From: an uncultured Methylomirabilota bacterium
GTDB lineage: Bacteria > Methylomirabilota > Methylomirabilia > Methylomirabilales > 2-02-FULL-66-22
Assembly (NCBI GenBank): GCA_963842855.1
Contig: CAWJHW010000003.1
Coordinates: forward strand, 696,616-760,615
Length of the DNA: 64,000 bases
Direction: 5' to 3'
In this document: in pieces, positions 1 through 64,000 of the stretch
How the letters are laid out: each line of letters starts with the position of its first letter
How positions within the stretch are numbered: position 1 is the first letter of the stretch
The notes under the pieces: model-generated
Database searches by the model: none
What the model saw: only the letters and a program-made list of their open reading frames with translations
Told to the model about the DNA's origin: nothing
Translations under genes and position numbers: made by a program

Positions 1-959
1 AGCGTGTCCAAGGCGACCGCCGCCGGCAGTTGGGCGCGGAACGTGGGCAGGAGGGCGCGGATGGCGTCTACCACTTCCACCGTGTTCGTGCCCGGCTGCC
101 GCTGGATGGCCAGGACGACGGCGCGGCTGTCATTGCGCCAGCCCGCGACCTTGTCATTCTCCACGCTGTCGATGACGCGGCCGAGTTCCTCCAGGCGCAC
201 GGGGGAGCCGTTGCGGTAGGTGACGATCAGCGGGCGGTAGGCCGCGGCATCGAAGAGCTGCCCGTTGGCCTCGATCAAAAATGTCTGATGGCGCCCGTCC
301 AGGTTCCCCGTGGGCAGATTGATATTGCCCTGCAGGATGGCGTTTTCGACTTCGTCGATCCCGATCCCACGCGAGGCCAGAGCGGTTGGATCGACCTGGA
401 TCCGGACCGCGTACTTCTGGGCACCCCAGACCAAGACCTGCGAGACGCCGCTCACCATCGAGATGCGCTGGGCCATGAGGGTCTCTGCGTACTCGTCCAC
501 GGTGGAGAGGGGGAGCGTGGGCGAGCTCAGGGCCAGGAAGAGGATGGGGGAATCGGCGGGGTTGACCTTGCGGACGGTGGGCGGGCTGGGCATGTTCGGC
601 GGCAATTGGCGCTGGGCCGCAGCGATGGCCGCCTGGACGTCCTGGGACGCGGCGTCGATGTTCCGTTCCAGGGCGAACTGGAGGGTGACCCGCACGGCCC
701 CTTGCACGCTGCTGGACGTCATGTTGTCGATGCCGGCGATGGTGGAGAACTGCTTCTCGAGGGGCGTGGCCACGGAAGAGGCCATGGTCTCCGGGCTGGC
801 CCCGGGCAGACTGCCGGACACCTGGATGGTTGGGAAGTCCACGTTCGGCAGATCGCTCACGGGCAGGACCCGGTAGCCCATGAAGCCGAAGATCAGGATG
901 GCCGCCATGACGAGGGTGGTCATGACCGGCCGGCGGATGAAGAGCTCGGGGATGTTCAT
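1..959 (-). CDS. RND (AcrB/MexB-type) efflux permease, N-terminal part; continues beyond window start
   Basis: Own minus-strand translation from ATG 959 gives MNIPELFIRRPVMTTLVMAAILIFGFMGYRVLPVSDLPNVDFPTIQVSGSLPGASPETMASSVATPLEKQFSTIAGI..., a canonical RND N-terminus. ATGA start/stop overlap with the adaptor gene upstream. Open to position 1, so absent from the ORF track. Confidence 0.85.
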   Translation of the reverse strand, partial: MNIPELFIRRPVMTTLVMAAILIFGFMGYRVLPVSDLPNVDFPTIQVSGSLPGASPETMASSVATPLEKQFSTIAGIDNMTSSSVQGAVRVTLQFALERNIDAASQDVQAAIAAAQRQLPPNMPSPPTVRKVNPADSPILFLALSSPTLPLSTVDEYAETLMAQRISMVSGVSQVLVWGAQKYAVRIQVDPTALASRGIGIDEVENAILQGNINLPTGNLDGRHQTFLIEANGQLFDAAAYRPLIVTYRNGSPVRLEELGRVIDSVENDKVAGWRNDSRAVVLAIQRQPGTNTVEVVDAIRALLPTFRAQLPAAVALDT

Positions 960-2342
960 TGCGCCCGCCCCGAATCCGTGGCCGCCGCCGGCTTCGCCTC
1001 CACGCGGGCGCCAGGGACGAGCCGGAGCTGTCCGTCGGTCACCACCTTCTCCCCCGGCGCGATGCCTTTCGCCACCACGGTCTCGGCGCCGAGCGTCATG
1101 CCCACGGTGATGGGGCGCGACTCCACCGTGAGGTCCGATCGCATCACGTAGACATACTGGCCCTGCTGGCCGTTTTGAATGGCCTGGGAGGGGATGACCA
1201 CCACGTCAGGCTGGACGGTGAGCGTCAGGATCACGGTGACGAACTGCCCCGGCCAAAGGATCCCCCGCTGATTCGGGAAGGTGGCCTTGAGCTGGATGGT
1301 TCCCGTGGTGGCGTCCACCGTGTTGTTCACGAACGTGAGCTCTCCCGCTGCCGGCGAGTCGTCCTGGCCCCGCGGGAACGCCTGGACGCGAACGCTGCCG
1401 GCCGCCAGATACTTTTTGACGTCCGGGAGATATTGCTCGGGGATGGAGAAGCTGACATAGATCGGATGAATTTGGTTCAGGACGAGCATTTGTGCGGTAT
1501 CGTCTCGGGCCTTGACGGCACTGCCCACGCGCACCAGGAGGTTCCCCGCGCGCGCATCCATCGGAGCGCGGATGGTCGTGTACCCGAGTTGCACCTGCGC
1601 GTTCTCCACCACCGCCTGATCGGCCTTGATGACCGCCTTGATGTTCTCCACCGTGGCCTGGGCGGCCCGGATCGAAGCCCTGGCGTTCGTCACCGCGGCC
1701 TGGTCCGCCTGGATCGTCGCCTCCAGGGCGGCGGCGGTGGTGCGGACCTGATCGTAGAGTTCCTGTCGAGATGGCCCCGTCGTCGATCAGCCCCTTGTAG
1801 CGGCGGACTTGAGTCGTCGCATTCTCGAGCTGCGCCGCGTCGCGTGCGAGGTTCGCCTCCGCCTGCTCTTCCGCCGCCATGCTCTGCGCCACCGCGGCTT
1901 CCGCCTGCTGGAGCTGCGCCGTATCGCGCCCCAGGTTGGCCTCGGCTTGGCGGAGAGCCGCCTCCAAGGGGCGCTGGTCCAGCGTGAAGAGCAGATCGCC
2001 CTTTTTGACCTCCTGGCCCTCCAGGATGTGGATGCGGGCGACCTCTCCATCCAGCTGGCTCTTGAGCGTCACGCTCGCATACGCCTGTACCGTGCCGACC
2101 GCGCGGATCTGGACCGGGGCGGGCTTGCGGACCGCGGTATCTATGGTCACCGGGACAGCCTCCCCCGCCGCGGGCCCCTTGGCCTGGGCTTTCTCGGAGG
2201 CCCCGTCGGAACAGGCCACGAGGAGGGCGGCGACTAGCAGCAAGGCTGCCCCGGATAGTGCGCGAGGCCTCAGGAGAGCAGTCGGCTGGCGGTACGCCCC
2301 GGCATTACTATCGGCAAGACTCAAGAGGTTCCCAATGTCCAT
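956..2342 (-). pseudogene. RND efflux periplasmic adaptor (HlyD/AcrA family), split by one apparent frameshift near 1765-1775
   Basis: ORF 1206..2342 is the N-terminal half (signal/lipobox-like LLVAALLVACSDG, coiled coil AEANLGRDTAQLQQAEAAV). ORF 956..1693 is the C-terminal half (GYTTIRAPMDARAGNLLVRVG..., VVIPSQAIQNGQQGQYVYV). Reading ...YKGLIDDGAIS and shifting one base gives QELYDQVRTTAAALEATIQADQAAVTNARASIRAAQ, which joins the halves. Confidence 0.8.
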
Positions 2343-2666
2343 CCACGTTCTCCGTATTGACTATTGACCTGACAGCCCGGCTCGGTCCCCCTCGCCCTGC
2401 CCCCAGTTGTGCGTTCAGATGGGTTGCCCTCTTCATCTTGGCCACGCACGATCAGGGACGGCATGATCGGCTCGAAGTTGTCCTGAGGAATAAAACACCT
2501 AATTATCCCTACAATTCCACTATCCTGTCAATGGTCATTGCTGTCCGAAATGTCCAGTGGCTCACAGCACACAATGGATGAACACTCGTTCAGCGTAGCG
2601 GCGCCCACGGGGAGGGTCAAGCGAAATCTCGGACATCCGCACCGGTTCAGTACATTATGGTCGTCT

Positions 2667-2694
2667 CAATCCGAAATCCCCAATCCTCAATCGC
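2667..2694. repeat. 4 tandem heptamers CAATCCN (caatccg aaatccc caatcct caatcgc)
   Basis: Read directly; lies just downstream of the minus-strand gene ending at 2704. Confidence 0.5.
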
Positions 2695-2703
2695 TGTCAG
2701 GGG

Positions 2704-2961
2704 CTACGGCGTGACCTTCAGGACGCTGTCCCCCTTTCGTACCCGTTCCTTGACTCGGATCCCTACGGTCTGTCCCGGCTCTCCACGCTGCACGCCCTGG
2801 TGTTCGAGCTGGATGGACTCCACCACTTGAGTGACGTCCGTGGTGTGCCCCTTGATGCGGATGGTGTCGCCGACACTCAAGAAGCCCGCGGTCACCTGGA
2901 CTCCCGCCACGCCGATCTTTCCGAAATAGTCCATGACCCTGCCAATGACCTCTTCGCCCAT
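2704..2961 (-). CDS. Small EF-Tu-domain-2-like protein (translation elongation factor-like protein, ~85 aa)
   Basis: MGEEVIGRVMDYFGKIGVAGVQVTAGFLSVGDTIRIKGHTTDVTQVVESIQLEHQGVQRGEPGQTVGIRVKERVRKGDSVLKV has a beta-barrel-like pattern. GGGAGG lies 7 nt upstream of ATG 2961. Confidence 0.55.
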   Translation of the reverse strand: MGEEVIGRVMDYFGKIGVAGVQVTAGFLSVGDTIRIKGHTTDVTQVVESIQLEHQGVQRGEPGQTVGIRVKERVRKGDSVLKVTP

Positions 2962-3164
2962 GGCTGCACCTCCCGATCGCATGCGAAGTGTGAGTGCGAC
3001 CGCGCATTCCCGCGCCGTCAGCCATGGACGTTACCACCGGCCGGGAGATGGGGGCAAGGGATTTCTCCCGCGCGCGGCGGCGCAGCGATTCTGTGCGATT
3101 GACAGCCTCTGCCGCATCGGCTATAAGGCATTGTCTATCTCCCGTCGTCCCCGAGGAGACCCCG

Positions 3165-5884
3165 ATGCTACCGCAATCCTTGATCGGCCCCATCCTGATC
3201 GTGTTCGTCATCCTGGGCGTACTGGGGCAGGCCCTTCCCCTCTACACCGACTACCTCTGGTTCCAGGAGGTGAAGCTGGCGTCGGTCTTCACCACCATCC
3301 TTTGGACCAAGCTTGCTTTGGCCCTCGCGGCCGGCCTCGCCTTTGCCGCCCTCGTCTACGTGAATGTCTACCTAGCGGCCCGCTCCACAGCCAGCGACGT
3401 CCTGGTGGAGCTGGACGATCCCTTCGGCCTGCCCAGCCGCCTGGTCATCGAGCCGCTCTTCCGGAAGTTCTTGCTGCCCGGTGCCTTGGTCCTGGGCTTC
3501 CTCGCCGGGTCCCAGGCCACCGGGCAGTGGGAGACCTTCCTGAAGTTCTTCAATGCGCAGCCGTTCAACATGCAGGATCCCCTTTTCGGCCGCGACATCG
3601 GCTTCTACGTGTTCCGCCTGCCGGTCCTGGAGACGCTCTACGCCTGGGCCATGACGGCCCTCGGCCTCACGTTCCTCTTGGTCGTGGCCACGACCCTCCT
3701 CCACCGCGGCATCCAGATCACCCCCCGCGGGCCGCGGGTGGCCGCCCACGCCCGGGCCCACCTCCTAGCCCTGGGCGCCCTGATCCTCCTGGTGAAGGCG
3801 GGCGGCTATTACCTGGACACCTACGATCTTCTGTTCTCGCCCCGGGGCGTGGTCTTCGGCGCCAGCTACACCGACATCAACGCGCAGTTGCCGGCCCTCC
3901 GCATCCTCACCATTCTGTCCCTGGTCTGCGCGGCGATTTGCATCTGGCAGATCGGCCGCCGCGGCATCCGCCCCCTCTTCATCGCCCTGGCGGTGCTGCT
4001 GGCCGCCAACGTGGTGGGGCTGGGGATCTATCCCAGCCTCCTCCAGCGGTTCCGGGTGGTGCCGAACGAGATTGCGGCCGAACGGCCGTACATCGAGCAG
4101 AACATCAAGTTCACGCGCATGGCGTACGCCCTGGACCGCATCCAGGAGCAGGAGTTCCCCGCCGAGGAGACCTTGACCGCCGACGACCTGCGGAAGAACG
4201 ACGCCACCATCAAGAACATCCGCCTCTGGGACCACCGGCCGCTCTTGGCGACATACGCCCAGCTCCAGGAGATCCGGACCTACTACCGCTTCGTGGACGT
4301 GGACAACGACCGCTACATGGTGGACGGCCAGCTCCGCCAGGTCATGCTCTCGGCGCGCGAGCTGTCCTACCAGAACCTCCCCAGCCGGATCTGGATCAAC
4401 GAGCGCCTCACCTACACCCACGGCTTCGGCGTCGTCCTGGGGCCGGTGAACCGGATCACCCCCGAAGGCCTTCCGGAGTTCTGGACCAAGGACATCCCCC
4501 CGGCCACCACCGGCCCGCTCAAAGTCACGCGTCCCGAGGTGTACTACGGTGAGATCGGCAACGACTACGTGTTCGTCAAGACGCGCGCCCAGGAGTTGGA
4601 CTACCCGGCCGGCGACAAGAACGTCTACAGCAACTACGCCGGGGAGGGAGGGGTCCCGGTTCAGTCTTACCTGCGAAAGCTCCTCTTCGCACTGCGCTTT
4701 GGGGACGTGAAGATCGTCCTGTCCAACGACATCATCGGCGAGAGCCGGGTGATGTACTACCGGGAGATCGGGGAGCGGGTGAAGAAGGCCGCCCCCTTCC
4801 TCCAGTTCGAGCGCGACCCCTACCTGGTCATCGGGCAGGACGGACGCCTGTTCTGGATCATCGACGCCTACACCACCAGCGACCAGTTCCCGTACTCGGA
4901 GCCGGTCCGGGGTATGGGGAACTACATCCGGAATTCAGTCAAGGCCGTAGTGGACGCCTACAACGGCAGCCTGGCCTTCTACCTCAGCGAGCCGGATGAT
5001 CCGGTGGTCAAGGCCTACGCCCGGGCCTTCCCCGGTCTCTTCCAGCCGCTCTCGGCCATGCGGGCCGATCTCCGGCCCCATATCCGGTACCCGCAAGGGC
5101 TCTTCGCCATCCAGGCCCGGATGTACGCAACGTACCACATGCGGGATCCGCAGGTCTTCTACAACAAGGAGGACCTGTGGAGCATCCCGAAGCAAGACGG
5201 TGGACGGGCAGGAGCGCGAGATGGAGTCCTATTACACCATCATGCGGCTTCCTGGGCGAGAAGACCGAGGAGTTCATCCTGCTGACCCCATTCAACCCCA
5301 GCAAGAAGGACAACATGATCGCCTGGTTGGCGGCGCGAAGCGACGGGCCGCATTACGGGAAGCTGATCGCCTACATCTTCCCCAAGCAGAAGCTGATCTA
5401 CGGCCCGCGCCAGATCGATGCCCGCATCGACCAGGACGCCGTTCATCTCCCAACAGCTCAGCCTGTGGAGCCAGCGCGGCTCCCAGGTTATCCGGGGGAG
5501 CATGCTGGCCATCCCCATCGAGCAGTCCCTCCTCTACGTCCAGCCCCTCTACCTAGCCGCCGAGAAGGGCTCGCTTCCCGAACTGAAGCGGGTCATCGTG
5601 GCCGATCGGGAAATCAGATCGCCATGGAGGAGAATCTGGAGGCCTCCCTGGCCCAGATCTTCGGCGGGCCCGGGAAACAGCGCGTCGTGGCCCGGGCAGA
5701 GGCGCCCCCGGCGGCGGGATCCGCCCCGGGACCCCCGGAAAACGTCCGCGGGCTGGTGGACCAGGCCTGGCAACAGTACACTCGCGCCCAGGATATGCTG
5801 CGTCAGGGGAATTTCGCGGGCTATGGAGATGAGGTCAAACGGCTGGAAGGAACGTTGAAGGCGCTCCGTGAGCGCGCCCGGTAG
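3165..5884 (+). pseudogene. UPF0182 family large membrane protein; 3' quarter needs four frame changes
   Basis: ATG 3165 is preceded by GAGGAG. Multi-TM N-terminus MLPQSLIGPILIVFVILGVLGQALPLYTDYLWFQEV; later ...PYLVIGQDGRLFWIIDAYTTSDQFPYSEP. The C-terminus is recovered only by switching frames near 5195, 5255, 5444 and 5606: [20 protein letters not shown] / [36 protein letters not shown] / [53 protein letters not shown] / [29 protein letters not shown]. Confidence 0.8.
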
Positions 5885-5939
5885 TGGCTCTTGGCTCATA
5901 GCTCATGGTACTTGCCATCAGTCACGCGCTATGAGCTAT
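5884..5939. repeat. Heptamer-periodic element between convergent genes (gtggctc ttggctc atagctc atggtac ttgccat cagtcac gcgctat gagctat) with a 9-bp inverted repeat
   Basis: ATAGCTCAT (5898-5906) is the exact reverse complement of ATGAGCTAT (5931-5939). The element starts at the UPF0182 stop and overlaps the last codons and stop of the MoaD-MoaE gene. Confidence 0.6.
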
Positions 5940-6639
5940 TCGCAGTCCGGTCGGCCTCACGGCTCCGCTCGGCGTACTCATCCACGGTGGATCCGATCCA
6001 CTCGGCCCCATCCGTCCAGACTTCTTTCTTCCAGATCGGGACGATCTCTTTTACCCGCTCGATGGCATAGGCGCACGCCTCGAGCGCTTCGCGCCGATGG
6101 GGCGAGGAGATGGCGATGGCGATGCTCGCCTCCCCGATCCTGAGCCGGCCGATCCGGTGCACCATGGCAATGTTGTCCACCGGCCACCGATTCCGGATCT
6201 CGTCGCCGATCTGGCGCATGCTGGCCGTGGCCATCTCGGGATAGGCATCGTACTCCAGATAGCTCACCCGGCGACCCCGAGCGAATTCCCGCACGACCCC
6301 CAGGAAGCTGGCCACGGCCCCGGACGTGTTCTGCGCGACGGTCGCGACCAGGGCGTCCACGGACAGCGGCCCCTCGGTAATCTCGTAGAGTTCGATCCCG
6401 CCGCTCACCGGCGGGATGAAGGCCACCTCGTCGCCGTCCTTGAGTGCCCGGGTGGCCTCGACGTACTCTCGATTGACCGCCAGGAGGAGCGACGGCAGGA
6501 GCGGCTGCAGGCGCGGATGATCCGCGGCGACTCGCTGCAGCAATTCCGATGCCGTCGCTCCCTCAGGAAGCTCCAGCACCACCTCCCGCCGGCCGACAAT
6601 ATCCTTGACCGAGGCGAAGAGCCGCACCCGAATCTTCAT
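5929..6639 (-). CDS. Molybdopterin synthase, MoaD (sulfur carrier) - MoaE (catalytic subunit) fusion
   Basis: N-terminal ubiquitin-like part ends in ...DGDEVAFIPPVSGG (MoaD C-terminal GG). It is followed by a MoaE-like part ...GAVASFLGVVREFARGRRVSYLEYDAYPEMA...IAISSPHRREALEACAYAIERVKEIVPIWKKE. Confidence 0.85.
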   Translation of the reverse strand: MKIRVRLFASVKDIVGRREVVLELPEGATASELLQRVAADHPRLQPLLPSLLLAVNREYVEATRALKDGDEVAFIPPVSGGIELYEITEGPLSVDALVATVAQNTSGAVASFLGVVREFARGRRVSYLEYDAYPEMATASMRQIGDEIRNRWPVDNIAMVHRIGRLRIGEASIAIAISSPHRREALEACAYAIERVKEIVPIWKKEVWTDGAEWIGSTVDEYAERSREADRTANSS

Positions 6640-7435
6640 CCCTCACCCACTCTTCCCAGTGCCTCAGCTTTCTCCTTGCGGATTTCTGATTCGACGTCGT
6701 CGAAGCCACGCTTTCTCATGTCAGACAAATAGTTCGAAGGGTCTGCAACAACATTCCAACCAGAACCAGGACTTCACAAGTCCTTATGGATTGCAATGTC
6801 TCTGCAGCATCGAGTGCGGGCCCATTCTTTCGGTGTGAAATCACTGTAACTCTCGGTAGATACGTGAGAAACTGACCGCACGGTATCACGGATGGGATAT
6901 CTTGTCAACACGCTTCCGTGGCCGCAACCCCATATTTTTCTGTGAGTTTTCGGGTTTCGGACGCGACTTCTGCCTTGACGCCCCCTTCTCTACCGTGTTA
7001 CTAAACGCATGAAGGAACGGGGCTATCTTGTTGCCGTTGCAATTGAAAATGGCAGCATACATCTCCCGAGCGTCCATAATTTTATTTTCGTTGGGCCCTC
7101 ACCTTGGCCCTGACCTTCGAGACGGCGTGGCGTTGACGCGCACGATCACCACGGTGCGCATGCGCCTCGTGATAGGCAATAGTTGATCCCTGCTTCGCCT
7201 GTATGTGGTGAGCGGGACGGTCCCGGCGTTCACAGCGCGGAAACAGCGAGAACGCGAGCGCGTAACGTCTCGAACCACATCGTGAACGCGCTCCTGGCAT
7301 GAGAGCGAGTATGCCGCCTCGGGAAGGCCTGGACTAGGAAATGAAGGCTCGCGCGACGAACCGACCGGTCCTCGGGGCGGATGCCCGGCGCCTTGGGAAC
7401 CGGCGCCGGCGGCGTGTCAGTCGTTCGGAGGCTGC

Positions 7436-9139
7436 ATGACCATCAAGGTGCTCGCCGCGTCCCCCAAGGACAAGGGCCGACTGGTGGACCAGCTTGTCAA
7501 ACGGTTGCTTGATGAGTTGGGGTACGACGATTTCCGCGTCCGGAGCGCCGGGGCGGGAACCGATCTCGAGGTCAAGGCCAGGCACCGCGCCACCCAGGCC
7601 CCCATCCTCTGCCGGGCGCGCGCCCTCCCGCGTGAGATCGGCCCGGACGAGCTGAAGCGGTTTCTTGTGAGCTACACGCGAGACAAGAAAAATGACCGGC
7701 GCCTCGTTGGCCTGTTCCTGGCCTTCTCGGGCTTGAGCCGGCCCGCCCGCGAGTGGTACGCGCGCATGGAGGAGAAGGGGAAGGGGGAATTTCACGTCTT
7801 CCCGCCCGAAAAGATCTTGACGCTGCTGCGCCGGGCCCGCCTCATCGGCCCGCCCGAGGTCGTCGAACCGGCCATCAAGTCGCGCATCCGGACGGATGTC
7901 GGCCCCCGCTTCCTGGCCTATCACGAGGGCCACATGTACTGGATCCAGATGACCCTCACGGGACGGAAGCCGACGGGATATGCGGCCTTGGCCTCCCACG
8001 GGGATCTGGTATCCCGCGTCGTAGCCCGGGAGCTGAAGCGGCTCGACCCAGCCCTCCAGGGCAAGCGGCTGGTGGACGTGTACCTCCGCGACAAGGTGTT
8101 TCTCACGCTGCTCGATCTGGTCCCCCGCAACCTCGAGGCCATCGCCAAGGAGGTGCGGGAGCCGCTCGCCGACGTTCGCGAGGTCATGCAGGACCTCGTG
8201 CGGGAGACCGTGGTCGTGGTCGAGCCCGGCGGTCAGCCCCGGTGGAAGAATGACCGGTACAGCCTGCGGGGCGACCTGGGATTGTTTCTCTCCCTGGCGC
8301 GACAGTATCTAGAGAGCGGAAACAAGTTCCGCTTCCTGGGCTCGGCCTTTGCGATGCGTCTCCTGGCCACCGACGTCCCCGGCTACCTGGAGGCCCGGTG
8401 GAAGTTCCGCGGGCCCGAACAGGATCGGGCGGGCCTGTACCGGTTCCTGGCCCTCACGCCCAGCGGGCTGAACCACGCCCTGTTTACACCCACGGACCGC
8501 TACGCCGGAAGCGACGGCGAGGCGCGCGCGGGCTTCGCCGAGCGCGAGCGGGGCCGCGGCCCCCAGATGTCCCGGCTGCTGGCGGACCTTTTGGTGCGGA
8601 TGGCCGACGACATGGATCACCCGCAGTTCCAAGAGCTCCTGGCCGCCAAGGGGATCAAGGTCCATCTGTACCGGGCCGCGGCCAAGGCGGCCACTGTCCA
8701 AGACTTGGCTTTCAGTCTCCAGGCCGACAGCCAGCTTTCGCTGGGTCGTCCAACCACGGCACCCCGGTCAGCCCAGCCTGCCCGAGGCGAGCCGGAGATG
8801 AACATCGAACTGGGAGCGGCGCTCTTGCACATGGAAGAGTACGAGCAGGCGGTGGCCCAGTTCGACCGCGGGATCAAGGACCTCAGGGATCCCAGCCGCC
8901 TGCTGACCGCGTGGAACCAGCGGGGCATCTGCCTGCTGCACCTGAAAAAGTTCACCGATGCCACGACCTGCTTCAACGAGGCGCTGCGCTACAACGGGAA
9001 CTCCAAGCAGGCCTGGTATTACAAGGCCGTCTGCCTGAAGGAGCTGGGGGACCTGAACGGCGCGCAACGCTGCTGCAAACGCGCCCTGGAGATCGACCCG
9101 AGTTACGCCGAGGCGCGCGAGCTGATGCAGGTCCTCTGA
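7436..9139 (+). CDS. Restriction-endonuclease-like (Mrr_cat/PD-(D/E)xK) N-terminal domain + central winged-helix-like region + C-terminal TPR repeats; function unknown
   Basis: N-terminus KGRLVDQLVKRLLDELGYDDFRVRSAGAGTDLEVKARH..APILCRARALPREIGPDELKRFLVSY matches my memory of the Mrr catalytic-domain layout (D..ExK). C-terminus ...AWNQRGICLLHLKKFTDATTCFNEALRYNGNSKQAWYYKAVCLKELGDLNGAQRCCKRALEIDPSYAEA is classic TPR. GGAGG upstream of ATG 7436. Confidence 0.55.
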   Translation: MTIKVLAASPKDKGRLVDQLVKRLLDELGYDDFRVRSAGAGTDLEVKARHRATQAPILCRARALPREIGPDELKRFLVSYTRDKKNDRRLVGLFLAFSGLSRPAREWYARMEEKGKGEFHVFPPEKILTLLRRARLIGPPEVVEPAIKSRIRTDVGPRFLAYHEGHMYWIQMTLTGRKPTGYAALASHGDLVSRVVARELKRLDPALQGKRLVDVYLRDKVFLTLLDLVPRNLEAIAKEVREPLADVREVMQDLVRETVVVVEPGGQPRWKNDRYSLRGDLGLFLSLARQYLESGNKFRFLGSAFAMRLLATDVPGYLEARWKFRGPEQDRAGLYRFLALTPSGLNHALFTPTDRYAGSDGEARAGFAERERGRGPQMSRLLADLLVRMADDMDHPQFQELLAAKGIKVHLYRAAAKAATVQDLAFSLQADSQLSLGRPTTAPRSAQPARGEPEMNIELGAALLHMEEYEQAVAQFDRGIKDLRDPSRLLTAWNQRGICLLHLKKFTDATTCFNEALRYNGNSKQAWYYKAVCLKELGDLNGAQRCCKRALEIDPSYAEARELMQVL

Positions 9140-9145
9140 CCGCCC

Positions 9146-10270
9146 GTGTCCCCCACGCTGGTCTGTGCCGCCTGCCAGCAGGCGGCGCCCCCCGACACGG
9201 TACGCTGGCGTTGCGCCTGCGGCGGCCCGTACGACCTGGTCGCCCCGGCGTCCTTTCCCCGCGACGCCATCCGGAGCCGGTTGCAGACCCTCTGGCGCTA
9301 TCGTGAGGCGCTCCCCCTCCCGCCAGCGCGCGACGTGGTGTCCCTGGGGGAGCCCCTGACGCCCCTCCTCCCCTGGCCGGCTCTTCCGGGGTCTCACCTC
9401 AAGCTGGAGTTCCTGCTCCCCACCGGCTCGTTCAAGGATCGCGGCGCCTGCGTGATGCTGAGCCACATGAAGGGCCTGGGCGTCCGGGCGGCGGTGGAGG
9501 ATTCCTCGGGGAACGCGGCCGCGGCCGTAGCCGCATACTCCGCGCGGGCCGGCATTGCGTGTCGGATCTTCGTCCCCGCCTCGACTTCCAGTGGCAAGCT
9601 GGCCCAGATCGCGACCTACGGCGCCGACCTGGTCCCCGTCCCCGGGACGCGCGAGGACGTGGCTGCCGCCGCCCGCCGGGAGGCGGAGCAGACCTATTAT
9701 GCCAGCCATGTCTTCAACCCGTACTTCTTCCACGGAACCAAGACCTTCGCCTTCGAGGTGTGGGAGCAGTTGGGTTTCCGCGCGCCGGATCAGGTGATCC
9801 TCCCCGTGGGGCATGGGACGCTGTACCTGGGGGCCTATCTCGGGTTCCGCGACCTGTTGCAGGCCGGGGAGATCGCACGGCTGCCGCGCCTGATCGGCGT
9901 CCAGGCGGAGCCGTGCGCCCCCCTCGCCGCCGCCTGGCGGGGCGAGGTCGCCGCCGCGCCCAGGACGACGGTCGCCGAGGGCATCCGCATCGCCGCACCC
10001 GACCGCGCGGGGGCGATCCTCCAGGCGTGCCGCGAAAGCCAGGGAGAGTTTCTTACCGTGTCCGAGGACGAAATCGTCTCGACCCTCTTCCGGTTGGGTC
10101 GCGCCGGCCTGTATGTCGAGCCGACCGCGGCCGTGGCGCCCGCGGGCGCCTTGCGGCTGGCCGCGGCCGGTCGCCTTTCCGCCGGGGAAACCACCGTGAT
10201 CCCCCTCACCGGCTCAGGTCTGAAGGCCGGCTATACCATCGCAGAACTGCTCAAGCAGGAGCCGCAGTAG
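9146..10270 (+). CDS. thrC: Threonine synthase-like PLP-dependent enzyme (fold type II)
   Basis: PLP-lysine motif LPTGSFKDRGACVMLSH; GNAAAAVAAYSARAGI. N-terminal Cys-rich ribbon CAAC..CACG. GTG start 6 nt after the upstream stop. Confidence 0.7.
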   Translation: MSPTLVCAACQQAAPPDTVRWRCACGGPYDLVAPASFPRDAIRSRLQTLWRYREALPLPPARDVVSLGEPLTPLLPWPALPGSHLKLEFLLPTGSFKDRGACVMLSHMKGLGVRAAVEDSSGNAAAAVAAYSARAGIACRIFVPASTSSGKLAQIATYGADLVPVPGTREDVAAAARREAEQTYYASHVFNPYFFHGTKTFAFEVWEQLGFRAPDQVILPVGHGTLYLGAYLGFRDLLQAGEIARLPRLIGVQAEPCAPLAAAWRGEVAAAPRTTVAEGIRIAAPDRAGAILQACRESQGEFLTVSEDEIVSTLFRLGRAGLYVEPTAAVAPAGALRLAAAGRLSAGETTVIPLTGSGLKAGYTIAELLKQEPQ

Positions 10271-10365
10271 CGCGCGTTGGACTCCCTTAATCGCGTCCCC
10301 TCTTCAGCGCGCTTCACCCCCGTGACCGATGCGTCAGAGATGGCGCCGACCCTCAAACGCACACA

Positions 10366-10390
10366 GGCCGGAGGCGACTGCCTCCGGTCC
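10366..10390. terminator. GC-rich hairpin between convergent genes (CCGGAGGC-GACT-GCCTCCGG)
   Basis: Perfect 8-bp stem with a 4-nt loop at 10368-10387. No clear U-tract. Confidence 0.4.
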
Positions 10391-10418
10391 CGGTTGGCAA
10401 TCGATCCCGCCTTCTCGT

Positions 10419-11030
10419 TTACGCCGTCTTGCGGATCTTGAGAAACATCTGAGCCATGCCCGCCTGGTCCAGGTCCGAGACCAAGAGACAGGCGAGATTT
10501 CGCTGCTTCCACAAGAGCAGCTCGCGGCCCGAGGTCACCCGGTGGTATGGCTTGAACGTTTCAATGGGCATCCACCCCTCGTCAGGAATGACGATCCCGG
10601 CCTCCGGCATGAGAAACAGCGTCGTGTAGCGACCCGAATCGTCGCGATAGACGAAGGTGGCAGCGCGCCTTCCGCGGAGATGGGTGACCATGCCGGCGAC
10701 CAACGCTACCTGGGAGTCGCCGGGAAAGATCGGCTCGAAGGCAAAGCCGACCCGGTCTCTCACCTCGCGCATCACGGCCAGCGGGTCGGCCGCCGGACGG
10801 GTCATTGTGGCCTTGACGTACTCTACGTGCTCGGCCACGGCCCCATCGGCCAGCAGGGGCACGGGGTCCCTCGTCAACCAGAGCCAGCCCGCCCACACCA
10901 CGAGGAGGAGGGCCACCGCGCCCGCCAGGCCCCCGGCGGTCCAGGGAATGCGAGGGAAACGCGTGTCAACGAGTTTTTGGCTTGCGTGACCCCGTCGTTT
11001 TGGGTACCGTATCTCCGGGCGTCGGAGCAC
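10419..11030 (-). CDS. Single-pass membrane protein with anti-sigma-factor-like extracytoplasmic domain (no zinc-finger N-terminus seen)
   Basis: TM segment GGLAGAVALLLVVWAGWLWL. C-terminal part ...HLRGRRAATFVYRDDSGRYTTLFLMPE...LLLWKQRNLACLLVSDLD resembles RsiW-type C-terminal domains. Assignment is from memory only. Confidence 0.35.
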   Translation of the reverse strand: MLRRPEIRYPKRRGHASQKLVDTRFPRIPWTAGGLAGAVALLLVVWAGWLWLTRDPVPLLADGAVAEHVEYVKATMTRPAADPLAVMREVRDRVGFAFEPIFPGDSQVALVAGMVTHLRGRRAATFVYRDDSGRYTTLFLMPEAGIVIPDEGWMPIETFKPYHRVTSGRELLLWKQRNLACLLVSDLDQAGMAQMFLKIRKTA

Positions 11031-11119
11031 CGACGCGGGCGCGCGTCCGGGGGGTGATGTCCCTTGGCTGCATGCCCGAAGGCAACGGAACGGAACCCGG
11101 GCAGCAGGAGGAGAAACCG

Positions 11120-11347
11120 ATGGCCGCTGCGTATGTCCTCATCGAGGCGGCACCCAAGAAGGCGCTGCGGGCCTGCGCCAAGATCGCAAAGATCTCCGGC
11201 GTGAAGTCGGCCCATCTGGTCACGGGGCCCTACGATATCATTGCCTTCGTCGAGGCGAAAGACCCTGGCGCCATCGGCAAGCTGGTGATGGCAAGAATCC
11301 AGGCGGTGCCCGGCGTGGGGAAGACCATCACCTGCGTCGTGGTCTAG
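11120..11347 (+). CDS. Stand-alone Lrp/AsnC ligand-binding (RAM) domain protein, ~75 aa
   Basis: MAAAYVLIEAAPKKALRACAKIAKISGVKSAHLVTGPYDIIAFVEAKDPGAIGKLVMARIQAVPGVGKTITCVVV. GGAGGAG lies 7 nt upstream of ATG 11120. Confidence 0.7.
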   Translation: MAAAYVLIEAAPKKALRACAKIAKISGVKSAHLVTGPYDIIAFVEAKDPGAIGKLVMARIQAVPGVGKTITCVVV

Positions 11348-11458
11348 CCCTTCAGGCAACCTGGCGATCTGGCAACCAGGCAATCTGCAGTTCCGCGTTG
11401 CCGGCTACCTTCAGCATGCGCCCAGTTGCCGGGTCGCCTGATTGCCTACCCTGAAAGG
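11348..11458. repeat. GGCAAY/RTTGCC octamer palindromic module, copy 1
   Basis: Left arm caggcaac ctggcgat ctggcaac caggcaat (11353-11384). Right arm gttgccgg ... gttgccgg gtcgcctg attgccta (11397-11448). Flanked by ccttcagg / cctgaaagg. Spans the gap between the convergent AsnC-like and pepA stops. Confidence 0.65.
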
Positions 11459-12963
11459 AGTTCCACGGCCAGGTTCACCAGCGTCCGCACCATGACGCCC
11501 GTGGCCCCCTTCGGCTGGTACCCCTTCTCCTTGTCCGTCTCGAACGTCCCGGCGATGTCCAGGTGCACCCACGGGGTGTCGCCCACGAAGTGCTGAAGAA
11601 ACTTCGCCCCCGTGATGGCGCCGCCCTTCCGACCGCCCGTGTTCTTGATCTCCGCGACGTCGCTCTTGATCAGCTCGTCGTACTCCGGGTCCATAGGCAG
11701 GGGCCAGATCTTCTCCCCCGCGGCCCGGCCGGCCGCCAGGACCTTGTCCAGCAATCCTTGGTTGTTGGTGAAGGCCCCGCTGTTCAGCGTCCCCAGGGCC
11801 ACCACGCAGGCCCCGGTCAGGGTCGCCACGTCCACGAGGTGGCTGGCCTTCCGAGTGCGGGCGTAGTGCAGGGCATCGGCCAGCACCAGCCGGCCCTCGG
11901 CGTCGGTGTTGATCACCTCGATAGTCTTCCCGCTCATGGCCCGGAGGATGTCCCCGGGCTTCAGCGCCGAGCCGCTGGGGAGGTTCTCCGTCGCGGGCAC
12001 GACGGCCGTCACGTGGATGGGGAGGTTCAGGCGCGCGATGGCGGAGGTGGCGGCGATGACTGCGGCCGCTCCGGCCATGTCCCCTTTCATGGCCTCCATG
12101 TTCTCGGCCGGCTTGATGGAGATGCCCCCCGAATCGAAGGTGATGCCTTTACCGATCAAGCCGAGGTGCGGACCGCCCCGGCGACCCCCCCGGTATTCGA
12201 GAACAATGAGGCGTGGTGGCTCCTGACTCCCTCGGGCGACGCCCAGCAGGGCCCGGGCCCCAAGGCGCCGGAGCTCCTGGAGGCCTCGCACCCGGCAGCG
12301 GATTCCGGACCGCCGGGCCGCCTCCTTCGCGCGCCGGCCCAGCTCCGTGGGGGTCAGCGTGTTCCCGGGCTCATTCACCAGGTCTCGCGCCGCATTCGTC
12401 GCCTCAGCGAGGAGGCGGCCGCGACGGACGGCCTCGGTCATGGCCCGCAGCTTCTGCCGGTCCCGCTCGACGATTGTGAGGGTCTCGATCTCCCTCTTCC
12501 CTTCCTCGTTGTTCCGCTTGTATCGGGTGAATCGATACAGGCCCAGGAGCGCCCCCTCGGAAAGCGCCTGGGCCGCCTGCGCGGCGCTGAAGCCCCGGGT
12601 GCCCATCCGGGCGCCGGCCCCGTGGACGATGGTGCCCACCCGCCGGGCCCCGATCTTGCGCAGGTGCTTGAGTGCTTCGGCCGACACGATCCGTGCGCGG
12701 TCCAGGGTGAAATCCTCCCGCTTCCCCAGGCCCATCACCAGGATCCGGTCCACCGGCAGTTTCTCCAGGGCGTGGACCAACGTCTGCTCTCCCCACTTCC
12801 CCGTCACCTCGCCCATCTGAACCAACTTCCGGATCGCGCCGCCCAGCGCCGCATCCACCGCCGCCGTGGCCCCACCCGGGGCCTTGACCCCCTCGTAGAG
12901 GTTCACCACCATGGCGTCGCCCCGGAACCTCGTCACGTCTCCGATCACGAGTCGGATGTCCAA
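11446..12963 (-). CDS. pepA: Leucyl aminopeptidase (M17 family)
   Basis: NTDAEGRLVLADALHYA, GKGITFDSGGISIKP and MKGDMAGAAAV motifs. Start set at TTG 12963 because AAGGAG lies 6 nt upstream; the track ORF extends to 13026. Confidence 0.9.
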   Translation of the reverse strand: MDIRLVIGDVTRFRGDAMVVNLYEGVKAPGGATAAVDAALGGAIRKLVQMGEVTGKWGEQTLVHALEKLPVDRILVMGLGKREDFTLDRARIVSAEALKHLRKIGARRVGTIVHGAGARMGTRGFSAAQAAQALSEGALLGLYRFTRYKRNNEEGKREIETLTIVERDRQKLRAMTEAVRRGRLLAEATNAARDLVNEPGNTLTPTELGRRAKEAARRSGIRCRVRGLQELRRLGARALLGVARGSQEPPRLIVLEYRGGRRGGPHLGLIGKGITFDSGGISIKPAENMEAMKGDMAGAAAVIAATSAIARLNLPIHVTAVVPATENLPSGSALKPGDILRAMSGKTIEVINTDAEGRLVLADALHYARTRKASHLVDVATLTGACVVALGTLNSGAFTNNQGLLDKVLAAGRAAGEKIWPLPMDPEYDELIKSDVAEIKNTGGRKGGAITGAKFLQHFVGDTPWVHLDIAGTFETDKEKGYQPKGATGVMVRTLVNLAVELLSG

Positions 12964-13030
12964 GGCCTGCTCCTTTCGCAAGATAGATGCCTTCCAGCAG
13001 GATGGAAGATGGCTGGATAATCGCACCCCC

Positions 13031-13130
13031 AGCGGTCAGCAATCAGCGATCAGGACAGAATGACCACAGGCTAGCGGCTAGAGCTTGCCCGACCCCGGAG
13101 CTGAATCCTGACGGCTGAAGGCCGACCGCT
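13031..13130. repeat. Octamer-periodic imperfect inverted repeat (agcggtca gcaatcag cgatcagg ... cctgacgg ctgaaggc cgaccgct)
   Basis: 19 of 24 positions are complementary between 13031-13054 and 13107-13130 (hand alignment). Lies in the divergent region between pepA and the aminotransferase. Confidence 0.5.
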
Positions 13131-13300
13131 TCCGTGAAGACTTATAGCGCACGAAGTCAAACCATTCCAAGCCGAATCGCCAGGAGGACTGGACATACGG
13201 AGCAAGGTCGGGCTAGTATGAGCGTCGTTCGGCCACACCTTCGCGTGGACCGGTTCGAAGAAGATCCGCTCACCGAGACACCTGCAGGAGGGAACCCGTC

Positions 13301-14660
13301 ATGGCCAACTGGGACGTCCCCGCGCTGCTCAGCGAGGATCGGCAACATCTCCTCCATCCCCTGTGGCACCCTGCAGACCATGCGGAACCGCACGTCTGGG
13401 TCCGGGGCCAGGGGGCCGTCCTGACCGATGCCTCCGGGCGCGAGTTCCTCGACGGCCTGTCCTGCCTCTGGAACGTGAACGTCGGCCACGGTCGCCGCGA
13501 GCTGGCCGAGGCGGCCGCCCTGCAGATGGAATCTCTCGCCTTCGCGACCAACTATGCCGGGTCCGCCAATGTCCCGGCCATCCAACTGGCGCGCCGACTG
13601 ACCGAGATCGCCTATCCGAACCTCAGCGCCGTATTCTTCACCAGCGGGGGCGCGGAGTCCAACGAGAGTGCCTTCAAGACGGCGCGCTTTTATTGGAAGG
13701 CCAAGGGCCGCCCGGAGAAGGTGAAGGTCATCGCCCGGGAGTTCGGCTATCACGGCGTGACGCTGGCGGCCATGAGCGCCACCGGCGTCGCCGGCTACGC
13801 CAAGATGTTCGAGCCCCGCGTGCCCAACTTCGTCCACACGGCGACTCCCTACGCCTATCGCCTCGCCGGTGTGAAGCCCGGGGAGACCGTGGGGCAGGCC
13901 GCCGCCCGGATGCTGGAGGAGACCGTCCTCCGCGAGGGCCCCGACACGGTGGCGGCCTTCATCGCGGAGCCTGTGCAGGGCGCGGGCGGGATCATCGTCC
14001 CGCCGGACGATTACTTCCCCCGGGTGCGGGAGATCTGCGCCAAGCACGACGTGCTCTTCATCGCCGACGAGGTCATTACCGGCTTCGGCCGTACCGGCCG
14101 GTGGTTCGCCCTAGAGCGCTGGGGGGTGCAGCCCGACATCCTTGCCTTCGCCAAGGGGATCACCAGCGGCTACCTCCCCCTCGGGGGCATCATGGTCTCC
14201 GAGCCCATCCGCGAGGCGATGCTGTCGGTCCCCTATGCCGACCGCTGGATGCACGCCTACACCTACTCGGGACACCCGACCTGCTGCGCCGTGGCCTTGC
14301 GGAACCTGGAGATCCTAGAGAAGGAGGGGCTGGTGGGAACGGGCGGAGAAGATGGGCCAGCGCCTGCTGGACGGGGCGCGGAGCCTGCTCGACCTCCCGG
14401 CCGTCGGCGAGGTTCGCGGACTCGGATTGATGGTCGCCGTGGAACTCGTGGCGGACCGTGCCACCAAGGCGGCCTTCGATCCCGCCAAGAACGTCATCGG
14501 CCGGGTGCGGAAAGAGTTGGAGGCGCGTGGGCTCTTCACGCGGGTCGTGCGCGACATCATCCTGCTGGCGCCGCCCCTGGTCATCACCGAGGCCCAGGTG
14601 GATCGGATCGTGCAGATCCTGCGCGAGGGCATCCGTGCGGTGCTCCCCGACCGCGCGTAA
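13301..14660 (+). pseudogene. Class-III (omega) aminotransferase, one apparent +1 frameshift near 14336
   Basis: FTSGGAESNESAFK, FIADEVITGFGRTGRWFA and AFAKGITSGYLPLGG (PLP Lys). After ...LEILEKEGLV the frame must shift (extra G in gtgggaacg) to continue ERAEKMGQRLLDGARSLLDLPAVGEVRGLGLMVAVELV...ITEAQVDRIVQILREGI (ORF 14352..14660). Confidence 0.85.
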
Positions 14661-14679
14661 AATCAACAGCCCGCCGGTA

Positions 14680-14718
14680 CCAACGGTGCAACCGTTGGTG
14701 CCAACGGCAGCGCGTTGG
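14680..14718 (+). terminator. Two consecutive GC-rich hairpins built from CCAACGG/CCGTTGG words, directly after the aminotransferase stop
   Basis: CCAACGGT-GCA-ACCGTTGG (14680-14698) and CCAACG-GCAGCG-CGTTGG (14701-14718). No U-tract. Confidence 0.45.
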
Positions 14719-14741
14719 TGCGCCATGATCGCCAACATTAC

Positions 14742-14824
14742 GTGGCAATTGGGCAACCAGGCGCACCCAGGGGGCCGGCAACCTGGAACCCCTGATTGCC
14801 AGATTGCCGGGTTGGCCGATTGCC
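14742..14824. repeat. GGCAAY/RTTGCC octamer palindromic module, copy 2
   Basis: Left arm gtggcaat tgggcaac ... gccggcaac. Right arm tgattgcc agattgcc gggttggcc gattgcc. Confidence 0.65.
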
Positions 14825-14873
14825 TTCCCATGGTGGTCTTGGCGCCTTGGCGGTTGAAACCTCGGATTGAATC

Positions 14874-15317
14874 GTGCGACGCCTATCGGCCTTTCGCCTC
14901 CGGCGCTTCTTGACGGTGACCGAGCGCGAACAGATCGCGGCCGCCCTGGCCGAGGCGGGACGCCACACCCGGGCGAGGATCGGACTCTCCATCGACGAGC
15001 AGGCGACCAGGGACCCCCGGGCCCGCGCCCGCACCCTGTTCCAGGAGTGGCAGCTCCCCGAGGGCGAGCGACCCACCGCCGTCCTGGTCTACGTCTCCGC
15101 TCCCAGCCGGACCTACGCCATCGTCGGCGGCGAGGATGTGCACCGTATCGCGCCCCAGACCTTCTGGGAGCTGTTGGACCGGGATCTCCACCACCACTTC
15201 GAGGAGGGCCGCTACTGCGACGGGATCTTCAAGGCGATCGCCCAGGTGGCCATCCAACTCGATCGCCACTTCCCCCGGGAGCCGGAGACAAGGCCTGAGG
15301 CACCTTCCGACCCCTGA
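14874..15317 (+). CDS. TPM-domain (TLP18.3/Psb32/MOLO-1 type) protein
   Basis: ...ERPTAVLVYVSAPSRTYAIVGGEDVHRIAPQTFWELLDRDLHHHFEEGRYCDGIFKAIAQVAIQL fits the TPM-domain pattern as I remember it. Confidence 0.55.
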   Translation: MRRLSAFRLRRFLTVTEREQIAAALAEAGRHTRARIGLSIDEQATRDPRARARTLFQEWQLPEGERPTAVLVYVSAPSRTYAIVGGEDVHRIAPQTFWELLDRDLHHHFEEGRYCDGIFKAIAQVAIQLDRHFPREPETRPEAPSDP

Positions 15318-15509
15318 GGAAATCCCATCCGGACCTCCGATCAAACACGCCTGCCCGGATAATTGAGGGCAGAGACCACACCCTCCAGCTTGGGCGCAAG
15401 GATCCAAGGCCGCACGGTTCCACTCTGTCCCGTTCCCTTCCAGACTCTTTTCCGAGCGTTTTGACAGACTGTTCTGCTGAGTCGGGCGGGACGGGCGGGG
15501 CGGAATCCC

Positions 15510-16868
15510 TCAGTACGAGTTGATCATCTCCTCGACGCGGGGGTCGGTGGGCTTGAAGGGGTCCTTACACAGGATGGTGCGCTGGTAGCGGTCGTTGAGT
15601 TTGAGGTAGGACCAGCCCACGTCGTAGGACTTGTTCCGCTCGTTGGCGAACTTGATGAAGTCGGAGCGGATCTTGGCCCGCGTGGTCTGGGGGGACGTCA
15701 GCGTGGCCTCGTCGATCTCCTCGTCGGTGAACAGCCGCTCCACGTGCCCCTGCCGGCAGAGGGCGTTGTACAGGCCCCGGTCCCGGCGGATGTCGTGGTA
15801 CTGCAGGTCCAGCATGCTGATGCGCTGGTCGTCGAAGCCGATGCCCTTCCTCCCCATGTAGGAGGCGATGAGCTCCTTCTTGATGACCCAGTCCAGCTCC
15901 CGGGCGCAGGCCAGGGGGTCCTCGCTCAACCGGTCCAGGACGGCCTGCCACCGCTCTAAAAGGTCGCTCACCTGGGGGGAGAGCTCGGCCGTGGCGTAGT
16001 ACTCCAGGGCCAGCTCCAGGTACTCCCGCTGCAGCTCGATGGCGGAGAACTCCTTCCCCCGCTTCAGGCGGACCTTGCGCCGGCAGGTGGTGTCGTGGGA
16101 GATCTCCTTGATGGCCCGCACCGGGTCCTCCAGCCCGAGGTCCTTCCGGATGACGCCGTCCTCCACCATGGCCAGCACGATGGCCGTGGTCCCCACCTTG
16201 AGGTAGGTCGTCACCTCGGACATGTTGGAGTCCCCGACGATGACGTGGAGCCGCCGGTACTTCTCCTCGTCGGCGTGGGGCTCGTCGCGGGTGTTGATGA
16301 TACCCCGGGAGCTGGTGGTGGCCCCCGAGATCTCCTGGTAGATGTGCTGGGCCCGCTGCGAGATGTAGTAGTGGTTCCCCAGCCGCGTCTTCAGGACCTT
16401 GCCGGCCCCGGCGAAGATCTGGCGGGTGACGAAGAAGGGGATGAGCTGCTCCGCCAGCTTGTGGAAGTTGACCCCTCGCTCCACCAGGTAGTTCTCGTGG
16501 CAACCGTAGGTGTTGCCTACCGAGTCCGTGTTGTTCTTGAAGATGAAGATGTCGCAGTCGATCCCGTTCTCGTGGAGCTTCCGCTCCGCGGTGAGCAGGA
16601 GCTCCTCGATGATCCGCTCCCCGGCCTTGTCGTGGATGGTGAGGTCCAGGGCGTTGTCGCACTCGGGGGTGGCGTACTCGGGGTGGCAACCGGTGTCCTG
16701 GTACAGGCGGGCCCCGTTCCTGAGGAAATCGTTGGTGCCGCGCTGGCGGGAGACGACCTTCTCGAAGAGATAGCCGAGGGCGCTCTCCACCGAGAGGTTC
16801 ACGCGCCCGCCGGCCGAGGATGAGATCAGGCCGTATTCGTTCTCGAGGCCGAAGATGCGCCGCTGCAT
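15510..16868 (-). CDS. pafA: Pup--protein ligase PafA
   Basis: MQRRIFGLENEYGLISS..., GARLYQDTGCHPEYATPEC, YGCHENYLV and INTRDEPHADEEKYRRLHVIVGDSNMSEVTTYLKVG. 452 aa, intact, last gene of the proteasome cluster. Confidence 0.9.
   Translation of the reverse strand: MQRRIFGLENEYGLISSSAGGRVNLSVESALGYLFEKVVSRQRGTNDFLRNGARLYQDTGCHPEYATPECDNALDLTIHDKAGERIIEELLLTAERKLHENGIDCDIFIFKNNTDSVGNTYGCHENYLVERGVNFHKLAEQLIPFFVTRQIFAGAGKVLKTRLGNHYYISQRAQHIYQEISGATTSSRGIINTRDEPHADEEKYRRLHVIVGDSNMSEVTTYLKVGTTAIVLAMVEDGVIRKDLGLEDPVRAIKEISHDTTCRRKVRLKRGKEFSAIELQREYLELALEYYATAELSPQVSDLLERWQAVLDRLSEDPLACARELDWVIKKELIASYMGRKGIGFDDQRISMLDLQYHDIRRDRGLYNALCRQGHVERLFTDEEIDEATLTSPQTTRAKIRSDFIKFANERNKSYDVGWSYLKLNDRYQRTILCKDPFKPTDPRVEEMINSY
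15792..16301 (-). repeat. 510-bp segment of pafA nearly identical to 18738..19248 inside dop
   Basis: Base-by-base hand comparison finds only one substitution (cagcCcgagg vs cagGccgagg) and one 1-nt indel (gtccccgac vs gtcgcccgac). Confidence 0.9.
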
Positions 16869-16889
16869 GGCGGCCGGGACCGGCCGAGA

Positions 16890-17591
16890 TCAGGCGGCCC
16901 CCTCCCCCTCCTTCTCCATCAGCTCCCGGAGCTCGGCCAGGGGGATGCGGCGGAATTTCCGCCCCACCCGCTCCCGCTCCAGGACTGCGACCTCCATGTT
17001 GACCGCCTTGACCTTCTGGCTGGCGGCCGCCTCCAGGCCGCGCCCGGCCAGCCGCAACGCTTCTTCCAGGCTGAGGCTGTCCCGGTACTTGTCCCGCAGG
17101 AACAGCTTCAATTCCTCGGCCTGCCCGCCGATGGTGGCGTAGCCCTTCTCGTCGGCGATGCTCCCGTCGAAGGTGATGCGATACAGCTCGTTCCCGGCCG
17201 TCCCCTCACCCACCTCCAGGACCAGGATCTCCACCTCCAGCGGCTTGATCTCCATGCTGAAGATGTTCCCGATCGCCTGGGAGTAGGCATTCGCCAGCGA
17301 CTTGGCCGTGACGTCCTCGCGGCCGTAGGCGTAGCCTTTGAGGTCGGCGTACCGGATCCCTTCCTTCCGCAGCCGCTCGAACTCGCTGTACTTGCCGGCC
17401 CCCGCGAAGGCGATCCGGTCGTAGATCTCCGAGATCTTGTTCAGGGCGGCGCTGGGATTCTCGGCCAGGATCAGGACGCCGTCCCGGTATTCCAGCGCGA
17501 TGATGGACCGCCCCTTGGCGATGCCCTTGCGGGCGTACTCCGCCTTGTCCTGCATCATCTGCTCGGGAGAGACGTAGTAGGGAAGCGGCAT
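16890..17591 (-). CDS. prcA: 20S proteasome alpha subunit
   Basis: MPLPYYVSPEQMMQDKAEYARKGIAKGRSIIALEYRDGVLILAENPS...YDRIAFAGAGKYSEFE. Confidence 0.9.
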   Translation of the reverse strand: MPLPYYVSPEQMMQDKAEYARKGIAKGRSIIALEYRDGVLILAENPSAALNKISEIYDRIAFAGAGKYSEFERLRKEGIRYADLKGYAYGREDVTAKSLANAYSQAIGNIFSMEIKPLEVEILVLEVGEGTAGNELYRITFDGSIADEKGYATIGGQAEELKLFLRDKYRDSLSLEEALRLAGRGLEAAASQKVKAVNMEVAVLERERVGRKFRRIPLAELRELMEKEGEGAA

Positions 17592-17607
17592 CGCCCTCTC
17601 CTCGACC

Positions 17608-18405
17608 TCAGCCGGCCCGGCGCGCGTTGGCGATCGCCTCGCACAACGAGGCGACGCGGTCGTCGGGAACGTCCTGGATCCCGGCCCGCGTCACCAGCTT
17701 GACGCTGGGAAAGATCCTCCGGACGAAATCCGGCCCGCCGGTCCCGGTGTCCTCATCGGCGGCGTCGTACAGCGCCTCCACCGCCAGGTGGATCGCGTCG
17801 GCCTCGGGCATGGCCGGCCGGTACAACTTCTTCATGGTGGCGCGGGCGTCCTTCCCGCCGGAGCCGATAGCGTAATATTCCGCCTCGTCGTAGCGGCCAC
17901 CGGCCAGGTCGTACTTGTATATCCGCCCCTCGTCCCGCCGGAGATCGTAGCCGACGAAAATCGGGATCACCACCAGCCCCTGGATCGCCAGCGGCAGATT
18001 GGCCCGAACCATCTGGGCCAGCTTGTTGGCCTTCCCCTCCAGGCTTAGGACCATCCCCTCGAGCTTCTCGTAATGGGCCAGCTCCGTCTGGAAGAGCCGG
18101 GCCATCTCGAGGCACGGGCCCGCCGCCCCGGCGATGGCGATGGCCGAGTGGTCATCGGCCGCGTACACCTTCTCGATCCGCCGCGAGGCGACCTGGTACC
18201 CCTCGGTGGCCTGCCGGTCGCCGGCGACGACCACCCCCTCCTGGCAGCGGAGCGCCAGCACGGTGGTGCCGATGGGGACCGGCAACACCGTCTCGCGCGG
18301 CTCGGGCCCCTCGGCGGCGAACTGGGGTAGGTGCGCCGGCTCCCGCTGCCGCAGCAGGTCGAAGAAGCTGGATCCGGCATCGGACTGGCTGAAGGACAGA
18401 TTCAC
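17608..18405 (-). CDS. prcB: 20S proteasome beta subunit (with propeptide)
   Basis: GTG 18405 gives VNLSFSQSDAGSSFFDLL... Processing site ...VPIG|TTVLALRCQEGVVVAGDRQAT, then ...YAIGSGGKDA. AGGAGG lies upstream and overlaps the dop stop. The track merges this with dop as a 766-aa ORF. Confidence 0.9.
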   Translation of the reverse strand: MNLSFSQSDAGSSFFDLLRQREPAHLPQFAAEGPEPRETVLPVPIGTTVLALRCQEGVVVAGDRQATEGYQVASRRIEKVYAADDHSAIAIAGAAGPCLEMARLFQTELAHYEKLEGMVLSLEGKANKLAQMVRANLPLAIQGLVVIPIFVGYDLRRDEGRIYKYDLAGGRYDEAEYYAIGSGGKDARATMKKLYRPAMPEADAIHLAVEALYDAADEDTGTGGPDFVRRIFPSVKLVTRAGIQDVPDDRVASLCEAIANARRAG

Positions 18406-18419
18406 GGGCCGCGCACCTC

Positions 18420-19908
18420 CTAGCCTGCCAGCCGCTCCAAGAGGTCGGCCACGCTGTCCGATCGCTCCAGGATCTCCCCCACGAGCTTCCGAGTGCCCCG
18501 GGCGGGCTCGGCCATGGGAATCTTCTTCACCGTGGCCTCGCCCGTGTCCAGGAGGATCGAACTCCAGCTGGCCCCGTAGATGTGATCGGGGAATTTCTTG
18601 AGACAGGTCCCGCGAAAGTAGGCGCGCGTGTCCGCGGGCGGGCTGCCCATCGCCTCCCGGATTTCGGCGTCGGTCAGGATCCGCTCCACGTAGCCCTCGC
18701 GCTCCAGGCGGTAGTAGAGCCCCTTGTCCGCCCGCAGGTCGTGGTACTGCAGGTCCAGCATGCTGATGCGCTGGTCGTCGAAGCCGATGCCCTTCCTCCC
18801 CATGTAGGAGGCGATGAGCTCCTTCTTGATGACCCAGTCCAGCTCCCGGGCGCAGGCCAGGGGGTCCTCGCTCAACCGGTCCAGGACGGCCTGCCACCGC
18901 TCTAAAAGGTCGCTCACCTGGGGGGAGAGCTCGGCCGTGGCGTAGTACTCCAGGGCCAGCTCCAGGTACTCCCGCTGCAGCTCGATGGCGGAGAACTCCT
19001 TCCCCCGCTTCAGGCGGACCTTGCGCCGGCAGGTGGTGTCGTGGGAGATCTCCTTGATGGCCCGCACCGGGTCCTCCAGGCCGAGGTCCTTCCGGATGAC
19101 GCCGTCCTCCACCATGGCCAGCACGATGGCCGTGGTCCCCACCTTGAGGTAGGTCGTCACCTCGGACATGTTGGAGTCGCCCGACGATGACGTGGAGCCG
19201 CCGGTACTTCTCCTCGTCGGCGTGGGGCTCGTCGCGGGTGTTGATGATCGGCCGCTTGGCCATGGTGTCCAGGCCGATCAGGGTCTCGAAGAAATCGGCC
19301 CGCTGGGAGATCTGGTAGTCGCAGGGATCCGTCCCGTTCTCCGCCCCCACCTTGCCGGCGCCGCAGAAGATGATCCGCGAGACCAGAAACGGGGTCAGGC
19401 CCTCCACCAGCTGCTCGAAGGGGAGCCGGCGGGCGACCAGGTAGTTCTCGTGGTAGCCGTAGCTGTTCCCCTTGCCGTCCGTGTTGTTCTTGTAGACGAC
19501 CAGCTGCTGGGGGGGCGGGAGCTTCCGGTTGGCCGCCTCGCGGCACCCGTCGAAGATCCGCTCCCCCGCCTTCTCGAAGAGCACCAGGTCGCGGGCGTTA
19601 GTGGTCTCGGGCGTGGAGTACTCGGGGTGGGCGCCATCCACGTACAGGCGACCGCCGTTCGGCAGCACCTTGTTGATGGCGCGGTTGTCCTGCTGGCTGG
19701 GCCGCTCCCGTTCGCCGCTGACCTCGAATCCCCGGGCGTCCAGCAGCGGATTCTCGCCCGCGTAGTCCCACATGGCCCTGAGGGGCTCGCCCATGGGCAG
19801 CGCGTTGATGAGGAAGATGGAGCTGCCGACGGGATCGAAGCCGGAGGTGTCCCGGGCCGTGATTCCGACCTCCGTCTCGCTCCCCATGATCTTCTCGATG
19901 GCCATCAA
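18420..19908 (-). pseudogene. dop: Pup deamidase/depupylase Dop, one apparent 1-nt insertion near 19178
   Basis: N-terminus MMAIEKIMGSETEVGI.., Dop-specific insertion ...ARGFEVSGERERPSQQDNRAINKVLPNGG.., [31 protein letters not shown]. The frame then breaks. The continuation [11 protein letters not shown]...LDLQYHDLRADKGLYYRLEREGYVERILTDAEI...ERLAG* is ORF 18420..19169. Confidence 0.85.
18738..19248 (-). repeat. 511-bp segment of dop nearly identical to 15792..16301 inside pafA (direct repeat, 2.9 kb apart)
   Basis: See the partner entry. The dop frameshift (extra C in gggCgactcc) lies inside this segment. Confidence 0.9.
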
Positions 19909-20048
19909 TGTGTCCTTTTACGGCGACGCCCCGCTCCCGGGGAGGCGCCCCGACCGCTTTCGCCTCTGTGCCTGCTGTCACACCTGGCAAACGCCACGGC
20001 CCGGGGACGGGCCGCGGATGCCGACGAATCGATGAGGCGGGCGGGTCC

Positions 20049-21838
20049 TCAGAGGTAATGACCCGTGCTGATGGTCTCGACCTTGCGTGGCTTTTTGCCT
20101 TCCCGGTCGAACACCGGCCGGACGTGCACGATGCGCTCGGTCCGGCGGGCGGCGATCTTGGCCCAGTCGTCGGGGTTGGTGGTGTTGGGGAGGTCCTCGT
20201 TCTCCCGGAACTCGGTCTTCACCGCCTCCACCAGGTCGGCCGCGGTGAGGCCCTTCACCCCGGTGGCGATCATGCGCTTGACGGCGGCCTTCTTGGCCCG
20301 GGTGCAGACGCTCTCGATGAGGGCCCCGCTGACGAAGTCCTTGAAGTAGAGCGTCTCCTTCTCCCCGGAGGCGTAGGTGACCTCCAGGAAGCGGTGGGCC
20401 TCGTCGGCGGCGAACATCTCGGCCGTGGCGGCCTCGAGGGCCCCCTCGGGGGTCTCGCCGGGGCGCCAGGGGAGCTCGGCCGTGCAGTACTTCCCGAAGA
20501 TCTCCCGGGCGGCCTCCCGGGCGGGCCGGTCGATCCGGATCTTCACGTCGAAGCGGCCGGGGCGCAGCACGGCCGGGTCGATCAAGTCCTGCCGGTTGCT
20601 CGCCCCGATGACGATGACGTTGCGTGAGCCCCTCCACCCCGTCCAGCTCGGCCAAGAACTGGGGGACGATGGTCGACTCCACGTCCGAGGAGATGCCGCT
20701 GCCCCGGGTGCGGAAGAGGGAGTCCATCTCGTCGAAGAAGATGACCACGGGGGCCCCGGCGCTGGCCTTCTCCTTGGCCCGGGCGAAGATCTCCCGGAGC
20801 TTCCGCTCCGTCTCCCCCACGTACTTGTTCAGGAGCTCGGGGCCCTTCACGTTCAGGAAGTAGGCGGGGCTCGGCGTCCCGGTCTGTCTCGGAGAGCTGC
20901 TGGGCCAACGCGTTGGCCACGGCCTTGGCGATGAGGGTCTTCCCGCAGCCCGGGGGGCCGTAGAGCAGGACCCCCTTGGGGGGCGTGAGCTTGTGGGCGG
21001 CGAAGTGCTCGGCGTAGAGCACGGGGAGCTCGATGGCGTCCCGGATCTGCTCGATCTGGGGCCCGAGGCCCCCCACGTCGGCGTAGGTGATGTTGGGGAC
21101 CTCCTCCAGGACCAGCTCCTCCACCTCGGCCTTGGGGAGCCGCTCCAGGACGACCCCGGCCCGGGCGTCCAGGCGGAGGAGGTCGCCCACCTGGAGGCCC
21201 GTGTCCTGGAGGGCCGCGCTGAGCTCCACCACCCGCTCCTCGTCGGCGCGTAGGGCCACCACCACCCGGGCGGCATCCAGCCGGTCCTTCAGGCGGACCA
21301 CCTCCCCCTGGGGGTCGGCCGTGCCGGCCGCCACGACGTTCAAGGCCTCGTTCAGGACCACCTCCTGGCCCCGGGAGAGCTGCGCGGCCTCCACCCCGGG
21401 GGCCACGGTCACCTTGAGCTTCCGGCCGGCTGTCCAGACGTCCACGGTCCCCTCGGGGTGGGTGGTGAGCACCGTCCCGTAGCTATTCGGGGGGGCGGCC
21501 AGCTTGTCCACCTCGGCCCGCAGGGCGGCGAGCTGCTCCTTGGCCTGTTGGAGGGCAGCCACCAGGCGCTCGTTCTGCTGGTGGGCGTGCTCGAGTTGTT
21601 CCCGCGACTGGCTCAACTTGGTCCGGAGGAACTCGAATTCCTTCGGCGTCTGCTCCAGGCGCCGGCGCAGGTGGAACATCTCCTCTTCCAGCGCCTTGAC
21701 CTGCGCCTGCAGACCATCGATGTCCGTTTCGTATTGGTCGATCTGCCGCTGAGACAAAGCGTCGCCCTTGGGCAGTTGCCCCGAGAGCTTCCGCATCGTC
21801 TTGCGCAGAGAGTTCAGCTTGGTTTCGGAATCACCCAT
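20049..21838 (-). pseudogene. arc: Proteasome-associated AAA ATPase ARC/Mpa, two apparent frameshifts (about 20622 and 20875-20900)
   Basis: Coiled-coil N-terminus MGDSETKLNSLRK...; Walker [16 protein letters not shown]. Frame 2 gives [50 protein letters not shown]...[10 protein letters not shown]. Frame 3 gives [33 protein letters not shown]... and ends ...ISTGHYL* (compare the Mpa GQYL docking tail). Confidence 0.85.
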
Positions 21839-22171
21839 CCTCGTCCGGCCTCCGCCAGCGACACAACCACATCCCGCCCCAGGCACGCGCTGGTGCGGCA
21901 AGTCGCGGCATCACGTCGAGCGCTGTCACGATGATGCAAGGTATCTTAAACGGCTTTCGGGGGGTGTCAAGTCTTTTTGTCCCTCGGAAATCGCGCCTCG
22001 GGACGTTCGCATCGCCCTCGGCGCGTCGCGTTTCCCGGGAGGCCGCCGCGGAGATCCTCCGGCCGCGGCCGGTCCACAAACGAGAATGGCTGGGGTGCCC
22101 CCAGCCATCCCAACGCGCGGGTCGTCGTTTCGGTTCCCCCGGCACGCGGGGGATCAGTGGCTGCACGTCCC

Positions 22172-22372
22172 TCACCCGCTGCTGGTGCAGCCGCCGCAAC
22201 TTCCGCCGCGGGATCCGACGAACCGCCCTTCGCCCTTGAAGGCGAACGCGGAGAACTGCTTGGTGACCTTCGGGCTCTCGCACTTCGGGCAGGCGACCCG
22301 GCTCCGGCTGGAGGCGACGCGCTTCTCGAAGGCGTGAGCGCACTCGTCACAGATGAATTCGTAGATCGGCAT
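22172..22372 (-). CDS. FmdB-family zinc-ribbon protein
   Basis: MPIYEFICDECAHAFEKRVASSRSRVACPKCESPKVTKQFSAFAFKG with a Gly/Cys tail. CxxC..CxxC layout typical of the FmdB family. Confidence 0.8.
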   Translation of the reverse strand: MPIYEFICDECAHAFEKRVASSRSRVACPKCESPKVTKQFSAFAFKGEGRFVGSRGGSCGGCTSSG

Positions 22373-22407
22373 CCGCTCTCTCCACGCCCCGCGAACCGCT
22401 CGCGGGG

Positions 22408-22605
22408 CTACTCGCCGCCGCGCTGGACGTAGCTCTTCACGAACTCCTCGGCGTTCTCCTCCAGCACGTCGTCGATCTCATCCACCAGCTTGTCCATGTC
22501 CTCCTTCAGCTTCTTGCCCTTCTCCGTGACCTTGGCGCTCGGCTGCCCGCCCTCGCCCGACGGCGGCCCCTCCGTCCGTTTCTGTTTCCGCTCCTGCTCC
22601 GCCAT
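22408..22605 (-). CDS. pup: Prokaryotic ubiquitin-like protein Pup (65 aa, C-terminal GGE)
   Basis: MAEQERKQKRTEGPPSGEGGQPSAKVTEKGKKLKEDMDKLVDEIDDVLEENAEEFVKSYVQRGGE*; compare M. tuberculosis ...LLDEIDDVLEENAEDFVRAYVQKGGQ. AAGGAGG upstream of ATG 22605. Hidden in the tail of track ORF 22408..22941. Confidence 0.9.
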   Translation of the reverse strand: MAEQERKQKRTEGPPSGEGGQPSAKVTEKGKKLKEDMDKLVDEIDDVLEENAEEFVKSYVQRGGE

Positions 22606-22658
22606 CGCGTTCCTCCTTCTTCCCCGCCAGGGCGGGGAGTGTTTCCCTCGCTGGCCTC

Positions 22659-23189
22659 TTACCGGCTGACCACCCAGATGAGATGGGGCAACTCCGGAAG
22701 GAGCAGCTTGCTGAGGCCCAGGCGCACCGCTGCCTCGGAACCCGGCAGGCAGCAGATCACGCGCCCCTGACTCACGCCGCAGATGGCCCGGCTGAGGGCG
22801 GCCGCGGCGCCGATCTCTCCATAGCTCAACCAGCGAAACAGCTCGCCGAACCCTGGCAGGACTTTCTCCAGGAGGGGCGTCACTGTCTCGACGGTCAGAT
22901 CGCGTCGGCCCGCCCCTGTGCCGCCGGTCACCACCAGGCACTGGCCGGGGCCCTGCAGGAACCGGCGCAGCGCGGCCTGGATTCGCCAGGGCTCGTTCTT
23001 CACCGCCTCGTAGTCCACCAGGCGGTGGCCGGCCTCGTTGAAGAGCCGCTGGATGAGTCGCCCCGACTCATCGGTGGCCTCGGTCCGGCTGTCGCTGACC
23101 GTGAGGACCGCGTACGCGACTGATCCGATTGTCCGGGCACTGGCCCGGTGATCCGGGACACCCATCGCGCCACCTCGGGAGAGAGACAA
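22659..23189 (-). CDS. moaB: Molybdenum cofactor biosynthesis protein B (MoaB/MogA family)
   Basis: ...AYAVLTVSDSRTEATDESGRLI..., VVTGGTGAGRRDLTVETV, ...VICCLPGSEAAVRLGL. Confidence 0.8.
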   Translation of the reverse strand: MSLSRGGAMGVPDHRASARTIGSVAYAVLTVSDSRTEATDESGRLIQRLFNEAGHRLVDYEAVKNEPWRIQAALRRFLQGPGQCLVVTGGTGAGRRDLTVETVTPLLEKVLPGFGELFRWLSYGEIGAAAALSRAICGVSQGRVICCLPGSEAAVRLGLSKLLLPELPHLIWVVSR

Positions 23190-23264
23190 TGAGACGCGGA
23201 CAATCCGGCCGCGTCCTCTGTGTGACCAGCGGGTTCTCCTCCGTCGCGCCCCCGCCGGCGATCA

Positions 23265-23426
23265 CTACGACAGCTCTTGCTGGATCCGGAGGACGGTGGA
23301 ATAGTCGATCCCGGTCTGGGCCGAAAGCCGCAGGAGATCCCGCTCCGTGATCTTGCTCCCCCGCTTCATGATGGCTTGCAGTTCCCGCCGGATGACCTCC
23401 GCTGCCTCCTCACCCTTCACTCGCAT
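23265..23426 (-). CDS. Small (53 aa) helix-turn-helix-like protein, below the ORF-track size cutoff
   Basis: Own translation MRVKGEEAAEVIRRELQAIMKRGSKITERDLLRLSAQTGIDYSTVLRIQQELS*. AAGGAG lies 6 nt upstream of ATG 23426. Confidence 0.45.
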   Translation of the reverse strand: MRVKGEEAAEVIRRELQAIMKRGSKITERDLLRLSAQTGIDYSTVLRIQQELS

Positions 23427-23572
23427 GCACGGCTCCTTGCCGCAGATTCACTCACCCATCCGGATCACGGGCCTGGACGGCGCGTCCTCCCTGACCCGGT
23501 CCGCCCGGCATGCCGGGACCGACAGGATGTGCCCCCATGAACTCTCCGTTCCATCACGACCGCAGGGCGGGC

Positions 23573-23974
23573 TCACTCGACGGACGCGGCCCACCGCGAA
23601 TCCCCGTTCGCCACCGGGCCGCCGGAGCGCTCCCGGAACACCGGACAGGCGCTGCACTGCAGCTCCTGCGGCAGCCCGATGATTTCCCAGCAGGGCGCGA
23701 AGCGGAGCAGGCGCTTGACCCCCTCGATGCTCACCTTCTCCGTGTGGATCAGGCGCCGCAGACACTCCAGCCACTGGACGTCCCCGGCGCAGTAGTACCG
23801 TTCCCGGTTCCGTCGGGCGGGCTTCACCAGGCCGTGGGATTCGTACAGGCGAAGGGTTTGTTCCGTGACACCGAGGAGATCGGCGGCGACTCCGATGGGG
23901 AAGCAAGCCCCAGGGTCTCCGTGCGCTTCCATCAGAACCGGCGCCGCGCGGCGTGCTTCGGCGGGCCTTTTCAT
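23573..23974 (-). CDS. MerR-family transcriptional regulator with C-terminal Cys cluster
   Basis: HTH FPIGVAADLLGVTEQTLRLYESHGLVKPARRNRERYYCAGDVQWLECLRRLI. C-terminus ...FAPCWEIIGLPQELQCSACPVF. Start uncertain (23974 or 23932). Confidence 0.7.
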   Translation of the reverse strand: MKRPAEARRAAPVLMEAHGDPGACFPIGVAADLLGVTEQTLRLYESHGLVKPARRNRERYYCAGDVQWLECLRRLIHTEKVSIEGVKRLLRFAPCWEIIGLPQELQCSACPVFRERSGGPVANGDSRWAASVE

Positions 23975-24256
23975 AATCTCAAGCCGGCGCTTTACCTCCG
24001 TTGCTAACCGTGGCTTTAGATACCAGAGCAATGCGGGACTGTCAAGGTCCGATCCCCGGGAAAAAGTCACAGCCTGCGCTTCGGAGATCACCGGACGACA
24101 CGATGGCGAGACATCCAGGGATGGAATCGGCCACGGCCATCCCGGTCAGAGTGTGTGAAAATATCGGCGGCTCGGCGCCAAGGGCAATTTTCGCCCACGG
24201 AGAATCAACGGGTTATGGTTGGGCTGTTGCCCCGGCGACGATTTCTTCACACACTC

Positions 24257-24811
24257 TCAACCTTGGTGCGGCCGGATCAGGTGAAGGAATTCCTCGCGGG
24301 TCTCTCGGCAATCGCGGAACGCGCCCAGCATGCACGAGGTGATGGCCTGGCTGTTCTGCTTCTCCACACCGCGCATCATCATGCAAAAGTGACAGGCCTC
24401 GATGACGACCCCCACCCCGGCCGGCTGTAGCACCTCCTGCAGCGCCTCGGCGATCTGGGTGGTGAGCCGCTCCTGCACCTGGAGGCGCCGCGCGAACATG
24501 TCCACCAGGCGCGCCAGCTTGCTGAGGCCGACGATCTTTCCCGCAGGCAGGTAGGCGATGTGCGCCTTCCCGAAGAAGGGCAGCAGATGGTGCTCGCAGA
24601 GCGAGTACACCTCGATGTCCTTGACCACCACCATCTCGTCGTAGGGCTCGGTGAAGATCGCCCCGTTCAGGATCTCGGCGACGGTCTTCCCATATCCAGA
24701 CGTGAGATAGCCGAATGACTTCGCCACCCGCTCCGGGGTCTTGTCCAGGCCCTCCCGGTAGGGGTCTTCGCCGAGTTCCTTCAACAGGTCCTTGATCAGA
24801 TGTTCGATCAT
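24257..24811 (-). CDS. folE: GTP cyclohydrolase I
   Basis: [33 protein letters not shown]..., [22 protein letters not shown], ...[19 protein letters not shown] overlap with the upstream gene. Confidence 0.9.
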
Positions 24812-25323
24812 GCCGGGCTCACTTTCTGGCCCCGATCCGCCGGGATCGGGAAAATCGTTCGGGCCGACCGCTTCACGCCCTCGCGATCCAGCTCGAAGAA
24901 GTTGTTGGGGGTCTCCTCCAGCCGCAGGCGCCACAGGCGACCGGGCGGCAGCGCCCCGTCCAGGATCCGCCAGAGCAATGCCGCCAACACCTCCGTGGTG
25001 CTGGTGGGCCCATCCGCCGGGGCGATCAGGGCGTCCAGGTCCCTCCGGTCGAAGCGCTGGACGACCTCTCTCTGGACGATCTCATTCAGGCGCTGCCCGT
25101 CTGCGATCTCGCCGGTCGCCCGGGACACCGGCCCGCGGATCGTCACCTCCAGCCGGTAGCTGTGGCCGTGGCCGTTCATGTTATTGCACCGCCCGTAGAT
25201 GCGGGCATTCTCGGACGCGCTGAACCGGGCGCTGTGCAACCGGTGGGCCGCCGAGAACTGACAGCCGCGCGTGACCTCGACCACCGGCGTGTCCGGCGCC
25301 CCGCCCGGTCGCGGCTCACTCAT
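24808..25323 (-). CDS. 6-pyruvoyl-tetrahydropterin synthase (Cys-type PTPS)
   Basis: [42 protein letters not shown] closely follows the eukaryote-type PTPS motif ...FGKCNNPNGHGHNY... Confidence 0.8.
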
Positions 25324-25744
25324 TGCTGGCGCTCCGCTCCCCATAGTAGTCCACAAAGAAAGAGGTGTCCTCGTGCAGGCGGACCCGATGCAGTTGGAGC
25401 CCCGGGTGCCCCTCCAGCCGCGGCTCCAAGAGCTCCCAAATCAGCACGGCGAGGTTCTCGGGCGTCGGAACCTTCTCCTTGAAGTAGGGGACGTCCTGGT
25501 TGAGATGCTTGTGATCGAACCGATCCACGACCGCCTCGACGATGAGGTCTTTGAGGGCCTTGAGGTCCATCACCATCCCGGTCTCCGGTGACGGCTCTCC
25601 CTGGATCGTGACTTCGAGGACGTAGTTATGCCCGTGGAGGTTGCCGTCCCGTCCGAACACCCGCTGGTTCTCCTCCGCGCTCCAGGCGGGGCTGGCGTAG
25701 TAGTGGGCGGCGCAGAACTCCACCCGCTTTGTGAGTTGGATCAT
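25316..25744 (-). CDS. PTPS/QueD-family paralog lacking the motif Cys
   Basis: MIQLTKRVEFCAAHYYASPAWSAEENQRVFGRDGNLHGHNYVLEVTIQG... 8-nt overlap with the next gene; ATGA overlap with the GT4 gene. Confidence 0.75.
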   Translation of the reverse strand: MIQLTKRVEFCAAHYYASPAWSAEENQRVFGRDGNLHGHNYVLEVTIQGEPSPETGMVMDLKALKDLIVEAVVDRFDHKHLNQDVPYFKEKVPTPENLAVLIWELLEPRLEGHPGLQLHRVRLHEDTSFFVDYYGERSASNE

Positions 25745-26970
25745 CGCATCCCTCGTACGCCTGCCGTGTCCGCGTCACGCCCACCGGGTGCCAGGGAGAC
25801 CTCCGGCGCCAGATGCGTCCGGCGCTGGGACTCCGGTGGGCCATCCAGGCCGGCCTGCACCCTCCGCAGGAAGGACTCGGCGATCCGGTCCGCGCGATAT
25901 TGCTCGACCCGGCGGCGACCCGCCTCTCCCGCCGCACGGCGGCGGTCGGGGTCCGAGAGGAGAGCGAAGAGCGCCTGCGCCAGGGCCTCCGGGTCGTCCC
26001 GATCCACGAGGAGCCCCGTCTCGCCGTCCACCACTGTCTCGGGAACCGCAGCCGCGCGGACTGCAACCACGGGCTTGCCGCACGCCATGGCCTCGAGGAA
26101 GACGATGCCGAAGCCCTCCTGCCGGCTGGGCAGACAGAAGATGGCGGCGCGCCGGTATCGGTCCACCAGCTCCCGACGGGGGATCGTCCCCAGGAACGTC
26201 ACCCAGTCTCCGAGATCGAGAGAATCCTTGAGGCGCTCCCACGTATTCCGGCAGGGCCCCTCACCCACCACCCAACCCTGGAAGGGGACACCCGCATCCC
26301 GCAGGCGCGCGTAGGCCTCCATGAGTACGCCGAGATTCTTCCGCGGATACATGTGGGCCACGGTCAGGATCGCCGGCGGACTCGCCAGCGCCCTGGCAGC
26401 CTCCCCGACTCCCTCTTCCCACGAACGGAGGTCGATCGGCTCGGGGACGATCACGATCTTCCCCGCCGGGATGCCGTAGGCCCCGACGATCCGGTTGCGG
26501 GAATACTGGCTGGTCGCCACGACGACGTCGGCCCGGCGGACAGCCAATCGCTCGAAGGCCGCCTGGACGGAGAGGAGCGCGCGGACGGCCCCGCGCTCGT
26601 TGGTGAGTTCGTCGGCGATGACTCCCTTGATGCTGGCGATGTACGGGGCGGTCTTCACCCGGCCGTAGTGAAAGCCGTCCAGGTCGAAGCCGACGACCCA
26701 GTCGTATCGGCCTCGCCGAAGGCGGGGGGCAGCGGAAAAATTGAAGAGGATGCGTTTGAGGGTGAAGCTGGGTGACCACCAGGCCGGAAACTGCATCTCC
26801 ACCCGAATATTCCGCTCACCGAGGGCCCGGGCGAGCTGGCTGATCGCAACGTAGGTGCCGCTTCCGCCCGCGACGTTCATCGGGGTGGAGGTCACGAACG
26901 CTATCCGTGACGGCGGGTTTCGGAGCCGTCCCAGAGGTCGGCCGGCCGGAGAAGGCGCAAGGCTCGTCAT
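25741..26970 (-). CDS. Glycosyltransferase family 4 (GT-B, group 1)
   Basis: ...IAFVTSTPMNVAGGSGTYV..., ...PSRQEGFGIVFLEAMACGKPVVAVRAAAVPETVVDGETGLLV... Confidence 0.8.
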   Translation of the reverse strand: MTSLAPSPAGRPLGRLRNPPSRIAFVTSTPMNVAGGSGTYVAISQLARALGERNIRVEMQFPAWWSPSFTLKRILFNFSAAPRLRRGRYDWVVGFDLDGFHYGRVKTAPYIASIKGVIADELTNERGAVRALLSVQAAFERLAVRRADVVVATSQYSRNRIVGAYGIPAGKIVIVPEPIDLRSWEEGVGEAARALASPPAILTVAHMYPRKNLGVLMEAYARLRDAGVPFQGWVVGEGPCRNTWERLKDSLDLGDWVTFLGTIPRRELVDRYRRAAIFCLPSRQEGFGIVFLEAMACGKPVVAVRAAAVPETVVDGETGLLVDRDDPEALAQALFALLSDPDRRRAAGEAGRRRVEQYRADRIAESFLRRVQAGLDGPPESQRRTHLAPEVSLAPGGRDADTAGVRGMR

Positions 26971-27485
26971 GGCGCTGGAATGAATTCCTGCGGGGGAGTC
27001 TCCTGGAAAGGGCGAACGCCACCCGGAGCGTTCAAGGAGACCGCAGCCCGATCTTCGATCAATGCTGCGACGCTAGTATGCTAACGACGAAAGTGTCAAG
27101 CGAAAAGCCGGGAGGGAACCTGAACATTCCTTCTCCGAAAGACCGTGTTCGCCAGTTCCCGAGAGCCTCGAGCGGCAAACTGGACGCTACCGGCGAAAGT
27201 CTCGACCTGTTCGGCCGGCGCGTATAGAAGCCTGACACATTGCCGGATTTACGGCACCGCAAGCCTGCAATGCGACTTTTTTCGCCGGCATGGGGAGCAT
27301 CGTGAAACGCCTCACCGGTCCGAGCTTCCTCCAGGGTCAGGCCCTATGATATTGATTTTGCCTAGCAGGAACATGCACCTGGGCTCAAAGGGGTCAGCCT
27401 CGTTCTCACGGACTGGACATTGGCACGCCGCCTGCAATGAAACTAAATTGCACTCCAAGCCGTCTTAAGAGATGACGGTTCTGCT

Positions 27486-28130
27486 GTGCGGGCACAATTC
27501 GAGGAAGCAATGATAAAGCCTCCGGGGTCAAAACAACACCTCATCGCAGGCATGGTCCAGGTTGCGGTCAGTCCGGACCGCTCCCAGCTGGTTGGAAACT
27601 GCCCGACGTGCAGTTCGCGCCTCAGCGTCGAGGTTCGGAGTGACGGCACCTTTGGCAGCCTGGTCGCCTGCATGCGCTGCAAGCAGATTTACCGGGTCCA
27701 GCCACAAGAGGGCTCCGACTCACCGGGGGAGAATCCTCGCGGCTTCGGCGTCTCCTATGTGGTAATGGGTGTCTGGGATGTCACTGCCATCATGGAATAC
27801 CTGTTCGATAACATGGGACCTGTCAACCCGGTGGCGGGCGGATTTGTCTGCCAGCCGGACGAGTACCACGCCGATTATCCCTTCATCACAGTAAACCAGG
27901 GGGCCCGTACGATTCGGTTCAGCCTCTTTGGACAGTACCAGGAGCGCGAGGCAGCCCCCATCATCAATCAGGTGGTCTCGGAATTCGGGAACAGGTTCCA
28001 GCTGAACCTGTACCCCCTCGCCCTGGAGCGGTGGGAGTACCGGGACGAGGCCAAGGGATTCGCCCTGGTCGAGCGGCGGCCCCTCGGGACACTCCTGCGG
28101 GAACGGGCCAAGCGGCAGGCGCACGCCTGA
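27486..28130 (+). CDS. Hypothetical protein with N-terminal MJ0042-type zinc ribbon; C-terminal domain unknown
   Basis: ...LVGNCPTCSSRLSVEVRSDGTFGSLVACMRCKQIYRV... The rest has no motif I recognise. The true start may be the internal ATG (MIKPPG...). Confidence 0.4.
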   Translation: MRAQFEEAMIKPPGSKQHLIAGMVQVAVSPDRSQLVGNCPTCSSRLSVEVRSDGTFGSLVACMRCKQIYRVQPQEGSDSPGENPRGFGVSYVVMGVWDVTAIMEYLFDNMGPVNPVAGGFVCQPDEYHADYPFITVNQGARTIRFSLFGQYQEREAAPIINQVVSEFGNRFQLNLYPLALERWEYRDEAKGFALVERRPLGTLLRERAKRQAHA

Positions 28131-28188
28131 GGCCTCGACACAACCCCGTCTCTTCTCCCCGCCAAGCTCTCGATCAGGCGCACCGGCG

Positions 28189-28824
28189 TCACGCCCCACC
28201 CTTCGCAAATGGCCCCTCGAAATGCAGGAGCCCCCGCTCCCGAAGCGGGTTGCCCACCGTCTCGATGAACTGCTTCAAGATCCTCGCGGTCAGCCCCCAG
28301 ACGGTGTCCCCCTCGTGATCATAGAAGAAGACGGTGACGGGCCCACCCTCCCGCTCCCAGGTCTCCTCCCGGAACGGCGCGCCGGATAGCAAGGCTGAGA
28401 TCGGGAGATGGATCAACCGTTCGATCTCGAATGGATCCAGGCGGTAGGGGTATGGATGGGGAACGATCCCCACGAAGGGTCGGACCACGTGCCGCGACGT
28501 CACGGTCACCGTGTCGTCCAGCGTTCCGACGATCTCCACGTCCTCTGGGCGGAGCCCGATCTCTTCCCGGGCCTCTCGCAGCGCCGTGGTCAGCAGATCG
28601 CCATCCGCCTCTTCGAAGCCACCGCCGGGAAAGCTGATCTGCCGCTTGTGGGTTGGAACCAGCTCCGTCCGTTTGGTGAGGACGAGATGCGGCCCCGCCT
28701 CGCTTTGGTAGAGGGGCAGGAGGACCGCCGCCTGCCGAAAGCCCGGCCGGTCGGCTGTCCGCGCGACGCGTCGGCGGAGGATGCCGGCGATTGCGTCCGT
28801 GAAACTTCCGCGCTCCTCTCTCAC
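28189..28824 (-). CDS. NUDIX hydrolase (CoA pyrophosphatase-like)
   Basis: Nudix box FPGGGFEEADGDLLTTALREAREEIGL. Start uncertain (GTG 28824 or ATG 28920). Confidence 0.75.
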   Translation of the reverse strand: MREERGSFTDAIAGILRRRVARTADRPGFRQAAVLLPLYQSEAGPHLVLTKRTELVPTHKRQISFPGGGFEEADGDLLTTALREAREEIGLRPEDVEIVGTLDDTVTVTSRHVVRPFVGIVPHPYPYRLDPFEIERLIHLPISALLSGAPFREETWEREGGPVTVFFYDHEGDTVWGLTARILKQFIETVGNPLRERGLLHFEGPFAKGGA

Positions 28825-28963
28825 GGGTCCCCCGTCACCCCTCCGCCCTGGCCATCGGGACCTCGTCCGGGGATCCGGCCCGCGCGACCGGCGCCATTGC
28901 CGAGCGTCCCCCGGAAACACGACGAGGGGCTTCGGTGTGCCGCGAAGCCCCTCTCGGGATCCG

Positions 28964-29037
28964 TGGAGCGGGTAGCGGGGATCGAACCCGCATCCCAGGC
29001 TTGGGAAGCCTGTGCCCTACCATTGGACGATACCCGC
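28964..29037 (-). tRNA. tRNA-Gly (anticodon CCC), CCA encoded
   Basis: Reverse complement GCGGGTA-TC-GTCC-AATGGTA-GGGC-A-CAGGC-TTCCCAA-GCCTG-GGAT-GCGGG-TTCGATC-CCCGC-TACCCGC-T-CCA folds as a 74-nt cloverleaf with anticodon loop TTCCCAA. Confidence 0.9.
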
Positions 29038-29230
29038 GTGCCGCTCTTCCTACCAGATTGACCGACCTGTGTCAACTCCGTTCCGAAAGCGCGGCCCAGC
29101 CACGGGCCGACGGGGAATCGCTCCCTGGACGCCGGTGATCCCCGCGCGAGCCTTCGAGAGCCGAATACGTGCGCTCCGCCCGGCGTCCAACGGTATGAGC
29201 GTGATCAGAGAGGCGGTGCGGTCCCGCGGC

Positions 29231-29890
29231 TCACGCGCGCACGGAGGCGCACACGCGGGCCAGCACACATTCGGCGCACAGGGGGCGCTGGGCTTTGCAG
29301 ACCTGGCGCCCGTGCTGGACCAGGTGCAGGTGGAGAGCGTGGCGATCGTCGGGTGGGATGCGCGATTCCAGGAACTCTTGCGCCCTCTCGGGGGTCTGCC
29401 GGCCATCCACGAGTCCGAGGCGGCGGGAGACGCGAAACACGTGGGTGTCCACCGGGAATGCCGGCCGCCCCATGCCGAATAGCAGGACGCAGGCGATGGT
29501 CTTGCTGCCGATACCCTTGAAGCGCGCGAGGTAGGCCTGCACTTCATCGTCCGACAGGTCGCGGAGAAAGCTGAGGTCGAAGTGCCCCTGCTCCCCCCAG
29601 ATCTCCTCCAGGAGCGCCTTGATCCGGACCGCCTTGATGTTGGCCAGCCCGCCCGAACGAATGGTCGAGATCAGCGTCCGCAGCGGCGTCCGGTGCACGT
29701 CCTGCCAGTCGGGGAAGCGCTGGCGCAGCGCCGCATACGCCCGATCGCTGTTCGTGTCGCTGGTGTTCTGCGACAGGATCGTGTGGATCAGCGCGTTCAG
29801 CGGATTGTCGCGGCGGCGCAGCGGGCGGCGGGGGCCGTAGGCCTGGCGGAGCAGCGAGGCGACGCGAGCAAGCTTGACTGCGGGACGCAT
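29231..29890 (-). CDS. nth: Endonuclease III-family DNA glycosylase (HhH-GPD, 4Fe-4S)
   Basis: ...FKGIGSKTIACVLLFGMGRPAFPVDTHVFRV... C-terminal CKAQRPLCAECVLARVC = Cx6Cx2Cx5C. Confidence 0.85.
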   Translation of the reverse strand: MRPAVKLARVASLLRQAYGPRRPLRRRDNPLNALIHTILSQNTSDTNSDRAYAALRQRFPDWQDVHRTPLRTLISTIRSGGLANIKAVRIKALLEEIWGEQGHFDLSFLRDLSDDEVQAYLARFKGIGSKTIACVLLFGMGRPAFPVDTHVFRVSRRLGLVDGRQTPERAQEFLESRIPPDDRHALHLHLVQHGRQVCKAQRPLCAECVLARVCASVRA

Positions 29891-30085
29891 GAGGCCCTCG
29901 GGCGGGAAACGAACGTTACGCTAGCCCACGCGCCCGGGAAAGTCAATGCGAAAATCATGACGCGAAATGGGCCGGCGTCAACGGTCAGCACAGAATCGCC
30001 GCGGCCGTGAGCCTTTACTTCGCCCTGCCGGGTGTGTATAGTGTGCATGACGCCACGGAGGAACGCGAACAAGAGGAGAGATGAC

Positions 30086-30847
30086 ATGCGCACGCGACTG
30101 GTCGTGGGAATCGTACTCCTTCTGGCCCTCGGATGCTTGCCCGGTGTGGCCGCGGCCCAGTCAGCCCGTATGATCCTCGCCCTGGGCAGAACCGGCTTCC
30201 TGGATCCCAGGAGCATCCAGGCCGCCACGGGCGCCGAGGTGAAGGCGACGCTGGACACGTTCAAGCTCAAGGACTTCTCCGTCATCGTGTTGGCCAACAT
30301 CGCCTTTTCTGCGCTGCCCGACCCAGTCCAGCAGGGCCTGGTGCAGTACGTGTCGGCGGGTGGGGCGGTCCTCATCACCGGAGGATCCCAATCCTTCGGG
30401 AGCGGCGGGTACCAGGCCGTGGCCTCCATCCTCCCATTCCAGATCCGCTCCGCCGGCGATTGGCGGTTCACACCGTTCCGGCCGCCGGTGCCCATCCAGC
30501 CCGGCCACCCGATCCTGGCGGGCGTGAGCTTCATCACCGTCGGGAATCTCAACGACATGAACCCGCGCGCGGACGCCACGGAGATCTTGCAGGCTGCCGG
30601 CGGCGGGTCTGCGGCGGGCCGCGTCACGGGAGGGACTGGCGCAGGCGGTGTGCCCGGGACCGGCGCCAGCGGCGGCGGCTCCTACCCCTATCCCCTGATC
30701 GCCGAGCTGAGCGTGGGCGCCGGCCGCGTCATCGGCATCGCCCTCGATCTGAACGAGTTCGCCGGGATGCCGGACCGCGATCTCTTCGTCAAGAACACCA
30801 TCGGATACCTGTTGAATGCTTCCCGGATCGGGCCGCCGACCCGCTGA
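30086..30847 (+). CDS. Exported hypothetical protein (possible class-I glutamine-amidotransferase-like/ThuA-like fold)
   Basis: Signal peptide MRTRLVVGIVLLLALGCLPGVAAAQ. ...VQYVSAGGAVLITGG... and a Gly-rich linker. Fold assignment is weak. Confidence 0.35.
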   Translation: MRTRLVVGIVLLLALGCLPGVAAAQSARMILALGRTGFLDPRSIQAATGAEVKATLDTFKLKDFSVIVLANIAFSALPDPVQQGLVQYVSAGGAVLITGGSQSFGSGGYQAVASILPFQIRSAGDWRFTPFRPPVPIQPGHPILAGVSFITVGNLNDMNPRADATEILQAAGGGSAAGRVTGGTGAGGVPGTGASGGGSYPYPLIAELSVGAGRVIGIALDLNEFAGMPDRDLFVKNTIGYLLNASRIGPPTR

Positions 30848-30943
30848 GGGGGCGCACGTCCATACCCATTGGAGGCCACAAGCTCCTGCCCTTCGCCCCG
30901 GGCGCGGCGCGATCCGCCACTCCTGACCCAGAGGAGCGGTACG

Positions 30944-31147
30944 ATGCAGATCACCAAAGACATGACGATCGAGGAGGTCGTCCAGCAGTTCCCGGAGACA
31001 GTCCAGGTCTTCAGCCGGTACGGCGTGGGTTGCGTGGGATGCTCGGCGGCCCAGTACGACAACGTCGAGCGGGGCGTGGTCCTTCACGGCCTGGATACCG
31101 ACCAGCTGGTGCAGGAGTTGAACGCCTGCATCACCGCCCATTCGTAG
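30944..31147 (+). CDS. DUF1858 / hybrid-cluster-associated redox disulfide-type small protein
   Basis: MQITKDMTIEEVVQQFPETVQVFSRYGVGCVGCSAAQYDNVERGVVLHGLD... Confidence 0.65.
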   Translation: MQITKDMTIEEVVQQFPETVQVFSRYGVGCVGCSAAQYDNVERGVVLHGLDTDQLVQELNACITAHS

Positions 31148-31177
31148 GACGGCCCGCGCTCAGGGTGGGAGAGGGGA

Positions 31178-31945
31178 ATGTTCAACACACTCCGTCGTGA
31201 CATCCGCGCAGTCTTCGAACGCGACCCGGCCGCCCGCAGCCTGGCGGAAGTCCTGTTGTGCTACCCAGGTCTGCACGCCGTCTGGATCTACCGCCTGGCC
31301 CACGCCTGCTGGCAGCATCACCTGAAATTCATCGGCCGTTTCCTCTCTCACCTCAACCGGTTCCTCACCGGGATCGAGATCCACCCCGGCGCTCGTCTAG
31401 GACCCGGTCTGTTCATCGATCACGGCATGGGCGTGGTCATCGGCGAGACGGCCGAGGTCGGCGAGAACGTGACAATCTACCAGGGAGTCACCCTGGGCGG
31501 CACCAGCCTGGAGAAAGTCAAGCGCCATCCCACCATCGGCGACAACGTGGTGATCGGCTCGGGGGCCAAGGTGCTGGGCCCCTTCACCGTGGGAGACAAC
31601 AGCCGGATCGGATCCGGGTCGGTGGTGGTGAAGGCGGTCCCGCCCAACTCGGTGGTGGTCGGCATCCCCGGCCGCATCACGCACCGGGACGGGAAGAGGG
31701 TGGAGCACGGCGTGGACCTCAACATGACCGACCTGCCTGACCCGGTGGCCAAGGCCCTCCAGTTCCTGACCCACCGCCTGGCGGAACTCGAGCGCGCGAT
31801 CGAGGAGCTGAGGAGATTGCGGCCCTCCGCTCCCCACGCTCAGGCTGGTGGTCCGGACGACGCCGCCCGGGCACCCGACGATGCGCCAGGCAAGCATGCC
31901 CCCGGCGAGGTGCGGGGCGCCGTGCGACGAGGGCCTCAGGAGTGA
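31178..31945 (+). CDS. cysE: Serine O-acetyltransferase
   Basis: ...[27 protein letters not shown]..., [43 protein letters not shown], hexapeptide repeats. Confidence 0.9.
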
Positions 31946-33294
31946 CGGTGGTCGGGCGGGTCGAGCGGATTGATCACCAACCCGCTCAAGACCTTGGGAT
32001 AGAAGAAGGTGGATTTCTGGGGCATCCGCTCGCCGCCCAGGGCCACGGCTTGGACCTGCTCCACCCGCGGCGGATTCTGGAACAACGCGAGGTGCGCCTC
32101 CCCCGACGCGACCGCGGTCAGGGCGACCGTCTCGTCCCGGGTGTAGGAGATGCTGTCATCCGCCTGCCCCGTCGGCCGGATCCCTAGGACCCCCTCGATC
32201 ACCACGCGATGCAGGACGGCCACGTCCAGCCGCGCAAACTCTGGCGAGTGGCCGGCCGTCACCAGATCCTGAACGACGGTCGGGTCGGCCAGCTCCAGCA
32301 CGAAAAGCTCGTGGTCCCCGGCATACAGGCCGAAGAGGACGGCGTCGCGACGCCGCCGGTGAATGCCCGCCAGGGCGATGCGAAGGGACATCACCGGATT
32401 TCCCGGATCCAGCGGGAAGGCCTCCGTCCGGAAGTGTCGCTCCAGGGCCCGCCGCAACCCTTCCCGCGCCACCACCGGGCGCTGCCGGATCACCCGATGC
32501 GTCGGCAGGATGACGAGGCCCGGGTCATCCGCACTCACCAGATACATGAGGACGAAATCATGCAGGCGGGGCGGGGCGGCCTGGGAGGCTCCCGTTTCCT
32601 TCGCCCGGCGCTCGTCTCGAAAACTCAGGGCCGTCTCGTACCGGTGATGGCCGTCGGCGATGACGATCGGCTTATCCCGGAACGCCTGGATCAGCCCTGC
32701 CACGCTGGCCGGCTCCCGGAGGATCCACATCCGGTGGCGGATGTCATCCTCGTCGAGGAGCTGGACCTGGGGGTCCGCCTCCATGCAGCGGTCGAGGATG
32801 GCCTGGATGGGCCCGTCGGGGCCCGGGTAGAAGCCGAAGACGGGATCCAGATTGGCGGGGCAGGCGCGCATGAGCCGCAGCCGGTCCTCCCGGTACTTGG
32901 CGAAGGTCCGCTCGTGCGGGAACACGATCTTCTCGTCGTAGCGCGCCAGGCGCACCAGTGCCATGAAGCCGCGCCGCCGGACGCGATGCCCCTCGCCGAG
33001 CGAGAATTCCTGCTCCGAGACGTAGATGCCTGGCGCCGGGTCGCGGGCCAGGATCTCTTCTGCCTGCCAGGCAAGGAGGGTCCGGGCGGCCCGGGCGTAC
33101 CGGTCATGCTCCGGCCCCCCGGCCTCGCCTTCTTTGGACAGGATCAACCGGACGACGTTGTGGGGATGCCTGGCGTGATAGCGCTCCTGCGCCTCCGGAG
33201 AGATCACGTCGTATGGCGGCGCCACCACGAGCTTCAGGTCGGGGACGAACCGCGGGGTGTAGCGTAGGGCGCAAAACGGAATGATCTCGGCCAT
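31936..33294 (-). CDS. DUF1015-family protein
   Basis: [14 protein letters not shown]...[17 protein letters not shown]... and ...[12 protein letters not shown]... Confidence 0.8.
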
Positions 33295-34039
33295 GCGTCT
33301 TGTCCAGGGCAGGAAGACTGGTCAGCCCGGCGGCGGAGCATCCAGCCGCAACGCGCCGGGTCCGGAGGCCTCCACGGCGGCGACGAACCTACTCGGGCGC
33401 CTCTTTCGTGTCAAGGGAAAAGCCGGAGGTCGCCCAGCGCTGTTCGCGCTTCCGCTACTCTTTCTCATGGCGGCCTGTGCCGGCCCGACCCTTCGCCCAG
33501 AGACGCGCACCGGAACCGGCGCCATCGTGCAAGAGATGCCGTCCCTCCGCGTCTCCGTCGAGGCCGAGGCATGGAACGGGCGGCCTCGGAACCTCCCGGA
33601 TTACGTCCTCCCCTTCCTGATCATGCTCACGAACACCGGGACGGCCCCGGTTGCCGTCACGCGGGCGGACTTCGTCTTGCTGGACGACGCGAACCGGCAG
33701 TACCTCCCCTTGGCGCCGTCCGAGGTGGTCACCCTGCTGGGGGGACGGTCTTCGGGCGTGGGCGTATCGCCCTCGGTGGGAGTCTCGGGCCCCACGGGCG
33801 GCTCGACCTCGGCCGGGGTGGGGCTGGGGATCCTCCTCGGCGGCTACGGCGCCGACACCCGAGACGTCATTCCCCAGGCGCTGCCGGAGGGCCCCATCCT
33901 GCCGGGTGCAGAGGTGAAGGGCTTCCTATACTTCCTCCGCCCGGCCCCCGGATACAAGAGCCTCCGCGTCGTCGTGGCCCCCCAGGGGCTTCCCGAGAAG
34001 CCCCGCCTCGACTTCGAATTCCGCCGGACCGGCTCCTAG
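33281..34039 (+). CDS. Putative lipoprotein, unknown function (start uncertain)
   Basis: Lipobox-like ...LFALPLLFLMAAC|AGP. No canonical start codon close to the signal peptide. The ORF start overlaps the divergent DUF1015 start. Confidence 0.4.
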   Translation: MISAMRLVQGRKTGQPGGGASSRNAPGPEASTAATNLLGRLFRVKGKAGGRPALFALPLLFLMAACAGPTLRPETRTGTGAIVQEMPSLRVSVEAEAWNGRPRNLPDYVLPFLIMLTNTGTAPVAVTRADFVLLDDANRQYLPLAPSEVVTLLGGRSSGVGVSPSVGVSGPTGGSTSAGVGLGILLGGYGADTRDVIPQALPEGPILPGAEVKGFLYFLRPAPGYKSLRVVVAPQGLPEKPRLDFEFRRTGS

Positions 34040-34122
34040 CCCGAATCCGAAATTCTCAACCGCCAAGTCGCCAATTCTTTCCCTCAGCGTCATGGCGGTT
34101 CAAGGTTTCTCTCGGAGCAGGG

Positions 34123-35199
34123 CTAGGGTGGGCTGACCTGTTGCTGCGACTCCTCGGCGAATCGAAGCAAGGCCAGGACGAGGGCGATCACGACCGGCCC
34201 TAGGACCATGCCGATGGGACCGAAGGCCGCGACCCCGCCCACGAGGCCCAGCAGGACCGGGAGCGTCGAGATCTGGGCCCGACCCGCGATGAAGCGGGGC
34301 CGGATGAGATTGTCTGCGGATGTGACCACGGCCAGACCCCAGACCGCCAGGAACAACCCCGCCGCCCAGCGGCCCTGCACCCCAAGCACCACGGCGGCAG
34401 GCACCCACACCAGCGACGCCCCGACCAGAGGCACGAGCGAGGCGACCGCGCCCAGGGCTCCGAACACCAGGGGCGACGGCAGGCGAACGAGGGCGAAGGC
34501 GATCCCGACGAGCGTGCCCTGGACGGTGGCCGTCAGCAGCGCGCCCAGCAGCACCGCCCGGGTGACGGCGGCGAGATGCTCGACGAGGCGCGCCTTCCGC
34601 TCCGCATCCAGCGGGATCAGCAGCAACACCCTCTGTGCCATCCCCTCCCCATCCCGCAGGAAGAAAAAGAGGAGGAGGAGCGTCATGGCCACGCCGACGG
34701 CCGCGCCCAGGGCTCCGACGAAGAACGATCCGCCAATCGAGGCCAGCAGTTGCAGCAGGCTCTTCGCTCCCTCCAGCATCCCCCCCTGAATCTGATCCGC
34801 CGTGACTGGCACCAACGCCTTGATCCAGCGGATGATCCGGTCCAGGATCGGCGCTCGAAGGAGGTCGCTCGGCCGGGCGATCCAGTACTGCACGGCAGCC
34901 CTTTGCACCTGGCCAACCAAGTCGGAGGTCTGGCGTGCGAAGGCAACGGCCAGCAGCACGGCCGGGCCTACCAAGAGAAGGATTACGGCGAGGGTGAGGA
35001 CGATGGCCGCGGCGCTCCGGCGCCCACCCAGGGCACGCCGCAGTTTCACGTTCACCGGGAACAGGAGGAAGGCCAGCAGGAGCCCCCAGAGGATGGACCC
35101 GATGAACGGTTGGAGGATCCTGAAGAGTGCAAAGGCGAGAAGGCCCGCGACGGCGAGGGCGAACACCCGGGGGTAGAACGAACCGTCGGTCTGATTCAT
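34123..35199 (-). CDS. AI-2E family transporter (PerM/UPF0118)
   Basis: Multi-TM ...FYPRVFALAVAGLLAFALFRILQPFIGSILWGLLLAFLLFPV... and ...LVPLVGASLVWVPAAVVL... Start taken at MNQTDGSF. Confidence 0.8.
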   Translation of the reverse strand: MNQTDGSFYPRVFALAVAGLLAFALFRILQPFIGSILWGLLLAFLLFPVNVKLRRALGGRRSAAAIVLTLAVILLLVGPAVLLAVAFARQTSDLVGQVQRAAVQYWIARPSDLLRAPILDRIIRWIKALVPVTADQIQGGMLEGAKSLLQLLASIGGSFFVGALGAAVGVAMTLLLLFFFLRDGEGMAQRVLLLIPLDAERKARLVEHLAAVTRAVLLGALLTATVQGTLVGIAFALVRLPSPLVFGALGAVASLVPLVGASLVWVPAAVVLGVQGRWAAGLFLAVWGLAVVTSADNLIRPRFIAGRAQISTLPVLLGLVGGVAAFGPIGMVLGPVVIALVLALLRFAEESQQQVSPP

Positions 35200-35349
35200 C
35201 GGATGTGTGCCCCCCTCGCCTGAGGGCCCATCGTGGCTCGCCCCGTACGCCCCACACGCCGTCCCGCCGGCGCCCCGCTCCCCCAAGGGAGAGAGCCCTT
35301 CACCGCTGGCACGCGCCCCACTCCGGCAACATGTCTTCGCTCCGACAGG

Positions 35350-36060
35350 TTACTGCCGCGCGGCTACCTTGGCGATCGCCTGGATGAGCTCGGCAGACTG
35401 CGGGTTCGTCACCGCCCCCCGAATGAGGATGTCCATGGGGGTGACGTCCTTGCCGTAGTAGGCCTTGTTCAATGCGCCCCGGGTCGCCACCACCGCCCCA
35501 TCGAGCGAGATGCCGGCGTACAGTCCCTTGGCCCGCGTGTAGGCGATGATGTCCGCGCTCAGGTTGGCGGTGGACGCCGACGCGCCCGCCCCGACGGGCC
35601 CCACGGCGATCCCGACGTCCGCGCCGAGCTTCACGCTGCTGGCTTGCAGGGCCGCGATGCCCCGCTCGCTCATCACCAGTAGGATCACCTCCGACGCATC
35701 GCCGCCGGCCTGCAGGCCGAGGCTCGCCGCCCCGATGGTGTAGAAGGCCGGCCCGCTCCACTGGCTCGTCTTCTCATCGCGCGCCAGCAAGACCCCGCTC
35801 CCGCCGGACACGCCGATGATGAAGGCCCCCCGGAGGACCTGCGGGGCGATATACACGCCCTTGGCTTCCTTGATCAGACGGCGAAACGCATCCATGTCCG
35901 GATCCGCAACGAAGCTTTCGACCGTGAGTCGGGCCTTGTCCACCAGCTGCCTGGCCTCCTGCAGGTCGTCGGCATACGCCGGCACCGGGCCGCCGGTCAG
36001 CGTGGCGACAGCCAGCACGCCGGCGAGGACGCCCGCACCCATCCACGACAGCCTATGCAT
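35350..36060 (-). CDS. SYLF/Ysc84 (DUF500) lipid-binding-domain protein, exported
   Basis: ...VYIAPQVLRGAFIIGVSGGSGVLLARDEKTSQWSGPAFYTIGAASLGLQAGGDASEVILLVMSERG... AAGGAG lies 8 nt upstream of ATG 36060. Confidence 0.7.
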   Translation of the reverse strand: MHRLSWMGAGVLAGVLAVATLTGGPVPAYADDLQEARQLVDKARLTVESFVADPDMDAFRRLIKEAKGVYIAPQVLRGAFIIGVSGGSGVLLARDEKTSQWSGPAFYTIGAASLGLQAGGDASEVILLVMSERGIAALQASSVKLGADVGIAVGPVGAGASASTANLSADIIAYTRAKGLYAGISLDGAVVATRGALNKAYYGKDVTPMDILIRGAVTNPQSAELIQAIAKVAARQ

Positions 36061-36401
36061 TCTTCTCTCTCCTTTCATCATCCCTACCTTTCGTGTGTGC
36101 GGCCCGGCCGACCTCAGGGCTTGGCCGCCCCGAGGACCTCCGGACCATGCAAGAGCCCGATCCTCCCGACTGCCCGTCCGATCCGCTGCGGGACGGGACG
36201 CGCATCCGGCGCTGCCACGCGCCTCCCCAGGACGAGAACTATAAACCATAATACCCCTCGCGCCAAGTCACATGCGACGGGGCGGGCTCGGGGCGAAGGT
36301 CGGCAGGCTTACGACACACATGACTAGCATCTCCGGCGGGTCTTTGATAAGCTCCCGCCGGGCAATCATCGACTCCTCTCTCTGCCAGGAGGAACGGAAT
36401 C

Positions 36402-37868
36402 ATGACGCTCGCAGCCAACAAGACCAAGATCGTGTGCACGATCGGGCCGGCGTCCGAGTCCCCGGCGGTCATGGAACAGATGATCCGGGCGGGCATGAAC
36501 GTCGCCCGGCTCAACTTCTCGCACGGGGATTTCGCTGGCCACAAGAAAGTGATCCAGAGCCTCCGGGCCGCGGCGCAAGCGACCGGGCGACGGGTGGCCA
36601 TCATGGGCGACCTCCCCGGCCCCAAGATCCGGATCGGCCAATTGGCCGAGGAGCCGGTGGAGCTGAAACCGGGGGACACCTTCGTCCTGACGACGCAGGA
36701 GGTGATCGGGGATGCCGGCCGGGCCTCGGTGACCTTCGCCCACCTCCCGCAGGTAGTGAAGCCCACGGACACGATCTATCTGAACGACGGCATCATCCAG
36801 CTCGAGGTCGTGAGGGTGCAGGGGGCGGAGGTCGCCTGCCAGGTGGTCGTAGGCGGCGAGCTGCGCTCCCACAAGGGCCTCAATCTGCCAGGAATTGATC
36901 TGGGCATCAGTGCCTTCACGGATCACGACCACGCGTGCCTGCAGTTCGCGATGGAGCAGGGGCTGGACGCGGTCAGCCAGTCCTTCGTCGAGTCCGGCGA
37001 CGATATTACGGCCGTGCGCAAGGCCGCAGCCGACCTCGGGTACCGCCCCTTCGTCATCGCCAAGATCGAGCGTGCCCGGGCGCGTGACCACATCGAGGCC
37101 ATTCTCGACGCGGCGGACGGCATCATGGTCGCCCGCGGAGATCTGGGCGTGGAGATCCCCATCCAGCAGATCCCGATCGTCCAGAAGTCGCTCGTGCGCC
37201 AGGCTAACCTGCGGGGGAAGCCGGTCATCACGGCCACCCAGATGCTGGAGTCCATGACCACCAACCGACGGCCCACCCGGGCCGAGGCGACGGACGTGGC
37301 CAACGCCATCCTGGACGGCACCGACTGCGTGATGCTGTCGGGCGAGTCGGCCATGGGCAAGTACCCCGTGGAAGCCGTGGCCATGCTGGCAAGCATCGCC
37401 GAGGCCATCGAGCCGTGCCGACCCAGCCATTCCGCCCGGGAGACGCTGAAGGCGATCGATCAGAGAGACCAGGTGAGCCTCACCGATCTGATCTCCCTGA
37501 GCGTCGAGACGACCCTGGAGCACATCGCGCCGGCTGCCGTGTTCGTCCCCACCCACAGCGGGGAAACCGCCAGGCGCATCACCCGGTTCAGGCTTCCGGT
37601 GTGGATCGTGGCCGTGAGTTCCCAGGAAGCGACGTGCCAGCGGCTTCAGTTCTCCTATGGGGTGTTCCCGGTGTACGAGCCCGATCATCCGGACGACTGG
37701 AACGCCTACGTCCGGGAGTGGCTGCGGGCGCATGAGGTCGAGGGGAACCTCGTGGTGCTGACCGAGGGGCCGTCGGCGAAGCGCCCCGAGACGAACAACC
37801 GGGTGGAGATCATCGATCTCGGCCGGACCCCCGCCCCTCCGGGGTCCCGCGGCGGCGCCAGGACCTGA
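36402..37868 (+). CDS. pyk: Pyruvate kinase
   Basis: KTKIVCTIGPASESPAVMEQMIRAGMNVARLNFSHGDF, MVARGDLGVEIP, ATQMLESM. Confidence 0.92.
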   Translation: MTLAANKTKIVCTIGPASESPAVMEQMIRAGMNVARLNFSHGDFAGHKKVIQSLRAAAQATGRRVAIMGDLPGPKIRIGQLAEEPVELKPGDTFVLTTQEVIGDAGRASVTFAHLPQVVKPTDTIYLNDGIIQLEVVRVQGAEVACQVVVGGELRSHKGLNLPGIDLGISAFTDHDHACLQFAMEQGLDAVSQSFVESGDDITAVRKAAADLGYRPFVIAKIERARARDHIEAILDAADGIMVARGDLGVEIPIQQIPIVQKSLVRQANLRGKPVITATQMLESMTTNRRPTRAEATDVANAILDGTDCVMLSGESAMGKYPVEAVAMLASIAEAIEPCRPSHSARETLKAIDQRDQVSLTDLISLSVETTLEHIAPAAVFVPTHSGETARRITRFRLPVWIVAVSSQEATCQRLQFSYGVFPVYEPDHPDDWNAYVREWLRAHEVEGNLVVLTEGPSAKRPETNNRVEIIDLGRTPAPPGSRGGART

Positions 37869-37924
37869 TGCTGCCACGCCCCCAGCCGCCGCGCGGGGGA
37901 TCCTCTCAGGTCAGTGCTCTGCGG

Positions 37925-38242
37925 TCAGCTCGCTTTTTCCTTCTTTCCGAGCTTGGCCTGGACGCTGGCCACCTTGTCGGCCATGCCTTGATCCCGGTCG
38001 GTCCGCGTTCCGAGCTTGATGATGGTCGAGATGCGCGGGGCCCCCATCGCGTGAACCACCTCGTGGCAGCGCTTGATCGCCGTGAACACCGTATCCCATT
38101 CCCCCTCGATGTTGGTCCCGTAGGCGTGGAGCTGGGTCTTCAGACCGGCCTCTGAGAGAATCTGTTCGCAGGCCGCGACGTAACTGGATACGGAGACCCC
38201 GACCCCGAGGGGTACGAGGCAGAAATCGACGATGGCCTTCAT
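37925..38242 (-). CDS. MTH1187/YkoF-family (thiamine-binding-like, DUF77) protein
   Basis: MKAIVDFCLVPLGVGVSVSSYVAACEQILSEAGLKTQLHAYGTNIEGEWDTVFTAIKRCHE... Confidence 0.75.
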   Translation of the reverse strand: MKAIVDFCLVPLGVGVSVSSYVAACEQILSEAGLKTQLHAYGTNIEGEWDTVFTAIKRCHEVVHAMGAPRISTIIKLGTRTDRDQGMADKVASVQAKLGKKEKAS

Positions 38243-38319
38243 GGCGTCCTCCTTACAGGGCGATTCCGGTGGCCGGACCGTCCGGCCCGGGGTCATTTAG
38301 CCCAAACGTTTCAGCCTTA

Positions 38320-38469
38320 CCGCAGAGCCCGCCGAGGCCGCAGAGGAAGACGAGATATTCGCTCAGGATCCAGGAACAACGGATCTTCAGAGTCGGAACG
38401 CTTTTCCCCAGCCTGCCCGAAGAAAGGACTCATCGTGTCTGTCTCTGCGATCTTGGCGATCTCTGCGGT
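38320..38469. repeat. Inverted word arrays: ccgcagag cccgccgag gccgcagag gaagacgag ... ctctgcgat cttggcgat ctctgcggt
   Basis: CTCTGCGG is the reverse complement of CCGCAGAG. The arms are about 90 nt apart, between the nitroreductase stop and the MTH1187 start. Confidence 0.55.
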
Positions 38470-38482
38470 GAAAAATCCGGGC

Positions 38483-39163
38483 TTAGGCTTTCCCGGGCAC
38501 GATCCCCGACCACGTGGTGAGCTCATCGGCGGGAACCCGCGTCCGCGCGAACCGGTTCACGGGCGCATCGGTGACCGGGTAGCCGACGGGGATGGCGAGC
38601 ATGACCCGCTTGGTCTCCGGAATCCCCAGCACCTCGTGGAAGAGCCAAGGATAGCGGAGCGGGGCCGCCTGGGGGCAGGTCCCGAGGCCCTTCCCGTGTG
38701 CCAGGAGCATCAGTGCCAGGGCTACCGCCCCCAAATCCAGCACTCCCAGCTCCGTAAAGCACCGCTCCATGGTGAGAACGATGACCTGGGGGGCGTCGAA
38801 GAATCCGATCCCGAAAAGGGTCCACTCGTCCTTCCTTGCCTTGTCGTCGGCCGCGATGCCGAGTGCCTCGGTCACGGTGTTCCCCACCGCCACGCGGCGT
38901 TCCTTGAATCGCTCGGGAAGATTCGGGGGCCAGCTCATCTCGGGCTTACCGACTGGGTCGGCCTTGGCCGCCTCGCGAAGCCGACGTCGGAGCGTCTGGA
39001 GACGCTCGCCGCCGACGACCGTGAACTCCCACGGCTGGGTGTTGGCGGCCGACGGCGTCCACCGGGCCGCCTCCACGATCTGCCGCAGGACGGCGGGTGG
39101 CACCGGGTCAGGACGGAACGCCCGAATACTCCGACGGCCGAGGATCGCGTCTTCGATTTGCAT
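38483..39163 (-). CDS. Nitroreductase-family oxidoreductase
   Basis: MQIEDAILGRRSIRAFRPDPVPPAVLRQIVEAARWTPSAANTQPWEFTVV... Confidence 0.85.
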   Translation of the reverse strand: MQIEDAILGRRSIRAFRPDPVPPAVLRQIVEAARWTPSAANTQPWEFTVVGGERLQTLRRRLREAAKADPVGKPEMSWPPNLPERFKERRVAVGNTVTEALGIAADDKARKDEWTLFGIGFFDAPQVIVLTMERCFTELGVLDLGAVALALMLLAHGKGLGTCPQAAPLRYPWLFHEVLGIPETKRVMLAIPVGYPVTDAPVNRFARTRVPADELTTWSGIVPGKA

Positions 39164-39597
39164 GCGGGGTCTCCTTTCGTCCTCAAGGTAAGTGCGGCAA
39201 TCCGGAAAACACGTGCGCGCCGCCGGAATCCAAGAGAGCCGGACGGCAGGACATATCCTACCCCAATCCCCCGGCGGTATCCATCAACTTGCGGCAATTG
39301 TCTCCAGTTGCAGCCAGGTCGTCCCGGGCTCGGCAACCCCCTGCTTGTCAACCGGGGCCGTGGTCGCTGCGAACAAGTTGCGCAATGCATAGCGCGAATC
39401 GAACAACCTGTCGTAAACTGCCTCCGGCGCGCGGGGCGAACTCGCCAGCTTAAGGGTGCGCTGGGCGAACACCCCCGGCCGGCGCTTGGACACGCCGGGG
39501 AGTTGCGGGCCGTATCGCTCGGGAGTGATGGAGGACCGTCGAGAGGAGGGATCCACCTTGGCAGCGCACAAACGGCTGGGTCCCCCTTTACACAGAT

Positions 39598-40388
39598 GTG
39601 ACGGAGCTGATGACAGGAGGGATGCCGATGCCTACTGTACCAGGTGTTGCCATCGTAACCGGCGCATCCCGCGGGATCGGCCGGGCCATCGCTGCCGCCC
39701 TGGCCGCGTCGGGCCATCGCATCGTCCTGAGTTACCGGGATCGCGAGGACCAGGCGGCCGGCCTCGTGGAGAGGATCCGCGCGGCCGGCGGCGAGGCCGT
39801 CGCTGTCCGGGCGGATGTGGGCCAGCCCACGGAGGCGGACGCGCTGGTGCGCACCGCGCTCGACACCTTCGGCCGGGTTGACGTCCTGGTGAACAATGCG
39901 GGCGTCCACCTCCCAGGGGTGCCCTTGGCCGCTGTGCGGTGGGAGGAGTGGGAGCGGCTCCTCCGGGTGAACCTGAGCGGTCCCCTCCGGCTCATCCAGG
40001 CGGTGATTCCCCAGATGCGGGAGCGCCGCCGCGGCCACATCGTCAACATCTCCTCCAACGTGAGCCACGACTCCCGGCCGGCAACGGTCCCTACACCGTG
40101 TCTAAGGTGGGCCTGGAAGTATTGACGCGAATTCTCGCCAAGGAAGAGGGGCCGCATGGGATCCGCGTGAACGCCATCGCCCCCGGACCCATCCGGACGG
40201 ACATGCTCGAGGAGTCCCTGAAAGTAATGGGCCCGGAGCGAGCCGAAGCCTTCATCCGCTCGGTCCCGCTGGGACGGACGGGCCAGCCGGAGGAGATTGC
40301 CAGCGTCGTCGTGTTCCTGGTCTCCGACGCGGCGAGCTTCATCACGGGCCAGATCATCTACGTGAACGGCGGCGGCCCCGGGGGATAG
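39598..40388 (+). pseudogene. Short-chain dehydrogenase/reductase (FabG-like), one apparent frameshift near 40062-40075
   Basis: VAIVTGASRGIGRAIA, VLVNNAGV and ...GHIVNISSNVS in ORF 39598..40125. Then ...PAGNGPYTVSKVGLEVLTRILAKE..RVNAIAPGPIRTDM..ITGQIIYVNGG* in ORF 39939..40388. Confidence 0.8.
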
Positions 40389-40688
40389 GCCTCGGCAAAC
40401 CAACTCCGGCAGGCCTTCCGTCAAACTGGAGGGGACGTCGCATTACAGGTATTATTTCCTACCGACACCACCAGTCGATCAGTTTCCTCCACGGACGGGC
40501 AGCTTCTTCCGCTCCGCATGGCCTGAGGGCAGTACAATTCCACCTATAATGCCACGTCCCCTTCTTAGGAGTGCATCCAAGAAGGGTCAGGGTTTCATAC
40601 CTCTGGCCCTTTTTTCTTGTTTTCCGCCCGCACTGCGCTACCCTTTCGTTTTGTTTGTGATGCGTTACATGTGATCTGGGCCCGCGAC

Positions 40689-40723
40689 GCTCAGTGCTCG
40701 GCGCTCAGCTCGTGGCTCTCGGC
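40689..40723. repeat. CTCGGCN-family heptamer array (gctcagt gctcggc gctcagc tcgtggc tctcggc)
   Basis: Shares the exact 13-mer GCTCGTGGCTCTC with the array at 59524-59558. Lies just upstream of the HpcH aldolase RBS. Confidence 0.55.
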
Positions 40724-40748
40724 TCTTTAATCCCCCACGGAGGATGCG

Positions 40749-41534
40749 ATGATCCTGGAGAACCAAGTGAAGAAGACCCTGAAGGCCGGCGGCGTCGTCC
40801 TCGGTACCATGATCACCCACCTGCGGCAGCCCGCGGTCGCCGTCCTGATGAAGAACGCGGGCTGGGACTACGTCTTCCTGGATGCCGAACACGGCAGCTT
40901 CACCCCCCCGGACCTGGCCGACTTCTGCATTGCGGCCCGCGGCGTCAACCTCCCGACCATCGTGCGCGTACCCGCCTGCACCGAGGCCCAGCGCCTATAC
41001 CAGACCCTCGACCTGGGCGCCACCGGCCTCCTCTGCCCTCTCACCGAGACCAAGGAGCGGGCGGAGTTCATCATCCATTCCACCAAATACTTCCCCATGG
41101 GGCAGCGCGGGATGAACCTCCGCAACGTCCACACCTCCTGGGGGAAGTACAAAGGCTCCGAGCTGACCCCCAAGCTGAACCAGGAGACCATGATCGTCCT
41201 GCAGATCGAATCCAAGAAGGGGGTGGAGAATCTCGAGAGCATACTCGAGGTGCCCGGCCCGGATGCCGTCTTCATCGGCCCGAACGACATGTCCCAGACC
41301 CTGGGCATCCCCGGCGACATCGGCCACCCCGAGGTGGTGAAGCATGTGGACAAGGTCCTCGAGATCTGCCAGAAGAAAAACATCCCCTGCGGTCTACACA
41401 CCTACGACGTGGAGACGGCCAAGAAGTGGATCGGCCGCGGCTGCCGCTTCATGTGCATCGGCGGCGACACCGCCTGGCTCCAGGATAGTTGTCAAGCGGC
41501 CTACAAGGCGGTGATGGAAGGCGTGAAGAAGTAG
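40749..41534 (+). CDS. HpcH/HpaI-family aldolase
   Basis: ...GTMITHLRQPAVAVLMKNAGWDYVFLDAEHGSF..., ...IVLQIESKKGVENLESILEVPGPDAVFIGPNDMSQTLG... GGAGGA RBS. Confidence 0.8.
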   Translation: MILENQVKKTLKAGGVVLGTMITHLRQPAVAVLMKNAGWDYVFLDAEHGSFTPPDLADFCIAARGVNLPTIVRVPACTEAQRLYQTLDLGATGLLCPLTETKERAEFIIHSTKYFPMGQRGMNLRNVHTSWGKYKGSELTPKLNQETMIVLQIESKKGVENLESILEVPGPDAVFIGPNDMSQTLGIPGDIGHPEVVKHVDKVLEICQKKNIPCGLHTYDVETAKKWIGRGCRFMCIGGDTAWLQDSCQAAYKAVMEGVKK

Positions 41535-41551
41535 GGAGAGGTAGAGAGAGA

Positions 41552-42367
41552 CTACAGCAGGTCTCGGTAGATCCCCGGTCGCCGATCCTGGAGGTGGGTC
41601 CAGTCCTCGCGGACGCGTGCGACCCGGTCCAGGTCCAGGTCCGCCAAGATCACCCCCTCATCGGCGCCGGCCGGCCCCGTGACGAAGTCGCCGTTGGGGT
41701 CCACACAGAAGCTTCTCCCGTGGAAGGTCATCGTCCCCTCGGTGCCGACCCGATTCACCCGCATCGCGTATAGGCAGTTGTACACGGCGTGGCCCATGAT
41801 CGCGCGTTCCCACCGGGGCACACCCCCCGAGGTGGAGCAGGCCGTCGGGCACAGGATGACCTCGGCCCCCTTCAGCGCCAGGGCCCGCGCCCCTTCCGGG
41901 AAGAAGTTGTCCCAGCAGATCTGCACGCCGATGGTCGCGAAGCGCGTCCGGAACACGGGGAACCCCAGATTCCCCGGCCGGAAATAGAACCGCTCCTGAT
42001 AGTTGGGGAGATCGGGGATGTGGTTCTTGCGATAGGTGCCGAGGATGGCGCCGCTGGCGTCGATCACCAGGCTGGTGTTGTAGTGGCCGGCATCGTCCGC
42101 CGCCTCGAAGATGGGCGCGACCAGGGCCACCTGGGCCTCCTCGGCGAACAGTTGCAGCGAGCGGGTCATGGGCCCGGGGATGGGCACCGCCAACTGGCGA
42201 TTCGCCTCCGCCGCCTTGCGCGGGAACCAGGGCCAGGCGAAGCACTCGGCGAAGCAGAGGATCTTGGCGCCGCGCTCGACGGCGATCTTGGCGAGATCCA
42301 GCGCCTTGGAGAAGTTCTCGTCCCGATCCATCCCGCAGGCCATTTGAATTCCCGCAACCGTCAGCAT
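41552..42367 (-). CDS. Carbon-nitrogen hydrolase (nitrilase superfamily)
   Basis: ...ILCFAECFAWPWF (Glu), ...YRKNHIPD (Lys), ...IGVQICWDNFFPE (Cys). Confidence 0.8.
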   Translation of the reverse strand: MLTVAGIQMACGMDRDENFSKALDLAKIAVERGAKILCFAECFAWPWFPRKAAEANRQLAVPIPGPMTRSLQLFAEEAQVALVAPIFEAADDAGHYNTSLVIDASGAILGTYRKNHIPDLPNYQERFYFRPGNLGFPVFRTRFATIGVQICWDNFFPEGARALALKGAEVILCPTACSTSGGVPRWERAIMGHAVYNCLYAMRVNRVGTEGTMTFHGRSFCVDPNGDFVTGPAGADEGVILADLDLDRVARVREDWTHLQDRRPGIYRDLL

Positions 42368-42392
42368 GCTGCCTCCCGCGCCGTTTCGCCGG

Positions 42393-45293
<2,901 letters not shown>

Positions 45294-45475
45294 TATCCTT
45301 CCATGCGTTTGGACCTATCGAGACAGGCCGACGTATGGTAACAGACAAACCGGAGGGCAGCAATTCAATTCCGGGAGCTTGGAGCGCCCGATCGGGCCCC
45401 GGCCTCCCCTTCCGAGGAGGAGGCGATTCCTCACCGTTCCACCTCGAAGGAGCCGGAGGGGATCTGAGGCGATCA

Positions 45476-45514
45476 GAGAAGAAAAAAGAAGCCCCGGGGC
45501 GCGGCCCCGGGGCT
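45476..45514 (-). terminator. Rho-independent terminator after the M23 peptidase gene
   Basis: On the minus strand, AGCCCCGGGG-CCGCG-CCCCGGGGCT (perfect 10-bp stem) is followed by TCTTTTTTCTTCTC. Confidence 0.7.
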
Positions 45515-45538
45515 CCTGCGAGGATTCCGATTGAGTGC

Positions 45539-46486
45539 CTACGACTGCCCGCCGACCTCACCCTCGTTGGCATACTTCACCCCTGACTGGTCGACGATGT
45601 ACCTCAGGGGGTTCACCGCAGCGCCGTTGACTTGGACCTCGTAATGGACGTGCGGCCCGGTCGTCCGGCCCGAGGTACCAATGAAGGCGATGACCTGCCC
45701 CCGCTTCACCTGTTGGCCTTCCTTCACGGGGATGGTGCTGGTGTGCGCGTAGAACGTCGTGAACCCGTGCCCGTGGTTGATGAAGACCACGTTGCCAAAG
45801 GCGGCCAGGGGCCCGACGAAGGAGACGACCCCATCGGCCGTGGCCATGATGGGGGTGCCGTATTGGGCGGCGATGTCTAGCCCTTCGTGCATCTCCCGCT
45901 GCCCTGTGAAGGGCGACACGCGGTAGCCGTACCCGGCCGTGAGCAGGCCCCGGACCGGCCAGATGGTCGGCGTCGAGGCCAGCACCGAGCGCTTCGCCTC
46001 CAGGAGGTCCTTCAGCTCGCGGAAGCTCTTCTCGCGCGAGATGATCTCGTTCCCCAGGGCCTCCAGATCCTGCCCCACCCAGTCCGCCAGGTGGCCGGTG
46101 CCCTTCCGCACCGCATCCAGGAGCGCGGCCTGGCTGAGCCTCTCGGATCCGCCCTGCGCCGTCCTGGCGGCCTGGTCGTCCCCGGCCTCCAGCCCGGCCA
46201 CCACGCGAAGCTTGCGATCCAGATCGCGCAGCCGCGTCAGCTCCCCCTCGAGCTGGCCCACCTTGGCGGCCAGGAAGTTCCGGTCGCCCGCCTCCTGGCG
46301 GAGTTGCTTCAGCTCCAGCATGCGGACGTTCAGGTTCACGTACTGGTACAGGAAGAAGGCCAAGGCGAGGACGGAGACCGCCGTGACGGACGACACCACC
46401 GTGATGATGGTCTTGTTGATGTGGAACTTCCTTGCCGGTGAGGTCGCATCGGGTAGGATGAGGACCGTGTAAAAGCGCTTGGCCAT
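45539..46486 (-). CDS. M23-family peptidase (murein endopeptidase-like) with coiled-coil N-terminal region
   Basis: ...HEGLDIAAQYGTPIMATADGVVSFVG...FINHGHGFTTFYAHTS...IAFIGTSGRTTGPHVHYEV. Start taken at MAKRFYTVLILPD. Confidence 0.85.
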   Translation of the reverse strand: MAKRFYTVLILPDATSPARKFHINKTIITVVSSVTAVSVLALAFFLYQYVNLNVRMLELKQLRQEAGDRNFLAAKVGQLEGELTRLRDLDRKLRVVAGLEAGDDQAARTAQGGSERLSQAALLDAVRKGTGHLADWVGQDLEALGNEIISREKSFRELKDLLEAKRSVLASTPTIWPVRGLLTAGYGYRVSPFTGQREMHEGLDIAAQYGTPIMATADGVVSFVGPLAAFGNVVFINHGHGFTTFYAHTSTIPVKEGQQVKRGQVIAFIGTSGRTTGPHVHYEVQVNGAAVNPLRYIVDQSGVKYANEGEVGGQS

Positions 46487-47140
46487 CACCGCCTCCTTGC
46501 GCTCCCCAAGAGATTCCCGAAGGAAGCTGAACACCCCCTGGACGCGGACACGATGGCCCCCGTCAAAGAAGTCGCACGAGGGCACGCTGAAACGGGTGAG
46601 AAAGCCAAGGGGCACTTGTGAATTCTTCGCTGAGGGCCAACGGACCGTACCACGGGTCCGGAAAGTGTGTCAAGCGGAAATTCCCCCGCCGGCAAGACTT
46701 CAGCCATACCCTCAGGCTTTGATCGAAGCGATCTCACGGCGTGGATGGCGCTGGCCTCCATCGGGCATACGCGGGGACTGAAACCGCACCGGCATGAGCC
46801 ACGAGCGGGACGGGATGCGTATGGCGTGCCTACCCTCAAGGGCCGCACCATCCCGGAGAATCTCCAGCGGTCGTCTCGAACCCAGGACAGAAGATTCGGC
46901 AGGTTGCGCCATCACGGAAGGAACAGGGCAGACGAGGGGCGCAGGGGCCTGACCTCAACTGATCAGGATGGGTTCCCGACATGCGCCGAACGTGCACGCT
47001 CGACCATCCGCGGCCGGCCAGCAGTATGCCGATTCTGCACACCCTGTACCGCCCAGGGCCGCATCCCGCAACGGCACCCCGACGCTGAGGCTTATTCCGG
47101 ATTCGAATACCCTCTGGGTGCTCCGCAATCCGCATTCGGG

Positions 47141-47821
47141 CTACCGGTCCCGCTCCATGATCACGACGCTGAGGCCGCGGGACGCCAGCCGCTCGGCCAA
47201 GGCCATGGCCTCCGACCGGCCGGCGAAGTTGCCGACCCGGACGCGGAAGTAGGTATCGCCGCCGATGGCGCGGCGCACCACCTCCACGTCTGGAAAACTG
47301 CCGGCCAGGTCCCGTTCCAGGCTCCTGGCATTCGCCTCGGAGACGAAGGAACCCGCCTGGACCGTGTACCGGACCCTCGCTCCGACCGGCTCGGTCCCAT
47401 CCCCGGCCGAAAGGCGGGTCACGACCACCCGGACAGGGATGACGCCGGGGCCGATCATCCCCAGGAGGCGCCCTGCCGCGTACGAGACGTCCAGGATTCG
47501 ATCCGGGACGAACGGGCCGCGATCGTTCACGCGCACCTCCACCGATCGCCCGTTGTCCAGGTTGGTCACCATGACCCACGTCCCCAGGGGCAGCTCCCGG
47601 TGGGCGGCGGTGAGCTGGTACATGTCATAGATCTCCCCGCTGGATGTGCGCCGCCCGTGGAATTCCGGTCCGTACCACGATGCCCGCCCGATCTCGCCCC
47701 CTCCGAGACTCACCGGGCGGACCGGGGGGCGGGCGCAGGAGGCGACGAGCAGGCATCCCACCACGAGGAAGAACACCTCTCTGCAATTTCGAATTTCGAA
47801 ATTCGAATTCCGAATTGGCAT
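47141..47821 (-). CDS. rlpA: Septal ring lytic transglycosylase RlpA-family lipoprotein (DPBB + SPOR)
   Basis: MPIRNSNFEIRNCREVFFLVVGCLLVASC|ARPP lipobox. GRASWYGPEFHGRRTSSGEIYDMYQLTAAH...VEVRVNDRGPF. SPOR domain YTVQAGSFVSEANARSLERDL...FRVRVGNFAGRSEAMALAERL. The track fuses it to the upstream HEAT gene as a 663-aa ORF. Confidence 0.85.
   Translation of the reverse strand: MPIRNSNFEIRNCREVFFLVVGCLLVASCARPPVRPVSLGGGEIGRASWYGPEFHGRRTSSGEIYDMYQLTAAHRELPLGTWVMVTNLDNGRSVEVRVNDRGPFVPDRILDVSYAAGRLLGMIGPGVIPVRVVVTRLSAGDGTEPVGARVRYTVQAGSFVSEANARSLERDLAGSFPDVEVVRRAIGGDTYFRVRVGNFAGRSEAMALAERLASRGLSVVIMERDR
47784..47818. repeat. 5 tandem heptamers GAAWTYC (caatttc gaatttc gaaattc gaattcc gaattgg) including the 14-bp perfect palindrome GAATTTCGAAATTC
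   Basis: Read directly. Lies inside codons 2-12 of the proposed rlpA ORF (encodes PIRNSNFEIRN). Confidence 0.7.
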
Positions 47822-47862
47822 CAGCAGCTTGGCCGGATTCCCCGCACCGGCCACCCCTCCTG

Positions 47863-49132
47863 TCAGCCTCCGATCCGGCTCGTGCCCTGGATCTCGGCCA
47901 GCTTCCCGGCCAGGGCCCACGCCGCCTGGAGGCGCACCGGCCGCGCGGCATCCGACACCGCCCGTCGGAGCGCCGGGATCCCGGCGCCATCCTGCATCTG
48001 CCCCAGCGTCCAGCTCGGCCTGCATGCGGACCTGCGGCTCCCCGTGGCGGAGGAGCTCCTCCAGGACCAGCTCGCCGCGCAGGTCGCCTAACCGCGCCAG
48101 CGTCCAGGCAGCGTAGAGGCGGGCGGAGAGATCATCGCCGGACGTCAGCGTCTCGATCAATCGCGGGGCGCCGGTGGCATCCCCCAGGTTCGCGAAGGCC
48201 TCCGCCGCGTACAGGGCCACGGATCGGTTGGGATGCCGCAGGGCCCTGCGCAGCGCCTCGCGCCCGCTGGCGTCATCTAGGCGGGCCAGGGCTTCGGCCG
48301 CGGACACCTGCACGTACGGGTTCGTGTCCGAGAGGAGCGCGCGAAGGTCGGGCGCGGCCTTCGGGTTCCCGAGATGGCCCAGGGCCTCCGCCGCCTGCAT
48401 CCGGATCGAATCCTCGGGATCCCGCAGACGCTGGCGAAGCAGCGCGAATGCCGACGCCTCTCCCGACCGGGCCAGCGCCGCGACGGCCCGGACCGCGACC
48501 TCAGGACTGGGGTCATGGATTGCCCGCTCCAATGCCGCTTTTGTCTGGGCATCGTCCCGACCCGTCAACGTCTTGGCAGCCACAGCACGGACCAGGGCTT
48601 CCTGATCGGGCAGCCTCTCCCGCACGAGCCGGCCGGCCTCCTCGCCCGGAATGGTTCCTGCCCCCTGCACAGCCAGGGCGCGGACCGAGGGATCCGGATT
48701 CCTCAGGGCCGCCTGGAAGACGGGCAAGAGGTCGGGAGACGCGAAGCCTCCCAACGCCGCGGCCGCGCGGGTGCGCAACAGGCCGTCCTCGCCCTCCAGC
48801 GCCTCTCTCAAGAGCGCGATGGCGACGTGGCGGAACAGGGCGGGGGACTCGGGACCGCCGGAAGACCAGCGGGCCGCATAGGCCGAGAGCGCCTCGTCCG
48901 GCCGCCCGGCCGCGAGGAGCACGCGGACGCGGAGGTCGTGGACCGGCCAGGCCTCGGGCTCCTTCTGGAGCGCCGCCACGACCAGATCGAGGGCCCGCGC
49001 GCTCTCCTTCTGCGCGAGCAGGCGATCCACCTGCGCATCCAGCGGGACCCCGCGACCGCAGGCCGACGCCAGGGCAACTCCCACCGCGAGCGCCAGGCCC
49101 CAGCGACACCGGCTACGGAGCCAGCTCATCAT
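47863..49132 (-). pseudogene. HEAT-repeat (PBS-lyase-type) exported protein, one apparent frameshift near 48005-48020
   Basis: Signal MMSWLRSRCRWGLALAVGVALASAC. Repeats ...NPDPSVRALAVQGAG.., ..DPSPEVAVRAVAALAR.., ..DPEDSIRMQAAEALGHLG.., ..DTNPYVQVSAAEALARL.. After ...GEPQVRMQA the sensible continuation LGQMQDGAGIPALRRAVSDAARPVRLQAAWALAGKLAEIQGTSRIGG* is in another frame (own translation; stop 47865-47863). Confidence 0.7.
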
Positions 49133-49463
49133 ATTTCTTCGCCGTCCCTCTGGCGCGCTCCACCGGATATTTCAACGCATTCTGCCGCAGCTTGGCCCTG
49201 GCCGCCTCCAAAAGATCCAGGCCCGCGGCATCCGCCAGGGAGATCAGGAGAATCAACACGTCCGCCATCTCCTCCCCCAGGCGTTTTCGATTCTCCTCCG
49301 TCGCCAGGAACGCCTCCACCTCGCCGGGACTCTTCCACTGGAAATGTTCCAACAGCTCGGCCGCCTCCAGCGTGATGGAGATCGCCAAGTCCTTGGGGTT
49401 GTGGAATGGCTTCCACTCCCGCTCATCGCGAAAGGCCAGGACCGCCTTCACCAGATCGTCCAT
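49113..49463 (-). CDS. MazG-like nucleotide pyrophosphohydrolase (small, single domain)
   Basis: MDDLVKAVLAFRDEREWKPFHNPKDLAISITLEAAELLEHFQWKS...LGEEMADVLILLISLADAAGLDL... Confidence 0.85.
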   Translation of the reverse strand: MDDLVKAVLAFRDEREWKPFHNPKDLAISITLEAAELLEHFQWKSPGEVEAFLATEENRKRLGEEMADVLILLISLADAAGLDLLEAARAKLRQNALKYPVERARGTAKKYDELAP

Positions 49464-49499
49464 GCCAATGTCTCCCCCAAGCCTAACCCGCCGTGGCCC

Positions 49500-49572
49500 C
49501 GTGAGACGTGAAACGTAAAACGTGAGAGACCCCCAACCAGGAACGTCTCTTCACGTTTCACGGTTCACGTTC
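49500..49572. repeat. Heptamer-built hairpin: 4x CGTGARA - 17-nt spacer - 3-4x KTTCACG
   Basis: cgtgaga cgtgaaa cgtaaaa cgtgaga gac ... gtctcttcacg tttcacg gttcacg. The arms are largely complementary. The right arm supplies the last codons (NVNRET) and stop of the upstream gene. Confidence 0.7.
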
Positions 49573-50450
49573 CAGACCACCCACGACCCGGGCAGCCCCT
49601 TGATGCGCTGCTCCTGGGCGATCCGTCCCTCCCCCTCCAAGGATCGGAGCGCGGCCTCGACCTCGCCTGCGGCGAGGCTGAACAGGCCCGCCACGAAGCG
49701 CGTTTGAGATGCGGCCGCGCTCCGGAGGTAGGCCGCCACGAGCCGCGTCACGGCTTCCTCCCGTGGAAGATCCAGGGACGCCCCAACCGGCTCCGGCAGC
49801 CAATTGTCCAGGAGGTCCCACCGGTAGTAGAAATCCGGATCGTAGATTTCCTCCACCTTGACGATCCAGAGACCCCGTTGCAGTTCGGCCATGGCCCGGT
49901 CAAAGTCGGCCGTCCGGTCCGGGTCCCGCATCGCCACGGCCTTGCGAAGCCCCGGCGTGACCAGGGGACCCCTATCGTGCAGGGCTTCCAGGATGGCCAC
50001 GGCCGCACGGGTCATCCGCCCATGGCGGTAGTCCACGATGTAATCGCCACTGCCCTTGCCATCCCGGATCAACGCGCAGAACGCCGGCAAGAGGTCGAGC
50101 GACACCAGCGTCGGCTTTCCCTTGACCAGCTTCCCGTAATAGGTCAGGCGCTTGGCCGGCAGGCGATCCTTCAGATCCCAGGTCAGGCCGATCTCGGGAT
50201 CGTGGTGGGTGTGCTTCGGCCGGCGAGGGTGGCGGCGCCCGCAGACCGCCACGTACAGACTGGCCACCGGCAGGTCGAAGTCACTCAGGGTGAAACAGAA
50301 GCCGACCTCGTTGACGAACTGGAGCGCGGTCTTCTCTCCGCGGACCTTGAGCTGCGGCAGGCGGCGGAAGGCGCGGTCGCGCCAGGCTTCGACCTCCTGG
50401 CGGTTGGCAACGGGACGGGCGGGACGCCGCCAGGGCGACCCATCGGTCAT
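49551..50450 (-). CDS. Hypothetical protein with C-terminal winged-helix-like domain (possibly YcaQ/AlkZ-like; unverified)
   Basis: ...AVAILEALHDRGPLVTPGLRKAV... and ...FSLAAGEVEAALRSLEGEGRIAQ... look like wH modules. ATGA overlap with the upstream gene. Confidence 0.35.
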   Translation of the reverse strand: MTDGSPWRRPARPVANRQEVEAWRDRAFRRLPQLKVRGEKTALQFVNEVGFCFTLSDFDLPVASLYVAVCGRRHPRRPKHTHHDPEIGLTWDLKDRLPAKRLTYYGKLVKGKPTLVSLDLLPAFCALIRDGKGSGDYIVDYRHGRMTRAAVAILEALHDRGPLVTPGLRKAVAMRDPDRTADFDRAMAELQRGLWIVKVEEIYDPDFYYRWDLLDNWLPEPVGASLDLPREEAVTRLVAAYLRSAAASQTRFVAGLFSLAAGEVEAALRSLEGEGRIAQEQRIKGLPGSWVVWNVNRET

Positions 50451-51127
50451 CGGCGCCCTCCCCCGGGTGCCTCCAGCAGGCGGATGGCGCAGGTGGGATT
50501 GAAGATGCCGCACGAGCAGAACCGGCCCAGGTAGGCCGCGGCCTGCTCGGGCGTCCGGCGCCCCTCACGGACCAGGTCCAGCATCTTGCGGGCCAGATTC
50601 GGCGACACCATGCTGTGGCCGCACATGGTGGACAATTCCAGCACCGGCCGCTCCGGCAGCCGGTCCAGCGCCCCCTGAAATCCCAGCGAGTACTCCACGC
50701 TGTGCCGGCAGATGCCCGCGCGCTTGGCGCAGGCGTGCGTCTCGCCCGTCAGGCCCGCCACGTTCACCGAGAGGCCCCAGTCGGCCGCCTTGACCTCGCG
50801 CAGGAAGGCCTCCATCGCCTCCGCGGTGTCGAAGATGGCGGCCACGGTGTGGTCCTCGGTGATCGCCTCGATGATTTGCTCGGGCGTCAGGTCCTGGACC
50901 GGCCGCCGCCAGTGCACGCTCGGGTTCAGATTCTCGGAGGGCCGGACCGTGGAGCCGCGCCGGTATTGCGAGATCGTCACCGGCCGGTGCCGCAGCGCGG
51001 TCTGGAGAAACGCCTTGAGCTTGGGAACGGACTCGATCTCGTTCCGGCCCTTCGAGCTTCGCATGAACACGATGAAGTCATCCTGGAAACTTTCCGGGCT
51101 GCCGTATCGGTGGAGGGTGTTGGTCAT
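50447..51127 (-). CDS. Hypothetical Cys-rich protein (226 aa), no family recognised
   Basis: Intact ORF, good codon bias. C-terminal ...STMCGHSMVSPNLARKML...LGRFCSCGIFNPTCAIRLLE. Coupled to the downstream gene. Confidence 0.4.
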   Translation of the reverse strand: MTNTLHRYGSPESFQDDFIVFMRSSKGRNEIESVPKLKAFLQTALRHRPVTISQYRRGSTVRPSENLNPSVHWRRPVQDLTPEQIIEAITEDHTVAAIFDTAEAMEAFLREVKAADWGLSVNVAGLTGETHACAKRAGICRHSVEYSLGFQGALDRLPERPVLELSTMCGHSMVSPNLARKMLDLVREGRRTPEQAAAYLGRFCSCGIFNPTCAIRLLEAPGGGRR

Positions 51128-51163
51128 CTAGGGCTCCTCATCGCCAGCGGACCGGGGGCAGGA

Positions 51164-51982
51164 TCAGGCGCGCGCCGTCTCCAGGTTTGTGAGGCGGCCG
51201 AGGCCCAGGTTGGTCTTCCCACGGAACGCACGAACGCCCTCGGCCGCCAGCACCGCCTCCACGGAATTCTCGCCCTCGCCGTCGCAGCGGACGGCGACCC
51301 CCACGCTGACCACGGTGTCCAGGGTGGCCGAAACCTCCTTCACCGTCCGGAGCACGAGGGGCAGCATGGCCTGCGGCGTCCGCACCTCCACAATGGCCGA
51401 GAGCACCTTCTCCTCCAGGACCTCGGGGTTGATCGCCCCACTGGCGGGATCCGCCATCAGCGCCGTGACCGGATTGTTCTTCTCGAAGACGGCGCCGATC
51501 CGGGCGAGGGCCATCGTCATCGCCTGCACCTCCCGGAAGCGCGTTCCCACGGCCGGCCGCCCGAACTCCACCGTGAAACCCACCTCGCCGGATCCCACGC
51601 GGTTGGTGACGTCGTTGGTCTTCACCTCCTCCGTCCCGCGACCATAGACCCCCGTGCTCTCGTGCGGGATGCAGGGGTCGCTGAAGGCGCGGCGGAGGCT
51701 GCGCGGCCACTGGAGCTCCTCGGGCGCGAACGCAGAGGTGGGGCACACATCCGGCTCCGGGTCGAAGCGGATGCGGAGAAGCTTCAGGAACCCCCGGACG
51801 GCGCGAACCAGGGTCGGGTTGAGATGTTCCTTGCTCATCCGGTTCTCACAGGCATAACACTCCACGCACTCATCCCGGTCCACGGTGGCCCGCCGGATAG
51901 CGGGGTCAATGGAAATGGCGCTGACGGGGCAGACAGCCAGGCAATTCCCGCAGGCCACACACTTCCGGGGATCAATGCGCAT
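51164..51982 (-). CDS. 4Fe-4S ferredoxin-domain protein with an uncharacterised ~200-aa C-terminal domain
   Basis: MRIDPRKCVACGNCLAVCPVSAISID..RDECVECYACEN (CxxCxxCxxxCP plus a second partial motif). Confidence 0.6.
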   Translation of the reverse strand: MRIDPRKCVACGNCLAVCPVSAISIDPAIRRATVDRDECVECYACENRMSKEHLNPTLVRAVRGFLKLLRIRFDPEPDVCPTSAFAPEELQWPRSLRRAFSDPCIPHESTGVYGRGTEEVKTNDVTNRVGSGEVGFTVEFGRPAVGTRFREVQAMTMALARIGAVFEKNNPVTALMADPASGAINPEVLEEKVLSAIVEVRTPQAMLPLVLRTVKEVSATLDTVVSVGVAVRCDGEGENSVEAVLAAEGVRAFRGKTNLGLGRLTNLETARA

Positions 51983-52019
51983 GCAACCTCCTCGGCTTCA
52001 GAATGTCAGGCCGACGGCC

Positions 52020-53414
52020 TCACGGGGTCTGCAGCGACTTCGCCCGGAGCCGCTCCAGCTCGGCCTCGCGGCCCATCCCGGCCCGGTCGTAGAGGGCGGC
52101 CAGCTCGTCGGCCATCTCGGATTCCAGTTTCCGCGACAACGCGCCGGCCGCGACCACCCCGTCCCGGAGAGCCACGATGGCGAGATCCAGACGGCCTTGG
52201 CCCTCGTACAGGCGGGCCAGCACCCGGTAGTAGATCGGATTGCCGGGATCCAACTGCATGGCCTGCAGGAAGCGCTCCACGGCTGCGTCTGCCTGGCCCA
52301 CCTTGGCATACGCGGATCCCAGCCCGGCCTGCGCCGCCGCCGAAGACGGGGCCAGGGCGACGGCCTTTTGATACTCCTGGATGGCGGCGTCAACCTCTCC
52401 GTTCAAGAGGAGGGCATCCCCCAGCACCATGAAGCCTTCGTGGCCGGGCCGAAACGGCTTCAGCTTCCGCGCGGCCGCCACGGCTGTGGGGCCGTCCTGC
52501 GCCTGCATGGCCGTCCGGAAAAGGCCCCCGACGAGCACCGGGTCGTCGGAATCAAGAAGGGCGATCGCCCGCCGATACGCGCCCACCGCTGCGCGGGTCC
52601 TCCCGGCGGCCTCATAGCTCCGCGCCAGCCCCACCCAGGCCTCCCGGGAATCCATGCGCAGGGTCGCCGCCCGCTCGTACTCACCGCAGGACTCCCCATA
52701 CTGGCCCCGCTCGAACAGCCAGGCGCCGAGCCGCAGGTGGGCGTCGAAGTCTTCGGGGTGCAACTGGATCACGCGCTTCATTGCCGTAATGGCCGCATCC
52801 GGTTGCTGCCGCCTCCGGTATATAATGGCCAGGTTGTAGTGCGCGTCCGTGAGGTCCGGGTTCAGCTCCGTGGCCCGCCGGAGAGCGGCTTCGGCCGCCT
52901 CCAGATCTCCCGCCCGACCGAGATCCGTTCCCCGCTTGAGAAGCTCCTTCGCCTCGGGCTCCTGGCGGATCCTCGCCTCCAATTCCTGCTCTTCCTGGCT
53001 CGTCAACACCTGGATCAGCGCGAACCCGTCCTCCGTCGGAAAGATCGGGCTGACCCGCCCGGGCGGGGTCTTCGCCAGGGCCGCCCGGACCGCTGGCGAC
53101 AAGCTGTCCGGACTCACCCGGCCGAGATAGCCTCCTCGCTCCTTCTCCGGGCCGATCGAGCGCTCGCGGACGAGGCGTTCGAAGGCCGACCCCGCATTGA
53201 GGTCAGCGACCGCGGCCCGCGCCTCGGTCTCGGTCCTGACCACCAGGATCCGGATCGCCGCACTCTGAGGTGGTGTGGTCCCGGCCCAGGTCACCGACAG
53301 GCGGAACGCCAGGGCCAGGGCGGTGAAGATGAGGAGCCGGTGCCTTCCGGCCCCCCTCGGAGTGATCTGCTGTAATCCCACGCTGTTCAGGCCCCCTTCC
53401 CAAAGCCCGTGCAT
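52020..53414 (-). CDS. Exported PpiC/parvulin-type peptidyl-prolyl isomerase domain fused to TPR repeats
   Basis: ...ILVVRTETEARAAVADLNAGSAFERLVRERSIGPEKERGGYLGRVSPDSL..PGRVSPIFPTEDGFALIQV, then many TPR units (...AHYNLAIIYRRRQQPDAAITAMKRVIQLHPEDFDAHLRLG...). Confidence 0.7.
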   Translation of the reverse strand: MHGLWEGGLNSVGLQQITPRGAGRHRLLIFTALALAFRLSVTWAGTTPPQSAAIRILVVRTETEARAAVADLNAGSAFERLVRERSIGPEKERGGYLGRVSPDSLSPAVRAALAKTPPGRVSPIFPTEDGFALIQVLTSQEEQELEARIRQEPEAKELLKRGTDLGRAGDLEAAEAALRRATELNPDLTDAHYNLAIIYRRRQQPDAAITAMKRVIQLHPEDFDAHLRLGAWLFERGQYGESCGEYERAATLRMDSREAWVGLARSYEAAGRTRAAVGAYRRAIALLDSDDPVLVGGLFRTAMQAQDGPTAVAAARKLKPFRPGHEGFMVLGDALLLNGEVDAAIQEYQKAVALAPSSAAAQAGLGSAYAKVGQADAAVERFLQAMQLDPGNPIYYRVLARLYEGQGRLDLAIVALRDGVVAAGALSRKLESEMADELAALYDRAGMGREAELERLRAKSLQTP

Positions 53415-53510
53415 TTCCCGGGGTCATCCCGCTCCGGCCGCCAGCGGTCGGCACGGGAAGGTTGTGATACCCTGCCACAAGTAGCGCCCGGAAATCAAGC
53501 CTGACTTGCC

Positions 53511-53553
53511 TGGCAAAAAAGTAAAGGGCGGGTCCCGACGTCGGGGCCCGCCC
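53511..53553 (-). terminator. Rho-independent terminator after ilvD
   Basis: On the minus strand, GGGCGGGCCCCGAC/GTCGGGACCCGCCC (14-bp stem, 1 mismatch) is followed by TTTACTTTTTTGC. Confidence 0.75.
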
Positions 53554-53582
53554 CTACTGTGTCAGCCTGTGCTTCCACCCGG

Positions 53583-55253
53583 CTACTCGGCCCGCAGCAC
53601 CGCCCCCTGACTCCCCGAGGTGACCATCTTCGAATAGCGATGCAGCCACCCTGTCTTGGCCCGTGGCTCCGGCGCCTTCCAGGCGGCGCGTCGCGCCTTC
53701 AGTTCGGCCTCCGTGAGGTCCACTTCCAGGAGTCGCTTGTCGATGTCGATCCGGATCCGATCGCCCGGCCGGAGCAGGCCGATGGGGCCGCCTGCGGCCG
53801 CCTCCGGCGAGACGTGGCCGATGCACGCGCCGCGCGTCCCGCCCGAGAACCGGCCGTCCGTGATGAGCGACACCGAGTTCCCCAGACCCCGCCCCACGAT
53901 CGCCGAGGTGGGCGAGAGCATCTCCTGCATGCCCGGGCCCCCTCGCGGACCTTCGTAGCGGATCACCACCACGTCGCCGGCCTTCACCTTGCCGGCGAGG
54001 ATCCCGGCCAGGGCCTCGTCCTGCGACTCGAAGATCACGGCCGGCCCCTCGTGCCGCATCATCTCGGGGGCCACGCCGCCCGCCTTGATCACCGCGCCCT
54101 CCGGGGCCAGGTTCCCGAAGAGGACGGCCAGTCCCCCGGTCGTGCGATAGGGGCTGTCCAGGGGGCGGATGACATCCGCATCCTTGACGGCCGCCCCCCG
54201 GATGTTCTGGGAAAGCGTCTGGCCCGTCACCGTGGGCCGGTCCAGCTTCAAGAGATCCCCCCGCTCCGACAGCCTTTTAAGAATAGCACTGATCCCACCT
54301 GCCCTGTCCACGTCCTCCACGTGATGATGGCCCGCCGGGCTCACCTTGCACACATAGGGAACCCGGTCGGAGAGCTGGTTGATCCGATCCAGGGAATACG
54401 GCACCCCCGCCTCGTGAGCGATGGCCAGCGTGTGGAGAACCGTGTTGGTCGAGCCGCCCATGGCCATGTCGAGGCAGAAGGCGTTGTCGATGCTCTCGCG
54501 GTTCACGATGTCTCGCGGCTTGAGATCCATCTCCACCAGCTTCATGATCTGCCGCGCCGCAGCGCGATAGAGTTCCTTGCGCTTCTCGTCCACCGCCAGG
54601 ATGGTGCCGTTGCCGGGGAGGGCCATGCCCAGCGCCTCGGCCAGACAGTTCATGGAATTGGCCGTGAACATCCCGGAGCAGGAGCCGCAGGTGGGGCAGC
54701 CCTTCCGCTCCAGCTCGAGGAGGGCGGCCTCGTCGATCTTGCCGGCCGAGAACTCCCCCACCGCCTCGAAAACGGAGATCAGGTCCACCACCCTGCCATC
54801 GGCCATCTTCCCCGCGGCCATGGGCCCGCCGCTGACGTAGATGGCGGGGATGTTCACCCGCATGGCGGCCATCAGCATGCCGGGGACGATCTTGTCGCAG
54901 TTGCCGATCAGGACCAATCCATCGAAGCAATGGGCCTGGGCCATCGTCTCCACGGCGTCGGCGATCAGCTCGCGGCTGGGCAGGGAGAAGCGCATCCCGG
55001 CGTGTCCCATGGCGATCCCGTCGTCCACGCCGATGGTGTTGAACTCGAAGGGGACACCGCCGGCCTCCCGGATGGCCTCCCGGACGATCCGGCCGACCTC
55101 TTGCAGGTGGACGTGGCCCGGGATGATTCCCACATAGGAGTTGGCCACCCCGATGAATGGCTTGCTGAAATCCGCGTCGGAGAGACCGACCGCGCGGAGC
55201 AGGCTCCGGTGGCCGGCCCTCTCATATCCTTTCTTGACCGTATCGCTGCGCAT
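53583..55253 (-). CDS. ilvD: Dihydroxy-acid dehydratase
   Basis: [19 protein letters not shown]..., [58 protein letters not shown] before ATG 55253; the track ORF extends to 55337. Confidence 0.95.
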
Positions 55254-55270
55254 CGCTTTCTCCCTATTCG

Positions 55271-55319
55271 CCCTCGGCGCTCGGCTCTCGGCGCTCCGGG
55301 CTCGGCCCTCGGCTCTTCG
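55271..55319. repeat. 7 tandem heptamers CNCTCGG (ccctcgg cgctcgg ctctcgg cgctccg ggctcgg ccctcgg ctcttcg)
   Basis: Read directly. Immediately upstream of the ilvD RBS. A further ctcggct ctcggct copy lies at 55451-55467. Confidence 0.7.
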
Positions 55320-55374
55320 AGTGGCGCACCTTACCACGTTTGATCACCCAGGGCAAGATTCCCCGCCCTCAAGG

Positions 55375-55449
55375 ACGGCAATCAGGCAACCCGGCAATCC
55401 GGCAACCAGGATCCCCAGATTGCCAGACTGCCGGAGCGCCCGGTTGCCA
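55375..55449. repeat. GGCAAY/RTTGCC octamer palindromic module, copy 3
   Basis: acggcaat caggcaac ccggcaat ccggcaac cagg-atcccca-gattgcca gactgccg gagcgccc ggttgcca. Nested between the two CTCGG arrays. Confidence 0.7.
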
Positions 55450-55474
55450 TCTCGGCTCTCGGCTCTCCGTGCAT

Positions 55475-56578
55475 TCACGCGCCCTGCAGGTGGTGGATCT
55501 TCCGGGGATCCAGGCCAAGGAAGACCCGCCCCTCCAAAATCCCCCTTTCCCGGGGATCGGGAACGTCCACGACGAACTCGTATGGGACAGCCTCCGGTTG
55601 GAGCGTGACATCAACCCAGTAGCGAACCCATTGCCCGACGAAGGTGTGCGTCCGGACCACACCTTCCAGGACGTTCGACCCCGGATCGGCCGGCGGCATG
55701 CTGGCGATCTGGATCGCCTCCGGCCGGATATTCAGGACCGCCTCCTCCCCAGGCCGGAGGCCTTGCCCCGGCGACTCCACCCGGATCACCCTGCCTCCGA
55801 ACTCCAGCGTGAACCACTGTGCCTCGGCTTCACGGATCCGTCCCCGGAGGAAATTAGCCGTCCCGACGAAATCGGCCACGAAGACGCTCTGGGGGGTGTA
55901 GTAGATCTCCCAGGGCGTCCCGTACTGGACCACTTCCCCCTGGTGCATCACGGCGATCCGGTCGGAGATGGCTAACGCCTCCTCCTGGTCGTGGGTGACG
56001 TAGACGGTGGTGATGCCGACCCGCCGCTGGATCTGGCGCAGCTCGGCCCGGATCGTGACGCGCAGCTTGGCATCCAGGTTGGAGAGCGGCTCGTCCAGCA
56101 GCAGGATCTCCGGCTCCATGACCAGCGCCCGCGCCAGGGCCACGCGCTGCTGCTGGCCGCCGCTGATCATCCCCGGCATCCGGTCCCCCAGGCCGGCCAG
56201 TCCCATGTCGTCCAGGACCCGCTCCACTCTCTTGCGAAGTTCTTCTCCTCGCACGCCGCCGATCTTCAGCCCATAGGCCACGTTCTCGAACACCGTCATG
56301 TGCGGGAACAGGGCGTAGTCCTGGAACACCATGGCGGCATGCCGGTGATGCGATGGGACGTCGTTCATCCGGCGCTCGCCGAAGAAGATGTCGCCTTGAT
56401 CGGCCTCGTAGAAGCCGGCCAGCGTCCGGAGGATCGTCGTCTTGCCGCAGCCGCTGGGGCCGAGCAGCGTCGTGAAGCTGCCCCGGATGATCTCCAGCGA
56501 GACGTCCCGCACCGCCGTGACCGCTCCGAACCGCTTGGTCAGGTGCCGGATGGCGATATGCACCAATGCGTCGTTCAT
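55475..56578 (-). CDS. ABC transporter ATP-binding protein (PotA/FbpC-like)
   Basis: Walker A GPSGCGKTT, signature ISGGQQQRVALARAL, Walker B ILLLDEPLS. ATGA overlap with the permease gene. Confidence 0.88.
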   Translation of the reverse strand: MNDALVHIAIRHLTKRFGAVTAVRDVSLEIIRGSFTTLLGPSGCGKTTILRTLAGFYEADQGDIFFGERRMNDVPSHHRHAAMVFQDYALFPHMTVFENVAYGLKIGGVRGEELRKRVERVLDDMGLAGLGDRMPGMISGGQQQRVALARALVMEPEILLLDEPLSNLDAKLRVTIRAELRQIQRRVGITTVYVTHDQEEALAISDRIAVMHQGEVVQYGTPWEIYYTPQSVFVADFVGTANFLRGRIREAEAQWFTLEFGGRVIRVESPGQGLRPGEEAVLNIRPEAIQIASMPPADPGSNVLEGVVRTHTFVGQWVRYWVDVTLQPEAVPYEFVVDVPDPRERGILEGRVFLGLDPRKIHHLQGA

Positions 56579-58200
56579 ATCCGGAAAAGCTCCACGTTTC
56601 GGCCGAACAGCAGCCGGGAGAGCGCCAGGACGATGCACGTCAGGATCAAGAGCGCCGTGGTCAGCGCCGCGGCTGCGCCCCGATAGCCATCATTGGCCAG
56701 GTTCAGGATGGTGAACGTGGCCACCGCGTTCCGGTTCGTCACCAGGAAAACGATCACGGAGAGCGTGGTGACGGCCCGGATGAAGGACACCACGAACGCC
56801 GAGACCAGCGAGGACTTGAGAAGAGGGAGCTCGACATCCCAGAAGGTCTTCAGGGATCCCGCGCCCAGGTTGGAGGCCGCCTCGCCGAGGGAGGGGGCAA
56901 TCTGCTTGAGCCGCCCGATCCCCGTCTGGTACCCCATGGGGATATTCCAGAACATCAGGCTAAGGATGATGATCGCCGCCGTCCCGTACAGGTCCAGCGG
57001 CGGCGCGTTGAAGGCCAGGGAGTAGCCGATGCCGAAGACGACGCCGGGGATGGCCGCCGGCAGGATGGCCACGAAATCCAGGAGGGCCCGGCCGGGAAAC
57101 GTTTTTCGCGACACCAGGTAGGACGCCAGGATGGCCAGGAGCGAGCTGACGGTCGCGGCGACCGCGGCGAAGACCAGGCTGTTGATCAGGGCGCGGCCAT
57201 TGGCCAGGACATCCTGCCAGTGCTTCAGCGTCGGCGTGTAGTCGAAGCCCCAGCCCCGGCTGAATGCGCCCGCCAGAAGGCCGAGGAAGACACACAGGAT
57301 CAGGAGCGAGACCAGCGTGCAGAAGGCGAAGAGGGGCCAGCGGACGTACCAGGGGGTCGGGGGCGGGGTGAGAAGGACCACCTTGCCCGTGATGGTGATG
57401 TACTGCCGGCGCCCGACCCAGTACCGCTGGGCGAGGAACAGACCGAAGGCCGGGATCAGCATGACGGAGGAGAGGACCGCCGCCCCGGTTACGTCTCCCC
57501 AGCCCGAAATGCGGGCCCAGGCCTCGGTCGGTAGGACCGTGTAGTGGCCGGCGATCATGACCGGATTGCCAAAGTCAGCCAGGACGTAGATCGCCACCAG
57601 GAGCGCCGCCCCGGCCACCCCCGGGCGGGCCAGGGGGAGGATCACGGTCCGGAAGAGTCGCCAGCCGCTGGCGCCGAGATTCCGGGCCGCATATTCCAGC
57701 GAGGGAGCGATGGACTGCAGCACCCCCTCCATCACCAGGGCAGCGATGGGGAAGAAGGCGATGGTCTGCGAGAGCCACAGGCCGTGCCACCCGATGATGT
57801 TGTACCGCGTCCCCAGCAGGGTGTAGGTGACGAGACCATTGCGCCCGAACATCAGGATGTAGCTGAAGGCGATCATGAAGGGGGGAGAGAAGAGGGGGAG
57901 GATGGCGATGCCCCGGAACAGGCCCTTCCACGGCACGGTGGTTCGGGTGAAGGTGTACGCGAACAGGAATCCAACCGCTGTCGCGCTGGACGTGGAGAGG
58001 ATCACGATGACGCACGTGTGCAACGTTGCGGTGACGTACCGCTCGTTGCCTGGCAGCGCGAGGAAATCTCGCAGGCCGGGATAGAAGAGAACCCGCAGGA
58101 CCGGATAGATGACAAACAGACCCAGGGCGGCGAAGATGGTGAGGATGGTAGCGAGGAGCAAGGGCTCCCGCAGCAGCCGTTTCATCGGCCGATCCCGCAC
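56575..58200 (-). CDS. ABC transporter permease, two fused permease domains (FbpB-like)
   Basis: 541 aa, about 12 TM, two EAA-like loops (...EYAARNLGASGWRLFRTVILPL... and ...GEAASNLGAGSLKTFWDVELPL...). Confidence 0.85.
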   Translation of the reverse strand: MRDRPMKRLLREPLLLATILTIFAALGLFVIYPVLRVLFYPGLRDFLALPGNERYVTATLHTCVIVILSTSSATAVGFLFAYTFTRTTVPWKGLFRGIAILPLFSPPFMIAFSYILMFGRNGLVTYTLLGTRYNIIGWHGLWLSQTIAFFPIAALVMEGVLQSIAPSLEYAARNLGASGWRLFRTVILPLARPGVAGAALLVAIYVLADFGNPVMIAGHYTVLPTEAWARISGWGDVTGAAVLSSVMLIPAFGLFLAQRYWVGRRQYITITGKVVLLTPPPTPWYVRWPLFAFCTLVSLLILCVFLGLLAGAFSRGWGFDYTPTLKHWQDVLANGRALINSLVFAAVAATVSSLLAILASYLVSRKTFPGRALLDFVAILPAAIPGVVFGIGYSLAFNAPPLDLYGTAAIIILSLMFWNIPMGYQTGIGRLKQIAPSLGEAASNLGAGSLKTFWDVELPLLKSSLVSAFVVSFIRAVTTLSVIVFLVTNRNAVATFTILNLANDGYRGAAAALTTALLILTCIVLALSRLLFGRNVELFRI

Positions 58201-58261
58201 GAGCGAAAGGCCCGGGGATTACCCCCGGGCCCTTCGCGCAGACGATTCTCCATCGGTCGAA

Positions 58262-59281
58262 CTATTTGCCAGTGATCTGGGTCCAGCGCTCCAACCAGGC
58301 GTGCAGGTTGGCGTTCACCTTGGCCTGATCGTAGTTCACGAACTGGAGATTCTCGAAGGGCGGCACGCCCTCGGGCATCGTGACGCCGCCGCGCACCGGG
58401 TAGCGCAGGCCATTCCGGGCGTTGATCTCCATGGGCTTGGGCGTCAGGATGAAGTCCACGAACTTCTGCGCCGCGGAAAGATGCGGCGCCCCCTTGATGA
58501 TGGAGACGGCGCCGATCTCGTACCCGTCGTCCTTGGGGAAGATGACGGCCACCGGCAGGTTCTCGGCCTTCTTCTGCCGGATCAGGTCATGGCCCCAGGC
58601 GATGCCGGCGATGGCCTGTCCCTGCGCGACCAGGGGGATCGACCCATTCGCGCCGGGCGTATACTGGGTCACATTCTTGTGCAGGTCCGCGATGTACTGG
58701 AACCCCTTCTCCTCGCTCCCCAGGCGGAAGATCTGGGTCGCCACGAAGATCACCGCGCCTCCCGTGGTGGCGGGGTTCGCCCCGATGATCTCTCCCTTGT
58801 AGGCCGGGTTCAAAAGGTCATCCCAGGTGGCAGGCAGCTTGAGACCCTTGGGCGCCAGCTCGGCCTGGAACCGCTTCTCGTTCACCGGGATGGCCAGGGC
58901 GCCCAGGTACCAGCCGCTCCAGAAGCCATTGGGATCCATGTACTTCGGTTCGATCTTGGCCCGCGCCACCTCCGGCGAGACGTACTTGGCCAGGAAACCA
59001 CTCTGGGCCACACCGTCGTGGATGGAGGTGTTGCCCCCGATGAAGATGTCCGCCCGGGGGTTCGACGCTTCGGTCTGGATCCGGGAGGCGATCGTCCCCG
59101 CTTGCTCGATCTGCAGGGCAATCTCCGCGGTCAGGCCTGTGGCCTGCTTGAAGGCATCGGCGATCTCCTCGATGGTTTTCTTGTCGAGCGCGGCATAGAT
59201 CGTGAGGTCAGCGGCCGATGCAACCCCCGCGCCCAGGATCGTCACCGCCAAGGCGAGCCCCAGTACCAGCATGCGTCTCAT
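58262..59281 (-). CDS. ABC transporter periplasmic substrate-binding protein (family 1; iron(III)/polyamine/thiamine type)
   Basis: Signal MRRMLVLGLALAVTILGAGVASAADL. AGGAGG upstream of ATG 59281; the track ORF extends spuriously to 59752. Confidence 0.8.
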   Translation of the reverse strand: MRRMLVLGLALAVTILGAGVASAADLTIYAALDKKTIEEIADAFKQATGLTAEIALQIEQAGTIASRIQTEASNPRADIFIGGNTSIHDGVAQSGFLAKYVSPEVARAKIEPKYMDPNGFWSGWYLGALAIPVNEKRFQAELAPKGLKLPATWDDLLNPAYKGEIIGANPATTGGAVIFVATQIFRLGSEEKGFQYIADLHKNVTQYTPGANGSIPLVAQGQAIAGIAWGHDLIRQKKAENLPVAVIFPKDDGYEIGAVSIIKGAPHLSAAQKFVDFILTPKPMEINARNGLRYPVRGGVTMPEGVPPFENLQFVNYDQAKVNANLHAWLERWTQITGK

Positions 59282-59523
59282 GGCGTTCCTCCTGCCCTCT
59301 CCCGTCCAAAGGGTCCCGGATGACTGTCGCACGCCCACAGCAAGATTCTGACCGTTGCACACCCCTCTTCCACAGCGCCCAACTCCCTCGCCCACGGCCT
59401 CGCCGTACACGGCGCGGACCGCGAGACCCCTGGTAACGCTAACGCCAATTAGTTTTCTCCAATCCGTCATCGCTGTCAAGCAGAAATCGCCCCGCAAATC
59501 CGCCTCAGGCGCGGCTGGCGGTT

Positions 59524-59558
59524 CTCGGCTCGTGGCTCTCAGCTCTAGGCTCTGCCGC
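59524..59558. repeat. CTCGGCN-family heptamer array (ctcggct cgtggct ctcagct ctaggct ctgccgc)
   Basis: Overlaps the stop and last codons of the amidase gene. Shares GCTCGTGGCTCTC with 40689-40723. Confidence 0.6.
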
Positions 59559-60978
59559 TCACCACCGGCGGGATGCACTCCTCCCATGGGGCTGCGGCCT
59601 CGAACGCCGCCGCCGCGGTGAGGACCGCCGCCTCTTGCCGCCGCCGACCGACGATCTGCAGTCCGACCGGCAGGCCTCCTTGCGTGAAACCGCAGGGAAC
59701 GGAAATCGCCGGGAGGCCCGTCACACTGACGCCGTACGTGAGGAAAAACCACTGCGTGTAATTGTCCAGCGGCTTCCCGTTGATCTCGGTGGGGTACGGC
59801 TGCTCCACCGGAAATGGCGGCACCGCCACCGTCGGCAGGATCAAGAGGTCGCGTGTCTCCATGAATGTCCGCACCCGGTGCCAGAGCGCCGTGCGCAGCT
59901 TTTCTCCTCGAGCAATCTCCTGGGGCGTGAGCCGCAGGCCCTGCTCGATGTTCCAGACCAGCCCCTTCTGCATCTCACCTTTCCATTGGGCAAGCTTGTC
60001 GGCGTGCAGCGCCACCATGGAAAGCCCGCGGGTCGCCAGGACAATCTCGTTCACCTCGCTGAAGTCCGGGCAGGCGGCCTCGACCTTGGCGCCGAGCGAC
60101 CTGAAGACCCTTATGGCATCCTCCGCGACGTTGGCCACCTGCGCATCCACCGGGATCAGGCCGTTCAGATCCGGCGTCCACGCCACCCGCCAGCCTTTCA
60201 CCGACGGATTCCTGACGGCCTTCAGGAACTCCCGGGTATCTACGGCGTACGAGAGTGGCGCCATATCGTCGGGACCCGCCATTACCGAAAGCATCAACGC
60301 CGTGTCCACGACTGTCCTCGCCATGGGACCGACGACGGACAGGGAGTCCCAGGCCAACTCCTTCGGGTAATCCGGCACAAGCCCGGGCGTCGTTCGGAAG
60401 CCGACGACGCCGCAGAAGGCAGCGGGAATTCGCAACGAACCGCCAAGATCGGAGCCCTGGGCGATCGGTCCCATCCCCGTCGCCAGGGCGACGGCCGCGC
60501 CGCCGCTCGACCCGCCGCAGGTGAGGGCCAAGTTCCAGGGATTGCGGGTGGCACCGAAGACCGCGTTGAACGTGTTGGCGCCCGCGCCGAACTCGGGCGT
60601 GTTGGTTTTGCCCACCACGATGGCTCCGGCTGCCTTCAGGCGCTCCACGATCAGCGCGTCCTCCTCCGGGACATGGTGCTCGAAGATCTTCGAGCCCCAG
60701 GTCGTCCGGATGCCCTTGGTGGGCTCGAGGTCCTTGATGGAGACCGGCACACCGTGAAGCGGCGGGAGCTTCGCCCCCCGCCTGAGCGCCCTGGTCGCCG
60801 CCCGCGCCGCCTTGAGCGCAGATTCCCGCGCGATCGTCACGTAGGCGTTGACCTGGGGATTAACCTGATCAACCCGCGCCAGGACGGCCTGCGTCACCTC
60901 CAAGGGCGACACCTTCCGCGCCCGGTACAGCTTTACCAGTTCGGTTGCCGGCGTGAAGCACAGATCTCGCTCAGGCAT
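59545..60978 (-). CDS. Amidase-signature family amidase (GatA-like)
   Basis: GGSSGGAAVALATGMGPIAQGSDLGGSLRIPAAFCGVVGF. GGAGGG lies 5 nt upstream of ATG 60978. Confidence 0.85.
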   Translation of the reverse strand: MPERDLCFTPATELVKLYRARKVSPLEVTQAVLARVDQVNPQVNAYVTIARESALKAARAATRALRRGAKLPPLHGVPVSIKDLEPTKGIRTTWGSKIFEHHVPEEDALIVERLKAAGAIVVGKTNTPEFGAGANTFNAVFGATRNPWNLALTCGGSSGGAAVALATGMGPIAQGSDLGGSLRIPAAFCGVVGFRTTPGLVPDYPKELAWDSLSVVGPMARTVVDTALMLSVMAGPDDMAPLSYAVDTREFLKAVRNPSVKGWRVAWTPDLNGLIPVDAQVANVAEDAIRVFRSLGAKVEAACPDFSEVNEIVLATRGLSMVALHADKLAQWKGEMQKGLVWNIEQGLRLTPQEIARGEKLRTALWHRVRTFMETRDLLILPTVAVPPFPVEQPYPTEINGKPLDNYTQWFFLTYGVSVTGLPAISVPCGFTQGGLPVGLQIVGRRRQEAAVLTAAAAFEAAAPWEECIPPVVSGRA

Positions 60979-61303
60979 TGAAACCCTCCACGAGGTGTTG
61001 GGTCGCGGCATGCTATCACAGATTCCGAACGATTGTCACACACTGGCCGGCTTCGCGCCGCAGGCCGAACGGCGGGATGACGTATGCAGAGGAATTGCTT
61101 GACACCGGGCCTAGTGGGTCAGGGGACTAGAGAAGAGGAGGCAGTGCATCCCTTGCCGAGGGGACGTTGCTTCCTTGTTCTCTTTATCGAAAAATACATA
61201 CGATGCGACGTCCCCTGTCCAGGCGAGGCCGAGGCGCCCCTTGGCAAGAACGAAATCAATCGGTTAACTTCCAGGGGCCCTCCGGTACCTTTCTAGCTGC
61301 CGG

Positions 61304-62044
61304 CTAGGCTGCCCCGATCCAGGAGGCACGGGCCGGACGAAAGGCCGCGGCAGCCTTGAGAAATGCAAGGAAGAGAGGATGCGACGCCCCCGGATGGGAC
61401 GAAAGCTGAGGCAAGAACAGCGTGGCCACAAAGAACGGGTGACCCCGGAGTTCCACAATCCGCACCTCCCCGTTTTCATCAAGACCCGTCACCTGAAGGC
61501 CGCCGTTCTCAACTTGTTCCCGGTATTCCGGGTTCAAGCCGAAGTTACAGCGGAACTCTTCGGCAGATTCTTGGCTGCCATAGCCTCTGGCGGTGATCGT
61601 TCCCGGGAGAAGTCGCACGCTACGCCTCTGCCCTGCAACTGCGCACTCCAGGCGGCTGATCAGAAGAAGTAATGCCTCTGGCGATGTTTCCCCGTGCTCC
61701 GCGTCGGGGATTCCAAGGACGTTTCGCGCATACTCTACCAGAGTATGTTGAAACCCGCCTCACGTTGCAAAGAACGGCCGTCCGTGCTGCCTGGCGAAAG
61801 TGATACCGGCGAGGGCGCCAGTCATGCTCCGGTAGGGGCTCCCCGGTGAACACAAAACCCCGTGGAACGGACTGAGCCGTACCGGGGCCGAGTCTTGATC
61901 GAGTTCCGGTGTCGGCACCCACTGCACGTTCAACGTCAAGCCCAGCGTCGCGGCTGCATGGTGGAGCGCGGCATTCGTCGAAACGTGGGAGACAAATTGA
62001 GGATCGAAGTCGCCGATCACACCGATACCCACCGACTGTTCCAT
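61304..62044 (-). CDS. CTP-synthase-C-terminal-domain-like (class-I amidotransferase fold) protein with in-frame TGA at the nucleophile position: candidate selenoprotein
   Basis: One continuous frame: MEQSVGIGVIGDFDPQF...FARQHGRPFFAT[TGA 61762-61760]GGFQHTLVEYARNVLGIPDAEHGE...VRLLPGTITARGYG...VELRGHPFFVATLFLPQLSSHPGASHPLFLAFLKAAA. GGAGG lies 6 nt before ATG 62044. The track shows two ORFs (61760..62080, 61304..61618). Confidence 0.65.
61721..61754 (-). promoter_or_regulatory. SECIS-like stem-loop 5 nt downstream of the in-frame UGA
   Basis: mRNA reads UGA-GGCGG-GUUUC-AA-CAUACUC-[UGGUA]-GAGUAUG-CGC-GAAAC: a perfect 7-bp upper stem, a 5-bp lower stem and a G-containing 5-nt apical loop. Confidence 0.55.
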
Positions 62045-62322
62045 TGCAAGCCTCCGTCGTTTTCTCTCGAAGCAGCCCAACTGCGCTTACATGGTTTCCG
62101 CATAACACCCCTGGGTTCCTCGGGGCGGAATCGGGAGAGACCCGGCGTGCGGTTCCGGTGAGCCGGCTGACTCAAAAGCCCGAGGGCCTATTCTGTTCGG
62201 TAGGAGATCTGACGGGACGGAGCTCCCGGGGAATCGAAATAAGGCACCGGGAGGATCGAGCGGGAGCTTAGCCAAGGGGCTGACACGTGTCAACGGTAAA
62301 TGGGCCGTCGAGCAAAAGCGTC

Positions 62323-62351
62323 TTGACCGGCCTGGCGGCTGCTGGTATTGT
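62323..62351 (+). promoter_or_regulatory. Candidate sigma70-type promoter for ilvB (TTGACC-N17-TATTGT)
   Basis: Hexamers read directly. About 120 nt upstream of ATG 62473. Confidence 0.3.
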
Positions 62352-62472
62352 CCCCGTCGCCACAGTCGAGTCGGCGAGGTCCTGCTGTTCCGCGGCCGGC
62401 GCAGGAGGTGACATCTCGGGTCTCCCCCTGGGCAGTCGTGGGGGATCGAAGGAGGAAGGGCAGCATCCAATC

Positions 62473-64000
62473 ATGAAATACACCGGTGCCGAAGTCCTTT
62501 GGGAATGCGTCATCCGCGAGGGGGTGGACGTCATCTGGGGCTTTCCGGGCGGCGCCGCCCTGCCGATGTTCGACGCCCTCGGCAAATACCCGCAGATCCA
62601 CCACGTCCTGGTGCGGCACGAGCAGGCCGCCGCCCACGCGGCGGACGGCTATGCCCGCGCCACCGGCAAGGTCGGGGTCTGCGTCGCCACCTCCGGGCCG
62701 GGCGCCACCAATCTGGTCACCGGGATCGCCACAGCCATCATGGACTCCGTCCCGATCGTGGCCCTGACGGCGCAGGTCGCCGACTCGGTGATCGGCACCG
62801 ATGCCTTCCAGGAGATCAACATCACCGGCATCACCCTGCCCATCACCAAGCACAACTACCTCGTGCGGCAGGGCCGGGACCTGGCGCGGATCCTGCGCGA
62901 GGCCTTCTTCCTGGCCCGGACCGGCCGCCCGGGTCCGGTACTGGTGGACGTTCCCCGGGACATCCTCACCGCCCCCTGCGAGTTCCACTACCCGGAGCGG
63001 GTCTCACGCCCGGGCTACCGCCCGGTCGTGCGCTCCGCGCCCTACCAGATCCAGCGTGCCGCGCAATTGATCGCCGACGCCAAGCGTCCCGTGGTGCTCG
63101 CCGGACACGGCATCCACGTCGCCACGGCTTGGGAGGAGTTGCGGCTTTTCGCCGAGCGGATCAACGCCCCGGTGGTGAGCACCCTCCTCGGCCTGAGCGC
63201 ACTGTCGGCGGACCATCCCCTCTGCCTCGGCATGGCGGGGATGCACGGCGTGGCCTGGGCCAACCTGGCCGTGCAGAACGCTGACCTGCTCATCGCCCTG
63301 GGCATGCGCATGGACGATCGGTTCACCGGAAGCCTGCCGCATTTTGCGCCCCAGGCCAAGCTGCTCCACGTGGACATAGACCCCGCCGAGATCGGCAAGC
63401 GCGTCCCTGCGTACCAGCCGATGGTCGGCGACGTCCGCCTCGTCCTGGAGGCCCTGACGGCGGCGCTACCCGAGCTGGACCATCGGGACTGGCTGGCCCA
63501 GATCGAGACGTATCGCGAGCGCCATCCCCTGGAGGTCCACGGCCAGGGCCCCCTTCCCCCGCAGGAGGTCATCCGGGCACTCCACCAGGCCACGGGGGGA
63601 GACGCCATCGTCGTGAGCGACGTCGGCCAGCACCAGATGTGGGTGGCCCAATACTACCGCTTCCGGCGCCTGAACAGCTTCTTCACGTCCGGCGGCCTGG
63701 GGACAATGGGCTACTCGCTGCCGGCCTCCCTGGGTGTGCAGGTCGCCCATCCCAAGGAGCCGGTCTGGGTTGTCGTCGGCGACGGCAGCTTCCAGATGAA
63801 CCTGCAGGAGCTGGCCACCGTCACCCAGGAGCGGCTTCCCATCAAGATGGTGATCATGAACAACGGCTACCTGGGCATGGTCCGCCAGTGGCAGGAACTT
63901 TTCCACGGGGCCCGCTACATCGGCACGCCCATCACCGGCCCTGACTATGTCCAGCTCGCCGCCAGCTTCGGCATCCCGGGCCGGCGCGTGGAACGTACGG
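62473..64000 (+). CDS. ilvB: Acetolactate synthase large subunit, 5' part (runs off the window end)
   Basis: Own translation MKYTGAEVLWECVIREGVDVIWGFPGGAALPMFDALGKYPQIHHVLVRHEQAAAHAADGYARATGKVGVCVATSGPGATNLVTGIATAIMDSVPIVALT... to ...GDGSFQMNLQELATVTQERLPIKMVIMNNGYLGMVRQWQ. Same frame throughout, with no stop before 64000. Confidence 0.92.
   Translation, partial: MKYTGAEVLWECVIREGVDVIWGFPGGAALPMFDALGKYPQIHHVLVRHEQAAAHAADGYARATGKVGVCVATSGPGATNLVTGIATAIMDSVPIVALTAQVADSVIGTDAFQEINITGITLPITKHNYLVRQGRDLARILREAFFLARTGRPGPVLVDVPRDILTAPCEFHYPERVSRPGYRPVVRSAPYQIQRAAQLIADAKRPVVLAGHGIHVATAWEELRLFAERINAPVVSTLLGLSALSADHPLCLGMAGMHGVAWANLAVQNADLLIALGMRMDDRFTGSLPHFAPQAKLLHVDIDPAEIGKRVPAYQPMVGDVRLVLEALTAALPELDHRDWLAQIETYRERHPLEVHGQGPLPPQEVIRALHQATGGDAIVVSDVGQHQMWVAQYYRFRRLNSFFTSGGLGTMGYSLPASLGVQVAHPKEPVWVVVGDGSFQMNLQELATVTQERLPIKMVIMNNGYLGMVRQWQELFHGARYIGTPITGPDYVQLAASFGIPGRRVERT

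Follow-up and report, generated by a model that had tools for sequence, protein, structure and literature searches.

The window analyzed here, a stretch of 64,000 nucleotides with a G+C content of 66.7%, carries housekeeping genes that include a Pup-proteasome system, SecA, ilvD, pyruvate kinase, and ABC transporters. The named homologs of its PepA protein are annotated as candidate division NC10 or Candidatus Methylomirabilis, and assembly GCA_964566435.1 is a relative with 98% PepA identity. Three intergenic sites in the window are built from tandem GGCAAY octamers followed, after a short central segment, by tandem octamers of the reverse complement (table 1). An initial annotation had described this architecture at three places, and all three can be read directly in the sequence: the two-unit pattern GGCAAYNNGGCAAY, allowing at most one mismatch, has 13 matches in the window, every one of them inside the three copies, compared with a mean of 1.03 and a maximum of 5 in shuffled sequence (0 of 100 shuffles reach 13). 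The period-8 arrays of the three copies were also picked up independently by TRF. Near-identical sequence, including the same elements, is present in independent assemblies (L001–L003, JGI contigs from other samples), and the elements are therefore not assembly artifacts. Relative to L001, a strain with 99.2% identity to the window, the unit number is unchanged in every module. The density in the window is approximately one copy per 20 kb.

The gene context proposed in the initial annotation also holds for each copy. Copy 1 fills the gap between the convergent stop codons of an AsnC-type gene (11345–11347) and pepA (11446–11448) and overlaps the latter by one base: a GGCAAT unit begins with the G of TAG. 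Read on the minus strand, the copy consists of three units, a 20-nt insert (11403–11422), one unit, a diverged center GGAACTGCAG (11385–11394 in plus-strand numbering), and four RTTGCC units; on the plus strand the left side reads GGCAAC ct GGCGAT ct GGCAAC ca GGCAAT up to the center, and the right side reads GTTGCC, the 20-nt insert, and GTTGCC gg GTCGCC tg ATTGCC. Copy 2 follows the two CCAACGG/CCGTTGG hairpins that stand behind the aminotransferase stop (14658–14660), hairpins that had been called terminators of this gene. The aminotransferase open reading frame (ORF) appears to extend to 14728 because the window has an extra G at 14335 relative to the contig with 99.2% identity; the true stop is at 14658–14660. 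Copy 2 begins with GGCAAT tg GGCAAC, continues with a 17-nt insert GGCGCACCCAGGGGGCC (14760–14776) and the core GGCAAC ct GGAACCCCTG ATTGCC (14777–14800), and ends with three RTTGCC units, ag ATTGCC gg GTTGGCC g ATTGCC, one of which has an extra base. Copy 3 is situated in the spacer that separates the ABC ATPase stop (55475) from the ilvD start (about 55250), amid CTCGGCK heptamer arrays that flank it on both sides (55273–55316 and 55450–55467), the first of them separated from it by approximately 60 nt of unique sequence. It is the cleanest of the three, a canonical and uninterrupted 72 nt with four GGCAAYNN units, the center GGATCCCCAG (55409–55418), and four NNRYYGCC units: GGCAAT ca GGCAAC cc GGCAAT cc GGCAAC ca GGATCCCCAG ATTGCC ag ACTGCC gg AGCGCC cg GTTGCC.

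Table 1. Positions of the GGCAAY elements and of associated repeat features in the window
Feature	Position	Strand	Basis
Copy 1	11355..11446	- (canonical orientation)	Sequence and family profile match 11411-11354, E 3.4e-9
Copy 2	14744..14824	+	Sequence; exact 24-nt core match; profile E 5.1e-16
Copy 3	55377..55448	+	Sequence; profile E 1.6e-16; orthologous copies in L169, L188, L175
Pair of GGTACCAACGG...CCGTTGGTGCC-type hairpins immediately downstream of the aminotransferase stop	14665..14725		Sequence; fold -32.7 kcal/mol, z -3.2
CTTGGCGCCTTGGCGG, two GCCAAG-type octamers, outer flank of many copies	14838..14853		Exact match
Three TCAGCNN units, 44-nt spacer, three NNGCTGA units; pepA/aminotransferase divergent spacer	13031..13118		Sequence; fold -50 kcal/mol on the minus strand
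CGTGAAA (3.7 units), spacer, TTCACGT (3.1 units); between AlkZ-like stop and MazG-like start	49500..49571		TRF; sequence
CTCGGCK heptamer array, about 6 units, between copy 3 and the ilvD start	55273..55316	+	TRF
TCTCGGC heptamer array, 2.6 units, abutting the right end of copy 3	55450..55467	+	TRF

The three sites are copies of one discrete, dispersed, non-coding repeat family in an NC10/Methylomirabilota-like lineage. Alignment of the window copies with L117, a match from a genome scan, exposed a common non-palindromic center. The canonical element is 72 nt long and consists of four GGCAAYNN units, the center GGAACCCCWG, and four NNRTTGCC units; the initial annotation was right about the octamer arms but missed this center. 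A scan of metagenomes with the 24-nt core GGYAACNNGGAWCCCCWGATTGCC returned 93 stretches that represent about 85 distinct loci as judged by their flanks, and a 76-column profile built with nhmmer from 83 copies matched exactly the three window sites and nothing else in the window (E 1.6e-16, 5.1e-16, and 3.4e-9). From the shared core and these profile matches we conclude that this is a single repeat family; what had been taken for a three-copy module does have one shared design, but the copies belong to a large dispersed family with a 72-nt unit. The consensus is GGCAAC cg GGCAAY cn GGCAAT cn GGCAAC yn GGAACCCCTG ATTGCC aa ATTGCC gg ATYGCC tg ATTGCC, and the modal unit number is four in both the left arm (33 of 81 copies) and the right arm (61 of 81). 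Each arm is a head-to-tail GGCAAYNN array with no internal dyad. Conservation is concentrated in the hexamer words and the center, with one spacer position per unit free, and the asymmetric center is the most conserved part of the element.

Family members occupy short intergenic spacers beside unrelated housekeeping genes, mostly near stop codons, in agreement with the gene-end position noted for the window copies. A crude ORF caller placed genes on either side of 48 copies (35 between co-directional, 8 between convergent, and 5 between divergent genes), and 45 of these copies fall outside called ORFs. The distance to the nearest stop is mostly less than 120 nt among copies with called genes, and many copies lie inside apparent operons only 27–60 nt from the next gene. 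Among the 35 co-directional copies the orientation relative to the genes is 16 versus 19. A recurrent partner gene was sought with Pfam among 104 neighboring ORFs and none was found; these ORFs match 117 Pfam families, the commonest of which are simply abundant families.

The family forms mosaics with several other small palindromic motifs. The GGTACCAACGG...CCGTTGGTGCC-type hairpin motif recurs beside modules at six further loci (L133, L140, L156, L190, L202, and L211), and the GCCAAG-type motif AACCGCCAAGGCGCCAAG or its complement flanks 33 of 78 copies, 27 of them on a single side and 6 on both. Other partners are GGTACCAACGGC...GCCGTTGGTGCGCC hairpins, GTCCCGCCC...GGGCGGGA hairpins, and GGGTACCCAGCGC...GCGCTGGGT palindromes; the site of copy 2 joins three of the motifs named here. 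In 17 of 85 copies the left arm is broken by a mini-hairpin of 16–20 nt, CACCCAGAGGGTACCC, and in 4 of 85 the right arm is broken by its complement; two loci with 94.5%-identical flanks, L144 and L198, carry this insert on opposite arms. Across the family the inserts measure 14–20 nt and occur in either arm, and other arms are truncated. Some copies sit within a composite of 124–170 bp bounded by inverted TTGAACCGCCAAGGCGCCAAG-like ends. Such variable combinations of a main unit with small motifs at intergenic sites are a feature of BIMEs.

Several orthologous pairs with flanks 79–90% identical keep the element while their arms differ by whole units, truncations, and inserts, a sample biased toward persistence because both members of each pair were found through an intact core. 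A second series of loci was drawn by PepA alone, disregarding the element. In the pepA–asnC spacer of this series, the GGCAAY module is present in the window, L004 (98% PepA identity), and L505 (82%); in L008 (85%) there is just a GGCAAT array, in L504 (84%) the spacer is filled by a TCAGC heptamer module, and L005, L006, and L506 have unrelated sequence. In the spacer between the aminotransferase and TPM genes, the full mosaic is shared by the window and L504; in L004 and L006 its place is taken by another module, composed of AGGAGGCT/AGCCTCCC words. The element of copy 2 is thus missing in the closest relative, L004, where the difference is a wholesale replacement and not a clean insertion. 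The element changes by gain or loss of whole octamers, by insertion of mini-hairpins of 14–20 nt, and by replacement with modules of other words. This site-by-site mixture of retention and replacement indicates that elements are long-lived at some sites and replaced at others. BIME regions likewise combine long residence at some sites with replacement at others.

Each window copy is predicted to fold into a long imperfect hairpin on both strands (-41.6 to -61.2 kcal/mol, z -2.5 to -7.4), which confirms the hairpins with internally periodic arms that the initial annotation proposed. Copy 1 folds with -50.5 kcal/mol on the plus strand and -57.6 kcal/mol on the minus strand, copy 2 with -50.4 kcal/mol (z -3.4), and copy 3 with -61.2 kcal/mol (z -7.4) on the transcribed minus strand. 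The family consensus gives -39 and -41 kcal/mol on its two strands (z about -6.7); under DNA parameters its preferred register is displaced by one unit, because the arms are periodic. For copies without interruption (n = 31), in-register pairing is seen in 81.4% of cells, compared with 8–46% when the partner is slid.

This pairing is not accompanied by covariation. Between the arms of the 31 uninterrupted copies the covariation score is 0.079 versus 0.110 in shuffles, and 500 of 500 shuffles equal or exceed the observed value; all covariation measures fall below the shuffled mean, and the counts of standard pairs and of compensatory changes are no greater than shuffled in 500 of 500 shuffles. 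A separate count on 83 copies shows no covariation either, and C-G pairs with both bases changed occur less often at the Y/R positions than independence predicts. Nothing therefore shows the hairpin itself to be under selection, and we posit that the arms are complementary because both are arrays of one conserved word and not because pairing is maintained. Given the lack of covariation, the conserved asymmetric center, and the fixed four-plus-four layout, we consider sequence recognition or recent copying and homogenization, not selection on the helix, to be the probable cause of the conservation.

The absent covariation, together with the lack of a match to any Rfam family, also rules against a structured RNA family. 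At the gathering threshold, the only Rfam hit in the window is a tRNA-Gly elsewhere, with none at the modules, and E-value mode returns only generic miRNA-hairpin look-alikes far below threshold, so that neither a known RNA family nor a tRNA-related element has Rfam support at the modules; the known-family match that could have contradicted the initial annotation was not obtained in Rfam. A scan of the three window copies for T-tracts and terminators found no T run and no terminator-like site, and without a T-tract after the stem the element is not a canonical terminator. An RNA-level strand bias was considered, given that two window modules fold better on the transcribed strand, but was rejected in view of the nearly even orientation of the co-directional family copies. 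Wobble asymmetry across the family is inconsistent.

Flanking sequences give no sign of target-site duplication: flank match lengths of 0, 2, 3, and 4 occur in 42, 18, 18, and 3 copies, respectively, versus 37, 29, 12, and 2 in shuffled pairings, so that flank repeats are neither longer nor commoner than shuffled. No RAYT or other transposase is present among the annotated window genes, the scan of neighboring ORFs for transposases covered the commonest Pfam families, and no insertion sequence was seen in the loci examined. When compared with the features of REP elements, the family is extragenic, multi-copy, and dispersed among unrelated genes, and it has two inverted halves with a short spacer that form a hairpin (4+4 units around a 12-nt central segment). 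The halves are not imperfect palindromes with a tetranucleotide head, and on this one feature strict membership among RAYT-mobilized REPs fails.

Paired arrays of other words are also present in the window. The TCAGC and CGTGAAA modules (table 1) have the same inverted layout, and the latter folds with -50.7 kcal/mol (z -5.8) on the transcribed minus strand. A self-complementary AATTTCG array lies at 47785–47816, and one-armed CTCGGCT arrays occur at 40688–40726 and 59512–59553 in addition to the two beside copy 3 (55273–55316 and 55450–55467); the CTCGGCT word also forms 11 arrays in related loci. In 707 kb of DNA from the lineage, TRF finds, with a minimum of three copies per array, 74 arrays of period 7 and 131 of period 8; the latter are mostly the GGCAAY elements for which the loci were chosen. 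Periods 5, 10, and 11 have 1, 3, and 1 arrays. Among the genome-collection matches listed, GGCAAY octamer arrays are found in Acidobacteriota, Planctomycetota, Verrucomicrobiota, Mesorhizobium, and others, and at least about a dozen of the listed matches have the tandem-then-inverted layout (e.g., L022 and L123 of Vicinamibacterales, L047 of Mesorhizobium, and L085 of Phycisphaerae). These loci from other phyla also hold many 7- and 8-bp arrays of other words. In a control run in viral contigs rather than bacterial genomes, words of the same composition with an 8-bp period gave 53, 32, and 117 stretches versus 79 for GGCAAY, and whatever the word, 6–14% of arrays lie within 150 nt of an inverted partner, compared with approximately 0.25% expected by chance on our own estimate. 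Given that the control words are about as frequent in viral contigs and that inverted partners are found for all words, we reject a special status of GGCAAY outside this lineage, such as conservation of the word between phyla; it is not special across taxa, and it is the architecture that is general.

The paired-array construction is already on record in Geobacter metallireducens, where Aklujkar et al. (2009; PMC2700814) described 24 pairs of sites, each with four tandem octanucleotides GTTGCTYN (class 1), 21 pairs with three TCTCCGTS[Y] units, and 8 pairs with five MTYCTGA heptamers (class 3). The members of a pair lie on opposite strands, and the authors guessed at binding of IHF or HU. Judged from this description, classes 1–3 have the same construction as our family, tandem units at sites that form opposite-strand intergenic pairs, in tens of copies; class 1, with its four octanucleotides per site, also has a word, GTTGCTYN, that is close to RTTGCCNN. 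The Geobacter pairs are separated by a variable distance (about 80–110 bp in class 3), whereas our family has a fixed 12-nt segment with a conserved center; moreover, insertion sequences lie at a fixed distance from class 1 sites, and the host belongs to a different phylum. We draw the comparison for architecture only and claim no homology. Intergenic heptamer arrays of GGGAATC and GGGGAYT, some as inverted pairs, have been reported from Xanthomonas and Nostoc, with the excess of heptamers attributed to polymerase slippage (PMC4692102), and TAACTGA arrays from Beggiatoaceae, cyanobacteria, and Bacteroidetes (PMC4679880). These arrays and the cyanobacterial STRR sequences are also intergenic, numerous per genome, and retained beside the same genes in relatives with variable length, but they are mostly one-armed, lack a fixed length and a conserved center, and the G-quadruplex and translational roles proposed for them do not fit GGCAAY. 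A literature search on repeats of Rokubacteria or Methylomirabilis found no paper. The initial annotation did not recognize the element as a described one; the specific family indeed appears undescribed, but its inverted-array design was known (PMC2700814, PMC4692102).

REP and BIME sequences are likewise close counterparts. The REP/REPIN elements of Escherichia coli and Pseudomonas, which are associated with RAYT, share with our family short length, extragenic position, high copy number, restriction to a lineage, hairpin formation, placement near gene ends in either orientation, lack of a target-site duplication, and persistence of some copies at orthologous sites; in the literature a REPIN is a pair of inverted REPs around a spacer, inherited vertically and long-lived. 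REP halves are imperfect palindromes of 20–25 nt with a GTAG-like head, whereas the arms here are tandem arrays of four octamers and the asymmetric center is the most conserved part. The BIMEs of enterobacteria and the RIMEs of rhizobia are likewise variable intergenic mosaics whose composition at a locus differs between strains, but they have no sequence relationship to our family, whose motif set (the GGCAAY element, GCCAAG octamers, hairpins of the CCAACGG and GTCCCGCCC types, and CACCCAGAGGGTACCC) is peculiar to the lineage. BIMEs bind gyrase, IHF, and Pol I. A third comparison is with ribbon-helix-helix operators, in which contiguous 7–8-bp units, direct and inverted, each accept one dimer; a matching geometry is found in the met-boxes of MetJ (8 bp), in ParG sites, which are spaced by 8 bp, and in the heptads of the omega repressor (7 bp, in direct and inverted orientation). 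Those operators are found at promoters and centromeres, few per replicon, and are not dispersed at the 3' ends of genes.

On balance, we think that the three sites probably represent a palindromic repeat of the REP/BIME kind that is non-coding, dispersed, and specific to the lineage of this NC10/Methylomirabilota-like bacterium. The initial annotation had arrived at a REP/BIME-like reading, and the dispersed copies, intergenic position, mosaics, and lack of an Rfam match lend it support. Copying would leave no target-site duplication, proceeding by a REP/RAYT-like single-strand mechanism or by recombination between copies, both of which fit the flank comparison, and some copies would then persist by vertical descent. 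The GGCAAY words and the center may be kept by sequence-specific recognition or by homogenization and not by selection on base pairing. Where the element is transcribed as part of a 3' or intercistronic region, it could fold into a hairpin of approximately 30 bp on either strand. By analogy with REP and BIME sequences, the most plausible role of such a hairpin at the RNA level would be to block 3' exonucleases or to punctuate operons, and at sites such as pepA, where the element meets a stop codon, it might disturb the termination of translation.

The main rival to this reading is that the element acts as a double-stranded platform for an oligomerizing protein that reads GGCAAY words at 8-bp spacing, four per arm and head-to-head, with the hairpin a by-product of the dyad; the protein might be a nucleoid-associated or global regulator or of the ribbon-helix-helix type. 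It draws on the conservation of the hexamer words and the non-palindromic center, with one free spacer position per unit, on the lack of covariation, with complementary C-G at the Y/R positions avoided if anything, on the fixed 4+4 unit number, and on the retention of the 24-nt core at orthologous loci whose flanks are only 80–90% identical. The shared geometry of MetJ, ParG, and omega-repressor sites points the same way, as does the reading of very similar paired octamers in Geobacter as sites of the global regulators IHF/HU (PMC2700814). We nevertheless regard it as unlikely: most copies adjoin stop codons and some lie between convergent genes without a promoter, inserts of 14–20 nt and truncations would disrupt a cooperative array, the conservation may instead reflect recent copying or gene conversion, and no candidate protein emerged. 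A broader proposal is that these arrays are not primarily hairpins but genome-wide docking platforms of an oligomeric DNA-binding protein that counts 8-bp-spaced words, the 7- and 8-bp word families of this and other phyla, the nearly identical GTTGCTYN of Geobacter included, being the cognate sites of a diversified protein family; we put it forward as a quite improbable extension.

Dispersal, a defined size, and intergenic position would also suit a MITE, a non-autonomous element derived from a DDE-type insertion sequence, with the octamer arrays as subterminal repeats bound by the transposase or with the outer CCGCCAAGGCGCCAAG motifs as the terminal inverted repeats, and this very doubtful reading gains something from the 124–170-bp composites with inverted TTGAACCGCCAAGGCGCCAAG-like ends and from differences in presence between close relatives. 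It has against it that flanking direct repeats are no longer or commoner than in shuffled pairings, that the outer motif stands on both sides in only 6 of 78 copies, that the window and L004 differ at the site of copy 2 by wholesale replacement rather than clean insertion, and that no transposase is seen in the window. Stable hairpins directly 3' of stop codons might also be rho-independent terminators of an unusual long-stem type, whose two-strand symmetry would suit convergent gene pairs, and copy 3 does lie between the ABC ATPase stop and a plausible ilvD promoter (read by eye). We consider this highly unlikely given that none of the three copies is followed by a T-tract or picked up by the terminator scan, that 5 of 48 copies are in divergent spacers and many lie inside apparent operons 27–60 nt from the next gene, and that conserved words and a conserved center are unnecessary for termination. 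Least probable of all is slippage in place with template switching of the arms, with neither dispersal nor function. It would account for the dominance of periods 7 and 8 among lineage arrays of many words (although most period-8 arrays were the GGCAAY elements used to select loci), the control words with 32–117 stretches versus 79 for GGCAAY in viral contigs, the nearby inverted partner in 6–14% of arrays of any word, and the variation of unit number between orthologs, and slippage has been held responsible for heptamer excess elsewhere (PMC4692102). However, about 85 unrelated loci share a 10-nt non-repetitive center, the word, and the 4+4 layout, and no module has changed in unit number relative to the 99.2%-identical L001. 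Independent slippage events cannot explain a shared center, and slippage as the sole explanation is largely refuted.

The finding changes no established concept. It defines, with a consensus and a profile, an uncatalogued repeat family for an uncultured soil and sediment lineage, which can be used for masking, for spotting assembly breakpoints, and for typing strains by variation in unit number and mosaic composition. It also provides a clean and well-sampled case of inverted pairs of 7–8-bp arrays, a construction that has been on record from Geobacter since 2009, and also from Xanthomonas, cyanobacteria, and Beggiatoaceae, without ever having been explained, and its lack of covariation, fixed 4+4 layout, and asymmetric center narrow the question to sequence recognition versus RNA structure. 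Were the arrays docking platforms, they would constitute an unrecognized and widespread layer of chromosome architecture or regulation.

The word-periodic construction of the 72-nt GGCAAY family element recurs in the window with other words. Three modules built from 7-bp words have the same architecture, in which a short-word tandem array is followed by an array of the inverted word (see table); one of them, with the self-complementary word AATTTCG, lies at the 5' end of a gene for an RlpA-like lipoprotein with DPBB and SPOR domains, which a crude ORF call joins to the HEAT-repeat protein upstream of it. The window also contains four CTCGGCT-type heptamer arrays, all in one orientation: 25 nt separate one of them from the HpcH-aldolase start codon downstream of it, and a second is in the ilvD leader. 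Related contigs carry 11 arrays of the CTCGGCT word and 12 of CATGGCT.

Repeat arrays, modules and assembly differences, with coordinates in the window unless a comparison locus is named
Feature	Locus	Position	Remark
CGTGAAA/TTCACGT module	window	49500-49571	tandem, then inverted
TCAGCNN/NNGCTGA module	window	13031-13118	tandem, then inverted
AATTTCG module	window	47785-47816	tandem, then inverted
CTCGGCT-type arrays	window	40688-40726, 55273-55316, 55450-55467, 59512-59553	+ strand
Long perfect GGCAAYNN array	L045	4670-4777	extends to edge of fetched locus
Long perfect GGCAAYNN array	L079	4564-4697	
Long perfect GGCAAYNN array	L084	2021-2090	
Long perfect GGCAAYNN array	L012	5921-5966	
Single-base additions	window	1767, 5193, 5249, 5441, 5605, 5611, 6737, 14335	versus L001
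3-nt indel	window	4906-4908	versus L001

Across 707 kb of same-lineage DNA, composed of the metagenome core-scan loci (L130-L222), relatives chosen via PepA (L004-L008) and the window, tandem arrays are almost limited to period 7 (74 arrays) and period 8 (131 arrays, a count inflated by the selection of loci for GGCAAY elements); periods 5, 10, and 11 account for 1, 3, and 1 arrays, respectively. A 21.5-kb locus (L506) from a 5.6-Mb relative with 71% PepA identity contains only one period-7/8 array, so the array load differs between lineages. Outside this lineage, GGCAAYNN forms long perfect arrays, with 6 to >17 identical units, in Verrucomicrobiales, Pseudomonas, Opitutales, and Frankia. In a 5.35-Mb contig of an Acidobacteriota MAG (L066, 4413-6292), 15 RTTGCC words are followed by 11 GGCAAY words within about 1.9 kb, with CGGAGTCC/TCCCGCAG octamer arrays interleaved among them and repeating about every 80 bp; here the inverted-array layout takes a large, higher-order form.

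Comparison with a 99.16% identical JGI contig (L001) reveals eight additional single bases in the window. Because of such additions the UPF0182 gene (2994-5858) reads as two ORFs; another addition shifts the aminotransferase frame, so that this ORF seems to reach 14728 rather than 14660. The extra bases look more like indel errors from long-read assembly than signs of real pseudogenes.

In a relative with 87% PepA identity (L007, 560-3542), the interval from the TPM-domain gene to pafA holds genes for a type IIG/Eco57I-like methyltransferase-endonuclease and an AccI-like endonuclease, neither of which the window has at that position. In an 82%-identity relative (GCA_040961535.1; L505, 4597-5550), a reverse-transcriptase (RVT_1) gene within a few kb of pepA adjoins NYN-domain and patatin genes; the group is a possible retron or defence island.

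In 21 of 85 copies of the family element, a mini-hairpin of 16-20 nt (CACCCAGAGGGTACCC) interrupts the left arm or, as its reverse complement, the right one, and in two strains with 94.5% identical flanks (core-scan loci L144, about 160-280; L198, about 860-1010) it occupies opposite arms. Fourteen of its 38 occurrences are away from any exact core of the element. In its behaviour the mini-hairpin resembles a tiny insert with the palindrome as its target, on one strand or the other, and it recalls the small dispersed repeats known from cyanobacteria.

Follow-up and report, generated by a model that had tools for sequence, protein, structure and literature searches.

With deep-Sep, Xiao & Zhang (2025, PMC12013277) predicted a new selenoprotein in Desulfosediminicola ganghwensis, a 'glutamine amidotransferase (COG0504, PyrG)' that has TGA- as well as Cys-homologues, and a review (Zhang et al. 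2026, PMC13188914) lists the family NF004836 as a predicted selenoprotein with the motif GxUxG. In both papers the support for the family is computational; neither contains a selenium-incorporation experiment, a function or a discussion of the missing catalytic triad. Literature searches with the family name and accession returned only the 2026 review, and the text of BSepDB does not mention the family. The name of the NCBI model, NF004836.1, already includes '(seleno)protein'.

An earlier note on the DNA analysed here, made by reading the letters of the sequence, proposed a candidate member of a 'little-studied selenoprotein family' related to the C-terminal part of CTP synthase. The family is indeed little studied, yet it has already been published as a predicted selenoprotein. 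Its selenoprotein status is in the literature, and the gene described below adds a member, not a new family. What the present comparison of sequences adds is the contrast in the SECIS region between Sec and Cys forms, in which the lower stem of the hairpin appears incidental, together with the family-wide loss of the His, Glu and Arg residues of the glutaminase site and the lack of a conserved gene neighbourhood.

Results

One reading frame with a single internal TGA

The window, that is, the whole 64-kb stretch of DNA that was analysed, carries the gene on its minus strand. Translation of 62080..61304 (minus strand) gives one frame that reads through FARQHGRPFFAT, a sole internal stop and GGFQHTLVEYARNVLG to a terminal TAG; the TGA directly follows RPFFAT and directly precedes GGFQHTLVEYARNVLG. 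The earlier note held that two pieces in its list of open reading frames were a single minus-strand gene broken by one TGA. Retranslation returned exactly its coordinates for the TGA (61762-61760), and the two pieces form one gene, 62044..61304. The features of the gene are as follows.

62055-62051, minus strand: Shine-Dalgarno-like GGAGG, read from the sequence, with a 6-nt spacer to the ATG at 62044-62042
62044..61304, minus strand: candidate selenoprotein gene, complete; one frame with a single internal TGA, matching NF004836.1
61762-61760, minus strand: in-frame UGA at codon 95, proposed to encode Sec and located at the nucleophile of the G-T-[C/U]-G-G-F-Q-H elbow
61754-61721, minus strand: extended stem-loop including a lower GUUUC/GAAAC stem, as drawn in the earlier note; the lower stem is probably incidental
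61747-61729, minus strand: putative SECIS core, an 8-bp helix CAUACUCU/AGAGUAUG with a GGU apical loop, based on the fold and on the contrast between Sec and Cys forms
61306-61304, minus strand: true stop, TAG, from the translation

The gene starts with the ATG at 62044-62042, and homologues likewise start 5-8 residues ahead of the IGVIGDF motif. The protein is 246 aa long. The frame 3' of the TGA has 151 codons and is open in all fully extracted TGA homologues (40 GTDB species and 7 close relatives); its first in-frame start codon is GTG at 61618.

Family membership and fold

With Sec entered as Cys, the window protein matches the NF004836.1 profile at 310.2 bits (curated cut-off 260; E = 6e-93), residues 6-232 aligning with profile positions 2-227 of 228. 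This is the NCBI '(seleno)protein' model for the CTP-synthase C-terminal region that the earlier note had suggested; the model does exist, and the match to it runs from end to end. The Pfam GATase domain PF00117 is found at 38.9 bits against a gathering threshold of 22.8. The window protein has the conserved residue in each of the 25 columns that are invariant in an alignment of 112 family sequences, and its nucleophile motif reads ATUGGFQH, corresponding to G-T-[C/U]-G-G-F-Q-H in the family and to the GxUxG of the 2026 review. Gene callers split the TGA forms, and for this reason the best protein-database match reaches only 59% identity. The family itself is large, with more than 5,600 matches across many phyla.

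In the PDB, a profile of the 112 members matches CTP synthases only (E = 1e-45 to 1e-26), and the E-values for the PyrG glutaminase domain range from 1e-38 to 1e-45 in the examples 1S1M, 1VCO, 4ZDI and 2VKT. An AlphaFold model of the Cys homologue P0004, which is about 60% identical to the window protein, has a pLDDT of 96 and superposes on the glutaminase domains of these CTP synthases with TM scores of 0.85-0.91, so that the fold of the homologue is the same. The nucleophile lies at the same elbow in both, the Gln and Glu of the glutamine pocket are kept, and a C-terminal GHPLF-like motif is common to the two. In contrast to PyrG, the 246-aa window protein has no N-terminal synthetase domain. 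The PyrG equivalog profiles match it only in their C-terminal half (positions 289-526) and with scores far below their cut-offs (TIGR00337, 128 bits against 463; NF003792, 130 bits against 308). Identity with CTP synthase was therefore rejected, given these scores and the lack of the ATP/UTP synthetase domain. The window gene belongs to NF004836, and its product is a stand-alone protein that folds like the CTP-synthase glutaminase domain. Compared with the rest of the family, it has the same full-length match, Sec position and G-T-U-G-G motif, a SECIS sequence shared with 38 other TGA-bearing members and the same lack of the triad His and Glu. Nothing of substance differs, and only the host lineage, Methylomirabilota, is new.

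The codon at the nucleophile position

The earlier note placed the TGA, by eye, on the nucleophile Cys of the CTP-synthase glutaminase domain, and it proposed aligning homologues to see whether this column holds Cys or Sec. The alignment agrees with that placement. Among 80 GTDB species, each represented by one genome, the aligned codon is TGA in 40 and TGC or TGT in 40. A metagenome scan gave 80 more loci; 79 of these were scorable, and every one of them, 8 close relatives among them, has TGA. These proportions overstate the Sec forms, since the peptide patterns of both scans came from Sec-type sequences and only the matches most similar to the query were kept. TGA forms were found in Desulfobacterota and other Deltaproteobacteria, Chloroflexota, Acidobacteriota, Actinomycetota and Clostridia. 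Pseudomonas sivasensis and Sporomusa acidovorans are among the species with a Cys form.

Among the best 120 database proteins, the column contains Cys in 112, Trp in 6, Leu in 1 and Arg in 1, giving Cys or Sec in 113 of 121 when the query's own substituted Cys is counted. The Trp-bearing products are the closest relatives of the window protein. In the one case that was verified (L162), the 'W' is a TGA in the DNA, translated by the gene caller under another genetic code. The closest clade also includes two codon variants, TTA (L001) and CGC (L163). Eight independent contigs (L082-L088 and L090), 88-99% identical to the window protein in amino acids, have the TGA and an identical 48-nt downstream context.

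Downstream of the TGA, dN/dS is 0.17-0.19 relative to L087 and L088, the more distant of the close relatives; relative to the closest ones it is about 1-2, a value drawn from only 7-11 substitutions, too few to be informative. The invariant residues on this side of the TGA are all kept (H100, E119, C134, E162, C166, R195, E198, P212 and H222). Outside the SECIS region, Sec and Cys forms differ only by a Phe/Tyr swap at positions 164 and 168. Being nearly identical elsewhere, the two forms should share one function. Elsewhere in the window TGA is an ordinary stop codon: the gene pafA, matched over its full length, terminates with this codon, which excludes a reassigned genetic code.

A hairpin specific to the TGA forms

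The 42 nt beginning at the UGA fold as GUUUC-AA-CAUACUCU-[GGU]-AGAGUAUG-CGC-GAAAC (61754-61721), which is the hairpin drawn in the earlier note, at -11.2 kcal/mol (z = -1.8; 10 of 200 shuffles are as stable). The 19-nt apical hairpin by itself folds at -7.4 kcal/mol (z = -4.0), a stability reached by 0 of 200 shuffles, and a 76-nt fold is unremarkable (z = -1.05). Taken alone, the hairpin is only modestly unusual; it is suggestive but not decisive. The helix begins 13 nt 3' of the UGA (12 intervening bases), and the loop begins 20 nt after it. Published bSECIS criteria include an upper stem of 4-16 bp, an apical loop of 3-9 nt with a G in its first two positions, a distance of 16-37 nt from the UGA and a minimum free energy of at most -7.5 kcal/mol. 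The window hairpin, with 8 bp, a GGU loop, 20 nt and -11.2 kcal/mol, falls within all of these limits.

It is the comparison of homologues that puts the hairpin beyond chance. The 48 nt from the TGA or TGY were compared column by column in a gap-free coding alignment. Over the apical helix (columns 16-23 with 27-34), 96.3% of cells are paired in the 41 Sec forms, versus 56.3% in the 40 Cys forms. Seven or all of the 8 helix pairs are present in 38 of the 41 Sec forms and in 1 of the 40 Cys forms (Fisher p = 2e-18, uncorrected for relatedness). Among the Sec forms, 21 have a GGU loop and 18 a GUU loop, 39 of 41 together. Compensatory changes occur at two helix pairs, from U-A to C-G in 4 sequences and from A-U to G-C in 2. 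They cost the otherwise conserved Tyr105, which becomes Cys or His, so that pairing is kept regardless of the residue. Residue 103 is Val or Leu, whose codons GUA and UUA supply loop bases, and is Ile in Cys forms. Two Thermoleophilia-type TGA forms (L055 and L070) have a different hairpin.

The lower GUUUC/GAAAC helix behaves otherwise. It pairs equally well in the two groups (71.7% in Sec forms versus 69.0% in Cys forms) and was rejected as a signal; it is best seen as a by-product of coding for Phe-Gln...Arg-Asn. The SECIS hairpin of the earlier note is thus retained in its fold, in its TGA-specific apical helix and in its agreement with bSECIS geometry, and only the lower stem is dropped from it. 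From this comparison, the recoding signal appears to be the apical 8-bp helix and nothing more.

Like the canonical bacterial SECIS (the E. coli fdhF type and the bSECISearch consensus given in PMC13188914), the hairpin lies directly 3' of the UGA and inside the reading frame. Its loop can be drawn with 3 nt, G being the first base, or with 5 nt as U-GGU-A, which fits N1-G-[G|U]-N-N2. Its sequence is unrelated to that of the fdhF element, and, unlike canonical elements, the hairpin of this family is unusually invariant in its nucleotides across phyla. No Rfam family covers it.

Residues of the former glutaminase site

Residues were compared by profile alignment with the CTP synthases in the PDB and by counts over the family columns. 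The earlier note had set QFHPE of PyrG against LFLPQ here and concluded that the protein was 'not an ordinary glutaminase'. The profile alignment indeed puts V/L-P-Q opposite H-P-E, and this in every family member: the window protein has L211-P-Q213, with Val in place of Leu in most members, so that no member of the family retains the triad His and Glu. The Cys-His-Glu triad is therefore absent from the window protein, its nucleophile being present as the predicted Sec. The HRHRYE segment of CTP synthase, which includes the Arg that binds the glutamine carboxylate, is replaced by YYCNFG. The Arg is lost (N167 in the window protein), and Cys166 of the same segment is invariant and has been gained relative to CTP synthase. 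The oxyanion loop, PGGFG in CTP synthase, is PGSPY in the family. In the glutamine pocket, Gln99 and Glu119 are retained and invariant. Among the residues specific to the family, His100 and Cys134 are invariant and His117 is nearly so (about 98%).

Gene neighbourhood

The genes around the candidate selenoprotein gene are the following.

From about 62470, divergent to the candidate selenoprotein gene: ilvB, flanking gene
61011..59545, minus strand: amidase, downstream on the same strand
59752..55475, minus strand: ABC transporter genes (substrate-binding protein, permease and ATPase), 3' of the amidase
Beyond the ABC genes: ilvD, flanking gene

A gap of 292 nt separates the gene from the amidase, which had no exact match in the contig index. 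The earlier note had pointed to the amidase and ABC importer downstream on the same strand; their position is as described, but their conservation does not extend beyond close relatives. Three of these (L082, L083 and L086; 96-99% nucleotide identity) have the same arrangement, and in a fourth (L088) an insertion of about 2.4 kb separates the gene from the amidase. The amidase and ABC genes are absent from the loci of all 80 other species, and this neighbourhood was rejected as a functional clue. All-against-all clustering of ORFs detected no neighbour shared by more than 7 of the 80 species loci, a Pfam scan of 126 flanking ORFs found no family in more than 4, and the neighbours in cultured species have only a LysR regulator in common, in two Pseudomonas genomes.

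Third-position GC is 0.66 in the gene and 0.75-0.97 in its neighbours. In a rough neighbour-joining tree, only about four switches between Sec and Cys are needed, and the Sec forms span several phyla. Horizontal spread fits the low third-position GC and the few switches across phyla, which suggests that the gene was acquired by transfer.

Host and selenocysteine machinery

The PafA protein of the window is 95% identical to a protein of Candidatus Methylomirabilis sp., its next matches are also from NC10/Methylomirabilota, and a Pup-proteasome cluster is present. The 83.8-kb contig Ga0181527_1000134 has 98.6% identity with the window. Scans with ARAGORN, Rfam and NCBIfam (48 ORFs) detected no selA, selB, selD or tRNA-Sec in the window, which is uninformative because the window is only 64 kb long. 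The sole tRNA in the window is a tRNA-Gly. A scan of the window for other in-frame TGA codons with coding-like flanks revealed no second recoded gene, only antisense frames and the prcA/pafA junction. The TGA at 30845 divides two ordinary genes and was rejected as a recoding site. For the lineage, a Methylomirabilota MAG with 63 predicted selenoprotein genes is described (Deng et al. 2026, as cited in PMC13188914), and Methylomirabilota are among the phyla with Sec-type group 4 hydrogenases (PMC13582414).

Some genes of the window appear broken. The proteasome ATPase gene (mpa) extends over three frames and dop over two, and an aminotransferase gene and an SDR gene are truncated. The frame breaks in the window are indels, and none of them lies within the candidate selenoprotein gene.

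Discussion

The observations are best explained if the gene is a Sec-containing member of NF004836 with the CTP-synthase glutaminase-domain fold and a recoded UGA, which we consider very probable; its status as a selenoprotein is well supported by the comparative evidence. The UGA at 61762-61760 would be decoded as Sec and not as a stop. By analogy with the canonical bacterial mechanism, SelB-GTP-Sec-tRNA(Sec) would bind the hairpin CAUACUCU-GGU-AGAGUAUG within the reading frame, 13 nt 3' of the UGA. The predicted Sec95 would then occupy the nucleophile elbow, in the place of the catalytic Cys of CTP synthase.

Other readings of the TGA have something in their favour. Frame-shifted-looking genes nearby (mpa, dop, aminotransferase and SDR) indicate that decay or assembly error does occur in this region, and the TTA and CGC variants in the closest clade demonstrate that the codon can mutate. 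The TGA might accordingly be a real stop, either in a pseudogene where TGC has mutated to TGA or in a gene split into two polypeptides. However, the same codon is found in 40 species of several phyla and on 79 metagenome contigs, the frame beyond it is open in the fully extracted genes with its invariant residues intact and under purifying selection, the TGA-specific hairpin is maintained, and a restart at the GTG at 61618 would lose the invariant block GGFQH...E119...C134; a real stop is thus highly improbable. A misread or misassembled TGC or TGT as the source of the TGA can practically be dismissed. The indel-like frame breaks elsewhere in the assembly are all that speaks for it; they are not substitutions, eight contigs assembled independently from other samples have the TGA with identical flanks, and a SECIS element beside a Cys codon would be pointless. 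Slightly more credible than a real stop, but still very unlikely, is recoding to something other than Sec, either to Cys by a SelC*-type tRNA (tRNA-ReC) or by near-cognate read-through to Trp or Cys. A 2026 paper notes tRNAs that read UGA as Cys with a downstream SECIS, and half of the sampled homologues use Cys at this position. Against this, the only tRNA in the window is the tRNA-Gly, with no SelC*-type tRNA there, the hairpin fits a canonical SelB-type SECIS, and the lineage is reported to use Sec.

The chemistry of the protein is less certain. Amide hydrolysis by the glutaminase fold requires the His-Glu pair. Alternation between Sec and Cys marks catalytic cysteines, usually redox-active ones, and not typically the nucleophiles of hydrolases. 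With the triad His and Glu and the carboxylate-binding Arg lost, the family is most likely not an ammonia-releasing glutaminase, and the Sec/Cys alternation together with the missing His-Glu pair points to a role in redox or covalent transfer. Our best guess is that Sec/Cys95 is a redox-active or covalent catalytic centre with Cys166 or Cys134 probably as its partner; the closeness of Cys166, Cys134 and His117 to Sec95 is read from the alignment with CTP synthase. Since two residues of the glutamine pocket, Gln99 and Glu119, are retained, the substrate may have an amino-acid-like head group.

A genuine selenoprotein could also still act as an amidotransferase or hydrolase on glutamine or another amide, through a selenoester intermediate on Sec. 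The role of the His-Glu pair would fall to Sec, through its low pKa, or to His117 or His100 as a relocated base. In that case the protein might work with the neighbouring amidase and ABC importer to provide or take away ammonia. It shares its fold and nucleophile elbow with class I glutaminases, the invariant Gln99 and Glu119 match the glutamine-pocket residues of CTP synthase, the conserved His117 (about 98%) is two residues ahead of Glu119, and the amidase and importer do lie downstream on the same strand. We nevertheless regard this as unlikely. His, Glu and Arg are replaced in all members, including the Cys forms, which would have no advantage from the pKa of Sec; the amidase and ABC genes are absent near the gene in 80 other species, and 2.4 kb is inserted before them in one close relative; and the alternation of Sec with Cys is typical of redox cysteines and not of hydrolase nucleophiles.

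Tentatively, and with somewhat less than even confidence, we propose instead an uncharacterised type of enzyme, in which the glutaminase elbow, without its His and Glu, has been reused for selenol/thiol redox or transfer chemistry. Cys166 or Cys134 and His100 or His117 would be the partners of the nucleophile, and the Sec form, together with a SECIS that has hardly changed, would have passed from phylum to phylum by gene transfer. If true, this would be the first selenoenzyme on a glutaminase fold to catalyse a reaction other than that of a glutaminase.

Gene-calling programs break this gene into two pieces or apply a wrong genetic code, as in the JGI 'W' products. Recognition of the family restores the full-length protein and adds one more selenoprotein, as predicted, to a selenium-rich phylum. 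The finding opens no long-standing question. A large family that has abandoned the catalytic triad, while keeping the nucleophile and apparently often upgrading it to Sec, is a reasonable target for biochemical work.

Variation at and around the Sec site

The helix of the predicted SECIS element appears to constrain the protein itself. Tyr105 of the family is conserved elsewhere, and it is replaced by Cys (UGU) or His (CAU) in five homologous loci carrying TGA at the Sec site (L038, L039, L047, L019 and L049). The substituted codon lies about 30 nt past the TGA, and the change restores one base pair of the SECIS helix at exactly that point. The Tyr105 substitution in these five Sec forms therefore appears to be dictated by RNA structure.

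Two further TGA forms, L055 and L070 (Gaiellaceae/Thermoleophilia), lack the family's usual hairpin in the sequence 3' of the TGA; an alternative fold is found in them (CAGCACGUGCUCGUGGAGUACGCACG...). In the tree both are placed next to a clade of Cys forms. They could represent a separate gain of Sec, using another SECIS. In two other homologous loci the codon at this position is neither TGA nor a Cys codon: in L001, whose SECIS hairpin is intact, it is TTA (Leu; 1120-1122), one base off TGA, and in L163 (gene 3001-4011), where the hairpin is absent, it is CGC (Arg). Because each of these codons is represented by one contig, each may reflect a mutation that inactivates the protein or a mistake in the sequence.

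Base composition and gene neighborhood

The selenoprotein gene (window 61304-62044) has a GC content of 60.7%, compared with 66.7% for the window, and its third-position GC is 0.66, compared with 0.75-0.97 in neighboring genes. These lower values are compatible with horizontal acquisition of the gene. Downstream of it, on the same strand, profile matches identify the following cluster, which sits between ilvD and ilvB:

55475-61011, minus strand: amidase, then three-gene ABC importer

The amidase belongs to the PRK07486 subfamily, with a score exceeding the cut-off, and the importer is similar to the "putative 2-aminoethylphosphonate" PhnS2/U2/T2 transporters, with scores under their cut-offs. 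In L088, a close relative with about 93% nucleotide identity to the window, an insertion of ~2.4 kb (L088 8740-11151 versus window 61296-60981) separates the selenoprotein gene from the amidase. Thus, the two genes do not form a fixed unit, even inside the lineage.

Other genes in the window

Elsewhere in the window the following features were found:

15510-21901, minus strand: complete Pup-proteasome cluster (pafA, prcA, prcB, dop, mpa)
17608-21901, minus strand; 13301-14728, plus strand; 39529-40125, plus strand: genes of frame-shifted appearance, matching their models in pieces or partially
30848-31147, plus strand: small protein with a "hybrid cluster protein-associated redox disulfide domain" (TIGR03980)

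PafA of the cluster is 95% identical to that of a Candidatus Methylomirabilis sp., an affinity that assigns the window to Methylomirabilota/NC10. For the proteasome ATPase (mpa/arc), the match to the model is divided into three segments, each in a different frame (3-251, 250-332 and 331-509 of the model); for dop it falls into two segments (2-245 and 245-484), and the matches of an aminotransferase and an SDR end at about two-thirds of their respective models. These interrupted matches suggest an indel-prone assembly or gene decay. The TIGR03980 gene is in frame with the preceding gene, which ends in a TGA; recoding of this TGA is ruled out, since the TIGR03980 gene starts with its own ATG.

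Domain fusion

Among the top 120 hits of the database search, the sole domain fusion is P0119 (412 aa, Acidimicrobiales), in which the family homologue is joined to GNAT acetyltransferase domains (PF13673, PF13508 and PF00583). This fusion could be a pointer to the function of the family.
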